NCBI GenBank assembly: GCA_973895155.1
Contig: OZ316895.1
Span: 7,056,184 to 7,120,183 of the forward strand
Length of the DNA stretch: 64,000 nucleotides
Origin: Marsupella aquatica
Taxonomy: Eukaryota > Plantae > Marchantiophyta
Direction of reading: 5' to 3'
Shown here in pieces: positions 1 to 64,000 of this stretch. The notes beneath the pieces are model-generated. The model searched no databases. It saw nothing but the letters and a program-made list of their open reading frames with translations, and had not been told where the DNA came from. Positions within the stretch are counted from its first letter, which is position 1. Each line of letters starts with the position of its first letter. Both the position numbers and the translations under genes were made by a program.

Positions 1-2204
1 ACATCTAATTCCTATGACGGTGCTCTGCCAGTAGGGGAAGCGAAGCGGTCACGTTGTCTTGTTTATTTTGGCGTAACTTGCTTTTCATTCGATCCAGTTC
101 GGTCGATCACTTGTTTCGTCCGATGCACACCTGGGTCCGGCGACGTCACCGATCAATCACATTGCAATTGACTACCGTTAGTGGAGATTTTCGTCTCCAT
201 CCCATAAGTAACGTCGACGTTATGAAGGAAGATTCCATGGCCTCCACCTCGTCCTATATATATGTACCACTGCCTCTCTGCTGGCTCATTACACTCACTA
301 GAGCCACTGCTGATCGATACAGTCCGAATATATAGTTATCCACGCCCTAAGCAACATACCGATGATATGTGTACATGCATGAGCGAGATGCAACACCCTC
401 TCCCAAACAATCACGTTTGCAAGAAAGCAACAAGCCGCTCTGGCTCTTCTGTCAGCAGATCGATTAAGCTTGACAGCAAGCCCTGAGGTGGCTACGTACA
501 GCACCGCACTAGCATCGTTAGGCATAGGTAAGTGTCGATCGATGTCTGTGTTTCCTTATCTGTGGATGGCATGTCACAGATTTCGCGAGATCTAGTGAAA
601 TGAACTTCCGGTATTTGGAAAACTGCAAGAAACTGCCGGCTGGCCGAGGAGATTAAGGAAGAACATCTAAAGCTCGACTGAACCGCGGTGCCTGTGAAGG
701 GACAACCATGACCACCAGTACATTATTGCGAAGGAGTGAGCGGGTGTGAACGCGGAGTGAGCGTATTGAACGCGTGTACTGGCGGTTCGTGTTTTGAACG
801 CGAGATTGAATCATCTGGAGTTCTTTGTACATTAAGTGATCGCTGAAGGACACAGATGAGTGAATATTTGAAGCAAATTGATAACAACCCACATTTGAAT
901 TTTGTTAGGCTACCGGGCTACAAGTGTACAGAGACTCATTGTAGACCCTGAAACTTGGATAGTGGACACGGAACTCTACAGCAAGTTCTGGTCGGTCGAG
1001 ATACTGCCTTCCTAGCTAGACGCCAGCCCCGACTCGAAACAAAACTAATGACCCAAGTAAATGGGAAGCTATGCAAATGTGCTGTCGAATGGAATTCACT
1101 CTAATGGACTCCAGTGAAGGCTAGGGGCTTAGTCACAACTCCGTAGAAAGCTTAACTTTTTGCGCAACAATTCACTTTATGGCGTTCACCAAGACAGTTG
1201 AAGTGAAGATATCCAAAAAGGAGTAACAGTGGTAGGACGGAAAACCTCTTGCGTGGGAACTCGAACTTGGGAGGCTAATAACAATCTGGCTAAATTGTTA
1301 GACTCAAACAAGGTGAACAGTGTTTGCTGTGTCTTCGGAGTCTTCGGTGCATGATTGATCAGCCGGTATGATCTTCGGATGGCCCTAACAGTTTCAGGAT
1401 TCGAATGTAAGTTCTAGACGTGACAAGATCGGTGGAATAATGCTGCATCAGAGACTTCGTAAAAGGAATCGAAAGAGGTATGGAACATCCGCAATCTGGA
1501 TTGCCTAACTGTGGATCCAGGGCATGACTCGGAATGAGAGCTGAAGAGGGAAGTTAGTTACAAACCGTCACAAAAGTTGCACTGGATGACATCAGAATCC
1601 CTGGCAGATCGATCGACCGAGCGACTTGGAAGGCTTGCATGCGCTGACTTTCTCTTGACGTGATCAACCGTTTCCCGATCAATAGTCTCATCAACAACCT
1701 GAGACTGACCACCGTTACGATTGATGCACCAGCGACCATCGAGCCACTTAAAATGGAGGGAACTTGTCTCGTTCAAGGGTAATTGCGAAAGGTTGTACCA
1801 GAGAAGTTTCGGATGGCAGCAGACGCGTATGTTACCATCAGGAGTGTAGATTCTGGATGTTGCTAGTGTCTCGTTTGACATGAAAACCAGAGAGCATATG
1901 TGATCAGCTTCATGTACCGTGCCGGGAGAATTGGAAAGGGAATGCGATTCGCAATGGATTGGAGCAGGAGTAGTGCACATACTAGGTGTGACAAGATCTC
2001 GAGGATCCGCAGGGGTCTCTCGGTCTTGCGACTTGCGGTGGCGTTTAATTTCGCAGGTAGTCGGGAATACAGGCGAAAGTTGTTGACAACCTTAATTTAC
2101 CTATGGAAATCGTCTATGTAGACTGGTTTCTCCTGGAGATCGTAAACTCCACACGCAGGAGAGTGTGCATCTTGGAAGAAATACGAAACCGAGAGAAAGG
2201 AAAC

Positions 2205-3511
2205 ATGAATGGATACTATGAGTGCGAGGATCCTCTTGCACTCACCAGAGTAAGACCTTCTTCATCCACATGAGTTTTTAGGGTCGATTCCAATGACAAT
2301 TGCACGTCCGTGAAAACTTGGCACATGAGTCCTATACCCTGTGCTTGACAACAAATTTCAATCTGCACTTAACTTGTAGACTGAGAATGATCAATCTTAC
2401 CATGGCAAATTAAGACAGTTGGTCTACATAAAATCGTATCTGCAGGATATCAAACTTCAACACGAGACTAACTTCCGCAAAATTGCGTCTCGTTAAATCA
2501 CAAACTTGCGTTGAAATTCATCCAAAGCTAAATAACCTGTAAACTATCGATAACTCGATCAAGTGCTCTCGAGGTTTCCACAGCTGTCTTCTAACTTTAT
2601 GTTAATCTCGAGATCTCTTCCGGCGGCTATACTTCTAGCCATGAATGAAATGTCTCGAAGTAGGGTGTTTCCTCAAACAATACCCTTCGCCAATGTATTA
2701 ACAAATGCCTGAAGAAATCTTCTTCATGGGTGGAAACAAATATCTTCCAGCAAAATCCTTTTGAGGTCTTGACCTTCTGTTGTATGCCCTACTGCAGGTG
2801 AAGCAGCAAAACCTTGCATATCCATACAGAAGTCGGTCCATCTTACAGCAGGAGTGTCCTGCAAATCCCCCCGCGAGCGCAGTGTGGAATGTAGTCTCTA
2901 GCCTCGTTCAAGCCCTGAGCGACGCCCGAGATGAGCTTCTCACATTGTTGACAAGCGACGGCGTTCAAGTAGCACGAAAATCTGATGCAGCTACAAAAGC
3001 TAGACAGAGCGGCAGGAGCCCGACGTCTAGGAGTCCGAGCAGGAGTCCATGTAGAAGCCCTTGCAGGAGCCTGAGTAGGCCTTTGTCTGCACCGTCAGAC
3101 CTGAGGAGGTCAAGGAGTCCGTTGCGAGCATCAGGAGATTGTGGAATGATCAGAAGCTCCAACTCTTCAGGTAATCAAAAGTCTCGTACAATGACAGCGG
3201 CCTGTTACACTCCTCCCGTGTCGTTCGGCATGAATCTTCAGTTCGACAGTGTGCGGAGGGGAAGAAGCCCCCCCGCGGGTTGTCGGAGACCTGCAGGAAG
3301 GTACCAACCGATGACTCTGAACCAAAGAGGGATGATAACTCCGCATGGTTTAGAGTACGTTCAGGCCGTTGTTCCTGGCGAAAGAAGACGCCATTGTGCT
3401 GCAACCCGCTTTGCAGAATTGCTACAAGCAGAAACCTATCAATTACGAGAGCGCAGGGTCGCCGAAGAATCTGCGGCCAGTGCCCTTCGCAGCAGACCCT
3501 CGTGGTATTAA
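2205..3511 (+). CDS. Uncharacterised Ser/Arg/Pro-rich protein, ~252 aa, 2 coding exons: join(2205..2249,2798..3511)
   Basis: ATG at 2205 gives MNGYYECEDPLALTR followed by donor |GTAAGA at 2250. Acceptor ctactgcag| at 2797 is in phase 0 with the long ORF ending TAA at 3511. Contains repeated RSP(S/C)RS motifs. A possible upstream UTR exon ends at donor ag|gtaagt (527/528), with a TATA-like motif near 256. No family recognised. Confidence 0.55.
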
Positions 3512-3545
3512 CTGCGGATCGTATTCAAAATTCTTTCTTTCGTCA

Positions 3546-3932
3546 GTACTGAAGATCATTCAGCTCTTCCATCAGCATTCTGGCACTGAAATCAGCAATT
3601 TAGATCCATTGTGTGCCAATTCGTGCTGTTTGGAGGTAGTTTAGTTTTCACGGGGACCCCGATTTGCTCGGTGAAATCGAGCTAGCATCCATTATTTTCA
3701 ATTTGAAATGTACAGTCCATGATTGAACATTCACATTAGTGATCGATCTCAATTTATGTTTTGACACTGACAGTGGGTGGTATTGAAGATCAGCTTTCTG
3801 GAACTGAAATCAGCAATTGAGACGCAGAGTCAAATATAAGATCCGATCCATTGTTTGCCAATGCATCTTTTGGAGGTAGTTTCATTTTCATGGGGACCCC
3901 AACCAATTTACTGGGTGAAATCGAACAAGCAT
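3546..3932. repeat. Degenerate direct duplication (~145 bp units at ~3546-3688 and ~3780-3932)
   Basis: Shared blocks actgaaatcagcaatt, gatccattgt.tgccaat, tttggaggtagttt..ttttca.ggggacccc and ggtgaaatcga appear in both units. Confidence 0.7.
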
Positions 3933-4453
3933 TAATTGGCATTAGTTCGAGTGTGTTTCACTTCCAACATGAACAGCCCCCACCGTCTTGTACAGCCCCC
4001 ATGAGTGAAGGTGTAAAAGGCGTTTCACAGGCTCAATTCATGAGCACATGAAACACTCAATAAAATATTTTTTGGGTCTTTTTCTTAGAAATTACACCCT
4101 GCAACATACAGTGCAACATTTGGTATACCTTAATGCGATATGGTGACAAGTGCAAACAGCGTCATTGCACATTTTGGTATTCCATAATGCGGTATGGTGA
4201 GAGTTGCAAACAGCATCATTGCAGCTATGTTCTCCCCCTAGTTACCATATTGAAACTCCTGCATGATAATAATGCAATTCTGCAGAGCCTGGCTGTTATA
4301 GCTATGGCAGATTGTACCCTGTAAATCTGGAACACTTTTGGGCCGAACACTAACTTGAGCATCAGCTAGCTGTCATGGCTCTGGCGGATTGAATCCTGTA
4401 CTTCCGGGAAGCTTTGGGCCGACCTTTCCTGAACACGAACTTGATCATCAGCT

Positions 4454-5870
4454 TCACAATGTGGAAGCTAGCAGATTGGCAACCAATGTGGACTCCGCGT
4501 GCTTCAGCGAATCAACCAATCCACGAGTACCGCAGAAGTTGGCCAGGCTTTGCCACAGAAGAGCCCGGGGGTTCCGTTTCACGTCATCAAAATTTCCAAA
4601 AACACAGAGGAACCGCTTCACTCTTGTCAGCATCACACAAGCTCTGTGCCGGTCTGCGGCAAATAGAGAGAAGTGTTTCCCTGCCACGAGAGAAATCAAG
4701 ACAATGTCACTTTGCTGTCCCTGAAACGAGTCCACGTTGTGAACCGTCACCCTCTCATTCAAGTTCTCTGTTACCAGGAGTTTAGAGATGCATCTGTTCT
4801 GCTCCTCGTACAGCGTTAGAACGACGATATCGTTTCCCGTCTGGCACTTGGTGAGTTTCTGGCATACTTGCAGAATGGCTTGGGCTTCCGCTGTATTGTA
4901 TATGGACGTCTTTCCCTGGTCTTTGGTGGGCACGCCGTGAATGTTGACCCAGAGTAATGGGTGATGCCAATCTCTTTCGTTCCGTCGTGTCGGGGAGGTC
5001 TGTAGCTCGTTCTGATAGATCTCAGCTGAGATGAAGCTGCAGATCGTCGGTGGCATCCGGTACTGCTCCCTGAGGAGCTTGACCTCACAGCCATTGGACA
5101 CCAGGTCGAAAATGCTCGGCACTTTGATGGATCTGGAGGCTTTGCCAGAGCCTGAGAACGGGGGCAATTGGTAAGGATCTCCCAGTACTGTGAGCAGTGA
5201 GAGGTCTGGAAGACAAGTGAGAGGGTATACACAGTCTCCCTCAGCAGCTTGGGAGCATTCATCGATAACCATGGCCGTAACGTTTCCTCCCATCAAGCTT
5301 CTCGTGAAAGCCGGAGAGCCCACTAAGCCAAGGGTGCACACAAGTATTGGTACTGTGCCTCTCTTATTCTTAGTCCGCCAATCTTCGAGAGCTCCGGGGA
5401 GCTCACATCTTGCTTTGGTAACGACAATTGACTTGGCCAGCTTCTCGTAGAATGTTTCGTGCCAATCTACGAAGTAGTCTTCGCTCACTAACAACAACAC
5501 CCCGGGAACTTGCTCCTCGGTCAATGCTTCTGCTAAGTTCCTGGCGGCTACGTTTTGGTAGGCAGTACATAGAAGTACCTCCCGCTCGCCTCGCGCATGA
5601 AGCCACGCTTTTGCGACTGCTGTAATCAAACGTGTCTTTCCTGCACAGCAAGCATTAATGAAGGTTAGAAAGGTACCAGTTCTCCAGATTCCATTCCAAG
5701 CGGGATTCCAAGGCGAGCAACAATTTTATGAATGAGAATGCCAACGGATATGATCATGAGCTGACCTGTTCCTGGTGGCCCTATTGTAGCTGAAAGAGGA
5801 GACGTCAGGATCTGGAGCACTGCCTCTCGCTGGCTAACATTTAAGGAAGCAAAGACATCTTCAAAGTATT
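4454..5870 (-). other. Domain: SF1 Upf1/DNA2/NAM7-like helicase (AAA_11/AAA_12 type) at the C-terminus of the giant gene
   Basis: LNVSQREAV (Q motif), GPPGTGKT split by an intron, AYQNVAA, DECSQ, GDPYQLPP, LREQYRM, NTAEA, VDSFQGQQSDIVLISLV, VMLTRVK. Confidence 0.95.
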
Positions 5871-8800
5871 CCGATGTTAGCCGTGAAGCTTCTCTGGGAA
5901 ACGCTGAGTGCTCTTGTTTCGTCGGAATCTGTGCTTTTCCATTCTGTGGTTTCTTAAACGTGTTCGTCTTTGTACATTGAGACGCTGCAAGTTCTGGTTT
6001 CCTCAGAATTTCTTCTTTCCCAAGCTGTGCCTTCTCAGACGAGCTTGCCGTCGTACATTTCGGCACATGACGTTCTGAGTTCTCCGTAATCTTTGCTTTC
6101 CAACATTGCTGTGGGTTGTTAGCAATGCTTGCCGTTGGACAGTTAGGGGCTGAATGCTCTGGTTTCTTTGGAATGTTTGATCTCACACGTAGCTGGTTCT
6201 GCCAAGTAATTTCTGTCCCACATTTGAGTGCAAGAGAGAGAAGGCGAGGGCATCTTTGTGGATGGCAAAGTAGATCGTAGAACGCATCCCGAAGACGTCG
6301 AAATTGGGGGTTGCGGCTCTTACTGTTGTCCACAATCACATTGCTGATGGAATTGATGTCGATCGGCAATGCCGGTGTCTTTAATGATGAGGACCGATCG
6401 CTCAAAGGAGATAACACCACTGATTTCCCCGTGCGAGTCTGGGCTTGAAAAAATGCGGGTTTCTGACCATCGTTGAAGCGGAGTTCAACTCGCGAGCCTA
6501 CGCTCGTTACTCGTGACCGGAAGTCGCGCTGGAGGAGCCGCAGAGTGCTTCGAGAGCTCTCACTGATGCTTGCTGACGTCTGCAACACAAAATTACAGAT
6601 GATGCACACAGATGGGACTCCAATCATCACTGTGCCCTGTAAATCAATCTGCAAGAAACAGAAGGGGAACGAGAAGAAATGGCGTACCTCAAATACGGTC
6701 TTTTCTGTGCGCTGCAAGATGCCGTAATTTGATATTGCCCTAGCAAACAACTTCAGCACTTCCTCCGGGAGCTTTTCGAGACATGTCACAGGTATATCAA
6801 CTGCTGCAGGTCCTTCGAGCGCAATCATGCGAGAAGCCCAGGCATCCAAGGCTGCATATTTAATCTGCAAGTTCCGTTTAGTACATCAACGTACAATTCT
6901 TAGAAACACCAAAAATTGATGACGATCCGTTGATTAATTTTACTTCAATGCACCCTATGTACTGCAGACTCTGGCGGTTGACCTTCAGCTGAGCACTTTA
7001 TATTACACCGACATCTAGGCCTGCTTTGGTGAACAATGCTTTGGTGAAAGTGGGAAATTGGGCCCATGTCTGTACCTGTTCCAAAGTCAAGGTTGCACAG
7101 CTCCAGTCACTTGTGGTAATGGATTTCTTCTTTGTCCACTCCCAGCCATAGAGAGTCCTGCGGCCATATCAAACAGGACATCTGGTGTTATCACAAGTAG
7201 AGAACAGCTTTGGCGGGTAGCTTTTATTACGATCATGGCAGTGTAGCTAGCTCGCAAAATGATATCAATGGTTGATTGGAGGGGAGTACATGCATTGGGC
7301 ATCAACTTGGCTCGAACAACAAGAAAAGGTCAAAAATTAAGCCGAACCTGAAGATTCCCAGAATGCCTGCGGTTCGATTCGCAGTAGTGTACGCTGGTGA
7401 GACGTTCTTGAGACCGTTCACCATCAGGCCGAGAGTATGGTATATTGCAAGGGCGTCATTGTGGACCTCAGCTCCAGACTTCACTATTTTCTGGTCGCGT
7501 AAAACAGTGGCAAGTCTTGAAGGACAATGACAATTCAAAGTCTTACTTGTCAGATGAATCAAGACACACCGCTGGTGTGTTGAAACCTGAATGAGGTTGA
7601 GATCTCCGTTGAATCCATGCTCGCAATCTAATCCAAGCATACTGGTTGCGTCACTCTGCGGCAGCAACCAATCAATAGCAGCGTCCACGCCAACTGGATC
7701 ATTGATCTGGACCGTAAGTACCTCAACGGTAAATGTTTCCACAGATTGGGGAGTAACGTAGTCGTCAGGTGCCCGAGGCATTTTACTCATTACCTCCTTC
7801 GGTATTCTGATCTGGTAGTAAGTACTTGAACACCCTCCTTCTTTCCTTACTCTCACAACTTTTATCTGGTCTTCATCGGTAAAAGCTTCTTGGGCTGGGG
7901 CTTTGACAACATCAGAGACTTCTGGCGTTTTGTATTCAGGAAACTTACACTGAATGCTCTCGCGCACATCAAGACTAACATATTGCCAGAATTCTAAAGT
8001 GGATAACAATGGAAACTCCGTTGCGCAGGTGTTCTTCAAAAGATAATCATCAATGTCATCGTGTTCGGTCTTATTGACCTGACCCCACCAAGCTACACGA
8101 ACCTTGTAACCCCAGTCTCGAAGAAGACGAAATGTCTGGAAGTAGCAGCTTGTCACCTGTTATGACCAGCAAATATATCAAAACAGAAATCAAGTAGGAG
8201 ATGGGCAGAATTAAGAACTTAGGTGATAAAATCAATTTACCAAATGGGTATATGGACTAAGAAAAATGAGTTCCCAACATGTCTTTCTTGTGAATGACAT
8301 TGATGGATTGACAGAAGCAATGTTATGAGTCACAGGAACTGGTCATTCCGTGTTATATATTAGAGCCTTATCTGGGAGCAGAAGAAAGTTTTAAACTAAT
8401 GTTTTGAAGTACCTGGTCATTGCATTGTGAACCAGCATCAGGGAAAAAAATGATTTGCTCAACCTCCATCATGGCCAAATAGCACTGCAGTAGATTTTCT
8501 GATCGAGCGAAATCAGCTCCAGATGCGCCAATTACTGGCAATCCACTCAAACCTGCTAGGACATGAGCTTTGAGGCCACCTTCACAAAGACCAACTATGG
8601 ACAAGTCACTTTCTTGCGGAATACAGCAAAACAGGGGCAGTTCTCCTCCAATTTGAGGGCCCTTCCCACCCTTGAAAAGTTTATTACTGCTGAGCCAAAC
8701 GTACTTTCTTTTTCCTGTCAGATTGTCGTCAGCCTTTATTTGGCCTCCAGTGATTTGGCCAGATGGATCTCTTGCTGGGATGAAAATACCACGAGTCCCC

Positions 8801-11800
8801 ACCAAGCCGGTTCCTTTTCCATTCATACCAGGTATTAAGCTGCTTCCCATTATATCTCTGCCTCGAATTTTTCCTGGAATCCAGGACTGAAATTTGAAAT
8901 TATAGCATCGCTTTGCATCTAGTCCCCTTCGCTGTAATTCCTGTTTAGCACATAAACATAATGAAAAGTGATTAAAGCTTTCTGTAGAATCATGTTCTTC
9001 AGAATCATGTTCTTTGTCCGGTTAATATACGAATGGTGAAGATCAACATAGATTAAAAAGCAGCATATTTTTTTAGATATATAGACATTCAAATCCAAGA
9101 AAGGTTGACGTCAAGAAAAACTTAAGATTGACTACCATTTTGTGAGCATCGTTCAAATGTCCCAGCTTTTCTAGTATTGCTTGGTAGTGAAGATTCCGGA
9201 ACTGAGTTTCATCCACCCCATAGGTATCCAAAAGGGCAACTTCAAGGTCTCTCTTTCGTTCCATTGACGATGGCAACCTCAGCAGCAAGTTCAAGATTTT
9301 TGATCTACAATGCTCATCGATGTTCAGATTCATCATTTTGATGGTTTCAAGCAGCCAGAACACATTTTGCATGTGTATCTCCAAGTCCATGATCGAAAAC
9401 TTGTTTTCAATGGTCCAATCCAAGCATTTTCCTACAAAAAAAGTTGCTTTGGAACTACAAAAGCCAAGTAAATCGCGCACGAAACACCTCACTAAACTTG
9501 CAGTTGCGCCTAGCACCTCTTGATACATCACCACAGCATTTAAGAGCTTGAAAAATATGCTGATGTTCTCTCCATTAAATAGTCTCCTCAGGGCTGACAG
9601 GGTAGTCCATACCGAACTCTGCATGATTGAATCTATTAGCCGTAAAGAAGAGTAATGCGAGATTTCGTTGCAGAGATTCCCACGAGAAAAGAATGTGTCA
9701 AGTATATTCGACTGGTTCTCCAATATTAACTGCATGATGTAGGGCTGGAACACTGAATCCCAAGTCCAATCCACTGGTGAACAGCAGCATTTGAGAAGTG
9801 AAGCATATTCCAATGCATTCTCGGGCTCCAGCCTATCATATACAAGTAACCATCTTACGCGGCACTCCACCGTTTTTGACAGTGAGATATTCATCGACTG
9901 AATGATGCGAAGAAGAACCAACTGCAGTTTTGCAGCGAAATCAATCCCCTTTTTAAGGATTCGGCTGTCGCAATGACAGAGCAATTCTACGAAGTTACAT
10001 ATTTGCGTAGAGATCTGTTCCTGGTCACCCCCAACGACCTTACCTTTCCAAGGGACTAGGAGAAATTCCCGAGTCAGGATGTCTTTGATAAGACTTTCAT
10101 CGTGGTCAATTTTCCAGCTTAGTAACAGTGCCTCCATCACTCCCGTTGCTGTACTAGAAGGCCCTCTCAACGACAAGTGACAACACAAACTTTGTACTTG
10201 CTCCAGAATGCCATGAATCTTGCTCGTAAGGTCACTCAAGTGTATCGTAATTTCTGCTTGGCCAACCTCTGAGCGAGATCGAATTGCCTCAAACTCAACC
10301 TCATTTTTGGTACGAGAAACTCCCCCTCGGATTTGCGTCACATTTGCAAGGGTCACTTTCAAATCATCAAACCAAAAAATCTCGGAATCCTTCTCTCTTT
10401 GCACTTGTACTACATATGGTTCTGATGGAAACTCAAGCTTGGACCCTTTCCTGACAATCTTCTTTACAAATTCGTGAGCCTCCTCACTGCCATCATGGTC
10501 CTCTTCAGCTGCCTGCACAATCATTAACCCTCAGAGTGGAGATAGAATTTTTTTAATTACATCACATTCTTTGACTTGTCAGTGATTCCATACGTTAATC
10601 AAAGGCATGGCATTTAATTTTCTACTACTCAAACGAATGGCAACTTGGAAAGCTGGACATAGGTCCAATACAGGTTGACGAAAGCACTCACCTGCATAGA
10701 CAATCTTACATCTACTTGAGTAGCACCAGTATTGAGCCTGACAACATCGGCTACAGCAAGCCTAGTCTTCGACAACTCCACCAATTGTAAACGGAACCTC
10801 CCAGGAGCATCAATTGCATCTGTGATATTCAACTTTCCTACGCTATCCCTTTGGTCTCTGGCTGTTGGATTTGAGACTACGATTATAAAATTGTTTAGTC
10901 GTTCAACAGTTCTTGGATTACAGAGATGTAAACCTGCTCTCAAATAGTAGAAGTCTTTATCTGAGATTGTGTCGTCAAACCTTCGCTTAGATATTTGATG
11001 ACGATCGAGATACTTTCTCAACTCACCGAGAGGCTTAACCTGGCCATCACGAAATGGTAGACATGTCTCGAGAATAGTTGAACAACTAAAGACTACACGC
11101 CCCAGCCGTGCTTGCATCTGTACATTCCTACGTGGGCCCAGCGCTACCATTGCCTTGTCAAATGTTTCCTTCATTCTGGCATTGAAAAGTGAACTGGCAC
11201 CACAAGCATTTTTACTATCGAGAGATATTTCGCGAACGAGCACGAACTCTAAGGACTTGTACCCAACGGCACTTGATGAAATGTCCTGAAATCCTTGGAC
11301 ATGCACGCAGCGGATCTTTTCGTCCATATTTATCGACTCTATGTAGGTATCGTCAAAAATCCAGGGTGATGACTGTTGTTCTTTGTGGATCATTGTCTCA
11401 ATTCCCTGTAGAGCTTGTTCTACGTCCCTGGTCTTCCCAGAAACAGTGACAAGTCCAGGCCTCTGACTTGACGAGAAAGATCCAACTGAAATTCTTGCAG
11501 CAAAATGTTGATGCTGAAGTGCAGAGAGAATTGATTCTCTTTGTTGGCGTTTCACTATAACCTGTCTAGTGATGAATGAATCTCCACTAATCTCAGGGGT
11601 GAAGCTTCTTACCACCTTACACTGAACTTGATATTTTCGTGCCTGTAATTGCACTCTCTGAGCCGCCTCAGCTCCAAGAGTATTCGTAGGCATATTACCC
11701 TCCAGGTCAGGGTTGCAAATGGAGTGATACAATCCTTCCATCTCCTTTTTCTGCTTCCTATTGATTAGCTCGTCTTCCCTGGAATAAACGTACTGCAGCA

Positions 11801-14800
11801 CAACCTTCGTGTGCTCTGCGTGTCCAGCATTTTTCACAAGCCTCTGCAGTAGCTCAAAGAAAATCCCATTATGGGATTTGTTGCCTCTAATCCATTCAAT
11901 TAACTGTGCCTTGTCCACTTCGAGTTCTGCTGCCTCAAAGGACTTCTCGAAGATTGTCAGGTCTGATAACTTGGATGGATTTAGTTGTGCAGATTCCTTC
12001 ATATTTGCACTAGGAGGACTGTTACATTTATCATTCCTGGATTGTACCAATATGGGACATGACTGCCTGTCTTGAAGTGTTGAAGCAGACCCTGGTATCT
12101 GACCATGGTGGGGGCAAGAATTGGATTGGTTAAGGAATCCATCCTCTATAGTTTTGCCTTTCTTCATAGCTTGCTTCACAGGTGTAAGCGAGGGATATGC
12201 CAACCATAACCCAAGCTCCGGAGCCAGCAGCCGAGCGGCATATTCGGTTGCCTGTATATACTGATTAAGGTTCACCAGATCTCGGGCAAGGTTACAATTC
12301 CCGAATTCTGAGGCTCCTCCCACTAAGCCCTTGATTTTTGTTCGTAGACCATCAATGTACTTCAATACTGGCACGCAAATGAAACAAGGTGCTAGCTCCA
12401 AAGTTACTCCTTGGTATCTTATGGAGTAAATTCGATCACTATTGAAGAGCAAACGAACTTGAATCTCCCCGTCCCGGCCTGAAGGCCTGAACAATAACAG
12501 TATCAAGACAGAAAAAAGATGATCTTGTGGTAGTACCGTAACATTTGAGGCAAGTACCTCCGATGCGTTAGACGTATAGGGCATATTGACAGCGACTGCG
12601 ATGTGAAAGGAAACGTCCTTGCGAACTTCAACTGATCTGGAAATCAGGTTCAATCGATTGAACTGGACTCTACGGAGTTGAGTCCCGATCATTACTTTCC
12701 ATTGAATCCTTCGAGAATCTGAAGGGTGACCCACATAAATCTCCTCCATTACCTCTTTCTCTTTTCTATTGATGACAAGCTTTCCATTTCTAGAGAAGAA
12801 ATTTGCCATATAACTTGCCAATCGAGCCATGTCAGGCAGGTCTGAAATTACACGTGGAGAGGAGAGAGAAGTCAACTGTTCCTGTTGGAGTCCACATTGT
12901 ACCAGAACTGCTCGCTCAAAGGATGGTACGATCCTCTGAATGGGCCCCAAAACCTGCAAGTAGCCCAAACCATGATGACATTGTTTTAAGTGTTCTTTCT
13001 GCTGTACATAAGCAAATAGAATCTGCACCCGTCATTCACTGATCTGCTTGAGAGGCATAAGAAAATCTGCGATACGGAAACAACTAGTCGTCAATGATTT
13101 ATAAGCGGGATCAAATTATTGAACGGAGCTAGGGTCTCACCTTTAACGCCATTTCAAGCTTTAGAATGTCGGGTCCAGCTAAGTTAGGAGGTACATTGTT
13201 TAGCTTAAAGGAGACATGCGCAGGCATGTTTGATTTCTCTAGGTCTCGGATTTCAGCAACACCTTGTAAATTCTTGGCAGGGACACCTATGAACCAATTG
13301 TGTGAGAATCCTCCCGCTATTACCATCTGTACAACTGCTACGTTATCACAAAATTTTGGGATGGTTTGATGTCTTCGATATTTCTGATTCTTGTAGGGAT
13401 CAACGGCTGCTAGCGTCCTCAACTTGGCGAGCTCATCCTCCATGCCTTTACCAAATTCTCTGGTGACGAAGATAATTGTCTTTCGAGCATAATCTCTCAC
13501 CAAAAGAAGAAAACAGTGCAAACTCGACTGCCTCAACTCACTCCTGTAAATCCACTGCTTGCTCGCCAATTGGGACTGCATGCGTACCCACTCATGATAG
13601 ACCTGACAAAAGACCAATAAGTTACTGGCATATCCTCCTTGAAAGTGCAACCTTGCTCTCAAGTTTGCTATCCTTCGCTCTTGAAGTGACACTGGATCCA
13701 CAGAGCCGCGGTTATCCAGGAAAGGTTGGTTGAAAATATCAGCTTGTAAGCTTATGCCTGCTGCCATGATCACGCAATCCACCGAGCACCCGGCTGCGAC
13801 ACCCAGGAGCACAAACCGAGCCAAGTGAACGTCTGGTGAAAGCTCAACTGCGAGTCTGCCAAGCGGAGTAAGTTCGCAGGAATCTGACGAGCTAGTCTCG
13901 GTGATCGCTCCCAATATTTGCAGCTCTTGCATGGAAACCCTTACATCCTTGAGTTGAAGTGAATCCAACAGCTGTCGCAGAAGATCGACGACTGAAAAAT
14001 CGGGAAATCGACTTTGGAATAAACTTTTGACTCGCAGGATATTGGACCCCAAGTTTTGCAGTGCGATGTCTGGCTTCTCATGTGCAGGAAAATTATTGAA
14101 AGTCTCTCGAGTGTATAGCCGGATAACAAGGCCAGGGAAGAGCCTGCCAACCCTACCAGCTCGTTGGGTGGCAGAAGCTTTCGAGCACCACACTCTTGAT
14201 ATTTTGCCACCTGACGTCTGGCAATAATCTATTTGCATCTGATGACCCAGGTCCAATACCACTCGCACATTAGCGATCGTCAGGCTGCTCTCTGCAACAT
14301 TAGTGGCGATGATAACCTTCAAAGTACCTGGAAGTGATGGCGCAATTACAGTAGCTTGCTCCTCCCTGCTAAGCATCGAGTGGAGCAACATAACATCCAA
14401 TGGTGGAAGTCTTGCATCCCTAAACCTCGACACCCTCTCAAAACCTTGCTGTATCTCGGTGATGTCTGAGTAGGTCGCCACAAACACCAAAATACAATCA
14501 CCCGCCTGCCCAACGTGCATGATAAGACCTGTGATAAGATCGATTGCAAAATGGGGTAGGTTGGTGCCATCTAATGCTCTCACACCAGTTCCAGAGATCT
14601 CCAGGAACCTGGTACCGAGATCTGCCACTGTTTTGGGAAGATCTGGCAGATAACCCAGTATCTCGTCCATGTGGACAATCTCGACGGGAAATGTGCGGCC
14701 TCTGATGATAATTGGTTCGACGTTCTGATCTCGCGCGGTTTTCAGTAAACAACTGAAGTACTTCTGCAGTGGGCGAACTTCCATAGTGGCCGACATAATG

Positions 14801-16545
14801 ATCAGCTTGGTTGAGTGGAATGACTGCCATCCACTATTGTTTCCAATGCCACCCAGTAAAAGCTTCAAAAGAAGTAACAGGAAGTCCTGCTCCACGCTTC
14901 TGACGTGCACCTCGTCCAATATTAGATGTGTGATGTTGCCCGCTTTCTGATCCCGTGCCAGCCACTACCACGTACAGAAGCAAACCATATGAGCTTATTT
15001 AACCCAACGATGCAATGTTATCGAAGTCTAGCTGAATCACCATGGCGAACGCTCATACAAATCCAGAGTGAAGGTGAATTATGAATTAGCTTAGGATCCG
15101 ACATTTGATTCGTTGAAGCAATGACGGACATCAATTATTCAAAAAGGGAGGATGCCACAAATTAGAAATTGTCACTAAACATGCTTCAGAGTTCACGTAC
15201 AACTGATACAAATCACCCTCGCTGAATGATCTAATATTAATCAGACTTCAAAACAAATCTGTTTGAGAGCCTCAATTATAATCCTAAATAATTATCGCAG
15301 TTGAATCTCGCCGTTAATCAACTGATGTACGAAGCGATGGTGTCAATCTGGAGGAAAGTAAACTCGATATATCAGATCGACATATGTGAACTGTGAAAGT
15401 GGTCTGGAAAAGTTTGGAGGTCATCTGATATTAGACTGAGTGACGACCGACGACCATATGCTAGCAGAAAGCTTCTATCCAGTCTTCAACTGTTGGCACA
15501 TCATGATTTGAGCAGTTTATAAGTCTGCCAGTTGTGCAACTGCAGCAACTAGTTCGTTTTTTCTTTGCAAGACGACTGATAGCTTCCATCGACTCGAATC
15601 AGCTGCAAACATTGTATAATGAACGATCTGAAACAGAGCCGTCTTCCCCGCCTTTTTCACATAAACTTCGGAAACAAGTCTGTTGCATGGGTAGAAGTTT
15701 TCCGAAGACTTTCTGGGACATACTTCCAGAAGATAGCCGATTGTGACGAAGATGAGTCGAGTCTTCCCAAACGTAGAAGCTCGCTCGTGTGCCACAGCAA
15801 AACCCACATCTATTCCAACTCGTTCCCCCCTTGAGTGGGCTACATACTGTGCTAATGCAACAGCTGCAACTCGTCTCGGTTGTGCAACTATGACGCTTAC
15901 GCTGTTACGTCGTCCTCGAGCAGTTGCATCGTCCAGAATGAACTGTGGAACAGCAGTGCTCTTACCGCAACCTGTTTCCCCCTGCCAGGTCACAATTCAA
16001 AGTTACTCTCCTCTGCAAAATTAATGTCGCCATCCTTAACTGTTCAGATAGGATCCCTATAGAGAAGAATGATCGGAAATCAATAAATTCGTATCTGAGA
16101 GTGCAGATCGGTATTGTGAGGCTGGAAGTCAAAGTATAGTAGCTATCTCAGATGACGCTAGATACGTTTGAGCCCAACACCAAATCTATATAGTTTAATC
16201 CACTAGTCAGATTGCGCAATTGAGTTGTGGTTTCGCCAAACCCACCTGAATAAATGTGATACGGTGATCTGAAATGTGTTGCAGTATGTGTTCTCGATGA
16301 GCTAAGATAAGACTCTGAGTACGGCGATCTGAAATGTGTTGCAATTTGTGTTCTCGATGAGCTACGATATACCTCTGAGAAGTACTGCTATATTTCCGAC
16401 CTCCAGAGGGTGTTGGGTGGCTGCCAATTATTATATCCGGCCTGCGTAGGATGCCTTCCGCTGAGCTGTAGACGATGCCGTGCGCTGGCCTTTGACCATT
16501 ACTGCCTCCGCGGCGTCCCCGTGTCGTGTTCTTTATTTGCTCCAT
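4454..16545 (-). CDS. Giant multidomain nucleic-acid enzyme, ~3205 aa, 11 exons: DEAH helicase + HA2 + KH-like + CYTH-like + Toprim + DEDDy exonuclease + Upf1-like SF1 helicase
   Basis: Exons on the minus strand: 16545-16246, 15981-15724, 14964-13141, 12953-10692, 10512-9136, 8940-8413, 8156-7348, 7157-7076, 6864-6688, 6579-5766, 5640-4454. All introns are GT..AG. The total is 9618 nt, in frame, with no internal stop. Junctions rebuild conserved motifs: TFIQ|GETGCGKST, HKM|ELQRRGL, NDQ|VTSCY, TLEQ|IKYAALD, GPPGTG|KT. Confidence 0.88.
6830..7720 (-). other. Domain: DEDDy 3'-5' exonuclease (WRN/EXD2/Mut-7-like)
   Basis: ExoI LGLDCEH; LIQVST; VLRDQKIVKSGAEVHND (ExoII); SDW...LTLEQ|IKYAALDAWAS (ExoIII YxxxD). 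The last part depends on the 82-nt exon 7157-7076, which the ORF track does not show. Confidence 0.9.
8040..9200 (-). other. Domain: Toprim/primase-like, resembling the N-terminal region of cyanobacterial plasmid Rep (CyRepA1/DUF3854-type) proteins
   Basis: RNLHYQAILEKL..L...HK-ELQRRGL; IPGMNGKG..L...GIFIPARDPSGQITGGQIK; KYVWLSS; GELPL; GLCEGGLKA (Toprim Glu); PVIGASG; FFPDAG; VAWWGQ..K..DDIDDYL. Confidence 0.75.
13480..16320 (-). other. Domain: SF2 DEAH/RHA-type RNA helicase core plus HA2 (N-terminal part of the giant gene)
   Basis: Motifs I GETGCGKST, Ia QPRRVAA, Ib TIGYLL, II DEVH, III MSAT, V ATNVAESSLTI and VI QRAGRVGR; HA2-type LQILGAI...LTPLGRLAVEL. Confidence 0.95.
16261..16380 (-). 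repeat. In-frame 60-bp tandem duplication in exon 1 of the giant gene
   Basis: Lines 16261-16320 and 16321-16380 are near-identical; they encode VAHREHKLQHISDRR and LAHREHILQHISDHR. Confidence 0.9.
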
Positions 16546-16984
16546 ATCTTGCAGTCCGAACGTCCTACGAGCTACCTTCCTTTCTCTCACAACGAAAGCA
16601 ATCAATTCGATAATTGCTCACGACTGTGGGCAAAGTTTCAAGTCTCCGTCACTGGATCGGACGTCATTCAAAACCCCAGCTGGGTACACCTCTCGTTATT
16701 GGATCTCATGAACCATTTTTCTGGTTGTTTCATCCTTCGCCTCAAATGCACAGCGTTCCAAGCACAACATCAACTTTTACGGCGGTTTCTGAGGACATTA
16801 ATTGAAAAATGCGCAACAAGTGAGGTTGAATGTATGGTTTCTCTCTGACCGAATTTTTTCCAACTCCCAGCATGAAATGAATTACAATGGCAACAAACAG
16901 TACACAGTCGGTTGAGGTAAGATTACGAGGCACATTGTAATAAGGCGTCCAACCGTGAGAAACGCAGGACTGACAAGGAGTGAC

Positions 16985-17294
16985 TGCAGGTTGCACATGA
17001 AGAAGACCGAGGACATCGAGTTGCTGCACCACATGCGAGAGAGGCCCACTTCAGCGCCAACTTCGACTCCTGCGAGTGATCCACCACCACCATTACATGC
17101 TTAGAAAAGCCCCCAATGTTGCCGTTGTCGGCTTCGTCCACATTCGCCGACCACTCGGTCTTCTTCTTCGAGCCCCCTCTTCTTGTGAGCCTCGTTCTTC
17201 CCCTGAAAGAACTCCCTTCTCCCTCTGCAGAATGTGCCGCCAGCTCTTCGCACCATGTCACTCCCGCCCTTACTCCTCGTCTCTGTTGGAGCAT
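16985..17294 (-). pseudogene. Frameshifted fragment of a plant universal stress protein (USP-A-like) gene
   Basis: KHVMVVVDHSQESKLALKWA in one frame continues as (L)SHVVQQLDVLGLLHVQP after a 1-nt frameshift near 17042. This matches the USP N-terminal beta1-alpha1-beta2 pattern; the rest of the domain was not found. Confidence 0.7.
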
Positions 17295-19764
17295 CTCGAC
17301 CTCTCTCCACTAAATATAATAATAGGCAGCCACCCAATACCGTCGTGAATTTGCCGCCTACATGCAAAAGCTATAGTACTGTAGCTAAGCTCAGTACAAG
17401 CTGAACCTACTCGACTAGCAACAAGGTGACAGTGACCGGAACTAAATCATGTCGAATTGCCATCTTGAATTTGCCGCCAACATGCAAAAGATTTCGTGCA
17501 TGGCAAGTACATTGCGACGCTGAATTTCGTGATGGGATCTCATCATACCGACCCAACAGTTCTTCAGTCTGTACCTCTCATATTGTGACTACATCAAGAT
17601 TGACGTGCCCCGATATTCTCGCTCCAGCCCAAATTCATTCTTTCTTTCGCTCGTGCGAGATATACATATATCCTTTCACCCAAATAAAAGAGATCTCTCA
17701 CTCTCTCTCGTTGCAAAATCTAAAGGATGAAGAGACCATATCGGCCACAATCATGTGACCGTTGCCAAGATTTGGCACAGGATATGTCTAATGTACTTGA
17801 ACAATCATGGAATGGACAAAGCTAGCTACACAAGTGAAGCAGGGAACCAAGGCATGCTGAGTGTACAGCAAAGCCAATCGAAATGCAGGCCATAACTTCT
17901 GCTAAGAAGATTACTTCTTTGAATGTGACCATCAGTCTGCGACTAAGGGTCGAACCCGTCACTCCCAGACCCATCACAGGCACAAACAAGATCAGATGCA
18001 AAAACGAAAATCTGAGCGTGGAACCCAGCAAAAATCTACTTGTAAGAACATGCAAAGTGACATAATTTTATGTCAGTAAAAGCCTATCCTCTCTACTCTG
18101 CCTTTCTCCTCATCCTGTGGGTGTTCAGCTTAATTTGGGGCTCTGGTTCTCCCCTCTCTCCCTCCTGGTGTCGGTATGACCCCGTTGTGGGCTACCCTAC
18201 AGAAGTGCATGCTCGGGAGTTGATAATCTATCCTGTTTGGATGGGTCAACTTTTAGTTTCAAGAGGAAAATAACAAATGATAAAATCGTTTTGATAAGTG
18301 TGTTTCTGTTTTATAAAGATTCCAGCGGCAAGCTTGGAAAGGACTCCCATCCCAAACCTCTTGCTTGTCCCGATTCCAAAACTCCAATGGAATCTATTGA
18401 AACTTTATTTTGCAAAGAGTATTGATTTGCTCTCATGCAAGGAGAATTTTGTTGTTCATTCAAGTAGAGAAGTTGGGATCGAGATCCCCTCCAAGCATAT
18501 CACTCATCAAAAAGCATTTATCTTAGGTCTGAAAAATTATTTTAGTTCTCCATGAATTTATTCTTTTTATACATGTTAAGCCGATATATGAAGGTGCCAA
18601 AAGAGTAATTGAATTTATTCTTTTCATAATTGTTGGGCCAGAATATCAAGGTGTCAAAAAAAACAAAAACCCCACACTGGGAGACCAATTCCCAAGAGGA
18701 AACGACCCAATGAACGGGACAAGGGAAAACCTCCAAAGCCAGTTGTGTCCAAAACTGGTTGGTCCAATTGGAATCCTTCAGGTCACGAGGTCAAACCTTG
18801 TGATCATTTCGATCCCAGCCTCAACTGCCAATATACAATAAGTTGGACGGTGATCCACTCACTGCTCATGGTGTCCGGTTGTGGATGCTACAGAACGAAT
18901 ATTATTGAGATCTTCTAGTTTGTTATGAGATCTTCTCGTACGTTGTGCAAATGAGGATGACTCAAAAAGCGACAAATGAGGTGAAAAAGCATCATGGTCA
19001 GTAACAGAAACCCCAATCAAAATACTATTATCCATTCATTCCATTGACTGTCATAGAGTTGGGCCCCATTACTAAAAAGGGCAAATCAAAGTTCAGTGTA
19101 GTGAAAGTAAAAGAGATGAAGGGAAGAACAAACACCAAACTCAATAAAAGGAGAAATGTAAACCCCTAAACCTAGAAAGGGGAAAAAATAAAAGGGAAGA
19201 TCTTTCTTTTGCTCACTTGGGCCCATTCTTTGACTTTACGACATCACAGAGAGCCATGTAGGGACCATCATATTGGCCCAAAAATAATTAAATATTGAAA
19301 AGTTCAGTCCCTATTACGAAGATTTAGGCAGTGCTTTGGGAAATTAGGAAAAAACTTCCAATTAAATTTTAGAAATATTCTAAGCATTTTGATATAAAAC
19401 ACTCATGTATCTGTGTATGCATTGTTTTTAAAGCTAAACCCTGATAACATTGTAGACACTACAACAAAAACACTGGCAAAAAAAGTGTATGCTTGGGCAA
19501 AATCTGAGAGTGGCATGATAAATTAGAAGACTTTTTGTGAGTTTTTGCAAGGTTTTTCAGTGAAGGTTGTTGTGGCTTGAATCTGTGATGTGGGAGCAAT
19601 ACAGTGGCACAGATGTTTTTGATCATACTTTGGCCCATTTGGCTTGCTTTCAATTGGGCTGAATTGTAGCTTCAAGACAAAGAAAATTCATTTATGTCAA
19701 GACACTGCAGATTTTGTGTGGAATTAATTCAAGCTGTAGCATCACTTAGAAATCTGAACTGAAA

Positions 19765-22470
19765 GCCCACACGGACCACATTTCCCAACTTGGAGTTTAA
19801 TTCTATAACTATATATTCATAAACCCAACTTCATTTTACTTTTGTGAATATGCTTGAGTAGGTAAGATGCATTTCCATTGAGTGACAGTAGAGATTTGGC
19901 CATTTTGGCTCTATTTCTCATTATAAATTGAGGAGTAGGTTTCATTAGATTCATTTTCATAGTTTTAATTTGATATGTTTGGGGTCTGTGGTTTTTACAA
20001 TCGCCTCCTTCCCTAGTTGCCTTGCAGATGGAAAACTTTATTGGACTTCTTTGGTCTTTTTGGGTCCTTTCACTTCCCTTTATTGAGTTGGTTTGCCTTT
20101 GGGACCCTTGTCTCCTGGTGTATTGGGTTTTTATTATATGGCACTCTGTTACATATGATTTTAGAACTCATGATCATCAAAGTTACGGACCCCAAACTCC
20201 CATGGACCACCCAAATGTGGTCCACAGGAACAATGTGTTCTAACATGGTAGCCCATGTTTCTAGAAATTCCTCCCCCTCACAGGGTAGCGCAGTACGATA
20301 TGTCGATATTGATGTTAGCTTTAGCGATTTTAATGGCAGACCAGCACTGTGCTCTATACGGTACAGGACCCCACGTGATGCCGAGTCTTGCCGTTCGTTC
20401 CCATTCCCAAGCAATTTCGTGGACCCTTCATGGACACGCCATTCCTTAATGAGATGCAGTGTGGTACTGTACTGTACAGTGCGTGCTTCCTGACCTGACC
20501 GGCCCTAGAAAAGCTCATGATACATCCTTCATTCATTCATGCTGCATACATGCATCGATGCTGCAGCTTCATGACCCTTTTTTATCCTTGAACGGTTCAC
20601 ATTTATTAAATGAGGAGTAAATTGAACTTTCGTGACCTGTGTAATCTTCCAGTGTAATCTTTAAGGTTTTTTCTTATTAGCCAGAGTTCGTTATTAGCCA
20701 GAGTGGAGAATGTGAAGATGTTAGAACTGTTCTCTATCTGAAATTCCTAAATTAGTTTTGACCATTAGATCTTCGGTGGTCAACAACGTCGGTGACAAAT
20801 TGAGGAAGTATTACACATTTATTTCCACAGGAACTTTACATAAACCCAGCTATTTCTCTGTTGCTTTACCATTCGTTTCACATTAGATCTACATGGGCTT
20901 TTTAGGCTTTACAAGCAGCAACTCATACTTTTTCATTGGATTTCAGTGGGGCCCTTGATCTCATCTCAAAAGACATTTGGTAAAATATGGTGTCTATCAT
21001 TTGGGCAGGAAATGACCCGCCTTACCCACAGGAGCTTGCCTGAGTGACCACAAATGTGCCCCCACATCCTATGAAGCCATTTCTTATCAACCACGGGATA
21101 ATTGGTCTATGTATCACTGCAAAACTGTAGACTTCTGAACTTATCAATAAGAGTTGTATAGTTTACATCTCTTTGTTAAATGTGAAATATATCCTTCATC
21201 AGTAAAGAGTCTTGTGACTCGCACCCTAAATTATACATCCTTGCCCTAAATTTGGTCCCCTATACCAGAGTGAAATTTTTACTCTACTAAGAAATGTCAC
21301 CCACTTATCAGTAAGCGAAATTCCACAGGATTGTGCGCTTACAGATAAGTGTTAATGTACTCTTAACAAGGGTTTGTACTTTTTAGCAATGAAAATTAAG
21401 GCCTGTTAGGACTCACGGAATTGCGCAAAATAGTGTCTGTAAAACAAGGGAAGAATGGGACAGCTTGCAGTTAGCCGGTTTTGCACTGATGGTTTCTGCA
21501 CTTAGGGAGAGATGATTGTACTGCACAATAATTAAAAAGCGAAGAAGCGTCAGCCAGCAAGTGGAAGAAAAGACAAAAGGTATGTTGTCTTTTCCGTTAC
21601 TGAATCATTCCAAGTACATGTGAACGGAAAGGAAAGACCGCGAACTTACTTGATACATCGGGGTCTACAATGGATGATCTATCGGTGTTTACTTTTATTC
21701 ATGTAAAGTCTTGTGAGTCAAGTCCGACAAAAAAGCATCTCCTGGTTACACAGTATTGTCTTCCATTTGGCAGTAAATAAATAAATATTAGAATTTTGGA
21801 GTGGACTAACATCCTGCTGCAAAGGAAAATGAAATCAGGATCAACCACCATGTTGGACCCCATGCTCCCATGGACCACATTTGTTGGTCCATGGGAGTTT
21901 GGGTTTATAAGTAAAACAATTTATAGTTCTTCACCTGCAAGGTAATCAGACAAGGAGGAGACGTAAAGAAAACACAAGCCCTAATATTTTATATTAACAT
22001 AATGAAAATCTAATCAAAAGAATTCACCCTGAGCATTATAAATAACTAAATAACTGAAACAAAATGGCAAAAATTCACTCTCATTTTGATGAAAGTGTAG
22101 CTTACCTTCTCCTCTAGTACATTCTCAAAACTAAAAAATATTTGAATTTACTAGCATCTTATTATAAAAACGAAACTAAGTCTACTCTTAAGAGCCTAGG
22201 GTCTAGAGTGAAGTCTCTAGACCTTAAATTCCAGTATAGACAAAAGTGATCATGAATCTCAATTAAAAAACATTTAAAATGAAGATTAACTAAATAGCAT
22301 AGAAATATTATTATGTAAGATTTCTTTTCTTCATATCTGTTTACGCGGGTAATCGGGCTAGTTGAATTCAAATCTCTCAAAACTAAAAAATATTTGAATT
22401 TACTAGCATTGAATTCAAATCTTGGGAAATATGGTAGGGGGGTTTCAACTGTCCAACGTTGTGGTCCATG
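19765..22470. mobile_element. Degenerate non-autonomous DNA element with long imperfect inverted repeats
   Basis: acccaaactcccatggaccacccaaatgtggtcca (20189-20223) is the near reverse complement of ~21871-21904. Weaker inverted similarity continues between ~19780-19980 and ~21990-22440. Confidence 0.5.
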
Positions 22471-25400
22471 GCAGAATTCTTATTATTGAAAGGAAGATAA
22501 TATCATTCTGGCCTTGAGTTTTTTACTCAAATATGGAATAATCTTCTGACCTTAAGATATTTATTAGTGCTTGGCGCACTTCTTGCACAAACAGGTAGTG
22601 GGGAAGGCCTGTCCAACCAGCCAAGCCTGATCAGGGTCAAGTCAGGTTCAAGTTGGGGTCTGGTTAAGGTCAGGTCAAGAACAGCGGGTCCACAGAAAGG
22701 CAGGCAGACAGTTCGGCATGCACCCATAAGCAGTGTTTTACTAGAGTATCCCCTAACATAGATCTTTAACATTATTACCCCACAAACCAGACGTGGGTTC
22801 TGAACCCATGGTTCCTAGTCTTGGCTGCTTTGTGACTAGTTGACAGGCTAACCGTGCTGTCCTACTGGACCATGGTCTGCCTCCCTTCTACAGTACCATA
22901 TCCGGTAGCTGTATCAAGTAGCTCCCACCTCTGCCCTCTGCAATCCATTTTTATTGAGGGACAGGGGGTTGGGGAGGGAGCAGCTTATTGCCTCTGCTGG
23001 ACATTGTAGGGGAAGGTATAGTAGACCTCTGTCAAGTTTAACAGCCTGGTTAGCCTTGTGACCGATTAGAAGCCACAACCCCCATTGAACTTCTTACAAA
23101 ATGCCTAGACAGACCAGCGAATGTGGATGGATTGCAAAGAAAACTGTTTTTGGATGCAGATTGTTCCATCTGACCCAGAGCTGTACGGGGTACCCCAATT
23201 CACCTACAGTCTTCCCCAAACACAGCTCCATGGCGTTTGTGTCGAAAGATGGAAAATCTTGGCTCCGGTGACGAAAAACACAGTTGAACTTGAACACATT
23301 TTTAACACACTTTTAACGGAACGCTAGGGCTTTCCTCCTAGTCTCTCTTCTCGTTCTTTCCAAAATCTGGAGTTCATGCTTTTGATAATCTCTCAAGTCA
23401 TCGACACTCATGTGCTTGTATCCCATCTCATCGTCAATGAAGCGGACTTTGTCACGGACACGGAATTTTAAGGGTGAGGTTGCCTGCTCTAGTCCTGTAT
23501 TGGATTGGAATTTGCTACGAGAATGATGGGTAGCTTTAGCTTTGAAGCATACCTTCTTCCCTCTTCATCACATCCAGATCTGGACTGCTTGAGCATGAGC
23601 GACATTAATCGATTTACAGAGGGACCACTAGATCATTTCAAAGAGTTCGGACGTGCGTCGAGTTAAGGACGGTAAAGTTAGTGAATTCCCTTCAGAGAGG
23701 AGGAGCTCTTGTAAGAAGCATTGTCAAAAGCTTTCGCTGGTAGGATCGCTGAAGGTACCGTCTAGTTGTGAGGAGACTTTTCTCCAATTATTAAGCCAAT
23801 GCTGTTGCTGCCTCATGGTTTGCACGAAAGGTACTTTCTTAAGGACCACGTGTTTCCAGACACGGATTATCATTTCCGGCTTCTATGCATAATAGGTTAT
23901 CTTCGTAGTTTTGAAGGAGCTCGTTTCAGGTGCAGACTTTGTAAGAACTCCTCAGGCCGATGAGGTTATATTACTCTGACCTTACCTGTCGTTCTATTTG
24001 CTGTCCTTTAGAATTCTCTGAACGGTTTCCGCATTTGGGATGTTTTGGGCAAAATCAAAGAGCATGGGGCTAGGTTGTCCTTCGCTTTAACTTAGGTCGC
24101 TTGAGACAATCTGTTGACAAGGAAGCATCTTATCATCATCGACAACTTTGAACTTCGTTGCCACTTTGTCATCGTTGGACAATCTAAAGACAACAATTCT
24201 CACTTCCTTTGGGCACAAGACGAAAGACCTGATTTGCAGATGAAATTCATAGAACCCAGGAGGATAGAAGAGGGAAGAGCCCAGTCATAGATTCACAGGC
24301 GACATTATATAATAATTCAAAATTGAGTAAACCAATGGAAGCCGCTTGCTTTCGGAATGGGTTCTCAGCCTACCATCGTACTTCTGCCACTCGACCAGTC
24401 TTGAATGACTTGGAATTTTGGACTCGCCTTATTGACACCAGAGGCAAGGATGCCCAATGTCTATCACCATTTGCCTTTTGCTGTAAAATAGGATTTCTAA
24501 AATTTTGTCGATGCCAGCGACAGGTCCACGAACACCACTGGATGGTCGAGAATTGTCAATCATCTTTCCAATGAGTTGGGTCTCGCGCTTTGTTTCTACA
24601 CATTGTGCTCTGTCCAATCGCGTACGAGAAGCATCCTCCCTCTGTTCTCGTGTTGATCATTTCTCCCTGGGTTGTCGTATCATTTCTCACGCAGAGCACA
24701 AAAAAGCCTGGAGATCGCCGGTGCGTGCGAAGCAGTCTATTCGAGACAGTAGCTTTGAATATAAAATCTTGGCTGTGAATTTGTCTGTCCTGTCCTGAAA
24801 CTAGAGGACCTGAGACTTGTGGGAACTTTGAGCTCAAGAATTCCAATAGAATTTTAAGGGAAATCCAATGTGATGAACGTTTCGCCAGCCCTTGTCGATG
24901 ACCTTCGCCTTTAGCTGGCCGTCATCTGCATCAAGCCAACTCATTGCAATTGTCTATTTGAGGCAGCAAATTCTTCCTCAGGATCGTCGAGATTATCATA
25001 TAATGACATTCAGTTCTTTTCCTTGATGGATGAAATTTTACGCAGTCGAGCATGTGGCAGATGATAAGGTCCACACTGAATCCTAGATCTGTAGGATAAG
25101 GCTGAGGATGTAGTCATGCGGGGGATCGAAATATTAAGAGAGTCGATTAGTAATCTTTCGATCGGATAACAAGAGATCTTACATCTGGATTAAGTACTTT
25201 GCCTACCTACTCCCGGGCACAGCGTTGATTGGATTTTATGCAAAGCATATTAGGGGAGTTCAAGAACATCCCAGACACGGTCAGCGGCGGATCTCATCCT
25301 GGCGCTTTTTGAGGTTATGGGAAATATGAAAAATAATTTGGGGCTGTGCTCTGTTCGAAGGTTAAGAGCTTGTTCTCATCTGCGAGATTTCTCTGTCTTT

Positions 25401-27725
25401 GATCTGCTCGAATCACTCTCTCAACCTGTTCATTTCTCAAGCTCTCTGATTCACTTGTTTGCTTGTCTAATACAATTGCTCGGTCCTGAGCTCCAGGCCC
25501 CAACAGTTTTTCTCTGACTTCATTCTCAGTGGTATTGACAAATCACTTCATATTTCATAATCATCACTTGGATTACTTCCTGCGGTCCACTGACTACCAC
25601 ACTCATCACTCTTGAGCACTCATCATCACACTACTCCGGCTCATATTAGATTTCAGCGTTGAGGCCAGAAGGCTCTCGGTGATAATCATCAACTGCCCAC
25701 AACTGCGAATTGTATTTGACTTGGAATAGACTTGGTCACATACTCACTGTAGAAAGTGCACAATTACAAATTCATTAAAAATATACATCCTTTCTTAGAC
25801 AGGGTCGTTTTCCTCATAGCTACTACCGAATTTGGAAAGGGAAAATTGGGGGCAAAATTGAGCTTAGTTATTAGGGCTGATCAGACAAAAATGTCTCGCT
25901 CATTGATGCTTGCAAATAATAGAATATATTCTCTCCCAGATTGGTCGACGCGTTTCACTTCCTGTGCTCGTTACCCACGCTGGAAAAAATCAGAATGCAT
26001 TCCTCCCTGATTGATTGACCAGGGTTTGATCCATTTCCCTGTTTCTCTTTTCAAAAAGAGGGTCTTTGTCTTTGTCAAGATCCCGAGCAAAGTGAGAGCT
26101 CTCCACGGACAGTAATGTGGCTTGTCTTCGAGAGGAGAAAACAAAGGGTGACGAGGGAAATGACAAGGTGATAGGTAACCCAGGGCTAAGTACAATGTCC
26201 AAGTATTAATTATAAAGCATCAACTACTACAAGCTAGAGTTAGAGTCTAGGCTTGACTCTAGATGGAACTCCATGGCTCATGATGTGGATGAGAAAACTC
26301 ATCACATATGTCAAATGATAACCATACATGTCTTTTTTCATAATTTCTATTTATATTAAAAAATGAATTCTATGACCCCACCATAACATATATGCATAGA
26401 AAGAAGTATCTCCATAGAAAAGAGTATAATTATTAAAATGATGACATGCATGATGATTTTTTATCATTTTATTAACCTTCAAAAAATGTGAATAAAAAAT
26501 ATATTTTGGTGACATTTTCATTATTCTCCCCCATTTAAAAAAATAAACATGCTTTTGGTCATGAAATATCATTCCTACTTGCTACACTGAAACCCACCCA
26601 AATCACTTGGGGAATAGAAACTTGTGATCTTCTGACCATGCTTCTGAGGTTGTGGGTTACAAGGAACCCTTGTATTTGTTTTCTGGTCAGAAGAGACCTG
26701 GACATTCCAGGTTGCAAGGCAGTTCATAAGAGTAATCCATCGTATCAATTTTGTTTCAAGAATGTACACTAGACTTTGTCATCAAAGTCTGACTACCATT
26801 CACAACTTACACCCACTACAATGAAGCCTTGACATAACAGGAAATTTGGATATTTAGACTATGCTTGTAAGTAAGGATGGGCATAGAGAATCTGGGTGCC
26901 AGAGCCACTTGTGTGTTAGGCATTTAGTCTTAGGTTGAGAGTTACTTGTAACCCTGGTTGGTCTAACTTTAGTTAGATGCTTGGTTAAAGTTGGATGTGC
27001 TATTACTATACTCACTAGCAGGACTTTATTGGTGAGTAAAACTTAGGCTCACTAACTAAGTTAGGGAGTAAGTTGAGAGACAGGGAGGGTTTAGGATGTG
27101 GAGACTTGATATGATGGATAGGCTTAGAGTTTAGTAAAGTTTTATTGTCAGTGGGTTCTAATGGAAAGTCTATGTATATCTTGTGTCAACTACTTGTGTG
27201 TTTGATGTTGAGCATATGAGTAATGGTCGCTTGCTCAACCCTGTGTGCGCACTCATGGGTATGTTGTTTTTTCTGTCAAAATCTGCCTAGTCCAATTATG
27301 TTGCAAGGTTTAATATAGTGGCCTAGTCAAGAATGTTTGTTTTGAGAATACTTAAAATTCATGGGTATTTGAATGTTTTTCAGAAGATATCCGACCCACC
27401 TGTGTCACAAGGTTCATGGGAGTGGTCCATGCAAGAATCTGCATTTTGAGGATACCTAAACTTGGGCCAGTTGAAAGCCATAGCAAAACAAGGCAGATTT
27501 CACTAGGGGGTTTCACTTCCACAAAAATGGCATATCACGTGCGACGAAGGATAGGGTCATTTTATTGGTTGTAAGAGAAGACTTAAGAATTTTTGTAGAA
27601 GAACAATAAGGTCTTTTAAATTCAATTTTGAGACTTATAAGAACATTAGGGCCTTTTTAATCCAATTTTTGGAATATTCCAAGAATATTCCAACTTTGTA
27701 GGGGTTAAAAAATAATTTTTTTCTA

Positions 27726-27794
27726 ACATTTTAGGGGGTCCAAGGCCTAAAAACGTCGTAGGTGATGGGGAGGTCCCCATGTAGTGAAACCCCC
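27726..27794. repeat. Dispersed repeat, with an inverted copy at ~61041-61107
   Basis: acattttagggggtccaaggcctaaaa..gtaggtgatggggaggtccccatgtagtgaaaccc is the reverse complement of gggtctcactacatggagacctccccatcacctg..tttttggccttggggtccctaaaatgt. Confidence 0.75.
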
Positions 27795-29349
27795 GAGAGA
27801 TTTCAAAGCCATCAGGGTCCCAAGGAGCGCAGAAGGTGTCCAGCATGAGTGACCCCCGCACCAGGCTCCTGCAATGCCATCAGCAAGGGTTTATGGCAGG
27901 CAGGAAAGCCATCTGTTTCAAGGAACCCACCCTTGGGGGCCTCACTCCCAGGGGGTCCCATGTCAGGCACAACAGTTTTGGGTAATAACCACCCTACAAT
28001 AAATCTGAAAAGTTTTTAAATTTTATGTTTCAACCTTTAACTTTATGTAATATACTAAATTTGGTTTTAAACAACCTTACAGCTTTCATAATTTTCCTAA
28101 ACTATTTTTTATCACCAGATTTACTGTACTTAGATTGAAGGTCAATTGTCAAAGTTTGGTTAAACCCCAGTTAAACCACGCCTGCCCTCGCACCTGCCCT
28201 TCAAATGCTACCGGTTATCCATAGTCTCATTGCACACAATTCACATTCACAAAAATGGCAAATATAACCAAATTTATAAACTTGCTGCTCTCGTTGTCAA
28301 CTTATAGGCAAAGCACAGTGGTCAATCTACGGCTCAAAAAGTACTTCTCGGTGATATCTACATTCTTCAGAAAACAAATTCCAAAAATCGTTTACATTTA
28401 TGTATTGTTTGATAAGAAACAATCCCCACATTCTGATTTGTTGTAATGGCCGAGCACCAGAGCAAGAGAACTAGGCAATGAGGATATGTGAGGAGACCAG
28501 GCATGGGGCAGGCTGTTCACGGTGAACAGCCATGGGCAGTCGCCAAGGGGGGCAAGCCTTCTGGGATGGTTCATTTCATTAGCTCCCTCTCAATAAAGTA
28601 ATGGTTGGTTCACTGGTTGTGTCACTCCTTATGAATTGAGAGGTCTTGTGGTTAAACCACCACTGGCCATATAAAAGAAGAAGTGTCCAAGATTTATCTT
28701 TCTTTCCATTCTGCTCCTCTGCGGTGAGGCTTTGCTCCTCAATTTTCAGGGAAAAAATGCTAAAAATGGTGAAATCTGTGGAATTATGTTTTTGTCATGG
28801 CTAGTGGCTCTTTAAACCTAGGTGATGCGGTTGCGCGCATGTGCCTTTCTGTTTTTGGACAGACACTTGGTCAGGCAAGGAGGAAGAGTGGCAAGGAGGA
28901 GAGGAGTGGTGAGGGTGGCCAATGCATGATGCGGACTGGAGGCTGGGCAGGAAATGAACAATGCCCAAGCCAGGGAAATAATGCATGGTAGTTGCAGGGT
29001 AGGGGAAGTGGGCATTCTATAGTGGCAATTATGGTTTAATGGGGGTATGTTTGTAGATGGGACACTGCTAATGAAAGAATGCCACCTTGTGTGAGGGTTA
29101 TGATGCTAGGAATATTCCTCATCTAATTTTACTAGATTAATTTTTTATAGGGTCTGCGGCTAGGTGGGAAACTGGCCAATGGAAGAACTTTGGCAAATTT
29201 CAACCAAAAGTGGCAAAGACTTTTTAGGGTGATGGAATCTAGTGAATTTTGCCCATTGGGAAATAGCTGGTATTATCCTGTGTAATTTTAGAGGTTTTTT
29301 CCCAGTGTGGCAAATGTCACCTTGTCTGAAGAGAAGATAGTAGGACTTA

Positions 29350-29732
29350 AAGCATCCGCACCAGTTTCCAGGTGGGGTGCTGCCAAACTCAAAATTTGCC
29401 CAAAGGTTTTGGGCCTGCATCTGGGTTTAGGTCCCGTGCTCAAGTCGTGCTGCACCAGTGCCCGCTAAAGGAGGCCTGGAAATCTTCAAAGATGTGTTCG
29501 AACAGGCGAGACAGGTTTTGGATTGTAGATGGGTTTTCCAAGGACCACCAAACTTGGTTTTCAGACTGCCAAAGGGGGCCGATATAGCAGTCAGCAAACG
29601 AGTATAGCTTATGGCCTGAAAAGCGTTTAGCGATAGCAGCGACAAGTGCAACAGGGGAAAATTACCGGGACCTGGGAAAAGCAAGCATTTTAACAGCCTG
29701 ATGCCTTTTGGCAGGCACTGGTGCGGATGCTC
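29350..29732. mobile_element. Tourist-like (PIF/Harbinger) MITE, 383 bp
   Basis: TIRs (a)AGCATCCGCACCAGT and ACTGGTGCGGATGCT(c), flanked by TTA on both sides (29347-29349 and 29733-29735). A TTA TSD and GAGCATC-like TIR are typical of Tourist MITEs. Confidence 0.85.
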
Positions 29733-30827
29733 TTATGGTTCTTATCCAATTTTCTAGGTAGATTCTAGGTAATTGGGTGTGTGGCTTTGTGGAAAACTTG
29801 CTAGTGGAAGACAAGAGGAACATTGCTAGTTAACGTGAACAGTGGAGAAAACTTTTCAAGAAAGACTTTCAAAAGAGACAGATTTAACTAAATTTTTGTC
29901 ACTTAAAAAATGCTGGTTTTACCAGTGCAAATTTTAATTATTTATTAAGGGTTTTTCTTGTTCATCTGTGTAAGATGTTAGCTTGTGAAGGAGAAATTGT
30001 AGGATCATTCTTTATTTCATTTTTTTGTAGTTTAGTTTTTGACTGTCAGATCTCCCTAGATTTAAAGTTGGCCATTAGATTCTAGCTAATGGGGTATGTG
30101 GGACATTTGGACCAGTGGACCAAAGAAGAACTGCAGCCAAATTTGGTTGAAAGCCTGAAATCTTACTAACAATCGCAAACCTAAGTCACTTTCAAGGGTT
30201 AGGGCTTAGAGTGAAGTTTCTAGACTGTAACTCCAAATAAGGACAAAATTGGACTCTTAATGAGGACAAAGTGAGGTTGTACAAAAAATGAAGATGAGGA
30301 ATGTATAGTCCCGAGATAACATTAAATTCTTGTTTTTGCAAGATTTTTGTTGGTCTTGATCTCTATTGGCAATCAGGCTACCCTAGTCCAGCAAATTCCT
30401 GCCACAAAAAGCATTAGCCAAATATATATATCGACAACTATAATACCCAATCCCGCCAAATTTAGTCCATTGTCATCCGCTTAAAAGAACCAGTTCTGGG
30501 CGAGAATGATCAACAGCCATTGGATTGTTTTGCATTTTTTCCCTAACCGTTCAATGCAAAAAGGGGACCCTTGAAACCAAAAGGGGCGAGGTAGGAATAC
30601 TCTATCCTCACATAAGGCCTGAGGCATGGGTACAACTGCCCACTACTCCCTCCCTCATAATTGACATACACCATGCTGCCCAGTGCCCCAGGAGTGGAGC
30701 CGGTACGCAACTTGACCAGTGCCCACGATTCCTGCCAGGCTTTCGTTTTCTCATTCACCCACTATTGTGCAACGCACAGGCATGGCACTGGTCCAACACA
30801 ATTTTTGAAGTTTACTCCTTCTTTCCC

Positions 30828-31299
30828 GTGTCTCTATTGTCCATGTGTGACAGAGAAGATGTTAGAAATAGTCCATATTCAATTTTACTAGATGAAGTTT
30901 TGACCGTCAGATCTCCTTAGCATGCCGCCAGGCTCACATCCGGTTAAAGGACGACAAAAAAAAACTAGCTAATTTTCGCCCAAACTTTAGAACTTTAGAC
31001 CTTTCAGCCAATTTTCGCCACTATTATTAAACGCTGGCCGTATCTCCCTTTTTTTCCCAGTGTCTCAATAGTCCATGTGTGACAGAGAAGATGTCAGAAA
31101 TAGTCCTTCTTCAATTTTCCTAGGTGAAGCTTCGACCGTCCGATCTCCTTAACATGCCGCCAGGTTCCCATCCGGTTAACGGACGACAAAAAGAAACTCG
31201 CTAATTTTCGCCCAAAGTGGAGAACTTCAGACCTTTAGACCTTTAGACCTTTCAGCCAATTTTCGCCACTATTATTAAACGCTGGCCGTATCTCCCTTT
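30828..31299 (+). repeat. Tandem duplication of ~232 bp directly upstream of the PHD gene 5' UTR
   Basis: Unit 1 (~30828-31052) and unit 2 (~31060-31299) share gtccatgtgtgacagagaagatg...gacctttcagccaattttcgccactattattaaacgctggccgtatctcccttt. A CT-rich leader follows. Confidence 0.9.
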
Positions 31300-32478
31300 C
31301 TCACTCCCTTCCCTTTCCGTCGCGTCCCTTTCTTCGGAAGCCCTCGCCTCGCGTGCGGACTCTCTCTCTCTATCTCTCTCGCTTGGTTTGTTGGGTTGGT
31401 GGTGGTGTCCATAGCCCTCTCTCTGCGCTACTCTTCTCCGTCGTGATCGAAGCAATCTTCCTTATTGAAGACGTGTTGGGCGTGAATTGCCTCTCTGCCC
31501 CACTCCTTCGAACAACGTTGGTGTGGCTTTTGAGCGCGGGTCTCGGTTGACGACCACGACGACGAGCACTGCGCTGGTTTCGTCTTCCGAGGTGGTGCGG
31601 GGAGTGCGCGTAGACTCGACGATTTGTCGATCGATCACGGGCTTGTTGTGTTGCTGTGCAGGACGACGAACGCAGTCGCGGCGGTGGAGGGACAGGAAAG
31701 AAAAGAGTTCTTTTGATGCGCACGTGGAAGGAGGGCTGAAAAGGTTTCTTTTCGCGGAAGTTTGGTGTGCTGCAGACGCCGAAGGTTGCACGGCGGTGTG
31801 AATGGTGGAGACGGATGGGGAGGGAAAGGGAGGAGGGGCGGAGTGGGGAGCGACCGGGAGATGAGAGCTACAGGGGGGCTGTGTTGTGGAGAAGATGCAG
31901 AGGAGATGGTGGTGACGATGGTACTTTTGTGTTGTGTTGAATAGGTTTTGGGTAGTGCGCTGAAGGACAAGCAGCGGTCAAGAGGCGGGGCCAGGAGGAG
32001 GGGGTTCTTTTGAGTACTTCACCCGGAAGAAGCCGATGATCGAGAAAGAGGCGAGTGGAGAACAGAGTTTAAGGGAGGGAAGAGTGGATATTGTAGGGTT
32101 TCAGCATACAGGAGCATGGCGGTGAAGAGATGATGCGAGGCGGGGAGTTTTTTGGGCAGGATAGGAATGAACCAGTCTTGGTTGGTGTGGAGAAAGGGGG
32201 CACGGCATGGTAGATGTTGGTTTTAGTGAAAGGTTGTGGGAAGGCAAGCTACTAAGAGGGTTCGTGACTTGCCATCGCGGGACGAGAAGTGTGTCGTGGT
32301 TTTATTGCTGATTTAGAAGTGGACCGCACCTGGATTTCGGTTCAAGCTCTTTGGATTGACGTATCGCCGGATCGTAGTGATGTTTCCTTGGTTTGACGAT
32401 TGCTCGAGTGGGGTTTGTGGTCCGACCGCCGCTAGGAAGTGAAGGAGTGGCAGACTCCTTGGACTCTGGTGAGGCGAA

Positions 32479-35400
32479 ATGATCTCTGTGAAGAGACTCG
32501 CCGACGCCAGCGGGAAGCAGTTCTATTCGGTAGAATCTCGTCTGCCGGACGGGACTCTTCAGTGCGTAACCAGATCACATAAGTTTAAGTGCAACACCCG
32601 AGGCTTCGAAGATAAGGATACTCGGTCAAGGGCTCTTAGATTCGCCATCACTACGGACACATTACCTGCTTTTCGAGCGTTTGTATTCAGCGAAGTGGCG
32701 GATGGGCCTGCGACCGGGAGGAACGAGGGATCAAGGCCAGTGTCAGGATCGAACGCGCATCCGCCTGTAGGCTCGTCTCAGGATGGTGTGACGCGGAGGA
32801 TCAGGTCTTATGTGTGTCTGCGGCAGAATCGATTAACAGGATTACGGTTCGTGGTGGCTATGTCTCGGCTCGACTGCGGGCGTTTGCGAGCGATTTCGTT
32901 CCAGGACCATAGCTTAGTCGGGACAGGTAATTCGGAGGAGGCCTTGAACAAGGCGGTGCGGTTTCTGCGGGGCGTGGCCTTTGAGAGTTGGCGGAAGCAA
33001 ACGATGAATGAGTTGACGAGCAGGGATCGAGAAGGGGTCGGCAACAGGAGGGAGCGAGCGTTGAAGCACGTAAGTGCCTTCGTCGAGATAGAAGCTGGAG
33101 AAAAGGTAGACTGTGCGTGTGGCAAAAACCGCAGTCGGGGCCTGATGGTGGCGTGTGAGCGGTGCGGGGCTTGGGAACACGCGGAATGCCAGGGCTTCCG
33201 TTCCGACAAGCAGGTGTTATTCCTACCCCGGTGCCTCGTTACTGATTGTTATCTTCTTCGCTACTTTTGCCGGCGACCCCTGTGTCGGATATTATAACGG
33301 TGCCGGATGTCTGGCGGATCCTTGATGAGCATCGGTACGAGCATGGCAAGAGCTTGCCGAGGCGGCCATGCTCTTGCTCGATGTGGTTATTTTACCGCCG
33401 CAATTACTAATCCGGCATGTTGTTTCTCTACCGCGCAGATGTTTTGTCGAGTCGGATTGCTATGTTGACATCATGATCTTGCAGGAAGAGAATTGTCGTG
33501 TCATTGTTTCAACCTCGCATCCATCCATACTTGAAAAACGCTTTTGTTTGTCATCATCAGCGTTTTAAGCGAGTAAAAAAGGGTCTTGTGCGGATGATGA
33601 AAGATTGCATGCAGAGCTTATTGAGGGTAGAACGTACGTGGATGGCAAAGAGTTGTTCGTTGGTGTTTAAGTGGCAGGGGTATGCTGATTCTGCTTCTGC
33701 ACCGTCCGCCTCAGGAGTTTTGACGCTTGGTCACAAACGACTTGCGATAGTTAGACAGGATCTGAAGGATATTTCTCGGAACGGAAAGGATCGGAAGGAA
33801 CGCTTGTTTGGATTAAAAGCGCAGGTGTCTTGGGTTGGTTGGTTGTTTGGGCGAAATGGATAAAGCAGCAAGGATGAGAGGAGTACAGATTAAAAGCAGA
33901 TGATGAGGTTGTGAAGTGTGTGGGTGGGTTGCTGATGAAAGGCATGGCATGCAAGCTCAAACGTTTGTGTTTCTATCTTGCAGATACCTGCGGAGTACAT
34001 ATGCTCGGCATGTATGAGGGCGGAAAGGGAGGATGTGGTTGTCATCAGGTTGGAGGAACAGGTTAGTCTCAGGAATCTACGACAGCTTCAGACTTGAAGC
34101 GCGGTCTTGTTTAAACAGGGAATTACTGGAATCAATCTCAAAGGATTACAGGGACAGGATATGATGCCATACCTATGGTCTGCTATGGACTCTTAAAGTA
34201 GAAGAGCTTGTTTTCCACAAAGGAGCTGGATAAATGAAGGATTACATACTAGAGTTGTAAACAATGACGAGGTGGAGAAAGGAGTGTCCCTATTTTGTCT
34301 TTTGCTTGGCTTTAGAACAGGGAAAATGTCAGACTGAGGATATGATGCAGAAATGGATTACTGCTTTGGGCCTTTAAGGCAGGGAAGCTCTAGCCGTCGT
34401 TTGTAACCTATCCGTCCTCAGCCACCTCTTGGTCTAGGCTGCAGCGACAGATACTGTATGGTGCCATCCTACTGGCTTGGAGTCAAAAGGAGTTGCATAG
34501 ACCTTTATAAGGAAGAAAACCCGGCAGCCTCAAGGTAATGGCCTCCAGATGCAGTCACTGGCGGGCTATTATCTGCTTGTGGCAAAAGCTTCGTAGCTAA
34601 TGTGAGTGCAAGCAGTAGTAGGGTTCGAGGATGCTATGCTCGCAGCTGTCAAGACTAGTTCTGAGTGTTTTTCTGGTCTTCTTGTGCTCAGGGAGAATGC
34701 GGAAACTTGCAACTAGAAGATCTCTGGACAGATGCCAAAATACGAGACAGGGAAGCAGACGATGGTGTATGCTGTGTTTGTGGGTGCGAAGACAATCAAG
34801 ACTTCGAGAACATGGTATGGCCTGCTATAGAGAAGCTGTAACCCGCAAGTCAGGAGTGACAAGGCCATGCTCTTACTTCCATTTGGGGATGCATTTTGTC
34901 AAACTTTAGTATTTATACTCAGTAGTGTATCCGTTACTCAGGTTTGACTTGTGATGTGATGGTACAGATCCCCCCTGTTAACGAGCATGAATGTGATGGG
35001 GGTACCGCGTTGGCACATCCAAGTTGTATATCAGCTGCACACCAGATGTCTCACAAAGCTTGGAATGGGAAAGCAACGGCAGCTGGCATGTGTCAATTAT
35101 GTGGGGATCGGTTTATGAAATCTCCCAGGGCAAACGAAGAGGTTTATTCCCATACGAGCTCCGGAGTTTCGCAGGCTAAACCAAAGAAAGGTTCCCTTTC
35201 TCCAAATCAATCTCACACTCGAAATTCAAGAAGAGCTGGTAAAGTGGATCAGTCAGTAAGAGGAGCAAAGAGATTGCGGAGCGCTTTGACTAATGGAGGT
35301 GTTGTTCCGAAACAAGATGTCGTAGACAAGCGCCCTGCAAAGAGTGTAAAGGAGGAGGACTGTGAGGTTCAGGCAACTCAAAGTGGCGAGAAGACGGATT

Positions 35401-38400
35401 TGACCTCACCGGAGGCTGGCAAGGTGTGTTTGACTTTTTATGTGTACATTTGTGAAATTGCTGGCGATGGAGGTCATTCGATTGTGATTTTTGAGTTCAT
35501 GGGAGCAGGTAGTTGTTGGGTCTGTACTTCCTGTTACTCAGAAGCTTGGGAACAGTGGGCAGGGAACAATATGTAGATTGTTTACATACGTCCGAAGGAC
35601 ACAGATACGAATGATAATGCTGCGAAGTCGTTCTAAATCAGAAGCTTTGCAAATCTGTTGCAGTAAAGATGCGATTCGTCAAAGTAAATATTAACATCGT
35701 TTTGACTGTTTCCTGTACAACAGGTGGGGACGATTCTTCCGGATCGGCGATCTTTCAGTGATGCCGCCGTCACCGTCCCAATCAAGAAAAGGAGACTGAT
35801 GATGGAAGTAGTTCGTTCCCCTTCACCACCTCCACGATCTCCTTCCCCTTCACCTCAGGTGGATACAATAGTTCCGAAGAGTGAGCTTGGGGAGCGGAAA
35901 GATTTGAATAATGTTGGAACTGAAGCGGTGCAGGGGTTAGAAGATGCAGAAATGGTGGAAGTTGGGTCCGTGGAACACGTGTTAGGAGATCCAAGTGTTG
36001 TGAGTCCATTTTCTAGAACGGGGCCTTCGGAACCGGTAGACAAGCGGTCTGTTGTCGAAGAGGCGCCGTTAGGGAAGTCTCCACCGGTGGGCAGCAAGTT
36101 TGAAGATGGAAGTGATGTGTCTGAAACTCAAGGGTCACTGGAAGCTGATGTACCTGAGAAGAACCATGCTTCTGTTGCAGCAGTTGTTGAAAGCAACAGG
36201 CAGGAGAATCACGCAGCTCATTCGGTCACCACAAATGACGATCTAGAAACTCAGGAATGTTTGAGGACTAAAACCTCAGCAGATGGGGTCGCGCACAACA
36301 ATGTAAAGGATGAAACATCCAATAAATCTGGACAACGTGGTCAACAAGGAGAGGCCAATGACTTAGGTGATACGGAAAACAAGGATGCCCCTGCGTCATC
36401 GAGTGCTAGTCAGAGTCGCTCACGGGATGTCAGACTGCATTGGGATTTGAACATGGACATGGAAGAGTGGGAAAGGCCACCTGAAGAGGACACAGGAACA
36501 TTTACAGGTGTGCAGCACGGCCAAGTGTCAAGTGCGAGTCCGGTGAATGATGTTGATGCTGCAGATGATCACAAAGCAAGCCCTGTTGCACAGAATGACT
36601 CCCTGCTTTCAGAGCAGGTTGAAGCGCAAGAAGTAATTGAGGATGTGCAAGCATTAAACGATAAGCGTGATGCCATCATGGAGGATCCTCAAGTCGAAGT
36701 GGAAGGGGAGGCTGAAGCTGAAGCTGACGCTGACGCTGACGCTGAAGGGGATGCTTCTTCAAACGATGCTGGAAGTGTTGAAAGCAAACACCGCGTGCAG
36801 ACGAAAGAGCTGAATTCTGTGACCAAAGAATCCTCCATTGAAGAATATTCTGACACACTTGAAGCTGAACATGTTGATTACGATGATTCCGAGTCTAGAC
36901 AAGGAGACGAACTTCAATCTGATGCGGAAGAACTAGTAGAAAGTGAATTGCGAGAAAACGCTGAGCCAGGTTTTCCAGGTGAAACATATGAAGCAAAAGA
37001 GGGTGATGTAGAAATGAACCATGGGCGTGGTGACAAAGTTACTGGACAAGGCGAGGGCGTCCCAACGGTTAGTGGAGATGTTAGTGCAGCGATTGCGGTT
37101 GAAGGGGTCGAAACTAGGTGTCCTAATACTGATTCTGAGTCTGGTAGGGTGAAGAACGTAGTTTTTCCGGAGTCGGACCCCGAGCTTAAAGAGTCTCATG
37201 GTGAGAAAGAGCTAGAGATCCAAGAGGAGCCGGAGGAGATACAAGAAGGCCAAGAGATACAAGAGGGGCTGCAGATACAGGAGGGGCTGGAGGTACAAGA
37301 GGGGATAGAGATACAAGAGGGAATAGAGGTGCGGGAGGGGATAGAGATACAAGAGAGAAAAGATAATCTCCCCGGCGCGGCAGCTGAAGGACTGTCACGT
37401 GAAAGGGTTGAAAGTGTTGTTACGAGGGAGGAGAAACGGGTGGACGAGGAGAAAGATGCTTCGACTCCAGGCTCATCTGCCAGACGAGTAGATGGCCAAT
37501 CCCGGCCCAAATCATCTGGTTGGGACCAGCTCCCGGAGGGATTTGACAAAGCAGAAGATGCATTGCGCGCAGCCAAAGAAAGCCCTGCTGGACGTAGTAG
37601 AGGGTCTGCTTGGGGAGCTGTGAATGGGAGGGGAAGTGCGAGTATCAGCCCTCGAGGTGGTCCTGCCACTACCCGATTTGGAAGGGGAATTCGTGCTGAG
37701 GGTGCTGGGGACAGGGCGAGATCTGAAGACTCCTGGCCAAGAGAGGATCATCAGCGGGTACAGAGGTTAGTACTGATCTTGAACTGCCTGTAGCAATGAA
37801 CTGTCCCGCTTCATCCCAGATTGCGTGCCTGCTTGGATGTGGCAACATTTGAGCAGCAAGTAAAGTCCGCTATCTTTTGTATTGTCGTATTGGTAGTCCA
37901 CCAGCAAATGGTTTTCTGAAGTATTTTAATGTTAGTAATTTAGTTTTGTGCTAGCATGGGTGTTTTAATCTTGGTCTTGGAGGTAATTTCATGACTTCTG
38001 AAGTAGTGGAATAGGCCAATGAAGCATGCGTTGATGTTGATCAATCATTTGTGGTGATTGACAGAGTCGATGAAAGTGTCGACATTAGCCCCAGAATTGC
38101 GTCGCCTCGGGAGCTTGGCCGTGGCAGGAGTCACGGAAGGGGAGGTTCTCCTGCAGTTCGTGGAAGGGGTCGAATGGAACCTTGGATGGACAGTCCCAGT
38201 GGTCCATCAAGTCCATGGGGGGGTCCAAATCGTCACCCCTCTCCACCTGGACATTTTGCAGATGGATTTGGACCCCGTGGTCCCACGAATGCCGCTACCA
38301 GGGCCCTTTTAAAGGTTGAAAGCAGTGGATTTGTAGTAGCACCAGACGGCACGCTTACCAAGGCTGGTGGCAGCTCAGGTCGAGGTCCTCCGCGGCCTTT

Positions 38401-39694
38401 TCAAAGTGGGGGTCGTAATGGTAGGGGAATACCCTTTAACATGGGAAGAGGAGGGCCAGGGATGAATATAGGTATGGGAATTAATCTAGGTGGAATGCGG
38501 GGTAACATGGGTATGGGAAGAGGAATGGGGGTGGGCCCTGGAATGGGTATGAATATGGGCATAAGCATGGGGATGGGGATGGGCGTTGGCCCTGGTGTAG
38601 GTATTGGCATGCCTGGACGCGGTGGACCTGGAGGTAGAGGAATGGACCGGTACAGTGGTCCGTATGGGGGTCGTGGTTCAGCTGGAGGCCCAGGGCTGGA
38701 ACACTCATCTTCCAGCAGGAGAGGCAGATCTTACGAGGACTACGGTGAAAGCTGGTCGAGGAGAGAGGATCGTAGCGCTTCTCCTAGGAAGCGGAGAAGT
38801 ACGTCAAGGAGATCACGCTCTGGCAGTCCATCAAGGTCTAAGTCTCGTACGAGATCTCCCAAAGCAAGAACACCACCCCGGCCAGCTAATAGTGGTGGTA
38901 GTGGTGGTGTCGTCGTCGGCAAGAGCAGTAAGAAACGTAGTCATTCTCCCGCCGTTCATAAATTTGAGGCAAGGGGGGAAAGAGCTGACTCATCGCCTGC
39001 ACGGCGTTCAGTCCCAGCACCACCAAAACTCCCTTTACCTCCGCCTCCGCCGCGAAGTCAGCGATCACCTCCAGCTGGGTTGAGACGCTTGAATGACAGC
39101 AAGAGAGACGGAGATAGAGCTCGATCCAGGGACAGAGAAAGAGAACGAGAGCGTGAAAGAGAAAGGGAAAGACCACCCACAACAAGGGCCCGCACTCCAC
39201 CGAGAAGAACGTCCCCCCATGTGGTGCATGGTTCAGCTTTGATGGATGAAAGAGATAGACAATTATTGGCCGGAATCAGGCATGTTTCACCTTTAAATGC
39301 GAGGAACAGGTCTTCTGAGAATCCAGGAACAGGTACTGTCACGTCTAGTCGAGATTCACCACCCCTTGTAAGTCCTGTTGGGCGCGTTGCTGAGGGAAGC
39401 ACTGAGGCGAGGAGACAATCAGGGGATGAAGGTGCGGATAGCAGAACGCATGGGTTTAAAAGGGAAGACATGGGGAGTAAAGCAGAGCAGAGAAGCAGCA
39501 AGGAGACCTCCCGGAGTGACCGTGAGCGCAACGCAAGGAGAGATGGTGGAAGAGACAGAGATGAGGAGAGGAGAGACGTTAGCAAGTCGAGCTACAGCAG
39601 TAGAGACAGGGATGGTAGGTCCAGCAGCAGCTTGAGGTACAACAGGGAAGGCGATGATGATGTTGCTCCTCGACGCAGGCGACCTTCTCCTTGA
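32479..39694 (+). CDS. PHD-finger protein joined to a long low-complexity region (PIKKRR, WDLN, KVESSGFVVAPDGT motifs; At5g13590-like), ~1687 aa, 6 exons
   Basis: join(32479..33213,33984..34061,34692..34814,34968..35423,35724..37765,38065..39694) = 5064 nt in frame, all GT-AG. PHD1 is CACG..MVACERCGAWEHAECQ..|IPAEYICSAC. A second Zn finger reads CCVC..C..HPSC..CQLC. Then a basic NLS-like PIKKRR, an EAR-like DLN, an acidic tract, an RGG/GM-rich tract and an RS/RE tail. Confidence 0.8.
37208..37356 (+). repeat. Coding 18-bp tandem repeat (hexapeptide xEIQEG, ~8 copies)
   Basis: LEIQEE PEEIQEG QEIQEG LQIQEG LEVQEG IEIQEG IEVREG IEIQER; gagatacaagag recurs. Confidence 0.85.
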
Positions 39695-42600
39695 TCAATC
39701 TAGATTGAGTAGAACGACAACTTCTCGTTTTTTAGGGGTTGCTTGTGTCCACAATGATTGGGCGGTTATTTTGGGGATTTGTAACTACAATGAGTCACTT
39801 TTTCCATGCATTTACTTATATCAGGTTGTGCGAATCCTGCACTCCAAAGTGTTTGCCTCACCATTCCCATTCCAGATCGATCAATCCAGTGAGCTAATTT
39901 TTCTTCCTTGACTGTAGAATAAAATGAGAAAGGTAATTTGTTGGAATGCAGCTTGTTCAGGTCTTCCTGTAACCTATGTCGAGAGAGATTCCGAGTTTTA
40001 CTTTGGAGGAAAGACCAAGTGTATTGATTGTAGTTTGTTCATGAGTTCAGTGCTCCTCCTGTTCATTCTGTGAGTTGCAACATGGCCAAGAAGATTCTTA
40101 CAGCGGTTATAAATCCGATCCCCATGGATTGCCTTCTGCGTTAGTTTTGATTGTTCTTTTCTCCTCAACGGTTAGAAAAAGAGGCGGTGGATTGTGGGAC
40201 ATACTAGATCACGTTGTGGAAGTGACTATGACCCACCATCTAGAAGCCTGCTGAAAAGCAACGATGGATGTGCTTACGTGCAGGGATAACTAGTCATCAC
40301 CCTGTCGCCTTGGGCAACCTATCCACCTTCAGTCTCCACTCTCCAGTGACGGCGGCTACCTTCACCTGTAGTTCTGGCTTACGATAATTGCATAACACTA
40401 TCTAACTGTGCAACTTGGGGGCCACTTGATGTAATCAAATTTAGACACTGCAAAGCTGTAAGGACGTAATCCATCGTTGGATTTGGTATTTCTTCAGGTG
40501 ATCAGCACCTTTTCATCGGGCTGCCCGTCTCAGGCACCACTTGAACTCCATATGGAGTATGTACTTGGAGAAGGTATTAGTCTCGGTAGTTTATATAGCG
40601 AACTTGAGAAAAAAGTGACAGTTAAATTGTCTTGTGACAGCAGGAAACACTCTTAAACTACGTGAAAAATAGTCTCACTCTTAAAAACGAGTGAGACTTG
40701 TGACACAACTTCTTACTTTTCCAAAATATCCCGTGTTCTTTTGTACAGAAATGATATAAAAAATGGTGGACAGACTTTTGCAACCCGCACCACTGCAGTG
40801 AAATTTCTTTGCTCATATATATGAATTATATATGGATGAGTGGAATGGGGCAAGAATTATTATTATTATTTCTCCCTATAATTATATATATGAGTGAGTG
40901 GAATGGCGCAAGTAATTTATTTTTTCCTCATATTGCCTGGATTAAATCCATGAGTGAAGTGCTGCAAGAAAATGATACAGAATCTTTGGAAAATTGTAGG
41001 TGTCTCGAGTTTTGAAAAGGGACAAGAAAATGATACTGAATCTTTGGCAATTTGTAAGTCTCAATATTCAACAAAATTTGAATATTAGGTTAGTGGGTAA
41101 GAACAAGTGGTTATGCCGAACCCCCCAAAAGCAAACTTTATTAAATATGAGGTACTCAGAGCCTACTTGTATGTGGGCGGCCCTGAAAAGTGTAGCCCTT
41201 ACCAATAGCTAAATAATCTGCAAAAAAACAAATCTTTATTCACAACAGGATCTGAGAGTGCAACTCGTGCTGTGCGCATGACCCTCTGTAGCAGTCCCCC
41301 ATTCCTGGGCAGGTACTTTGCGCTTCTGAATTGGTCACTTTTTGTTTATTCATAGGACAACGGCCGGGACCTCAAGGGCCGGAAAGTTTATCGTCCTTGC
41401 CCTTGAGTCTCCACAAGAGATGTGATCGAAAAGTGGACCTCCTCAGCTCCAGACTTAAGAAGAACAAGAAAGTAACTATTGCAAAGGTTTGATGCTCTCC
41501 AACTCTGCAGCAGTTTCTTACTCGGGTATTTTACCACCTCGTAGTGGTACTGGCACAGCGAAAGCTGGAGTTGTGGTACTTAGATAACGAGGTATTAAAG
41601 CGGAAGGTTTCGTAGCTACTTCATTGTCTAAAATGAGTCTTGTGAATCCTGGAGCAGACAACCAACACTGAAAGAATCAACCGACACTGATCAGTTTGCA
41701 AGTCTGTCTGAATCAACCGACACTGCAAGAGAGAAATTCAGTTTGCAGATTAGATTATTACGGCTGGAATTGAACGACGTCATCTAATCAATTTTAATAT
41801 TGAAACGAATTCCAAAGTATAAACGAGAAGCATAGAAATTGTAGCCATAATTTCTCATGAGCAGCAGCGCTATACGATTAATTGTCCCACACAATTATGG
41901 ATGAAAGGCAATGTAAAAGAGAATGAACACTTGTCTTTAGTTCAATTCCTCCGTTGCTCAAGGGACAATTGAATGGAGCAGGGAGTAGCCCGAGTACATG
42001 TGTTCGTCCTGTGACACCTACTCTGAATCTAATCAGCATTAATTGTCCAGATGCTTTAAGGAGACACCTAGCTGATTCATATTACGTAAACTGTGGCTTT
42101 GTGTCAAGACAAAATATGAAATAAGTGACTTTATAAAAGATTGAATGAATAATTTTGACGTTCTGTAAGTTGAGCAGACCGTAGACATTCTGCACCGTTA
42201 CACTGTAACTCATGCTAAATGAACCCTGATCCAACTCATTCGATCAATTATGCCCTCACCGGAGGGGTATGTATCCGTAATTGACAACTGCTGGGAGGGA
42301 AACCGTTGTCTAGTGGCCATTGAGATGCTCCTATGGGCTGCTGCCTCAGTTCTGGTGTTCGAAGCTGTCTTTGAGTTCCGATTCCATAAACATATATGAC
42401 ACAAACTGCTGTAATGTTGAACGTTTGATCTGGATCCCACTAGAAAGCCTCCTCTACCGCACATAATGAACGCGAAAAGACTTCAAGTAAAAACCGGAAA
42501 GCCGGAATGTCCGTGGCTTATTCGCGCTCACCGTGGACACCGGATGTGAAATCGAAACACGCATGGTTCTGCTCAAATGATTGAGAGACACCTGCTGAAC

Positions 42601-42743
42601 AGCTACCGCAGTTCGAAAACGTACTCCGCAGTGAATCGCAAGATTCGCCGGATGTAAATTTGAGACTGGAGCTTTCCCACAGCTAGAGGCCAGTGGAACT
42701 TGACAATTGCGCTGAATATAGTGGACACTGCTCCGGCAGTAAA

Positions 42744-42848
42744 TTTAATCATAGGGTCCATCGATTCGACCATACGTGCATGGTATTCATACCATTTATA
42801 CTCGAATCAGTACAATGTATGGTCCAATCAATGGACCCGATCATTAAA
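42744..42848. repeat. ~105-nt hairpin: 32-bp arms with 4 mismatches (miRNA-like or micro-MITE)
   Basis: tttaatcatagggtccatcgattcgaccatac (42744-42775) against the reverse complement of 42817-42848 (tttaatgatcgggtccattgattggaccatac). The loop holds a second small palindrome, atggtat-tc-ataccat. Confidence 0.8.
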
Positions 42849-42908
42849 TCACCCTAGCTAGACACACATTGGAAGCTAGATCATAGACCGTTCCGATTTG
42901 TGATCTAG

Positions 42909-43148
42909 CTAGATGCGGGAGAAGCCTGCGCCGGATGGAAAGTAGTTGACCACAATGGGAATAGGAGCAGACTTCTCTCTGCCCGAAGACCGCTTGCTTG
43001 TGATCTTCTGCTGCTGCTCAGAAACTATACTATCATGTGCACCAGCGTCTCCAACCTTCACATTGCCGAACATTTTCGAGAACCATTTAGACGAGATTCC
43101 TTTCGAACTGACATCCAGTGTCGAGTGAGACTTTTTGGAAGACTCCAT
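42909..43148 (-). CDS. Small uncharacterised plant protein, 79 aa, C-terminal PIVVNYFPSGAGFSRI
   Basis: ATG at 43148 is preceded by an acceptor-like cttgtag|ag. It shares SSKW..K..GN.KV and P.VVNYFPSG.G..R(I/L) with the ORF at 63067-63270. Confidence 0.75.
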   Translation of the reverse strand: MESSKKSHSTLDVSSKGISSKWFSKMFGNVKVGDAGAHDSIVSEQQQKITSKRSSGREKSAPIPIVVNYFPSGAGFSRI

Positions 43149-43761
43149 CTCTACAAGTAGATCTCGCGACTGCACAGAAGCCGTGGGCAGATGGATATTC
43201 AGTATATCGATGACCACTGCCTTTAAATATATTGGACAATGTAAATCTCTGCAGGAGCTGCGTGAAGAATTCTATTTGTCCGCCAAGGATCAAAATCACT
43301 CGACCTGAAGCGTGCTAGAATTGCTTCGCACTACATAGAATGGTTCAATCGTGCTGAACAAATCACAACTTGAGATCATTAGCTCTTGAGATGATGGAGG
43401 TGTACATTCGAATCAGAAGAGCTAGAGGACTTGTGAGTTTGCGCAGCTCTATCATACATTTGTATAGTGGTGGCTGATGGGTACTCGGCATGAAGAAAGG
43501 GCATTTGGAGACCGAATGGGGCGTTGCGTAGGTGTGTCTTCGCGGTCAAATAAGACGAAGTCCTACAACGCGACAATCAAATCGACATGATGACGGATGC
43601 AAAGACCAAGGGAGAAGTCAGATGGAGCCTGTGTTTCAAAGAATACTAGTAAGGGTAGGGTAGGCTATAGAGTTATCGTGCATGGATGCTCACTTAATTT
43701 ACTTCTATAATATACAATGCCATTAAAAAACTCTTTTCGAACAGGAATTAATTTTTTTTTC

Positions 43762-44640
43762 ATTTTTGCTCTTGGATTGATTGACTAGGTATATCAAATC
43801 AATGTCAAATGATATGTTTATTTTAATACTAAAATACAAAAGATGATACTTATGTAACATCTTATATGACATGATACTTATGTGATCATATTATCTGATC
43901 ATCTTAAATGTGTGTTTTTTTTTCAAGCATGAAAGTATACATGAATGGAAGGAGAATAATAAATATTTGGATTTATACATAGCCAATGAAAATCTAGAAG
44001 GAAGGAAAATGGGTTGATTTTTCTTCTTTTTTTTCTTCTCTTTATTTAATTGTACATTTTTCCTGTTTGTTTAATGATGCCAATGTAAGAAAAAAGTGCG
44101 GAATGGAGTGGCATAAAAGTGAAAAAATAGGAAAAAGAGAAAGAGAAAAATTTAAAATATTTCCTTCCCAGTAGTATGAAAGCATCTGGGGTCATCATCT
44201 CTCTTGCACTCAGTCTCACTCTCCCAGATCCATGCTTTCCCAACAATATAGCTTTCACAACAAAACAATATCTTATTCAAAAATAAAATAAAAATGCAAA
44301 AAGCAAAGTCAATTGTTTTTACATATTTTGATTATATTTTTATTTTAGGTTTTATAGAAAATATATCTCAAATCAAAAAATGTAAATACCCATTTTCCTT
44401 CCTTTTAGAGTCTCATAGGCTATGTAAACATCCAAAAATTTATCATGCCCCAAAAGATTCTCCTTCTATTAGTGTGTACTTTCATACTTGAAAAAAGACA
44501 CATTTAAGATGATCAGATGATGACACATAAGTATCATGTCATATAAAATGTGAGATAAGTATCATCTCATATACTTTATATTTTACTAATAAAATAAGTA
44601 TATTTTTTGACATACCTGGTCAATCAATCTAAGAGCCCAA
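43762..44640. mobile_element. Foldback/MITE-like element with ~250-bp imperfect terminal inverted repeats
   Basis: ~43765-44013 (gctcttggattgattgactaggtat...atctgatcatcttaaatgtgt...gaaggaaggaaaatgggt) is the reverse complement of ~44388-44640 (acccattttccttcct...acacatttaagatgatcagat...atacctggtcaatcaatctaagagc). Confidence 0.85.
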
Positions 44641-45317
44641 AAAAATATTTGAAAAAATCTGATGACTCGGGTTTGTTCCCTCCATTCATGAATTTGTAAG
44701 CAGACTAAAAGAGATTTTTGGGACAATCACTATATTTATTAAAACTGAAATTATAAAGGATATAGGGAAATTTGGCGATTTAAAAACATAGTTTTAGGCA
44801 TGAAAATTGTAAATTTGGAAGATGAAAAATGAAAATTCAAGCATCATTAAATGTAAATTTGGGGACAAAAAAATGAAATTTTGGGAAAGTAAAATATTAA
44901 ATTGGATGATATTAAAAAACATTTGGGTGATAAAAGTGTTCATTTGGTTGGAAAATAGATAGAATCTAGTAATAACATATAAGCTTGGATAACATCTATA
45001 TTCAAAACATTTAGCTTGAGTAAGATATCTAACTAAGCACCAATACAATGGAATGACTATATTGTCTAGACAAAGTTAACTAGGATGATATCCAACCTAC
45101 TAGAAGGAATGAAATGGCATCATTTTCTAGAATTAAAATATACTAAGACAAATAAAATAATAATTATAAGAAAGTCCATTCAATAACTTTGAGAGATCAT
45201 AGAGTATTAATTTGATAATACTCTATGATCACTTTAGACAAACGCATGGAAATCAACTCGACCCTCTTAATCACAAGTCATTTGAGTGGAGACTTGTAAC
45301 CTACGAGTTCTATCAAT

Positions 45318-48300
45318 CTACTCATCAATTATACCTTCCATGTAAATTTTGAGAGTTTTCAAAACATTCTTAGGAATTGTCAAACCTCTATCCATAATAT
45401 TTTGTTCTTTAGCACCTGACTTAAACCCATACATTGCAGAATTTGCAAACTGCCAACTTTGAGACTTAACATTGTCAAACCCAGGATCCAGCTCCCAAGT
45501 CTTAGTGGTTTGAAAGCAATGTTCATATTGAACATCATCCTTTGGATCATGCTTACCATGTTTAGGCCTCCACCATTGTACTTGGAACATAGGAGCATTC
45601 CTAAGAGGAATGCTCTCAACAGACGTTGAAGAAGACCCTTCAATATGTTGCAAATCTATTGAGGGAACCTCATGGTTTGGATCCACACCACCCAAAGCTC
45701 GAATCAACCAGAAACGCCCTTTGCCATTTTCATGTTCCCATTCATCCTTTGGACGTAAAAATACAAAGTGACCTTCTTGAATATCTTGTAGAGGAATCCA
45801 ACGTGCAGGTTCTCGCTCTTGTCGTGCACCAACAAAGGGTGCAGCTTGATCTTCCATCTCTTCCATGTACTCATTTTGAAGGTCCATCATCTCTGGATTT
45901 TGAGAAGGTTCACTTGATGGCTGAGATGTCCCCAAAATCATCTTGTAACCTGTGCCATGGTTAGTCTTTGGCCAAAAATCAGTTGTCAATGGCAATTGTC
46001 TTTCCCCCTCCCCTTCTATTGTAAGTTCCTCGGACATTGCTTGCACAAGATTCTCCCAATATTTGACCAGAGGAAATCTCTCTTTATATGCTGCAGAGGT
46101 CTCATCCTTACAACTTTTCTTCAAGAAATCAATATAGCGATTAAGGAATGGGATGATTTCTCCAACCTTCTTTTGTACATCCCCAGATATAGGTTTTGCA
46201 AATGGTTGGCCTTCCGGTAAAATGAGCGCATTTGTGATGGGATCAGTTCTCCAAATGGACCTCCCCATTGCCGGAAGCCAAGGTTGCTTGACATGTGCTT
46301 TATATTGATACACTGGCACATTATCCCTCATGGAGAAAAAAATGCCACTGGTCTTGAGTGACCTTCTATCTCTTTCACCTGGAAAGTTTTCAAATACTCC
46401 TTGTAAGATGCAACCTCTTGAATCAATCGTGGTACAGGATGAATGCTTTCACACTCCCAAACCTCAGCGATCAACCCCAAGAGGGTAGCAACCTCTTTGT
46501 ATCTGACCTGTTTGGATACTTGAGAAAATAATGCATCCGCGTCTTCATGGGTGTGGCCAACCATGAGGAATGACATTTGCACAGTTTCAAACACCCCCTG
46601 CTAACAAGCTCAGTGCAAAATGTCATCACATATTGATTTTTGTTATCTTTCCCTGAATTGTTCATCTGCAACGTTAGGTGCCTTGGTAAGGGCTTGAAAG
46701 AGCCCCTAGTAGTCTCAGGATCATCCTTAGAACCAACATCCACTGTGTTTGACTTTTTAGTCTCTTGACCATCTTCAATGCCTTGAAATCGAACAATTGA
46801 AACATTTTGGGTTCCAAGTAACCGGCCAGAAATGCTTCAAAGTCTAGAAGGGGCTGAAATATTGGCCTAGTTGCATTCCAATTCAATCCCTCAAGAAGGT
46901 CTCCAGTTTTGTCTCCTGTGTAATCTTCCAAATCTCGGAGGCATTTGGCCAAAGATATCACGGTAAAGTCTGCATCTCCAGGCCAAAGTCCAGTCAAACT
47001 GAAATGTGCATACACTCCAAGATCTCTTCCATGGGTTAACATCCCAGTAAGAGCAATAGGCAAAGGCTGACCACTACCAGAGAGGGATTTTGGAGTGGGG
47101 ACCAACATGGGGATCCAAGTCTTGGCTTGATCCATCTTATCGTGAATAATGCAAAGATAGTTTTGAGGATCCTTCTTTGCAAGAACCCTATGAGCAAAGT
47201 AAACATATCTTCTTGACATTTGTTCACGAAGATGTCGCGCTTTTTTCTCTTCAATCTCTGCACGCTCTTTTTTTCTCTTCTCCCGCATCAATTGATCTTT
47301 GAACTCAGTGCAAAATGTGCACTTGGCAAATGCACTTCCCTTGTGAAAGTCAAAATTATCAAATGAGTTTTTCCAGATGTTGTACATAGTAACTTCAGTA
47401 ACCTTAGCAAACCCATCTAATTCCATCTTGGTAAACACCTCTTGGAAAATCTCCTTCTTAGTAAAACAAGATGGGAGCCGATATTCAATAGTGTCAGTGC
47501 CGTTGGACCCACCATAGGGAAGATGTGGCATTGGTTCCCCATTTTGGATTAAAATGGACTCCAACAAGGCGCGAGCGTGCAAAGTGCTTGATCGTGTCTT
47601 CCGTTGTCCCTGATTTCCATGGAAACCAATTGTGCAGCCTGCTTCGTATTGATTTTTGTAGTCATAGTACTTTGTTGTACTGAACCCATGCATTTTAATA
47701 AATGCATCTTTACAAACCACACGTCCCTTTAGAACAAAAAATCCCTTTCTCTTGACTTGCTCCTCTCTACACCCAAAGAGACTAAAGATGTGACTTGTTT
47801 TGTTGTCACTTGATATTCCATGGTATTCCCTCCTCATTGCCTCTAAGTCCTCCCTGGGCATGTTCAAGCAACACTTCAGCTTGCAACAACCTTCTCTTTG
47901 GATGGAATCAATGGACTCCTCGGTAATTTTCAAAAGTGCCCTCGACTCCAAATGCCTTTTCTTCTTCTCCTCAAGATCAACTTTTGTCCTCCTAATGAAA
48001 TTGTATGGTCTTTTTGTAGGTTTACCATCACCATCCGAATCCAGATCGCCCTTAGTTCGACCCGACTCCATCCACTTCTCTAAAACTTCCTCAAGGATAT
48101 CCCCAAGAAACCTTTGAGATGAAATCAATAGAAGGGATTTGATTTCCCACCTCACCAAGCCAGGGGTACCAACACAGATATTTGGAAATAATCTGGGTTC
48201 ATTGATATTCACAACAGCAACACCAACATGATCTGCACCAAGAAGTTCATCGTCAATGGCACCTGTTTCAAATGGGACCGTGATAACATCTGTTGCAACC

Positions 48301-49034
48301 TTCCAACAACGAGAAACGTCATACAAATCAACCTCCTCCGCCATCCAGTTGGAACGTAGTGTAAAATCTTTTAATGGAAGATCATTGAAAATATTTGAAC
48401 TACCAAACACGCCAAAATCTCGTAGAGTGCCCTTTCTAGAAACATGCGCAACATCCCAGATAACCCAGGTATGCAAGGCCTCTTCTATTGTATCAGCTCC
48501 AGGGTGCGAGTATGGTAATTTTTGATTTCCCTTAACAGTATCAGATATTCTTAAACTGATGCGACCAACCCCGAGTGTTTCAGTATGACAAATATCCATC
48601 GGATTTGTCTTGAAAACGACTCCATTTGCAACCAATTGATAAAAAATGAACATCTGAACTTCATCTCCTTCCTTGAACACGTCCTCTTCAACCCTTGCAT
48701 CAATTTTGGATTTATCATTTCCAGCATCTCCAGCCAAAGAGAAATCATCAACATTGATTCTTCGGCGCTGAGTTGATGACCTCAAGTATGCCAATGCACA
48801 ATCCCAAATCATGCAGGAGTCAATTGCCTCAGCCAATGTAGAAAATTTGGGCGAAGGAAATGGAATTTGACGCGATCCATCAAAACACTTTTCGATCAAT
48901 ACCCCAATTCGATTATCCCCTAGACAAATGTTCTGTATAGTATCCTGGGGGTCAACCTTTTGAACTATCCCAATTGCCGTTTCAAATCCATCGATCACCA
49001 ATGACACTTCATCCCCTCGTGTAAAATTGATCAT
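45318..49034 (-). pseudogene. Transposase pseudogene: 3 x Tnp1/En-Spm-like N-terminal repeats + Sola/DUF7869-like DDD core + C-terminal SH3/Tudor-like region
   Basis: FAKCTFC; IIHDKMDQAKTWIP; LTLQMNNSGKDNKN (normally LQxDN..xNKN, so D>N here); FLMVGHTHEDADALFS. The core is spread over four ORFs by frameshifts near ~46800, ~46595 and ~46335. The N-terminus has three G.EV...VA.G.V...LG...V.I...P...W(D/E) units. Confidence 0.8.
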
Positions 49035-49160
49035 GATAGCGGACTATCTATATTCAAATAAAGTTAGAAATTGTTAAGTTCCCCATGTTACAATCATGTT
49101 TCAAAATCTGGACTCTCCTCCAAAAAATATTGTAAAATCACTCAAAACCCTAAATACATT

Positions 49161-49488
49161 CAAGTCGGGTCGGAATTATTTCGACCCTCCTCCAACATTA
49201 TGTCTTAAAATGATTGAATTGACTAAACATTTACAAGTCGGGTCGGAATTATTTTGACCCGACTCCAACAATATGTCTTAAAATGATTGAATTGACTAAA
49301 CATTTACAAGTTGGGTCGGAATTATTTCGACCCTCCTCCAACAATATGTCTTAAAATGATTTAATTGACTAAACATTTACAAGTCGGGTCGGAATTATTT
49401 TGACCCTTCTCCAACAATATGTCTTAAAATGATTTAATTGACTAAACATTGACAAGTTGGGTTAGAATTATTTCGACCCTACTCCAAC
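49161..49488. repeat. 73-bp tandem repeat (4.5 copies), each with a hairpin, upstream of the transposase
   Basis: Units start at 49161, 49234, 49307, 49380 and 49453. Each contains agtcgggtc-ggaattatttt/c-gaccc(gact); copy 2 has a perfect 9-bp stem. Confidence 0.95.
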
Positions 49489-50776
49489 TATTAATTTGAA
49501 ATTATGTCAAAACTATTTGTGAAACTATCTTGCTTATGCTTTTATATACCAGTTTAAAATGCTAGTTAAGATGACCTAGTCAGGTCGGCACGAAATAATT
49601 CCAAACCACTTCTAGAAACTATGTTAGTATCACATAAAGGGGTACAGTAAGTTCTACACATGCTAGAGTGTGGATAAAGGTCTAGAAATGAGTAAAATAT
49701 ATGATCTAGAACCTAATGTGTAAATCTTAATCTAGGTTTGGCTTAAAGGTATTGAATTAGATGTAGTTGAGCTAGTACTTCTAAGATAAATAAATAAAAT
49801 CACTAACCTGCTCCGCAATATATCTCTGCCCACCCTTGTACAAGCTAAATGGGTACCTTGGATGCCAGCATTGTAACTCTTAGCACCACAGTGCTCACCA
49901 GTGCCCTTACTAAACCTTGCATTCAACCATGCGGACCTAAACAAGGCACTCGGACAGAGGAGAGTCAGTGATCGTACCAATCACTGTCTAAATGACAATG
50001 AACCAAAAAATGGATTGTGGGAGGTCTATACTCAGTTTGAGAGGCAAAAAGCCCACACATTACCCAGCACACGAGTGGACACCAACAAATCGGGCACGGG
50101 TGGATGAGGCACGCACCCAGCACACAAGTAGACATTGGATAGGGTGTCAGCCAATCACTCACGAGTGATAGGTGAGTTGCGAGCACACACCGCTGACAGC
50201 TCGGAAGTTTAAAATTGGTAGGTGAGTCGCGAGTGGTCGTGAGTGGTCACACCATCGGTGACTCACGATCACATGCAGCGAGGAGGGTCTCCATCATTGG
50301 CATGCATTGATGCCTCCATACCCTCTCGGATCCTTGCCTCCTCGGACTCCTCGCTCGCAGGGGGTATAGGAAGGAAGGCCTTGCGCTTGAGGCCTCATTT
50401 CCTTGCCTCCCTCTTGCCTCGCTCTAGGACTTTTGTTTTTGCCTCGCTCTTGGAATTTTGTTTCCGCCTTGCTCTAAGTCTTTTATTTCCGCCTTGCTCC
50501 CTTCCCTTTTGGGTCGCTCCCTCGATCATTATTTGCCTGTTAGTGCCCTCTTGCAGCCTGTGGCATTCTCCATTGCTGCCACGTGTCATCTTAAATCTCA
50601 CTCGCCCCTTACAATGTCTACTTCCTCCAGTTCTGAAGCTTCCACCACCTCCGCCAGTTCTGGTATGAATATGAACTTGAAGACCCAGATGTCCAAAAAT
50701 TGGTTAACAATGCGTTGGAGGCGTCAAAGAAAGCCCAGTTAACTTTTCCACGTAAGGCACCACCTGCTTCAACTTC

Positions 50777-53700
50777 TTGCCTCGCCCTAAGGGCGAGGCA
50801 ACATTACTTTAATTTGGATTTCAAACTTCTTATTAGAAAAATTTCTATATTCCTTTGCAGTCGCCTCGCCCCAAGGTCGAGGCGACGTCTACTTCATTCT
50901 AGATTTCTTGTTGCTCCGAAGGCGTATTGGACCTTGTATCTTACATTAATAAAGGATCTTTAGCTATATTCTATTTTTTGCCTCGCTCTTGGGGCGAGGC
51001 GATGTCGTCTGCATTCCTAAAATGTAGTCTGCATTCCCAGAAGTTGCCTCGCCCTTGGGGCGAGGCGATGTCCTCTGCATTCCTAAATGTTGTCTGCTTT
51101 CCCAGAAGTTGCCTCGCCCTTGGGGCAAGGCAATGTTGTCTGCATTCCTAAATGTTGTTTGCTTTCCCAGAAGTTGCCTCGCCCTTGGGGCAAGGCGATG
51201 TCGTCTGCATTCCTAAATAATGTTTGATTGCTTGGATGAGGTGGCAGGGCTAATTGCACTAGGAGCAAAGAAGATTTTGCAATCTTCTATTTGTCGCCTC
51301 GCCCCAAGGGCGAGGCACCTTGAAAGTTTTCCACATGTCAATGTTAAAAATATGATGCTAACCATTTTGTTGTCAATTTTTCTTACCAGGAAAAAATCTT
51401 GAGAAGCCGGAGTTAAATATTATGGACGAGGATATCAAGGACTTTGTTTTCCCTGACCAAGATACTCCAGGATTTAGATGGGCACTAGAAGTTGGGGTGT
51501 CGGCGGAAGGCAGTCTCTTGATTTGTTTCAAGGGCCTCACAAGTCAATTGAATGACCGCAAGACAATTGTTACTCTAGGTCCAGTCGTCCTTGTGAACAC
51601 GAACAACAACCGCAATGCAACGATTATTGTTGAGTCCAATGAGAAATCTCAGTGGATGAGACTTCTGGTGCCAATAAAACTCTACTTGACTTTATTGAAT
51701 GTTGAGTGGATGGCTCGATTGGAGATAAGCGTAGCTGATATGGGATTCTTCCCAGATGCAGTAACAATTGATCAGATGTTTGAGAAGACGCGTTCTCAAA
51801 TAAGTGTCTGAGTTGACCTAGTGTTTGGATTTCTCTACGTAATGAAGCACATGCATGACAATGCGGACAGTGTGGACCCTCCGTCTACTTGGATAGTTCA
51901 AAGGATGATTGAGAAGGCACATTTTTCATATGAGCAAGCAATCGACAAGAGTTTCATTTTTTGTCCAGAGTTTCAAGAGGCCGCGTGCCCCCTGGGCCCC
52001 CAGCATTATTAATAATAGGCTGGACGTGCGAACGGATGAAGGGTGCAAAAAATCTGATTTGAGATTAATTTTTATAATTGGCTTAGAAATATCAAGGGAT
52101 GGTTTTATTCAAAGAACCTTTTCTAACTAATATAGGCTTATATAAATGTCACCCAAATTAATATGCTTCAAGAGGTGATGTAATATGGATGTGACACGCG
52201 TCACAATAGGATTGGTCCTTGTGGTCACCCTTTATTGGAACATGTGTATATGACATATAATTATGCTTGCAACATCTATGATTCAGAGTAGTTTAGGACT
52301 TTGGAGCTTTTGAACCCTGACTACCCTGCCATGTGGTTCAAAAATGCCCCAAAGTTGAAGTTTGGGGTTAAAGGGTCACGAACACAAAAATGTATGTACC
52401 CAAAACCCTTCTAAAACACTCCCATCAGTTTTAGAACCGTTTGCACATGATAAATTTATAACTTTTCAAGGCTTTCATAAATGGTGTAAAATGTGAAATT
52501 ATAATATCTCAAAGGGGCAGATTTATTCTCCAAAATTAAGTTTTTAAGAATAACAAGAGAAATTTTTATAGGCTTCCAAAAATAATAAGGGGTACTAGGG
52601 AGGGGGGTGTACGCACGTATACCTCTTTAGTTTACAAAGGCTGGGGGCCCAGGGCGCGTGTCGGACGTGGATTTCAGAGATGAAGAAAAAAGAAGCAAAG
52701 CATAAGGCAAAGGAGAGAAAGAAGACAGTGGAAAGAAGTGCGCAATCAAAGACAGAGAAGAAACGAAAGCTTTGAGAGCCGGTTGTTCAACAAGAGACAC
52801 AATCTGGGAGTTCACGCCGTAAGAAGATGGCTAAAAAAAATGAAGATGATGAGGGCCCCCAAAAAAAGGAGACAAAGAAGGCAAAGGTTGCGAAATCAAA
52901 ACCAATGTCAGCGTCGACTTCAAACTTTGTCTTGCATCCAGAGGATGATATGTGTCTGACAGAAGGACCCAAAGAAGATGATGTGCTCAAAGGCCAAGAG
53001 GTTTTGCGTAATATTGAGCATTATTATACTTTTGGCATCCGCAAAGTTTTTGATATTCCTGTAAAAAGTATTAATCCGCCATCGGCCGTTTTTGTATATT
53101 GAATGTTCAATCTTTCGCATGCAATGGAGATATCAAAGTCTATGATGAAAAACCCTGGACAGGAACCACAAGTTGCTGATTTGATTCCGTATCGCGAGAG
53201 CACTAAACAGTTGCTTCATTATGACAACACACCTCAGGATAGGAAAGAGTTTTTGATTGGTGTGAAGAAGCATGAGATCCAATTCCTTGCCATCAGTGGC
53301 CAGCATTCTGCAAGAGCTGCCCAATGGATCCAAGGGTGGGCTGAGACTGACGCCAAGCTGACAGATCTTGCCAACAAACTAAAGTATAGGAAAGCAAGGA
53401 TCCTATCTGACCTCACTCCGAAGACAATTTTGGTTGAGCATTCAAGTTTATCGAATGTTGTCAATGATACTATGCAATTTAAGTCTTGTTTTTTAGAGAC
53501 TATTGTTCATGCACGAAGGCAGTTTGAGGAGTGCGGGAAACCGCCGCGTCCAGGGATTGGGACCAATCAAAATACAGACAGGAAAAACTATCAGGTACAT
53601 GTTGGAGCAACACAAACTATTCTTGATCCGCTTTGTTTAAAGATTGACAATGGTAGAGGTTTGCCTCGCCCCAAGGGCGAGGCTGCCTTTTCTTGTTTTC

Positions 53701-53843
53701 CTTGGTTAGAAGATTTAAGCAAATGTTTGCCTCACCCTCAGGGCGAGGCAACCTAGACTAGTCTCTCTAAGAATAATTCCCTAGTTCCGTTTCAGTCAAT
53801 TGCGGTTAGATGTAGAGGTTCGCCACGCCCTTGGGGCGAGGCG
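50777..53843. repeat. Ten copies of the palindrome GCCTCGCCC-N3-GGGCGAGGC (seven in intron 1, partly as a 65-bp tandem array; three in intron 2)
   Basis: Copies near 50777, 50862, 50978, 51044, 51109, 51174, 51295, 53661, 53727 and 53821. The first is a perfect TTGCCTCGCCC-TAA-GGGCGAGGCAA. Confidence 0.92.
51988..52654. mobile_element. Nested ~667-bp MITE inserted in the cargo gene exon
   Basis: TIRs CCCTGGGCCCCCAGC (51990-52004) and GCTGGGGGCCCAGGG (52640-52654). Direct repeat CGCGTG at 51982-51987 and 52655-52660. Removing the insert restores the reading frame QEAACRTWISEMKKK. Confidence 0.88.
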
Positions 53844-56800
53844 GCTTAGCCTGTTTCAAACAAAGGTATAAATTTTCTAACATATGCATTGTACCCTGAA
53901 ACTAATGTCAAGTCCATTGGATATGCAGGATTGGTTTGCCCTGGCAAAGGTTACAATGGGGAAGTCAAGCCTAAAGAGCATTTATTAGTTACTTTTTGCC
54001 AAAGATGAGCTCTTTGAATTATGGCGGAACGTGTGTGCAAAATGGTTGAGTGGGAAGCTCCAAGACGGGGCTGGTGGGTATGGAGGGCCAAGACCCCCAA
54101 AATTGATCACTCCCGGTACCTTTCGATGCTTTGAAGGAGAGATTAGTAGCAAACAGATAATTGAGATCTTGAAGGACGTTGAAGAGGAGCGTGTCTTGCT
54201 GAAGAAGGATATCACCAACAAATCAGAGCTTGTCGCAATGGGAGACTTGGCCCTTACAATCAAGATAATGTCCAAATTGATAACAGTCATTATTGGCTAT
54301 TTCGTGGAAAAGTATCGTGAGAAGTTTCCTGTTGGCACATCTTAGGAGTCTCTGGTGATATTGTTGCCTTCCTTGAAATCTGAGCTTGAGATGACAAAAT
54401 TGAGGAGAGCAGCGGGTGAGGTTTACCTCAACAATTCATTGAAGAATGTGGTCAAGGAGAGTTTCTCACAAAGTCTGATGGTCAGACTAGATGGGTTGTA
54501 TTGTAAAGAATTTGGTGGGATTGGTCATTCTCGCACGGAGCCTTTCTTGACATTTTTTAGTGATAATTTGATGAAGACGACCGTGCCGGAAATGCTACAA
54601 GAGCCTTCGCCTTTGTGTCCTCTTGCCATTGTTGACTTCAGTAGGCTCCGACAACATGTTTGGACCGATGCTGAAATTATTGCATTACTGCAATACATTG
54701 TGGATCTTCCAAGAAATCCAACAATTGTTGTTGTCATGACTGTGCATCCGGGGCCACTTGTTGCAAACATTTTGAGTGCCCTTAGGAAATTGCAACATGA
54801 AAAGGGAATGGACATCCACGTTGACTACGGGAGCTATCGACGGAGTGATACACCAGTTCCAGAGGGCTTACTTTTCAGTTGTGGTATGGAGGAGATAATC
54901 TTTGCAGGAATCACCACTGAGGAGAAATTTGATTGGAAGCAAGTGTTCAGGCCTAGATTTAATTGCCAATTTTCTTACAATTTGGCGATCGACCTTGATT
55001 TCCAATTAGTGGAAGACAAGACGGAGAAGCGAGATAAGAATAAGAGTAAGACAAGTAAGGAGACAGAGACTGAGTCAACTTCGGCATTTCACATTGGAGA
55101 TTTCTTACGAAAGGCTCCCATGTTTGAGATGGTGGGAAGTAGAGGTGGCTTTGTGAATATTCACGCTAAGCCAAAATGTATGCTGCAGAGTATTATTGAA
55201 TTTTTTTCGGCTGAAGGGGAGACTATACTTGACTTTTTCTCAAGAGGACAGGTTATGAAGGTGTCATTGTTGTGTTTCAGAGAATGTTTTGCGTATTCAC
55301 ACACTGAGGATGAATATGATTTCACTCAGGCATATGGAAGGGTTCTCTGCAAGAAAGTTCCTTCCATAATGAGTAACCGGATGGGCGGTTCCAAATTTGG
55401 TAGAGCCCACGATGGGGTTTCCGAGCATGTTTGCGCCAAAGAAGGCGTAGACCAAGGCGAAGATGAGATTGAGGAAGGAGAATTGGGTCACAACACAGAC
55501 GACATGGTCACCCGAAATTTGGATGAACGTGGAACACAAGTGGTAGGTATTCCCTACTTTGGTGTGGGGTTGGCCGATGTTGTGGGTCGACCTGAGGGCG
55601 ACCCACCAAGAAATCCCTTTGCCGGTGTAGAGAATTGGATGCACCAGTCGGACCCAGATCTTACATAGTCCACATCGGACGCACATTGGAAGGCAACCGC
55701 AGATGATCTAGGCAATATTGACGCAGTAGAATTGGGAGAAATGTCAGACATTGCGCTTGCAAAGGAGGATGATCGTTAAGTACCTGAGACCGCTGCAAAT
55801 GAAGTAGAGAAGGCAGGTGCTTCAAATCCTCCCCTGTCTCCTCTATATTGCTCATCAGAGACTAAATTGGTTTTTACAAGTGCTTCTACAGGAAGCCCAG
55901 TAGTATTATCATTTTCACAAAATTCTGGATCCGAGATCGGCAAGACTGGATATATGAAAATAGTCCGTCCTGCAACTGATTTTATATGGAGAAATGGACC
56001 AAAGGTTGGAATGATAGAATCACTAGACGATGCTCCAAAGATAATGGCAAAATCAGATTACAAAAAACTGAACTTGAGACTGAGCCCAGTTTTTGCACCC
56101 CCATCCTTTGAAGAGCAACTTCCCAGTGGTATCAATTCTGAGATACAGAGTGTTCTAGGTGATCAAACAATAGATGAATTTGGGCATTTTAAGCATTGGA
56201 AATTATTAGCCCTTTCTTTGGTTCTTGGTATTTTAATGACAATCTAAGCTTTATCTTTGTAATAATATACTTTTTTACAGACCAAAGTTCCGTCGTAGAA
56301 TCTCCTTCCTCAAAGGATTTTGTTGGCATTCCCTCGGAAAGCGTTGCTATGGAGGAAGGGTTTGACCCAGGTATACTTTGGATCTAAAAAATGGCAAGTG
56401 AATGTAATTAATGTTTTTCTAGGAGGGTCGCCCCAGGGTCGTTCCTCTCTACTTCAAATGCTATGACAAAGTTTGTTTGATTTCAAATTTTGAGAGTTTT
56501 CCTCCGTAGTAATTGTTTAAACTTTGAGTCGCATTGACTAAGGCTTATTTTAATATTTCCAGAATTCACTCCAATACTACACTCTCAGATCCGGCGAAAG
56601 CTCTTGGTTCTTGACCTTAACAAGATTTGTTGGGATTGCATTAAGACCAGAAGCTCAGGACCATGCCGAAATCAGACAAGTTTACGTGGTGTGCACTGGG
56701 GGAGACGTGGAGGGTTTAATTTCATGTATGTGGAGCGCCCATACCTCCACGAATTTCTATATGCAGCTTTCATGGTTTTTGATGTCACAATTTGGACCTG

Positions 56801-59800
56801 TGCAAGGAGGCCAAAAAAAATGGAGTTGATTTTCACTGAGGAGGAGCGACAGAAGTTCAAGTTTGTCTTTACTCAAGAAGATACCTTTGATAGTTGCATC
56901 CAAAGGCCAGATATAACAGATGGGAAGGCCAATTTACTTATGAAGAATTTGCAAACCATTTGGGACCGTTTTCCAGAAAAATATGATGCTTCTAATACAG
57001 TTCTTATTGATGATTCTCCATTGAAGGCATTTTTGAATTATGACGTGAATGGATTGTTTCCAAATCCATTTACTCACACAGCTTCAAATGACACTTTTTT
57101 TGCCCGAGATATTATGGCCGTATCTTTGCAAATTGAGAAAGGCTTACTGCGTTCAACATTATATCACTGTCAACAATCCAAAGTGGTTTGTTTTCAATTT
57201 ATTAACAAGCAAGGAGGATCATGCTGCCATCTATGCTCTTTTGGAACAGAAGTGGGGAGATTGTCGTTGTATCCATAAGGAGTTTGGAACCATCTTGGAT
57301 GTGACTCCTGAAGAGATTCCTTGGGACGAAAAGAACGAGGTGCAGCATTACCCACCACTGGAGACGTGGACCACGGATGAGATCGAAGAAACTGCAAACG
57401 TAATACTTGGAGACAACTATTCTGGTCCTCATAGACAAAATAGAAGGCATTTTATTTGGAAAGTTCTCAAAACTAGGGATCTCACCAATAAGTTTAAGAA
57501 CCACCATGCGAGAGATACTTGCAACCGTGACATCCGCTATGATAAATCAGGAAGCAGACTTTCTTGTTCAAATGAGTTTTGTCTTGATCATTAGGAGATA
57601 GGGTTGCTCTAGTGCCTACCCTGAATTGTACATTCATATTATGTCAAAGGATATGTTTTGAACATGTTGGATAAAGTAAATAATTAGGATATGCTTAGTG
57701 TGAGGCTCTCTCACTGGACTGGACAATTTAATAATTTTATAGTGGGTCAATCTCATTTTGACCCTTGATTTATGACCATCTATATTTTTTAATTTATAGA
57801 TGGTCTGAGTGGTATTGGCCTCTGATTTTTGGACTAAATCAAATTTAATCTAATTTTTAAATTAATTAGAATATATGATTTAAGTTATTATTAAACATTT
57901 GGGTGAAAAAAAACAAAATTTTGGGCGTTCAAAAGTGTATATTTGGGCTGAAAAAAATTAGCTTTTGGGAATGCTTTAATAGAAATTTGGCCTGAAAAAA
58001 TTAACTTTAGGGTTCATCTTATGGACTTTTAAAAGTACAGTTTTAATGAATATAGTGATCACATTGTTATTATAGAAGTAGATAATTATTTGAAGCAATC
58101 GTAGTATATACGAGTCTTCTGGTGAGAACATCACTGTTTCTTACAATTAAAATTGAGGAGTCCAAAATCAGATCAAACACTTTACTTGTTAGTTGGAGAG
58201 GAAATCATGCCAATAAGTGTAAAGTGTGTATGAACACTCATATGTTCAAGGCATATGCTGATACACTAAAAAATACGAGGTGTGAAGTAACTATCAGGCC
58301 CGGGGTGACTTGTGGACTAAGAGTCAAAGATGAAACTCGAATGATGAATCATTATTGTAAGCATTTCAATAATATGTTGTAAAATAACCAAATGCCAGAA
58401 TGCACAATACATGGGTGTATAGGTGATTTGCCAGAGTTTGATTCAAAATGTGATCGAATATACTACATACTTTCTCAAAAGAACATCAGCTGTTTCTATC
58501 AAAGACAGAATTAATTTGGCATCTATTAGACTGTCATAACATTCCATTGATTCCTAAATATGATAGTATGTACATATTCTGTCATTCGTGTCAGGATTGG
58601 AAGATGGAATCAAAACATTAGATTGAACGTGCTAACCATCTGCGTGATCACATCGAAGAGTTCTTGAAAGAGTGCAAAGTATATGATTACAGAGGTGTTT
58701 GAGTTCAACCTATCAATAGACAACAATTAGATACTCCTGACAGAAATATATCTTACAGAACTATAATAATCCCTTTCAAGTGTATATTGTGCATTCATGA
58801 CCAGCACATTTGTGATGAACAGAGACTTGGACCTGCATGTTATCAAATAGGTCTTAGTATTAGATATTTTGCTCACATTAGGACTCACTTAAAGATGATT
58901 CCATTAGACAGAGAAACATATATATTGCCATGCCTCAACAAAGAGGAGAATGATGGGGGAATGCTTCTCACTTTATGTAAGTACAATTTGAAGATGACAC
59001 GGTATGAATTGATTGAACACTTGAAAGGTGTATATTGTATATACTAGAGTAGTAGTTAACTAAGACGCGCATACATAGATAACTCATTAGTTACTCAATT
59101 TCACGCGTTCAGCTTCCATTTTGGCCCGATCCTCTTTAAATCTTCTCATACTATTGTGATTGATTACTCATGATTCTTCCTTTGCAGCCTCTACTAATAC
59201 TTCACTATTTTTCACGACATCTTTCAATGCTTTAACCGATGACTCCTCTTTTACCAAATCTTTGGCCAAACTCTCATGCAATGTTGTAACCTGCTTACTG
59301 TGTTGGTGCTCTAATCGACTGATCTGAGTTTTTACTGTGGCAACATTTTTCTTCTATGACGTCACTAAATCATTATGGATCTTTAATGCATCGGCAGCTT
59401 CATTTTTTTGTGCTTCCAGTTATTTATTGAACTCATCTATATCGGCCTAAGCTTTAGAATCTCATACCCCTTCATACTATTATTAGACTTGCTTAACATA
59501 TATGATAGTATACTTGAGAGATTTGACAATGTCATTCAAATTAGTAACTGTCTATTGTCTTGAGTTTTCATTATGAAACTCATCCCCAGCCTAACATCCT
59601 GTAAATTATCTGCATCTGAAATTGCTTTTGAGCCACCATCTTAAACCTTTTAATCATTTTTAACTTCTTTTTCTTTCTATTTTATACATCAACTTGAGTC
59701 ACTTATGTTTTACTTCTCTCCTACGTTTTAATGGTCTTGATTTTATTCCTTGGCAATAGACCTATACAAAGTAGTCTATACGTCTCTCAAAACAACATTG

Positions 59801-60519
59801 AGTAGCATATTAGCATGTTCCGATGATGAATCCACATGTTGAATTTCATGGATTGAATGCTTACGCCAATACTCTTCTTGATATTGCTCCAGTCATTGGA
59901 TTTTACACTAACTAAAATTTTTATCACTGAGGATGTCTTCAGACCACAATCCACCTGGTAAATCCTTTTCAATTTTAAAGTCAGATAGTATATTTCAGAT
60001 ACGTTCTCATATGCTTCAGTCCTTCTTACACTATCTCATCTTTGTAAATATGACAATACATTTTTTTTTGTCTGTTATTCATCTTGGTGCCCATCTGCAG
60101 GTAATTCAAGTGATTCTGTGCATATTATGTTATCTCTCGTGTGTAAATTGTTCAATTCTTGCAAACTATCCATGATATGCTCAGCGTTATGACACATCTG
60201 TTCATCTCGATCTACTACATATGGTCAATTTCATTGTCCTTCGACTCTCCACATGCAAGTTGAGTATTGAAGGTCAACTTCAACTGAGGTTGCTGATCGA
60301 TCGATGAATTTGACTAGATTATTCTCGGTTGTGTACATCTTCTCTATTGGGATGACCTGAGATGATCTATGTTCCACTATAGAATCCGTTGAGTCTTTCT
60401 CAACACATCCATTAAGAGCACAAAATAATCTGATGGCTCAGGTTTGTTCCCCTCCATTTATGAATTTGTAAGCAGATGAAAGATCTTTTTGGTGGCATAT
60501 ATTGCATATCATAAAATTA

Positions 60520-61035
60520 GATTAATCCATTTTTTATATCATTGGGGCCAACCTGCAAGTACACAGCCCACACGTTGGGTTTGTCATACCCAAGGTCTCC
60601 ATGATAAACTCTTAGCTATTGTTTTTATATCACCAAGGATAAACCCATTGTTTTTTCCCTATCATTAGTGCCAACTCACAAGTGCACAACACACATGATG
60701 TATTTTTCATACCATGATAAATCCAATGGTTTTTTTTACATCACTAGAGATTAATCCATTGGTTTATATATCATTAGGGCCAAGTTGCAAGTACACAGCC
60801 CACGTGTTGGATTTGTCATACCATGATAAACCCTATTGTTTTTTATATCACTAGGATATTGTTTTTTTAAATATCACCCCATTGTTTTTTATAACATTAG
60901 GGCCAAATCTCAAGTTTAGGGTACACGACCCAGTTCGTTTATAGGATCATTTTGACACTTCCTATTATTTTTCATATCACTAGGGATAAACCCATAATTG
61001 TGTTTTTTAATCATTAGAGCTAACTTGCAAGGACA
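60520..61035. repeat. Degenerate ~115-bp tandem array
   Basis: Recurring tatcatt(a/g)gggccaa.ttgcaagtacacagcccac...tttgtcataccatgataaa near 60535, 60660, 60768, 60890 and 61010. Confidence 0.7.
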
Positions 61036-61620
61036 CTCAAGGGTCTCACTACATGGAGACCTCCCCATCACCTGCCATGATTTTTGGCCTTGGGGTCCCT
61101 AAAATGTAATATTTTATTGCCTGAATTTTTAATGTCAAGTTGTCATGAACTTTGCGAGAACCTAGCACATTTTCAAAATGTGCATGACATCTTGTCTACT
61201 TACTCTACAGGCTCATTACAGACATCAACTGTTAGGGACACATTACCTTTGAATTTGGCAGATTGGGTTGATTATTTGAAGAGTTTTTGGATCTTCATTT
61301 TTAAGCAGCTGAAATTTTCCTGTATGGTCTCTAATGTCCAATGTATTGCCTTACAAAGTTTGAAACCTTTTTGAAATCATTTGTTTCATTTCCGATGAAC
61401 ATAAAGATGGTCAAATATTCTAAATCATGATTTCACTTTACACTTGAATATTTTCATGTGGATCAACTGAGAAAGAGTATTCCTGAGTAATGACATGACA
61501 TCTTGATGTCTTTCAGGTTCAAGGTAGTCAAGTTACCCAGGAGACCAGTTAGATAATGTAAGTCAGATCAGCTGCAAAGTAACTATTATTTAAGAGATTG
61601 TTTACAAGTTGCATTTGAGT

Positions 61621-61793
61621 CAAAAATGTAAATAATATTGTGAACAATCCATCCTAGCTTTGCCAATGCATCTGGGCTTCACAGACAAGTCGAGGCCCAA
61701 GTAGCATTTCAGTCAAAAGTGTAAATAATACTCTAAACAATCCATCCTAGCTTTTCCAATTCATTTGGGCTTCACAGACAAGTGGAGGTCCAT
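61621..61793. repeat. ~94-bp tandem duplication
   Basis: caaaa.tgtaaataata.t.t.aacaatccatcctagcttt.ccaat.cat.tgggcttcacagacaagt.gagg.cca occurs twice. Confidence 0.85.
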
Positions 61794-62703
61794 CCTGGTG
61801 GGCTTTAGTTTCTGGAAACCGAGTAATATTACAAATAGTGAGTATTTCACCCCTGTCCTGCTTCGCTGGCACCACTGTAGCTTAGTCGCGAGAGGCGAAT
61901 TGCGTCACGTCTACGATTTTGCACTTATAATAATCTTGAGGACCCTCTTTCTCAGCATCTTCGGACACAAAGCCCCTTCCGTAAAAGGACTCGCGAAGGA
62001 CCATCAGCAACGCTGCTTTTCCTCAACTCTGTGCACAACTTGAGGCTTCGGTCTCAGATGCCTGGAAAAGTGGCAAGGCTGCTAAAGCACGAGTAGTTTC
62101 ACGGAAATAATGACAAAGGAACACTTTTCACACAGTCTAGTACGTAGACTCGACTCCAAGACAGACTCTAAGACAGACACCATGAGAAATACTATTTTAT
62201 TGTCGTATGATTACGCAGTGAATTCACGCAATACAGCGTCACAAAAGGCCACATTCTCACTTTCTCGGACTGGCGGAATCTGCAAGTCCAATCAAATTCG
62301 CCCCAACACGTACAATCGACAGTGTCGCGGACCTTTGTCAAGTCTTCGGGGGTCGATGCGGTCTTTTTTTGCCTTGAAAACCGAAAGCAGGCCCATCGGT
62401 CGATGCGGTCTTGGTTTTGTCCAAACTCGTTCCAAGGAAAAAGAAATAGGTGAGCATTGGGTGGTGCATGTCGCTGTGAATGTACTGGTGTAGGTGACGA
62501 GATGTGAGTCACTAACGGCGAAGCAGCCAATACCCGTGCGATTGATCGAGCCACCAAAGACCAACGAACTGGCTGTACTTTTGATTGGTCTCAGGACTAC
62601 GTTTGGGATTACTTACGCGTGAAGGTTCCTTGAGCTAGACCCGGGTAGCTAGCAAACTGTGCACATTCAACTAATTTCCTGGAACCGGGTGACTGATGTT
62701 CCA

Positions 62704-62710
62704 TATATAA
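62704..62710 (+). promoter_or_regulatory. Candidate TATA box of the small gene at 63067
   Basis: TATATAA followed ~35 nt downstream by a pyrimidine-rich leader (cttctcctcattctcattc). Confidence 0.45.
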
Positions 62711-63066
62711 GCAGTGCATCGACTGCGCTTGAATTATATCAGCTTCTCCTCATTCTCATTCACGCACCGCTTGCCCATACGATTGCAGCATTCACAACTC
62801 TCTCAATTGCAGTTCCTGATTTTCAGTCGCTCAGTCTCTTTGCTCAAACAGTCGTGAAGACTGAGCGGAATTCGTGCAAGAGCGGAATTACGTTGCTGAC
62901 TCTGGTGAAGTTCCAAAGCTTTCTCGCATTGCATTACGAAAGTGTGTCAGTCTTCAGAGTGTTTAATTCTTGTAGCCCTTCGAGTTGGTTCTACTACTCC
63001 AACTTCATATTTCTGTCAGTCAGTTTTGATCTCTCAAAAAATACATTCGAGCGTTCCTTGTCGAGA

Positions 63067-63270
63067 ATGGGTTCCTCGGAGAATAATGCTGGTGGTGCAC
63101 CGAAGAGTTCCAAGTGGTATGGTAAACTGATCGGAAACAGCAAGGTGTCGAGTTCAGATGGCGAACCGAAACAAGCAGTGCCTGAGGTGCACAAGGGACG
63201 ATCGGCATCGAAGTCGCCACCTCTCGTCGTGAACTACTTCCCATCCGGCCAGGGGTTACTTCGCCTCTAG
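63067..63270 (+). CDS. Small uncharacterised plant protein, 67 aa, paralog of 42909-43148; C-terminal PLVVNYFPSGQGLLRL
   Basis: MGSSENN...KSSKWYGKLIGNSKV...PPLVVNYFPSGQGLLRL; two conserved blocks are shared with the paralog. Confidence 0.75.
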   Translation: MGSSENNAGGAPKSSKWYGKLIGNSKVSSSDGEPKQAVPEVHKGRSASKSPPLVVNYFPSGQGLLRL

Positions 63271-63489
63271 CTAGATCGATCGATCAAGCATCAGGGATCA
63301 ATGGCTTGCAAATTACTTTTAATTTCAAATTATCGTGCTCGATTGGCTTCTCAATGTGGGATAATCGAGCAGGGTGCTGGCTTCCCGCTGCAAATAGCCC
63401 GAGCTACAGCTAGTTTACGATAGTTGTCTATCGGATTGTCAATGATCTATCTGGACATTTGCAGACCACTCGTCATCATTGAGCGTTGC

Positions 63490-63626
63490 AGCATTCCATC
63501 CAGAAAGGTGGCAAAAGTGACCTTTTGACTGGTGCTGATAGGCGTCTGGGTCAAGAGATTGGTGAGCTACCTGAGCATTCCATCCACAAAGGTGCCAAAA
63601 ATGACCTTTGACTGGTGCTGATAGGC
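63490..63626. repeat. ~85-bp tandem duplication
   Basis: gcattccatcca.aaaggtg.caaaa.tgacctt(t)tgactggtgctgataggc occurs at ~63490 and ~63575. Confidence 0.8.
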
Positions 63627-64000
63627 TTTTGGGTCAAGTCCGTCGAGACATTGGTGAGCTTGAGGTCAATTTCTTCCTTCTGCGCCAGCTCTTGGGCATC
63701 ACAACTAGGGTGAGAAAATGGCCCTGACCAGAAGAGTTGAGAAGATTTGGTCTCATTCGATGGGGCAAAATACAAGCCGGTGTGATACTCGATGTCCCAA
63801 GCCCTGTCTAGGAAGAGATTCAAGTAAGAGTTCCAGGAATCCAGGTGACTTGTGATGCCAGTGTCACAAGTTCAGTTCAAATTGCAAAATTAACTCAATA
63901 TATAGAGACGGGCCGGTCAGATCAGCTGTACAAATGGCTCTTCTATTGTAGTGCATAATGAACTGCTAATTTCCGTAATTTGAGAATTGCAATTGCAAAT

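Follow-up and report, generated by a model that had tools for sequence, protein, structure and literature searches.

A liverwort-type gene shared with ferns is predicted to encode a single protein that joins two helicases, an exonuclease, a triphosphate-tunnel-like barrel and a DnaG-type primase core

The window analyzed here is a 64,000-nucleotide stretch of the Marsupella aquatica contig OZ316895.1 (assembly GCA_973895155.1, positions 7,056,184 to 7,120,183). We found that its minus strand carries, at 4454..16545, a gene of 11 exons and 10 introns that joins into a single frame of 9,618 nt, encoding 3,205 amino acids and a stop codon, with no internal stops. Exon 1 (16545-16246) holds the start codon and a Gly/Arg-rich N-terminus, and is followed by exon 2 (15981-15724), exon 3 (14964-13141), exon 4 (12953-10692), exon 5 (10512-9136), exon 6 (8940-8413), exon 7 (8156-7348), the 82-nt exon 8 (7157-7076), exon 9 (6864-6688), exon 10 (6579-5766) and exon 11 (5640-4454). 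All ten introns, 108-759 nt long, run from GT to AG. The initial annotation had proposed a frame of ~3200 amino acids through ten GT-AG introns, and the rebuilt model bears this out, reproducing to the base the four introns that it had emphasized (13140-12954, 10691-10513, 9135-8941 and 6687-6580). Retention of an intron would introduce an in-frame stop in nine of the ten cases, intron 9 (108 nt) being the one without a stop. No Rfam match was found in window positions 1-30000.

An annotated protein of Calypogeia fissa, P0002 (3,343 aa), aligns to residues 9-3205 of the model with 69% identity and is colinear with it, without gaps, at all ten junctions; a second Calypogeia protein, P0001, is gap-free at each of the nine junctions that it covers. 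These alignments argue that the frame did not arise by chance. Full-length homologues with an identical domain order were also found in three fern species. Exon 1 contains a tandem duplication of 60 nt (16260-16379), and a 31-nt inverted-repeat arm overlaps the exon. This arm raised the suspicion that exon 1 is a repeat-derived false start, an explanation that was ruled out because the N-terminus of Calypogeia P0001 matches it at 16536-16246 (tblastn, 47% identity, E 1e-13). When DNA contigs of a second organism were compared, 11 of the 12 indels listed (of 38) were non-coding and the remaining one was exonic and in frame. Among the 40 variants listed (of 302), 14 sites were exonic and fell in 12 codons, of which 8 were changed and the other 4 silent, a selected subset too small for dN/dS. 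One copy, in run X4, carries a 4.5-kb deletion. None of the contigs compared had joints that skip an intron; these contigs behave as DNA and are uninformative on expression.

Could two or more adjacent genes have been fused by the predictors, or could the gene be expressed mostly as separate parts? Two Calypogeia models hold part of the chain (P0001 lacks the superfamily 1B helicase, and P0006 lacks the DEAH helicase, KH fold and barrel), and the homologous models are themselves predictions. Most module borders, however, lie inside exons, introns 4, 6, 7, 8 and 10 interrupt conserved domains or motifs, no intron is longer than 759 nt, and predictions for four further species give one chain of the same kind, so that we regard this explanation as highly improbable. 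Judged from its sequence, the locus belongs to the nuclear genome of a liverwort-type plant, holds a single intact gene that ferns also have, and is predicted to encode a single-chain protein. The gene model, together with domain and fold matches, upholds the earlier proposal that a single gene joins DEAH, KH-like, CYTH-like, Toprim, DEDDy and Upf1-like modules in one chain.

The N-terminal half of the protein begins with a DEAH/RHA (superfamily 2) helicase (13153..16305, minus strand as are all features below; residues about 81-790, exons 1-3), in which K107, DEVH 203-206, SAT and motif VI are intact. Pfam recognized Helicase_C (E 2e-11) and HA2_N in this region, and the best PDB sequence matches were DHX29 (1e-36) and Spindle-E (7e-32). 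The full set of motif I, motif II (DExH), motif III (SAT), motif VI (QRxGRxGR) and HA2 was present in the window and in Calypogeia, but not in the fern homologues. The core is followed by a beta-rich region (12186..12953; residues about 795-1050) that is OB-fold-like by position only; it has no Pfam match, and its identity is 66-67% to Calypogeia and 23-25% to ferns. Further along lies a type I KH fold (11376..11579; residues about 1253-1320), where Pfam KH_PARP14_8 reached an E-value of 2.7e-4, below the cut-off, and where a model of the Calypogeia homologue superimposed on KH domains (Z 9.4, rmsd 1.7, 67 aligned). GxxG, the RNA-binding loop of type I KH domains, was absent from the nine alignment rows listed. 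We also considered a DEAH11/12-type origin for the DEAH and KH modules and set it aside, as no Pfam match among those listed supported it.

Intron 4 splits the next module, a CYTH or triphosphate-tunnel-like barrel (10177..11183; residues about 1385-1660). Its structural model is of low confidence (pLDDT about 25-65), and the matches that it gave were middling: Cet1 in VIA-align (Z 8.7, rmsd 4.1, 136 aligned) and YgiF, RESC1/2, Med18/20 and Pct1 in Foldseek (E 0.002-0.07). Viral capping triphosphatases matched at E 0.006 or weaker, and the Atlas assignment to mRNA_triPase (0.77) is a lead only. Med18/20, the non-catalytic structural barrels of Mediator, match about equally well. At the second Glu position of motif a, Gln was found in all eight sequences that cover the barrel (Q1408 in the window), and at the first position four of the eight have Gln and four have Glu; the pair of metal-binding glutamates of a triphosphate tunnel metalloenzyme is thus incomplete. 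The motif-c Glu-x-Glu (E1619, E1621) is present in 10/10 sequences, and seven basic positions are conserved. It has been reported that Cet1-type enzymes become inactive when one such Glu is lost and that the catalytically inactive RESC2 binds 5'-triphosphate RNA (PMC10201420). Because the Glu-to-Gln change is invariant and the basic residues are conserved, the modelled barrel is probably a 5'-triphosphate sensor and not an enzyme. The earlier suggestion of a CYTH-like module is refined to a predicted barrel that resembles those of RNA triphosphatases and in which catalysis is unlikely, with the metal-binding Glu gone in 8/8.

An all-helical, solenoid-like domain without a family match (9232..10176; residues about 1661-1975) comes next. 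It is helical in the model (pLDDT mostly 60-90), shares 19-20% identity with ferns, and returned generic helical matches only in fold comparison. For the middle region of the protein, no metagenome locus was found and a PDB sequence search with alignment gave nothing.

The module read at first as a Toprim domain is present, and proved to be part of a whole DnaG-type primase catalytic core (N-terminal subdomain plus Toprim; 7941..9231, residues about 1976-2255, exons 5-7) that lacks a zinc finger. Its conserved residues are E2127, K2131, D2175, K2212, D2217 and D2219. The core as modelled for the Calypogeia homologue, with pLDDT mostly above 90, contains both subdomains and aligned to the DnaG RNA-polymerase domain with Z 16.8, rmsd 4.0 and 264 aligned residues (Foldseek E 3.5e-7); a PDB sequence search with alignment found nothing for this core. 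The canonical Toprim motif is described as Glu plus DxD (PMC6755086). E2127 and D2175 are present and G2177 replaces the second Asp; without this residue, which 40 of 42 presumed bacterial relatives lack as well, the core may be limited to binding. No zinc-binding CxxC was found within about 130 aa upstream of the core in the window, P0002, P0004 or P0005, and 30 of 34 presumed bacterial relatives have a CxxC somewhere upstream. T7 primase without its zinc domain is reported to lose template-directed priming (PMC2910064).

With 55-56% liverwort-fern identity, the primase core is the best-conserved module of the protein. Its closest relatives are cyanobacterial plasmid replicases (30-45% identity), and it was likely acquired from cyanobacterial plasmids by horizontal transfer into a nuclear gene of early land plants. 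Membership in CyRepA1 / DUF3854 was rejected, as neither NF042913 nor Pfam DUF3854 matched the plant proteins; NF042913 matches only the C-terminal part of the bacterial relatives, and DUF3854 gave no match in the bacterial relatives scanned either. A sister relationship of Prorocentrum to the plants, starred in the free tree, was likewise not retained: its branch is long, and the tree without the grouping was not rejected (p-AU 0.17). Atlas gave no usable match for the N-terminal part of the Prorocentrum protein. The primase exon had no match in phages, viral contigs or PHROGs, a strict pattern scan of prokaryote genomes returned one 25-residue match, and three metagenome loci hold the primase part only.

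Such a core is typical of plasmids and phage-like elements, and together with the 31-nt inverted repeat over exon 1 it raises the question of whether the locus has no host function, being either the coding portion of a mobile element or a replicon gene captured recently. Against this stand ten spliceosomal introns, of which positions 4, 5 and 6 are apparently common to this gene and fern-like fragments, and a primase tree in which liverwort-type sequences separate from those of ferns. No transposase or relaxase domain was found, and we give this explanation very little credence.

The C-terminal part starts with a DEDDy 3'-5' exonuclease (6805..7715; residues about 2331-2500, exons 7-9). The Exo I DxE, Exo II D and Exo III YxxxD (D2360, E2362, D2417, Y2483, D2487) are present on an RNase-H-like fold, and these residues are lost in ferns. 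In Calypogeia P0002 the module matches Pfam DNA_pol_A_exo1 (E 2.5e-9), and its fold matches include At5g06450/RICE1, EXD2, RRP6, WRN, Nibbler and Pol I proofreading domains. Between it and the last module, residues 2501-2660 share 23-28% identity with ferns; the beta-rich segment here (6232..6579; residues about 2540-2655) is, from its position ahead of the superfamily 1 core, probably a Upf1-type 1B barrel. The chain ends in a Upf1-like superfamily 1B (SF1B) helicase (4502..5859; residues about 2780-3190), in which motifs Q, I, II, III, IV, V and VI are complete and K2812, DE 2937-2938, R3005 and R3150 are intact in liverworts and ferns (46% identity to ferns). Pfam assigned AAA_12 (E 2e-39) and AAA_11, PADLOC matched the P0002 domain to MkoA (E 1e-51), and the PDB matches were Sen1 (1e-19), Upf1 (3e-18), ZNFX1 (8e-16) and Dna2 (1e-14). 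Since Sen1, Upf1 and ZNFX1 are about equally distant, within four orders of E-value, the domain cannot be assigned to the silencing helicases in particular. The DEAH, DEDDy and SF1B motifs, described as intact in the initial annotation, are so in both the window and Calypogeia. Its picture of two opposed helicases with a nuclease holds for liverworts and fails in ferns, where the catalytic residues of DEAH and DEDDy are lost and the primase and Upf1-like motifs are kept.

One homologue search gave 10 matches among 1.84 billion representatives, and another gave 5 full-length matches. The proteome search for the same architecture, proposed at the outset, recovered full-length homologues in Calypogeia and three fern species; Ceratopteris richardii has a copy, KP509_35G005800, and model mosses, Marchantia and seed plants yielded none in these searches. 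Calypogeia has three paralogues, two of them truncated. A narrow, patchy range, truncated paralogues and a copy with a large deletion, as in run X4, are features commonly seen in defence genes. No family in Pfam, NCBIfam or PADLOC matched the whole architecture. A literature search, with subscription journals and supplementary tables outside its scope, agreed with the view that no plant protein of this architecture has been described, and searches with four gene identifiers and of the titles listed from the Calypogeia literature returned nothing on this gene, although a genome paper may carry it in a horizontal-transfer or expression table.

What might such a protein do? Our tentative preference, held with less than even confidence, is for a single-chain surveillance or defence enzyme that would recognize uncapped 5'-triphosphate RNA and pass it to a helicase-driven, primase-derived active site; an antiviral or anti-transposon role, as the initial annotation proposed, is a candidate function. 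The probably inactive barrel and the KH fold would select 5'-triphosphate RNA of viral, transposon or aberrant origin, much as trypanosome RESC2 does with guide RNAs. Unwinding or stripping of the RNA would then fall to the Upf1-like helicase, which every full-length copy has kept intact. The zinc-finger-less DnaG core, as the most constrained module, would be the effector and not a replication primase, acting either as a metal-dependent nucleotidyl transferase (tailing, oligonucleotide synthesis) or as an RNase-M5/OLD-like nuclease. Finally, the DEAH motor and DEDDy exonuclease would complete degradation in liverworts and would serve as binding scaffolds in ferns. Consistent with action on RNA, five modules (DEAH, KH, RNA-triphosphatase-type barrel, DEDDy and SF1B) come from RNA-acting families, and the archaeal exosome offers a precedent for DnaG in RNA decay (PMC4227792). 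On the other side, the primase relatives are DNA replicases, the exonuclease also matches the DNA-acting WRN, EXD2 and Pol I, SF1B also matches Dna2, DEAH and DEDDy catalysis is gone in ferns, and the barrel match is middling (Z 8.7; Foldseek E 0.002 or weaker).

These DNA-type matches raise the alternative of a DNA-directed machine for repair, fork restart or attack on invading single-stranded DNA: SF1B would open the DNA, single strands would be primed or patched by the primase core, and the exonuclease would trim the ends. The modules intact in all full-length copies are the primase core and the helicase, a pairing also reported for cyanobacterial CyRepA1 replicases (PMC9978351), and the exonuclease and SF1B helicase resemble WRN, EXD2 and Dna2 (1e-14). 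We consider this reading unlikely: the primase core has no zinc finger, its partner helicase is eukaryotic and Upf1-like and not of the cyanobacterial type, three other modules (DEAH, KH and triphosphate barrel) are indicative of RNA, and a patchy range is a poor fit to an essential repair role.

The same range weighs on a housekeeping role, in which an exosome-like chain, with DnaG and KH as its RNA-binding caps, would monitor the quality of the cell's own 5'-triphosphate or structured RNAs (Pol III products, rRNA fragments). A KH domain, a 3'-5' exonuclease and a helicase are the usual make-up of a degradosome, which speaks for this role. So does the reported ability of archaeal DnaG to bind RNA and to direct stable RNA to the exosome (PMC4227792). 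Nevertheless, the lack of homologues surfacing from model mosses, Marchantia and seed plants, the turnover and truncation of paralogues and the degenerate fern exonuclease make it rather improbable. We think slightly less of a small-RNA amplifier, whose primase core would make short 5'-triphosphate antisense RNAs on unwound RNA or DNA while the barrel holds 5' ends and the exonuclease trims, yielding RdRP-independent guides or immune signals. In favour of an amplifier are the 5'-triphosphate oligoribonucleotides that a primase produces (PMC2910064) and the triphosphate-binding barrel predicted alongside the core, as well as Spindle-E among the closest DEAH structures and Nibbler and RICE1 among the exonuclease matches. 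Against it, the core has neither a zinc finger nor the second aspartate of DxD, and the related cyanobacterial Toprim-like domain, whose function is described as unknown, is not known to have primase activity (PMC10079941).

Returning to the surveillance enzyme, we can extend it to a fuller scenario that is unlikely to hold as a whole: early land plants would have captured the primase core from a cyanobacterial plasmid replicase, inserted it into a giant RNA helicase and made of the fusion an immune enzyme, in which a dead capping-enzyme barrel senses 5'-triphosphate RNA, following a RIG-I-like logic with different means, and the primase site adds short RNAs or tails to the invader or makes them from it. 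Some liverworts and ferns would have retained this enzyme and model plants would have lost it; a dinoflagellate also has the zinc-finger-less core. Even short of this, a DnaG-type primase core is predicted within an RNA-helicase protein of eukaryotes, apparently in a context other than organelle replication, and DNA likely passed from a cyanobacterial mobile element to a nuclear gene of early land plants. Should the barrel sense 5'-triphosphate RNA, plants would possess a RIG-I-like route of recognition that studies of Arabidopsis, Physcomitrium and Marchantia could have overlooked. The liverwort-fern contrast suggests that the primase core and SF1B helicase do the work, and the prediction is directly testable because Ceratopteris richardii, a genetically tractable fern, has a copy.

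Among known systems, Spindle-E/TDRD9, the DHX29/DHX36-type DEAH helicases and plant DEAH11/12 share the RHA-type core with HA2, and in DEAH11/12 a KH fold likewise follows the helicase. Unlike these relatives, the protein has no Tudor, RING/IBR or DEAH11/12-type KH among the Pfam matches listed, and its fern copies are catalytically degenerate. ZNFX1, SDE3/MOV10, HELZ2 and bacterial Mokosh MkoA resemble it in an SF1B helicase with all motifs and in a large multi-domain build, whereas NFX1 zinc fingers and the RNB domain are absent from Pfam scans of the plant protein. We know of no Upf1-like defence or silencing helicase with a DEAH helicase, primase core or triphosphate barrel. Cyanobacterial plasmid replicases, both CyRepA1-annotated and unnamed primase-helicases, share the invariant E, K, D, K, D, D and the non-canonical DAG motif; the plant protein differs in lacking their zinc finger and the CyRepA1 helicase region and in holding the core within an intron-containing eukaryotic gene. 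Bacterial DnaG (also T7 gp4 and Twinkle) has the same fold, Toprim Glu, first Asp and C-terminal acidic pair, but only 10-16% identity, and in the plant core the second DxD Asp is Gly and the zinc-binding domain is missing; four residues after the Toprim Glu the plant core has Lys (K2131), where DnaG has Asp. As a functional comparison only, exosome-associated DnaG of archaea is a DnaG/Toprim protein engaged in RNA binding and decay beside a 3'-5' nuclease (PMC4227792), although as a separate subunit of a phosphorolytic complex without helicases or a triphosphate barrel. The predicted mode of recognition has a counterpart in trypanosome RESC1 and RESC2, which form a mitochondrial editing heterodimer, unlike the plant protein, and match its barrel with Foldseek probability 1.00 and E 0.004 at 11-14% identity: in these proteins, a triphosphate-tunnel fold without catalytic glutamates is reported to bind the RNA 5'-triphosphate through basic residues (PMC10201420), as is predicted for the plant barrel.

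Stop-to-stop frames, read together with the sequence, gave eleven minus-strand exons between 4454 and 16545 separated by ten GT-AG introns, and splicing these produced 9,618 nt with a predicted product of 3,205 aa and no internal stops. When an 800-aa frame was compared with longer proteins, Calypogeia fissa was the only source of matches (two among 5,999 candidates). One of these homologues, P0002, matched the entire model at 69% and was gap-free across 10/10 junctions; the other, P0001, covered nine junctions and ended ahead of the SF1 helicase. Furthermore, exon 1 matches the Calypogeia N-terminus, and nine of the ten introns, left unspliced, would interrupt the frame with a stop. The DNA contigs of a second organism showed 38 indels, 12 of which were listed; of these, 11 were non-coding and the single exonic one was in frame. 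The uninterrupted frame, its ten GT-AG introns and the colinearity of P0002 bear out the single spliced frame proposed in the initial annotation, and we conclude that this is one gene of 11 predicted exons encoding a predicted 3,205-aa protein; that its modules belong to separate genes is very improbable. By eye, the N-termini are short, contain acidic residues and are unlike transit peptides. Exon 1 also carries a 60-nt tandem duplication (16260-16379), which doubles a 20-residue stretch, and one arm (16406-16436) of a 31-nt inverted repeat whose other arm lies about 0.9 kb upstream (17314-17344).

Exon 6 had no matches in Pfam, NCBIfam, PADLOC or PHROG. When the Calypogeia homologue was modelled with AlphaFold (47-row alignment, pLDDT mostly >90 in the primase part), the best fold match was the DnaG RNA-polymerase domain (Foldseek E 3.5e-7; Z 16.8, rmsd 4.0, 264 residues aligned), whereas the Toprims of topoisomerase, RecR and RNase M5 scored far lower (Z 6-8); the Toprim module recognized initially can thus be refined to a DnaG-type primase core. 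E2127 and K2131 are invariant in 9/9 plant rows and 42/42 presumed bacterial rows, and D2175, D2217 and D2219 are retained in covering plant rows and in 40 of the 42 presumed bacterial rows. Gly occupies the second DxD position in the plant and bacterial groups alike. This core is the best-conserved module, at 55-56% from window to fern, against 46% for the SF1B helicase and 19-44% for the other catalytic or binding domains. Of the 34 bacterial rows drawn from databases, 30 have a CxxC upstream; every plant and Prorocentrum protein checked lacks one. T7 primase requires its zinc finger for template-directed priming, according to PMC2910064; a DNA repair or priming machine seems rather unlikely here, and the making of small RNAs by the primase less likely still.

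A tblastn search with exon 6 matched 63 plasmid records, 52 of them from ten named cyanobacterial genera; among the 25 of 63 matches listed, all were cyanobacterial and five were annotated as CyRepA1-family replication proteins. Against shorter proteins the primase region gave 68 matches among 2,825 candidates, the best non-plant ones being Leptolyngbya-type proteins (43-45%), then a partial Prorocentrum cordatum protein (40%). In a 52-row tree, built with no outgroup once 39 ids had been dropped as near-duplicates and 9 matches as short, the nine plant rows formed one clade (99/96), split into fern and liverwort-type subgroups. From this tree and the identity to Calypogeia, the host of the window would be a liverwort. 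Prorocentrum grouped with the plant clade (98/91), as did a Leptolyngbya-type trio (98/97), opposite the remaining 39 rows; the Prorocentrum placement was not required by the tree test (p-AU 0.17). The tree being unrooted, the direction of transfer rests on family spread, and would run from cyanobacterial mobile DNA to plants because the family is widespread in such DNA and rare in eukaryotes. Since related cores in two metagenome loci (L010:1569-6255, L011:3553-8700) adjoin frames that look phage-terminase-like by eye, our reading of the putative donor class is "cyanobacterial-type mobile element"; that the plant gene is itself a mobile element is highly unlikely. The partial Prorocentrum cordatum (dinoflagellate) proteins P0012/P0081 have a zinc-finger-less primase core at 37-40% identity and share its C-terminal extension, and some of their cluster members are labelled Polarella glacialis; this core may be an independent capture or part of a shared eukaryotic family. 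In addition, many cyanobacterial plasmid replicases (L001:3638-7639, L002:4599-8279, P0009-P0073) have a non-canonical N-terminal DnaG-like active site (EGxxK, DAG), and no Pfam or NCBIfam model covered that core among the proteins scanned.

Five proteins matched the middle of P0002 among 6,105 candidates of 1,838-5,851 aa: two from Calypogeia, a leafy liverwort, and those of the ferns Adiantum nelumboides, A. capillus-veneris and Ceratopteris richardii. The fern homologues are 33-35% identical across 96-97% of this region, and the order of domains is constant throughout. Of 1.84 billion representatives, a profile of the KH, barrel and helical domains matched just 10, namely two homologues already found and eight Logan fragments. 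Because several fragments, including fern-like P0092 and P0008 and the more distant P0094 and P0096, start or stop at window intron positions (model 1548, 2007, 2183 and 2452), the sequences fit the presence of introns 4-6 in the gene of the liverwort-fern common ancestor; an old plant-to-plant transfer could also lie behind the range seen. P0094 and P0096, ~24-34% identical to liverwort as well as fern versions, represent a third, distant lineage and appear to share intron positions 4 and 5. Among the matches of the protein and profile searches, none was a named protein of a moss, Marchantia, a lycophyte or a seed plant; unannotated genes or word-seed limits could hide some, and absence from these groups is suggestive only. 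Of the three Calypogeia paralogues, one is complete and has its N-terminus duplicated, a second lacks SF1B, and the third is without DEAH, KH and barrel. A contig of sequencing run X4 skips 11006-15505 (4,498 nt, running from the DEAH helicase, most of which is missing, into the start of the barrel) and is probably a deleted paralogue or allele. A patchy range is the usual pattern of defence genes, and a housekeeping role in RNA quality control seems unlikely.

In a second model (16 rows, mean pLDDT 60, poor over the barrel), the KH-like module first described takes the form of a KH domain of type I (Z 9.4). The GxxG loop, an RNA-binding feature of KH domains, was absent from the KH alignment. 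The next 280 residues matched triphosphate-tunnel proteins in four related searches, each modest and three sharing one poor model: fold scores (Cet1 Z 8.7, yeast Cet1 7.5, YgiF 7.3), a second search (YgiF, trypanosome RESC1/2, Med18/20, Pct1), a third (viral capping enzymes) and a fourth (mRNA_triPase clusters). The CYTH-like barrel is a candidate assignment of moderate strength. There is no variation at motif c residues E1619 and E1621 or at seven basic positions; the second Glu of motif a is Gln in 8/8 sequences. According to PMC10201420, enzymes of this kind become inactive when one such Glu is lost, and RESC2, itself inactive, binds 5'-triphosphate RNA via basic tunnel residues.

In all three ferns, motifs II, III and VI of the DEAH helicase are lost, as are the acidic residues of Exo I and Exo III, and the SF1B motifs are retained. 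Our reading of these sequences is that the constant working parts would be the primase core, SF1B helicase and conserved barrel, with the DEAH motor and exonuclease dispensable as enzymes. Given these constant parts, the RNA-acting families into which most modules fall, the lost zinc finger and a precedent for DnaG in RNA decay (PMC4227792), we tentatively propose a surveillance or defence enzyme that would select 5'-triphosphate RNA, unwind it, and then modify or cut it at the primase-derived site. Counting against this proposal are the only moderate barrel assignment, the complete DxD of the canonical Toprim motif (PMC6755086), which is incomplete here, and the description of a related cyanobacterial Toprim-like domain's activity as "unknown" in PMC10079941.

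Elsewhere in the window, the plus strand carries a PHD finger frame (32473-33294, Pfam), a long acidic, RGG/RS-rich gene (34926-39691), fragmented frames that match an N6/N4 DNA methylase weakly (E 0.012) and a NIF phosphatase (E 5e-14) and are possibly a decayed element (53103-57591), and a probable Argonaute gene start (62653-63267; Gly-rich_Ago1, E 0.009). Two long minus-strand frames of 789 and 376 aa (45321-49043) look transposase-like by eye and have no Pfam match.

The domains are each of known class, and, in line with the initial annotation, the architecture as a whole seems undescribed: no family in the libraries searched and no paper in the open literature searched has it, and the database homologues are unnamed or labelled hypothetical. 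The DEDDy domain is backed by Pfam and by fold matches, and the DEAH helicase is nearest to DHX29 and Spindle-E. The SF1B helicase is about equidistant from Sen1, Upf1 and ZNFX1; it also matches the Mokosh MkoA profile, a likeness that we read as the general Upf1-likeness of this helicase.

Follow-up and report, generated by a model that had tools for sequence, protein, structure and literature searches.

A putative DnaG-type primase core of cyanobacterial plasmid type within a predicted RNA-processing gene of the liverwort Marsupella aquatica

Gene model and flanking domains

The window, a stretch of 64,000 nucleotides from contig OZ316895.1 of M. aquatica, carries a predicted gene on its minus strand (Table 1), and GT-AG borders were found at 10 of its 10 introns. 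The encoded protein was collinear with the Calypogeia protein P0175 (3,343 aa) and with fern proteins, and the model is least secure at its start codon. The predicted domain order is a DEAH helicase, a KH domain, a triphosphatase-like region, a primase core, a DEDD exonuclease, and an Upf1-like helicase.

Table 1. Predicted gene and domain features in the window
Feature	Position	Strand	Details
Whole gene model	4454..16545	(-)	11 exons, 3,228 aa, frame without internal stop
Exons 1-6	16545-16246, 15981-15724, 14964-13141, 13022-10692, 10512-9136, 8940-8413	(-)	
Exons 7-11	8156-7348, 7157-7076, 6864-6688, 6579-5766, 5640-4454	(-)	
DEAH/RHA RNA helicase + HA2 region	13141..16263	(-)	GETGCGKS, DEVH, SAT, QRAGRVGR
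KH-like RNA-binding domain, candidate	11379..11573	(-)	~aa 1278-1342; Pfam KH_PARP14_8 below cut-off, E 2.7e-4
Possible triphosphate-tunnel (mRNA 5'-triphosphatase-like) region	10250..11250	(-)	~aa 1385-1660, split by intron 4
Putative DnaG-type primase catalytic core, PDAG clade	7965..9201 (approximate)	(-)	aa 2009-2270
Intron 5	8941..9135	(-)	195 bp, GT-AG, phase 0, in first helical part of primase core
Intron 6	8157..8412	(-)	256 bp, GT-AG, phase 0, directly 3' of PDAGSQCNDQ
DEDD 3'-5' exonuclease, EXD2/Egalitarian type	6790..7754	(-)	D2383, E2385, D2510
Upf1/Sen1-like SF1B helicase	4454..5865	(-)	GPPGTGKT, DECSQ, QYRM; Pfam AAA_12 2e-39, AAA_11

The DEAH region matched Pfam Helicase_C, HA2_N, and, weakly, DEAD, and its top solved relatives were DHX29 (1e-36) and Spindle-E (7e-32). 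The solved relatives of the SF1B helicase included Sen1, Upf1, and ZNFX1. The exonuclease matched PF01612 with an E value of about 1e-9 in the Calypogeia orthologs and EXD2 with an E value of 0.0086 for exon 7. Spindle-E/TDRD9, the ZNFX1/Upf1 family, and EXD2/Egalitarian, which are separate proteins in animals, stood close to the flanking domains among proteins of solved structure, but orthology to these silencing enzymes is not established because DHX29 and Sen1 score higher. We know of no animal RNA-silencing helicase or exonuclease that carries a primase core. For the KH-like domain, Foldseek gave KH matches (best E value, 0.04) on a low-confidence model, and the assignment is a lead. The triphosphatase-like region had no Pfam match; in ESM Atlas features it resembled plant DUF7903 (0.89) and clusters of which 23% of members carry PF02940 (0.93), with a low recognition score. 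This assignment is a lead only, and the structure model covering the KH and triphosphatase-like parts was of poor quality (pLDDT of 43).

The sequence-only reading had placed two spliceosomal introns, at 9135-8941 and 8412-8157, inside the primase-like segment, and both were borne out as introns 5 and 6. In addition to their borders and phase, they contain stops in all three frames, and their GC contents were 30% and 35%, respectively, versus 44-52% in the exons. The spliced core matched a profile of 50 intron-less prokaryote-type proteins from end to end (237.9 bits, profile positions 7-260), with the exon pieces abutting at positions 26 and 28 across intron 5 and at 198 and 200 across intron 6. 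The control consisted of 200 shuffles, and the maximum among the 98 listed was 0.4 bits. The Calypogeia proteins, annotated independently, were collinear over both junctions. Sequence and homology thus suggest that the primase core is produced by splicing. No intron-skipping joint was found within 7950-9260 in the four runs made of contigs, which has no bearing on expression.

Contamination was rejected because of the introns, a near-identical 21-kb contig (X1) that spans the gene and is possibly where this DNA comes from, and orthologs located on plant contigs of 15.9 Mb and 147 Mb. The earlier view that the domain forms part of the plant genome was supported. In X2 and X4, many long joints and loose ends terminated in GATC and were treated as likely ligation products.

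Primase core and its clade

A Toprim domain had been proposed at 8040..9200. The place was correct, and the domain runs slightly past 8040. All the quoted motifs, namely YQAILEKLGHLNDAHK/ELQRRGL, FIPARD, GGQIK, KYVWLSS, GELPL, CEGGLK, IGASG, FPDAG, VAWWGQ, and DDIDD, were found there on the minus strand. The key residues of the core are R2035, K2109-Y2110, E2150-x3-K2154, D2198-A-G, and D2240-I-D2242, which would correspond to residues with catalytic roles in E. coli DnaG. The catalytic Glu and the first Asp of DxD are present, the second Asp is Gly, and an extra Asp occurs in D-I-D. The residues R, K-Y, E, the Lys of EGxxK, D, N, and D-x-D were invariant in six of six plant rows and were also present in all seven other eukaryote-like rows covering each site. 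P0001 has D-A-A in place of D-A-G. It is likely that E2150, D2198, D2240, and D2242 form a working metal site, in which D2240 would replace the lost second Asp.

The AF2 model of the P0175 domain, which is 80% identical to the M. aquatica core, had a pLDDT of 93.8. This model matched the whole RNA-polymerase domain of bacterial DnaG (PDB 5guj, 4edg, and 1dde), including the N-terminal subdomain, with Z scores of 15.6-17.1, rmsd values of 3.7-4.3, and 244-253 aligned residues; the best match had a Z score of 17.1, an rmsd of 4.1, and 253 residues. The Z scores were lower for Twinkle/T7 gp4 (10.9-13.1), the DnaG-type primase fold known in a eukaryote, and 8.8 or less for non-primase Toprims, with 98-142 residues aligned. 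Accordingly, the predicted structure of the Calypogeia ortholog agreed with the proposed Toprim/DnaG fold and comprised the entire DnaG catalytic core. That the domain is neither Twinkle nor DnaG by sequence, as the earlier reading held, was also supported. The plant core shares the catalytic Glu with bacterial DnaG but is only 12-16% identical to it, has D-x-G for DxD, and lacks the zinc-binding and helicase-binding domains. Twinkle/T7 gp4 gave no sequence match, and in the liverwort protein the core is followed by an exonuclease and an SF1 helicase instead of a DnaB-type (SF4) helicase. The domain profile had no match among PDB sequences.

On the other hand, the label CyRepA1/DUF3854 given by the sequence-only reading had to be abandoned. 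The tested CyRepA1, Slr7037, carries DxD and GIDD instead of PDAG, and its scores were 169.7 bits against DUF3854 and 4.5 bits against the PDAG profile; its motifs are CFDND and KGIDD, compared to D-A-G and D-I-D-D in the liverwort core. In that region, BLAST did not match Slr7037 to the plant domain. DUF3854 (PF12965) matched neither the window exon nor any of the five plant proteins scanned, and exon 6, P0001, P0005, P0006, and P0175 were all without a match at the Pfam cut-off of 23 bits. The CyRepA1 model NF042913 matched just residues 546-1143, the helicase half, of the Crinalium plasmid protein, and it had no match in exon 6 or P0001. Slr7037 nevertheless has a Toprim primase-like domain related to the liverwort core, and the protein is required for pSYSA replication (PMC9978351).

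Judged from its sequence, the core belongs to a sister clade without a name, here the PDAG clade (D-x-G and D-I-D), of cyanobacterial plasmids. It scored 238 bits on a prokaryote-only PDAG profile versus 134 bits on the outgroup profile. D-x-G was present in 48 and D-I-D in 49 of the 50 prokaryotic PDAG rows, while the outgroup, which consists of DUF3854-bearing proteins, had D-x-D in 15/15 and G-I-D in 13/15 rows. The clade including the plant copies was supported at 100/100 and in 400 of 400 bootstrap trees, and at 99 in a 78-row tree. No model specific to it was found in the Pfam and NCBIfam scans. As had been predicted, the best prokaryotic relatives were cyanobacterial plasmid proteins: 59 of the 60 plasmid records listed (63 in all) were cyanobacterial, and eight of eight GTDB loci were from cyanobacterial lineages. 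Proteins annotated as CyRepA1 family or hypothetical (for example, WP_015180029.1 and QDL18956.1) showed 37-38% identity to exon 6 and share D-x-G and D-I-D with the liverwort core in one clade at 100/100. In these plasmid proteins, the domain is N-terminal, whereas the liverwort core, which lacks the zinc ribbon and the Rep helicase, lies in the interior of a eukaryotic protein of 3,228 aa and contains two introns. A CxxC motif lies upstream of the domain in 110 of 125 prokaryote-type rows; no CxxC was found within 130 aa upstream in the window or in four plant proteins (0/5 plant rows).

Distribution, conservation, and origin

The whole architecture was also found in Calypogeia fissa, which has three copies on contigs of equal length, and in three ferns. 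Between liverworts and ferns, the primase core was the most conserved region (57-58%), compared to 47% for the SF1 helicase, 34-37% for the exonuclease, 27-33% for the DEAH helicase, and 19-21% for the helical region. The DEAH motifs (DEVH and QRAGRVGR) and the acidic residues of the exonuclease (D-x-E and the last Asp) are intact in liverworts and lost in ferns, while every primase residue and the SF1B motifs are retained in both. In the exonic part, two sampled populations differed by six synonymous and six non-synonymous codon changes, none of them at catalytic residues, and gave no clear signal of selection. No paper on the gene or the domain in plants was found in the open-access literature.

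The domain is not plant-specific. Only four plant genera were found to have it, and it also occurs in the heterolobosean amoeba Willaertia, in the EukProt protein P0002, and in the eukaryotic contig protein P0132. It is fused to a dsRBD (dsrm and Dicer_dimer) in P0002 and to weakly matched SPRY and P-loop (AAA_33) domains in P0132, whose contig also carries PPR and RRM genes. A further homologue search restricted to 782-2,230 aa yielded no additional eukaryote.

Transfer from a prokaryote to a eukaryote is very likely. The earlier reading had expected cyanobacterial best hits, which were obtained, and also nesting of the plants among the cyanobacteria. Such nesting appeared in only 106 of 400 bootstrap trees and in one quick tree, two other trees placed the plants outside the cyanobacteria, and the AU test rejected neither nesting nor a sister position. 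Cyanobacterial monophyly was recovered in 185 and a single eukaryotic origin in 101 of the 400 trees. The group nearest to the plant copies is probably another eukaryote, and therefore the capture was not necessarily into a plant.

A somewhat doubtful alternative is that a cyanobacterial plasmid passed the domain directly to an early land plant, in an event unrelated to the other eukaryotic copies. The top non-plant match is a cyanobacterial-type protein (P0007, E value of 1.7e-29), a Nostoc from the liverwort Blasia has a plasmid with the domain (H16), and placement of the plants within either cyanobacterial subclade was not rejected (AU p=0.10 and 0.19). However, of 400 bootstrap trees, 353 united the plants with the third eukaryote group (87/45) and none united them with cyanobacteria alone, and a Cys after GELPLF is common to nine of nine eukaryote rows. 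Grouping of the plants with the best cyanobacterial hits was marginally rejected (AU p=0.043; short searches, 5,000 replicates), a value that supersedes the p=0.002 of a faster run. As to a giant-virus route, insensitive scans of IMG/VR with exon 6 and P0132 gave no match, exon 6 matched no phage record in a similarly insensitive scan, and a degenerate viral scan, also insensitive, gave five loci, all Rep-like with CxxC upstream. Fern plastids, weighed as another route, have DUF3854-like ORFs that match DUF3854/P4-type proteins (PMC6220310).

Possible function and significance

We tentatively propose that a DnaG-type core was captured long ago from cyanobacterial-type plasmid Rep proteins and, within a predicted RNA-processing protein, adds nucleotides to RNA. 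The plasmid-type core would have entered a eukaryotic gene, lost its upstream zinc ribbon, and become fused inside a giant protein, in which the 5'-3' Upf1-like helicase may feed it an RNA substrate. The core would then make short copies or 3' tails of RNA instead of priming DNA replication, and the protein may serve in RNA surveillance or silencing. The relatives of the core lie beside RNA-handling domains and the core is the best-conserved region, and therefore it likely acts on RNA; that the helicase delivers this RNA is probable. Nucleotidyl transfer is slightly favored over cleavage. Because the zinc ribbon is lost, normal de novo priming seems less likely. To our knowledge, no activity has been assigned to any PDAG-clade protein, and the CyRepA1 that was tested has DxD; therefore, the residues could serve binding only.

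Metal-dependent Toprim nucleases such as RNase M5 and OLD-family enzymes are known, and it is conceivable, though unlikely, that the core is such a nuclease and, supplied by the helicases, serves as the effector in antiviral defence or RNA decay. This would fit the presence of two helicases and an exonuclease in the same protein, the altered DxD, the missing zinc ribbon, and the three Calypogeia copies, as defence genes often expand. However, stand-alone Toprim nucleases do not have the primase-specific N-terminal subdomain, which is retained here with invariant R and K-Y, and PADLOC models matched the helicases only. A non-catalytic RNA-binding module is less likely still, although the change of DxD to D-A-G, and to D-A-A in P0001, would suit it, and a precedent exists in archaeal exosome DnaG, another primase-derived Toprim protein in RNA metabolism: this protein is proposed to act in this way and binds RNA, and the exosome performs tailing (PMC4227792). 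Archaeal DnaG is of another lineage with other partners, and it is likened here by description. Against a non-catalytic module, D-x-G is ancestral in the plasmid clade and does not reflect decay, and the acidic residues are invariant in plants, amoebae, and the third group, whereas the adjoining enzymes decayed in ferns. A DNA-templated primase that follows the 5'-3' SF1 helicase and lays RNA primers during DNA repair, at R-loops, or in organelle DNA replication, as the intact core fold, the solved helicase relatives Sen1 and DNA2, and the replication role of the plasmid relatives might suggest, is the least probable, given the missing zinc ribbon, the RNA-type domains that accompany it in each of the three eukaryote groups, and the occurrence in only four plant genera, unlike core replication genes.

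If the proposed addition of nucleotides to RNA is extended to all the eukaryotic copies, they might, speculatively, form an unrecognised class of RNA-synthesising or tailing enzymes on a DnaG fold, in which a plasmid core was domesticated once, lost its zinc finger, and acquired RNA-recognition domains that differ between plants, amoebae, and another protist group. The liverwort and fern core would then serve as effector in an RNA-defence machine made of a single chain with two helicases, and its activity would have been preserved in ferns after their DEAH helicase and exonuclease decayed.

The PDAG clade of cyanobacterial plasmid primases, missed by current Pfam and NCBIfam models in the scans made, is now named. 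Organellar Twinkle is the sole DnaG-type primase that we know of in eukaryotes, and the present core would be a second one, plasmid-type and nuclear-encoded. It has apparently been retained since the liverwort-fern split, or moved between these lineages, as the most conserved module of an RNA-enzyme fusion of about 3,000 residues without annotation, and automated transfer screens would overlook it because it accounts for 8% of a protein that is mostly eukaryotic. That unrelated eukaryotes have repeatedly joined it to RNA-binding domains opens a direct test of whether a DnaG core may act as an RNA polymerase, a tailing enzyme, or an RNase in RNA surveillance.

A primase core with predicted introns in a predicted multidomain protein

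The motifs quoted in the sequence-only reading were found on the minus strand, and both introns that it had placed in the domain are GT-AG, phase 0 and AT-rich, with stops in all three frames. On a profile built exclusively from 50 intron-less prokaryote-type proteins, the spliced domain scored 237.9 bits (positions 7–260), and the exon pieces joined between profile positions 26 and 28 and between 198 and 200; shuffled controls scored at most 0.4 bits (98 reported of 200 shuffles). In a second sampled population, differences affected 15 of 451 intron bases versus 13 of 860 exon bases (Fisher p = 0.043). We infer the splicing of the domain from sequence rather than from transcripts.

The domain lies in a predicted 3,228-aa open frame of 11 exons, in which every intron is GT-AG. 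The fold was modeled on the domain of the Calypogeia fissa ortholog P0175, 80% identical to that of the window (pLDDT 93.8). The model matched the whole DnaG RNA-polymerase domain best, aligning over 253 residues (Z 17.1, rmsd 4.1). It matched Twinkle and T7 gp4, which share this primase fold type, with lower scores (Z 10.9–13.1), and the topoisomerase and RecR Toprims over 98–142 residues with Z of 8.8 or below. The DnaG-wide match and the weaker Toprim-only matches therefore indicate that the modeled domain is a primase catalytic core including the N-terminal subdomain rather than a bare Toprim.

Features of the predicted gene and of the remaining window
Feature	Position (strand)	Remarks
Predicted gene	16545-4454	11 exons
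Tandem duplication, short	16370-16250 (-)	Exon 1; two AHREH.LQHISD copies directly ahead of helicase motif I
Domain 1, DEAH/RHA helicase		Closest solved structures DHX29, Spindle-E
Domain 2, KH domain		Weak
Domain 3, similar to mRNA 5'-triphosphatases	11250-10250 (-)	Lead only; likeness to giant-virus enzymes and plant DUF7903
Domain 4, helical region
Domain 5, primase core	9201-7965 (-)	Residues 2009-2270
Domain 6, DEDD exonuclease		EXD2-type
Domain 7, Upf1/Sen1-like helicase
Plant-like gene(s)	32473-39694 (+)	Weak PHD finger; long acidic and Arg/Ser/Gly-rich exons
Long AT-rich open frame	45318-49043 (-)
Long AT-rich open frame	53103-57594 (+)
DNA methylase, weak	54349-55668	Pfam, E 0.012
NIF-type phosphatase	56541-57275	Pfam, E 4.5e-14

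In the window, the first motif of the triphosphatase-like region is Q-M-Q-A-R-L-G; two fern proteins that were compared have E-I-Q-A-[KR]-L-G, so activity is doubtful; the term DUF7903 occurred in no paper found in the open-access literature. The two AT-rich frames resemble transposon genes or cargo, and Pfam detected nothing in them beyond the phosphatase and the weak methylase.

Prokaryotic relatives and origin

The sequence-only reading had assigned the domain to cyanobacterial plasmid replication proteins of the CyRepA1/DUF3854 type. The neighborhood held: 59 of the 60 plasmid records listed (63 matched in all) were cyanobacterial, the other being from Geobacillus, and all eight GTDB loci with the domain, retrieved with patterns based on one plant row and two of prokaryote type, came from cyanobacterial lineages. 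The family name did not, because Slr7037, an experimentally tested CyRepA1 (excerpts of PMC9978351 and PMC10079941), has outgroup-type motifs and only 4.5 bits on the PDAG profile, and the CyRepA1 label of some PDAG plasmid proteins stems from their helicase half. In the alignment, two changes mark the PDAG type: D-x-D was replaced by D-x-G in 48/50 prokaryotic and 12/13 eukaryote-like rows, and G-I-D by D-I-D in 49/50 and 13/13, respectively. The 15 outgroup rows, eight with DUF3854 matches, all kept D-x-D, and 13 kept G-I-D.

The tree comprised 52 rows and 268 columns. To limit run time, the 78-row set had been reduced by 26 rows, and three short fragments had been removed before that. The PDAG clade (100/100) and the plants (100/99) were well supported, and common descent of the plant domain and this clade is firm. 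"Cyanobacterial-type" rows are mostly unnamed and are so called because P0009 and P0180, which are named plasmid proteins, fall in the same groups. Among 400 bootstrap trees, 353 joined the plants with the third eukaryote group (87/45), 185 recovered the cyanobacterial-type rows as a single clade, 106 placed the plants within these rows, 101 united all eukaryotes, and none joined the plants by themselves to cyanobacterial-type rows. In AU tests under LG+F+G4, plants with the best cyanobacterial hits were the sole grouping rejected (p = 0.043). Neither a union of plants with one or the other cyanobacterial subclade (p = 0.10 and 0.19) nor one eukaryotic origin (p = 0.27) was rejected. The branch of the Willaertia magna protein P0152 was long, and the composition of three amoebal rows was odd. 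Transfer probably ran from prokaryote to eukaryote, since prokaryotic diversity is far greater and the outgroup is prokaryote-type.

P0009, from Prochloraceae, carries two tandem PDAG primase cores separated by a CHC2 zinc finger; an origin-binding helicase comes next. The domain also occurs, with 33% identity, on a plasmid (NZ_CP040280.1) of Nostoc sp. C052, an isolate from Blasia pusilla, a liverwort; this is no closer a match than other plasmids give. One cluster member among the cyanobacterial-type rows also carries a Parcubacteria label. Another PDAG protein comes from a genome bin labeled Candidatus Sericytochromatia, a lineage related to cyanobacteria but not photosynthetic; it may be genuine or result from misbinning.

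Distribution among eukaryotes

The closest relatives were three Calypogeia fissa proteins, 79–80% identical in exon 6, which points to a leafy liverwort as the probable host. Each copy (P0001, P0005, and P0175) lies on a 15,851,540-bp contig, so they are probably one cluster; P0175 repeats the DEAH domain start, and P0001 begins with Lys/Ser-rich repeats. The ferns Ceratopteris richardii, Adiantum capillus-veneris, and A. nelumboides showed identical domain order. Neither word-indexed protein searches nor the full HMMER scan (679 matches, just two reaching 1e-30) yielded further plants from the libraries covered; the gene is likely absent from other plants.

Eight of the best 150 of the 679 matches were eukaryote-like: two plants, the Willaertia magna protein P0152, P0039, P0132, P0011, P0022, and P0037. 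The EukProt protein P0002, which P0039 and P0191 of the P0039 cluster closely resemble, has dsRNA-binding domains ahead of the core. In P0132 the core is preceded by a weak SPRY and by a P-loop domain (AAA_33), and the contig also has PPR and RRM genes; P0011, P0022 (via cluster member P0170), and P0037 grouped with P0132 at 100/98. The intron-less eukaryotic gene at locus L003, 8033-10906 (+), has a weak SPRY and an AAA_33 P-loop, a pairing known from hnRNP U, joined to the core.

Neither the DnaG fold nor the notion that a mobile-element enzyme can be domesticated is new, and excerpts of PMC3710099 describe other Toprim fusions. The PDAG clade, its eukaryotic presence, and the fusion appear undescribed: no account of the domain in plants or protists was found in the open-access literature, where supplementary transfer-candidate tables could list such genes.

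Conservation and possible function

Identity between liverwort and ferns was 57–58% in the primase core, 47% in the SF1 helicase, 34–37% in the exonuclease, 27–33% in the DEAH core, and 19–31% in the middle domains. In the fern orthologs (P0155, P0176, and P0177), DEVH and QRAGRVGR are gone, as are the acidic residues of the exonuclease, and all primase residues and SF1 motifs are retained; their DEAH helicase and DEDD exonuclease are apparently dead. R2035, K2109, Y2110, E2150, K2154, D2198, D2240, and D2242 did not vary among those of the 13 eukaryote-like rows that cover each site.

In DnaG, binding of NTP and metal is the task of the N-terminal subdomain and the acidic patch, and choice of the DNA start site that of the zinc domain. 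A zinc ribbon was present in 110 of 125 plasmid-type proteins; the alignment contained none in the window or in four plant proteins. Because the NTP and metal parts are kept, the zinc ribbon is dropped, and RNA-type neighbors occur in three eukaryote groups, the plasmid-type core without its ribbon might add nucleotides to RNA. We favor this reading, tentatively; against it, one Asp of DxD is lost, within-species codon changes (six synonymous, six non-synonymous) give no clear signal, and measured activity was found for no PDAG protein in the literature. It is unlikely that the core acts as a nuclease, less likely that it solely binds, and least likely that it primes DNA. Archaeal DnaG is a precedent for the recruitment of a primase to RNA metabolism, where, however, it serves as a binding subunit (abstract of PMC4227792).

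Follow-up and report, generated by a model that had tools for sequence, protein, structure and literature searches.

A multi-copy DNA transposon of the liverwort Marsupella aquatica carries a cargo gene with predicted ParB and amino-methylase folds

The 64-kb stretch of Marsupella aquatica DNA analysed here (the window) contains a whole DNA transposon, the limits of which are marked by inverted termini and by a change in contig depth. Depth rises at 44728 and falls at 58057; contigs begin at 44726 or stop at 58059, and the sequence outside is varied. The element belongs to a multi-copy transposon family. Its features are as follows:

44728..58057, no strand: whole DNA transposon, 13,330 bp
44728..44757, + strand: left terminal inverted repeat, beginning CACTA, directly preceded by AT (44726-44727)
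58028..58057, - strand: right terminal inverted repeat, with TAGTG at its end, followed by AT (58058-58059)
45244..57764, no strand: 21 dispersed 21-bp GSSTCG-N9-CGASSC palindromes in 8 clusters
45318..49043, - strand: transposase gene, DUF7869 type
49124..49488, no strand: tandem array of five 73-bp units, with a GGGTCG-N9-CGACCC-type palindrome in every unit
50614..50751, + strand: putative cargo exon 1, with ATG and donor in the sequence
50752..51389, + strand: putative cargo intron 1, with seven GCCTCG-N9-CGAGGC palindromes
51390..53594, + strand: putative cargo exon 2, with N-terminal domain, lysine-rich linker and predicted ParB/Srx-fold domain (homologs P0001-P0014)
51990..52654, no strand: nested non-coding insertion, a hAT-like MITE of 665 bp that splits cargo exon 2
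53595..53928, + strand: putative cargo intron 2, with three palindromes; homolog reading frames are interrupted at the same position
53929..56209, + strand: putative cargo exon 3, with helical domain, predicted methylase fold, acidic linker and conserved C-terminal segment
56281..56370, + strand: putative small exon in frame with NIF, with its own ATG at 56349
56563..57594, + strand: NIF/FCP1-family HAD domain (Pfam) and cysteine-rich tail (homologs P0071, P0072)

The right terminal repeat is identical to the left at 26 of 30 bases, or at 88% over 32 nt when the AT is included. CACTA..TAGTG termini with a short inverted repeat characterize plant CACTA/EnSpm transposons (PMC10741241) and are present here, but the canonical 3-bp target duplication of that group is absent, the flanks being AAT on the left and ATC on the right with AT alone in common. 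The 4-bp duplication reported for Sola transposons (PMC10741241) was likewise not found at the CACTA limits; counting AT within the termini gives GACA and CACA, which agree at 3/4 bases. A scan of 44000-61000 against Rfam gave no match, and a search of the literature for this transposon family returned no description.

The transposase was assigned by Pfam PF25273 (E 4.5e-20 and 4.9e-9; Atlas 0.92) and displays the motifs CxxC, HDKMD and GHTHED. It is frameshifted near 46804, where other copies have one extra base. Transposases of the CMCT clade are described as combining C(2)C with H(3-4)H (PMC12730594); the decayed window copy has the CxxC, while H(3-4)H is absent. TIR elements with TET cargo resemble the present element in their DNA-modification-type cargo, CA..TG termini, 2-5 bp duplications and CxxC, and differ from it in that the TET cargo keeps its catalytic residues and in the DUF7869 type of the window transposase (PMC12730594).

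The window copy is dead. Exon 1 of its cargo gene falls 31 bases short of the length seen in a high-depth contig, and at five of the six stops in exons 2-3 the high-depth family contigs have sense codons, the sixth lying outside the display. A frameshift near 53985 was rejected, the lesion there being an in-frame TAG at 53986. The nested insertion ends in 15-bp inverted sequences and is flanked by an 8-bp duplication (7/8 identical), and family contigs skip it in 4/4 runs. Cargo relatives at 20-61% identity retain long open frames, which suggests that the protein is under selection. The first-pass annotation had described a transposon cargo gene in a dead copy with possibly intact relatives, and in this it was right: a Pfam transposase, terminal inverted repeats and contig limits surround the gene, the lesions are specific to this copy, and family contigs and relatives are open-framed. 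The motifs it listed lie where it placed them. Among the 40 listed differences of the window copy, 23 are C-to-T changes, affecting 5.1% of CG, 2.4% of CHG and 0.5% of CHH sites; this decay at CG and CHG sites points to host pressure on the element.

The N-terminal domain of exon 2 is conserved among homologs and, at 51390-51806, matched neither Pfam nor any PDB sequence. It is followed, at about 53020-53594, by the ParB/Srx-fold domain with the box SGQHSARA. The window piece itself has no Pfam match; the fold was modelled on the Calypogeia homolog P0003, which is 59% identical to it. ParB, Noc and Srx were the top structural matches of this model (Caulobacter ParB: Z 8.9, rmsd 2.6, 98 aligned; Myxococcus ParB: Z 9.7), so that the ParB-like fold proposed from the letters alone is upheld as a prediction. 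Matches to ParB-parS and KorB complexes cover both this and the helical domain (Z 7.9-8.0), with the helical domain on its own matching the ParB DNA-binding domain weakly (Z 3.3). The order of a ParB/Srx fold and then a helical domain, with palindromic sites nearby, is that of prokaryotic ParB, Noc and KorB, and in phage ParB-terminase loci ParB adjoins methylases (PMC4738411). The cargo differs from the prokaryotic proteins by its eukaryotic introns, by a donor that was not found, and by Ser in place of Arg in GxxRxxA, the signature of the ParB CTPase clamp (PMC13495010); GQHSxxA occurs in 18/18 relatives, in the form SGQHS.

The methylase fold of exon 3 is predicted at about 54532-55356, with DFSR at 54634 and DFFS at 55231. 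Pfam N6_N4_Mtase matched the window reading frame weakly (E 0.012); Atlas features (0.93) and the family profile against M.RsrI (E 1.7e-8) were stronger. In a model of 54346-55356, with a core pLDDT >90, beta-class methylases matched over residues 63-337 (Foldseek 8.8e-10). CcrM scored Z 16.7 (rmsd 3.9, 213 aligned) and N4CMT structures Z 15.2, while METTL3-type chains scored lower (up to Z 12.4); METTL14 chains were also among the structural matches. The model thus bears out the beta-class amino-methyltransferase-like region noticed earlier and predicts a Rossmann amino-methylase fold in permuted order, with the catalytic strand before the SAM motif.

The usual catalytic residues of this fold are lost throughout the family. 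At the DPPY site (motif IV) PP occurs in 0/63 relatives and the Asp is retained in 59/63, counts that, like the others given for relatives, overstate independence because many of the relatives are near-identical Riccia copies. The equivalence of Asp97 with the DPPY Asp is based on strand order and aligned ranges, as a global sequence-profile alignment put motif IV in the wrong place. A search for (D/N/S)PP(Y/F/W) anywhere in the methylase domain found it in 0/92 relatives. In beta-class methylases the acidic residue of motif II contacts the SAM ribose; it occurs in 0/53 relatives compared with 21/21 displayed canonical controls. Motif I, for which FxGxG had been the expectation, reads DFFSGG in 35/48 relatives, one residue shorter than in controls, and the DFFSRG of the window is a change of this copy. 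The DPPY equivalent is hence degenerate, as first noted, but not through damage to the window copy, an explanation that was rejected since the loss is common to all relatives covering the site. The domain is accordingly more than a decayed enzyme, and with the catalytic letters lost in all relatives checked the cargo likely does not methylate DNA.

The region might still methylate through an altered site, writing 4mC or 6mA, for example at the CGs of the palindromes where it would block 5mC, or modifying RNA. The retained motif IV Asp, the frequent DFFSGG and the high pLDDT of the model core speak for this, as do bacterial enzymes that combine DFFLGG with an intact DPPY and the bacterial-origin 4mC writers that function in Marchantia (bioRxiv 10.1101/2021.02.12.428880). 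We regard it as unlikely in view of the missing (D/N/S)PP(Y/F/W) and acidic SAM-binding residue, and changing SPPY to APPA abolishes the activity of rotifer N4CMT (PMC8885841). MpDN4MT1 of Marchantia and N4CMT of bdelloid rotifers have the beta-class fold in a eukaryote in common with the cargo. They are active host genes that keep TSPPY or SPPY (bioRxiv 10.1101/2021.02.12.428880; PMC8885841), whereas the cargo is transposon-borne, fused to ParB and without the catalytic motif. The parallel to active 4mC writers that the first-pass annotation implied is therefore unsupported.

The third region is a NIF domain (PF03031, E 4.6e-14, above cut-off), as had been recognized, with the motif DLN at 56613 and a frameshift at 57095 in the window copy. 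The catalytic motif of FCP1/SCP CTD phosphatases is DxDxT/V; DxN or DxE stands in its place in 9/9 aligned NIF sequences, the host control P0073 included. Identity is 30-33% to Riccia NIF and 31% to a Penstemon host protein. Given this motif and the equal distance to a flowering-plant host protein, the suggested link to Pol II CTD phosphatases finds no support. The NIF part likely serves as a pseudo-phosphatase adaptor of plant origin.

All three domains of the annotated fusion are real, but a single protein is unconfirmed in the window family. Base 56191 is absent from high-depth contigs, and the main frame, including the conserved C-terminal segment, then terminates at TAG 56207-56209, upstream of NIF, unless it is spliced. 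The small exon has a phase-1 acceptor compatible with donors at 56129 or 56159, so in-frame splicing of exon 3 to NIF is possible judging from the splice sites. NIF is likely made in one of two ways: as part of a spliced long form of 1,682 aa, or by a short gene of its own that accompanies a 1,325-aa form.

Named cargo relatives are liverwort proteins only. Thirteen Riccia gene models join the methylase and NIF regions, two of them with ParB as well, and ParB and methylase share one protein in 6/111 relatives, for example P0069. The 45 profile matches include no Marchantia-named protein, scans of viral contigs found no relatives, and P0069 had no match among 50,697 phage records. A metagenome scan gave two loci, one with a short relative (L001) and the other with an ordinary bacterial methylase (L002); PHROGs and NCBIfam matched only weakly, at the SAM-motif end of methylases. 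In a tree built from nine canonical controls and the 30 family domains (of 93) that reach at least 200 aa, a long branch separates the family from the controls, and the tree points to no donor. We infer that the ParB and methylase regions derive from a prokaryotic module that held both.

The order of the domains is repeated in two distant liverworts and in a second subfamily. NIF, which occupies the same position in Riccia models and in that subfamily, is a stable companion, so that its capture as a one-off fragment of the window copy, which the earlier annotation had allowed for, is not supported. This recurrence, together with family contigs that are open at the displayed stops, makes it very improbable that the cargo is functionless captured sequence with an unrelated NIF fragment, a reading largely refuted for ParB plus methylase. 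It draws on the dead window copy, on the NIF identities, as low to Riccia as to Penstemon, and on the cysteine-rich tail, for which none of the three Riccia models tested gave a match.

Degeneration of all three enzyme-type motifs could also point to a decoy or scaffold for host proteins such as RNA polymerase II or chromatin readers, engaged through the NIF and methylase shells. METTL14 is a pseudo-enzyme, an amino-methylase fold with lost catalytic residues, and requires an active partner, of which none is seen in the window element. DIRS1 retrotransposons carry likely inactive amino-methylase domains without catalytic residues, proposed as mimics (PMC4738411); unlike the cargo, these derive from PCIF1-type group-2 enzymes and sit in retroelements. 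For a decoy or scaffold of this kind, DNA binding would not be sequence-specific and the palindromes would have another cause. As this leaves the fixed-spacer palindromes and the kept ParB-plus-helical module unexplained, we consider it quite improbable.

The palindromes are concentrated in the element, which contains 21 of the 29 matches in the window and 9/9 of the perfect ones. Non-coding DNA makes up 29% of the element, yet houses 19/21. A spacer of 9 yields eight clusters, and spacers of 5-8 and 10-13 yield 0-2, chance figures being flattering in that the repeats themselves supplied the pattern. The sole related locus (L001, 1.8 kb) lacks the palindrome. At 16/21 sites the two arms can pair at 7-9 of their 9 bases, and the palindromes could therefore be hairpins or transposase sites. 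TnpA of maize Spm binds subterminal repeats, and the cargo may similarly be a transposition cofactor, like TnpA or MURB of MuDR, that leaves host silencing unaffected; cargo or transposase would bind the palindromes for assembly of the transposition complex or control of the two divergent promoters. CACTA-type termini, palindromes close to each end and in the region separating the two genes, and known accessory proteins that bind transposases, such as MURB with MURA (PMC12973397), fit such a role. It is possible though not probable, as most palindromes occupy introns inside the element, 4.4-7.1 kb away from whichever end is nearer, unlike subterminal repeats, and the role needs no methylase fold.

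We favour, with a probability of about 0.4, a non-catalytic self-recognition protein acting like the VANC anti-silencing factors. The motif bound by VANC21 is short and lies in introns, intergenic DNA and terminal non-coding regions, frequently as tandem repeats (PMC5735166). VANC is likewise an accessory gene of a DNA transposon (Arabidopsis VANDAL/MULE) whose short motif recurs, partly in tandem, in non-coding DNA (PMC5735166), and a short motif is similarly enriched in the non-coding parts of the window element. VANDALs are of another transposon class with a 9-base motif, while here the folds are those of ParB and a methylase, the palindrome has 21 bp and function is argued by analogy. With its predicted folds and lost catalytic residues the cargo would be a DNA-binding protein, the ParB-plus-helical part of which may bind the element's palindromes as ParB binds parS, and the methylase shell might serve as a DNA-gripping or shielding scaffold. 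This would likely help the element to stay active against host methylation. The chromatin or anti-silencing role first suggested for the cargo is plausible by this analogy, and more so given the palindromes. That the ParB-fold protein loads at the palindromes and spreads the disarmed methylase shell, shielding the element from 5mC silencing, is a doubtful further step; if true, it would amount to a ParB/parS-like system put to use by a eukaryotic transposon, and to an anti-silencing device with no relation to VANC.

Of the proteins by which transposons counter silencing, few are understood, the best case being VANC in Arabidopsis. The present family is a second, unrelated candidate, and since its target sequence is named, protein and palindrome lend themselves to a direct test. 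It may also mean that a bacterial beta-class methylase reached liverworts, the lineage with 4mC, a second time or was reused there, in this case with the catalytic motif lost. About 40 profile-matched Riccia gene models look like transposon cargo, and the family matters when N6_N4_Mtase or FCP1 genes are counted in Riccia and Calypogeia.

The cargo gene on the plus strand is real and conserved; its three predicted enzyme folds are disarmed, and a candidate target site goes with them. It lies in a eukaryotic window, where helicase and PHD genes are split by introns, and within a DNA transposon for which a repeat search paired 44726-44757 with 58028-58059 as an inverted repeat. The termini (left CACTA, right TAGTG; 26/30 bp matching) sit inside a shared AT, which may be a 2-bp target duplication or may belong to the termini; a single insertion is compatible with both. 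Contigs from four of the six listed sequencing runs, covering three coded organisms, were aligned to 43600-61200, and their depth is high within the element limits and drops outside. One contig begins at 44726; past 58059, seven from run X5 continue into dissimilar sequence. The long element contigs of run X1 are 420-480 deep, as against 11-18 for flank contigs identical to the window, which points to many near-identical copies, the depth figure not being a copy number.

The transposase, on the minus strand, is of the DUF7869 type, with CxxC present and H(3-4)H absent. The element resembles the CMCT clade, whose members are described as having CA..TG ends and 2-5 bp duplications (PMC12730594), and we do not class it as canonical CACTA or Sola. 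The transposase N-terminus (48430-49030, minus strand) carries an 85-aa repeat without a Pfam match, in two clear copies (35% identical) and perhaps a third. A second, diverged subfamily in X1 (contig depth about 286-349) matches window 44954-57457 patchily, the matches running from the left terminus through transposase and cargo to NIF as in the element. Immediately left of the transposon sits a foldback element (43763-44641) whose inverted arms are long and nested, and a 70-bp direct repeat (87%) brackets the transposon at 44652-44721 and 60423-60492. Both repeat copies are followed by high-depth repeats, which suggests a favoured insertion context. Two short ORFs flanking the element have inverted paralogous ends (42902-42953 and 63226-63277) and a common C-terminal motif.

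The window copy is dead, as the first-pass annotation had held; the family is not obviously so. The following lesions were called against high-depth contigs of the family.

Lesions of the window copy relative to high-depth family contigs
Exon 1: loss of 31 bp
51807: gain of 3 bp, creating a stop
Window copy: MITE-like insertion of 665 bp
56191 and 57095: extra bases
Transposase, minus strand: frameshift

In line with the annotation's suggestion of intact relatives, the stops at 52773, 53100, 54343, 55666 and 55777 are sense codons in X1 contigs; at 53986, a sixth stop outside the 40 of 48 differences listed, homologs have Trp. Divergence is about 1.5% (25 in 1,675 bases). C-to-T changes make up 23 of the 40 listed differences, at rates of 5.1% for CG sites, 2.4% for CHG and 0.5% for CHH, a context bias that would be expected from host 5mC.

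The three regions first proposed for the cargo, ParB-, methylase- and FCP1-like, are upheld by models and, for NIF, by a clear Pfam match. The methylase model (54346-55356; mean pLDDT 75) matches CcrM, M.BceJIV, MboIIA, HpyAVI, RsrI, PvuII and rotifer N4CMT with Z of 14.6-16.7, and a beta-class amino-methylase fold is predicted. A ParB fold is likewise predicted, by way of the Calypogeia homolog P0003 (pLDDT 87; 59% identity to the ParB piece of the window), whose model matches ParB, Noc, KorB, sulfiredoxin and phage ParB proteins, part of the matches reaching into the helical domain after ParB. The named relatives are liverwort proteins only, from Calypogeia fissa and Riccia sorocarpa, which makes a liverwort the likely host. 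ParB and methylase regions share one protein in 6 of 111 relatives examined, including P0069 (1,009 aa). A conserved N-terminal domain of about 200 aa (51390-51988) occurs in ten relatives and gave no family or structure match in a sequence-based search.

The annotation had also called the DPPY equivalent degenerate (LAIVDFSR) and proposed looking for (D/S)PP(Y/F) and FxGxG. Of 93 aligned methylase segments, many of them near-identical Riccia copies, 63 cover motif IV: Asp is present in 59 and PP in none, typical forms being DFSR and DLTH. Motif I reads DFFSGG in 35/48, and at the acidic position of motif II all 53 segments have A, S, V, T or H. Glu occupies it in 21/21 bacterial and phage controls among those listed, the 22 methylase controls having been selected for DPPY-type motifs. 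Asp97 was assigned to the DPPY site on the basis of strand order together with aligned ranges rather than by residue-level superposition, the sequence-profile alignment being misplaced there. The ParB box is GQHSxxA in 18/18 relatives, whereas GxxRxxA (PMC13495010) and the analogous DGQQR (PMC10164549) are given for ParB, and the NIF motif is DxN or DxE in the alignment of NIF domains. The loss is thus old and common to the relatives, not decay of the window copy. An active, non-canonical methylase would fit the predicted fold and the frequent Asp, and seems quite unlikely to us in view of the 63 segments without PP. About as unlikely is a protein decoy, which disarmed folds might suit and which would leave the palindromes described below aside. 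A functionless cargo is very improbable; this copy is dead, and the family is conserved.

The evidence on whether the regions form one gene, as first annotated, points both ways. For fusion count the Riccia gene models, predictions in which methylase and NIF are joined in 13 of 40 matched by profile, two also with ParB (P0081, 1,265 aa, has all three), the order in the second X1 subfamily, and donors 56129 and 56159, in phase with acceptor 56281 and onward into NIF. The spliced form would be 1,682 aa. Against it count the predicted status of those models, the TAG at 56207-56209 that ends the main frame of the window family before NIF (1,325 aa), the conserved segment directly preceding it, near whose stop (within about 20 residues) all seven long homolog ORFs shown end, and the small exon before NIF having its own ATG. 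We put splicing of NIF into the cargo protein in the window family at about even odds. NIF identity is similar to a Penstemon protein (31%) and to Riccia NIF (30-33%), so that separate captures may have occurred. A cysteine-rich tail after NIF (57400-57594; CxRD...CSNExC), possibly a zinc finger, recurs in the relatives P0071 and P0072 and has no match in three Riccia models.

Repeats upstream of the transposase and within both introns of the cargo have GSSTCG-N9-CGASSC in common. With up to two mismatches, this pattern, defined after the repeats had been seen, has 29 window matches against 6.2 expected; 21 lie in the element, 19 of them non-coding. All nine perfect palindromes in the window fall within the element. 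Spacer 9 gives eight clusters, other spacers of 5-13 give 0-2, and the spacing is the same for both arm types, GCCTCG and GGGTCG. Single palindromes are also present within the intron of NIF and close to either end of the element. The spacer between the divergent genes (50150-50510), likely a shared promoter region, holds clusters of CTCGC/CACTCACGA-like half-sites.

We posit, with a probability of roughly 0.4, that the ParB-plus-helical module binds these palindromes, as ParB binds palindromic parS, that the shell of the methylase writes no mark and instead grips DNA or shields it, and that NIF serves as an adaptor. The element would thereby be kept expressed or mobile, comparable to the Arabidopsis anti-silencing protein VANC21, which acts via motifs located in the non-coding sequence of VANDAL21 (PMC5735166). 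A plain transposition cofactor, which palindromes near both ends might suit, is unlikely.

The cargo is apparently not among active 4mC writers, so that the parallel first drawn to the N4C methylases of Marchantia and rotifers is not supported: MpDN4MT1 has TSPPY (bioRxiv 10.1101/2021.02.12.428880) and N4CMT requires SPPY (PMC8885841), unlike the cargo. DIRS1 elements with inactive methylase domains and ParB-HTH methylase fusions of chlorophytes and chytrids are known, and as described involve group-2 enzymes (PMC4738411), unlike the predicted beta-class fold of the cargo. No description of the cargo family was found in the mainly open-access literature searched, and the transposon cargo is apparently undescribed so far, though the element may be catalogued in Repbase or in the Riccia and Calypogeia genome papers.

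The beta-class methylase encoded by the metagenome locus L002 (2165-3154), used as a control, is of the ordinary bacterial kind; it has both DPPY and DFFLGG, and bacterial and archaeal genomes contain 18 relatives. Elsewhere in the window, a long host gene region (4454-15996, minus strand) has DEAH-type and SF1 helicase domains; the exons between them, without a Pfam match, hold what we take to be exonuclease- and primase-like segments.
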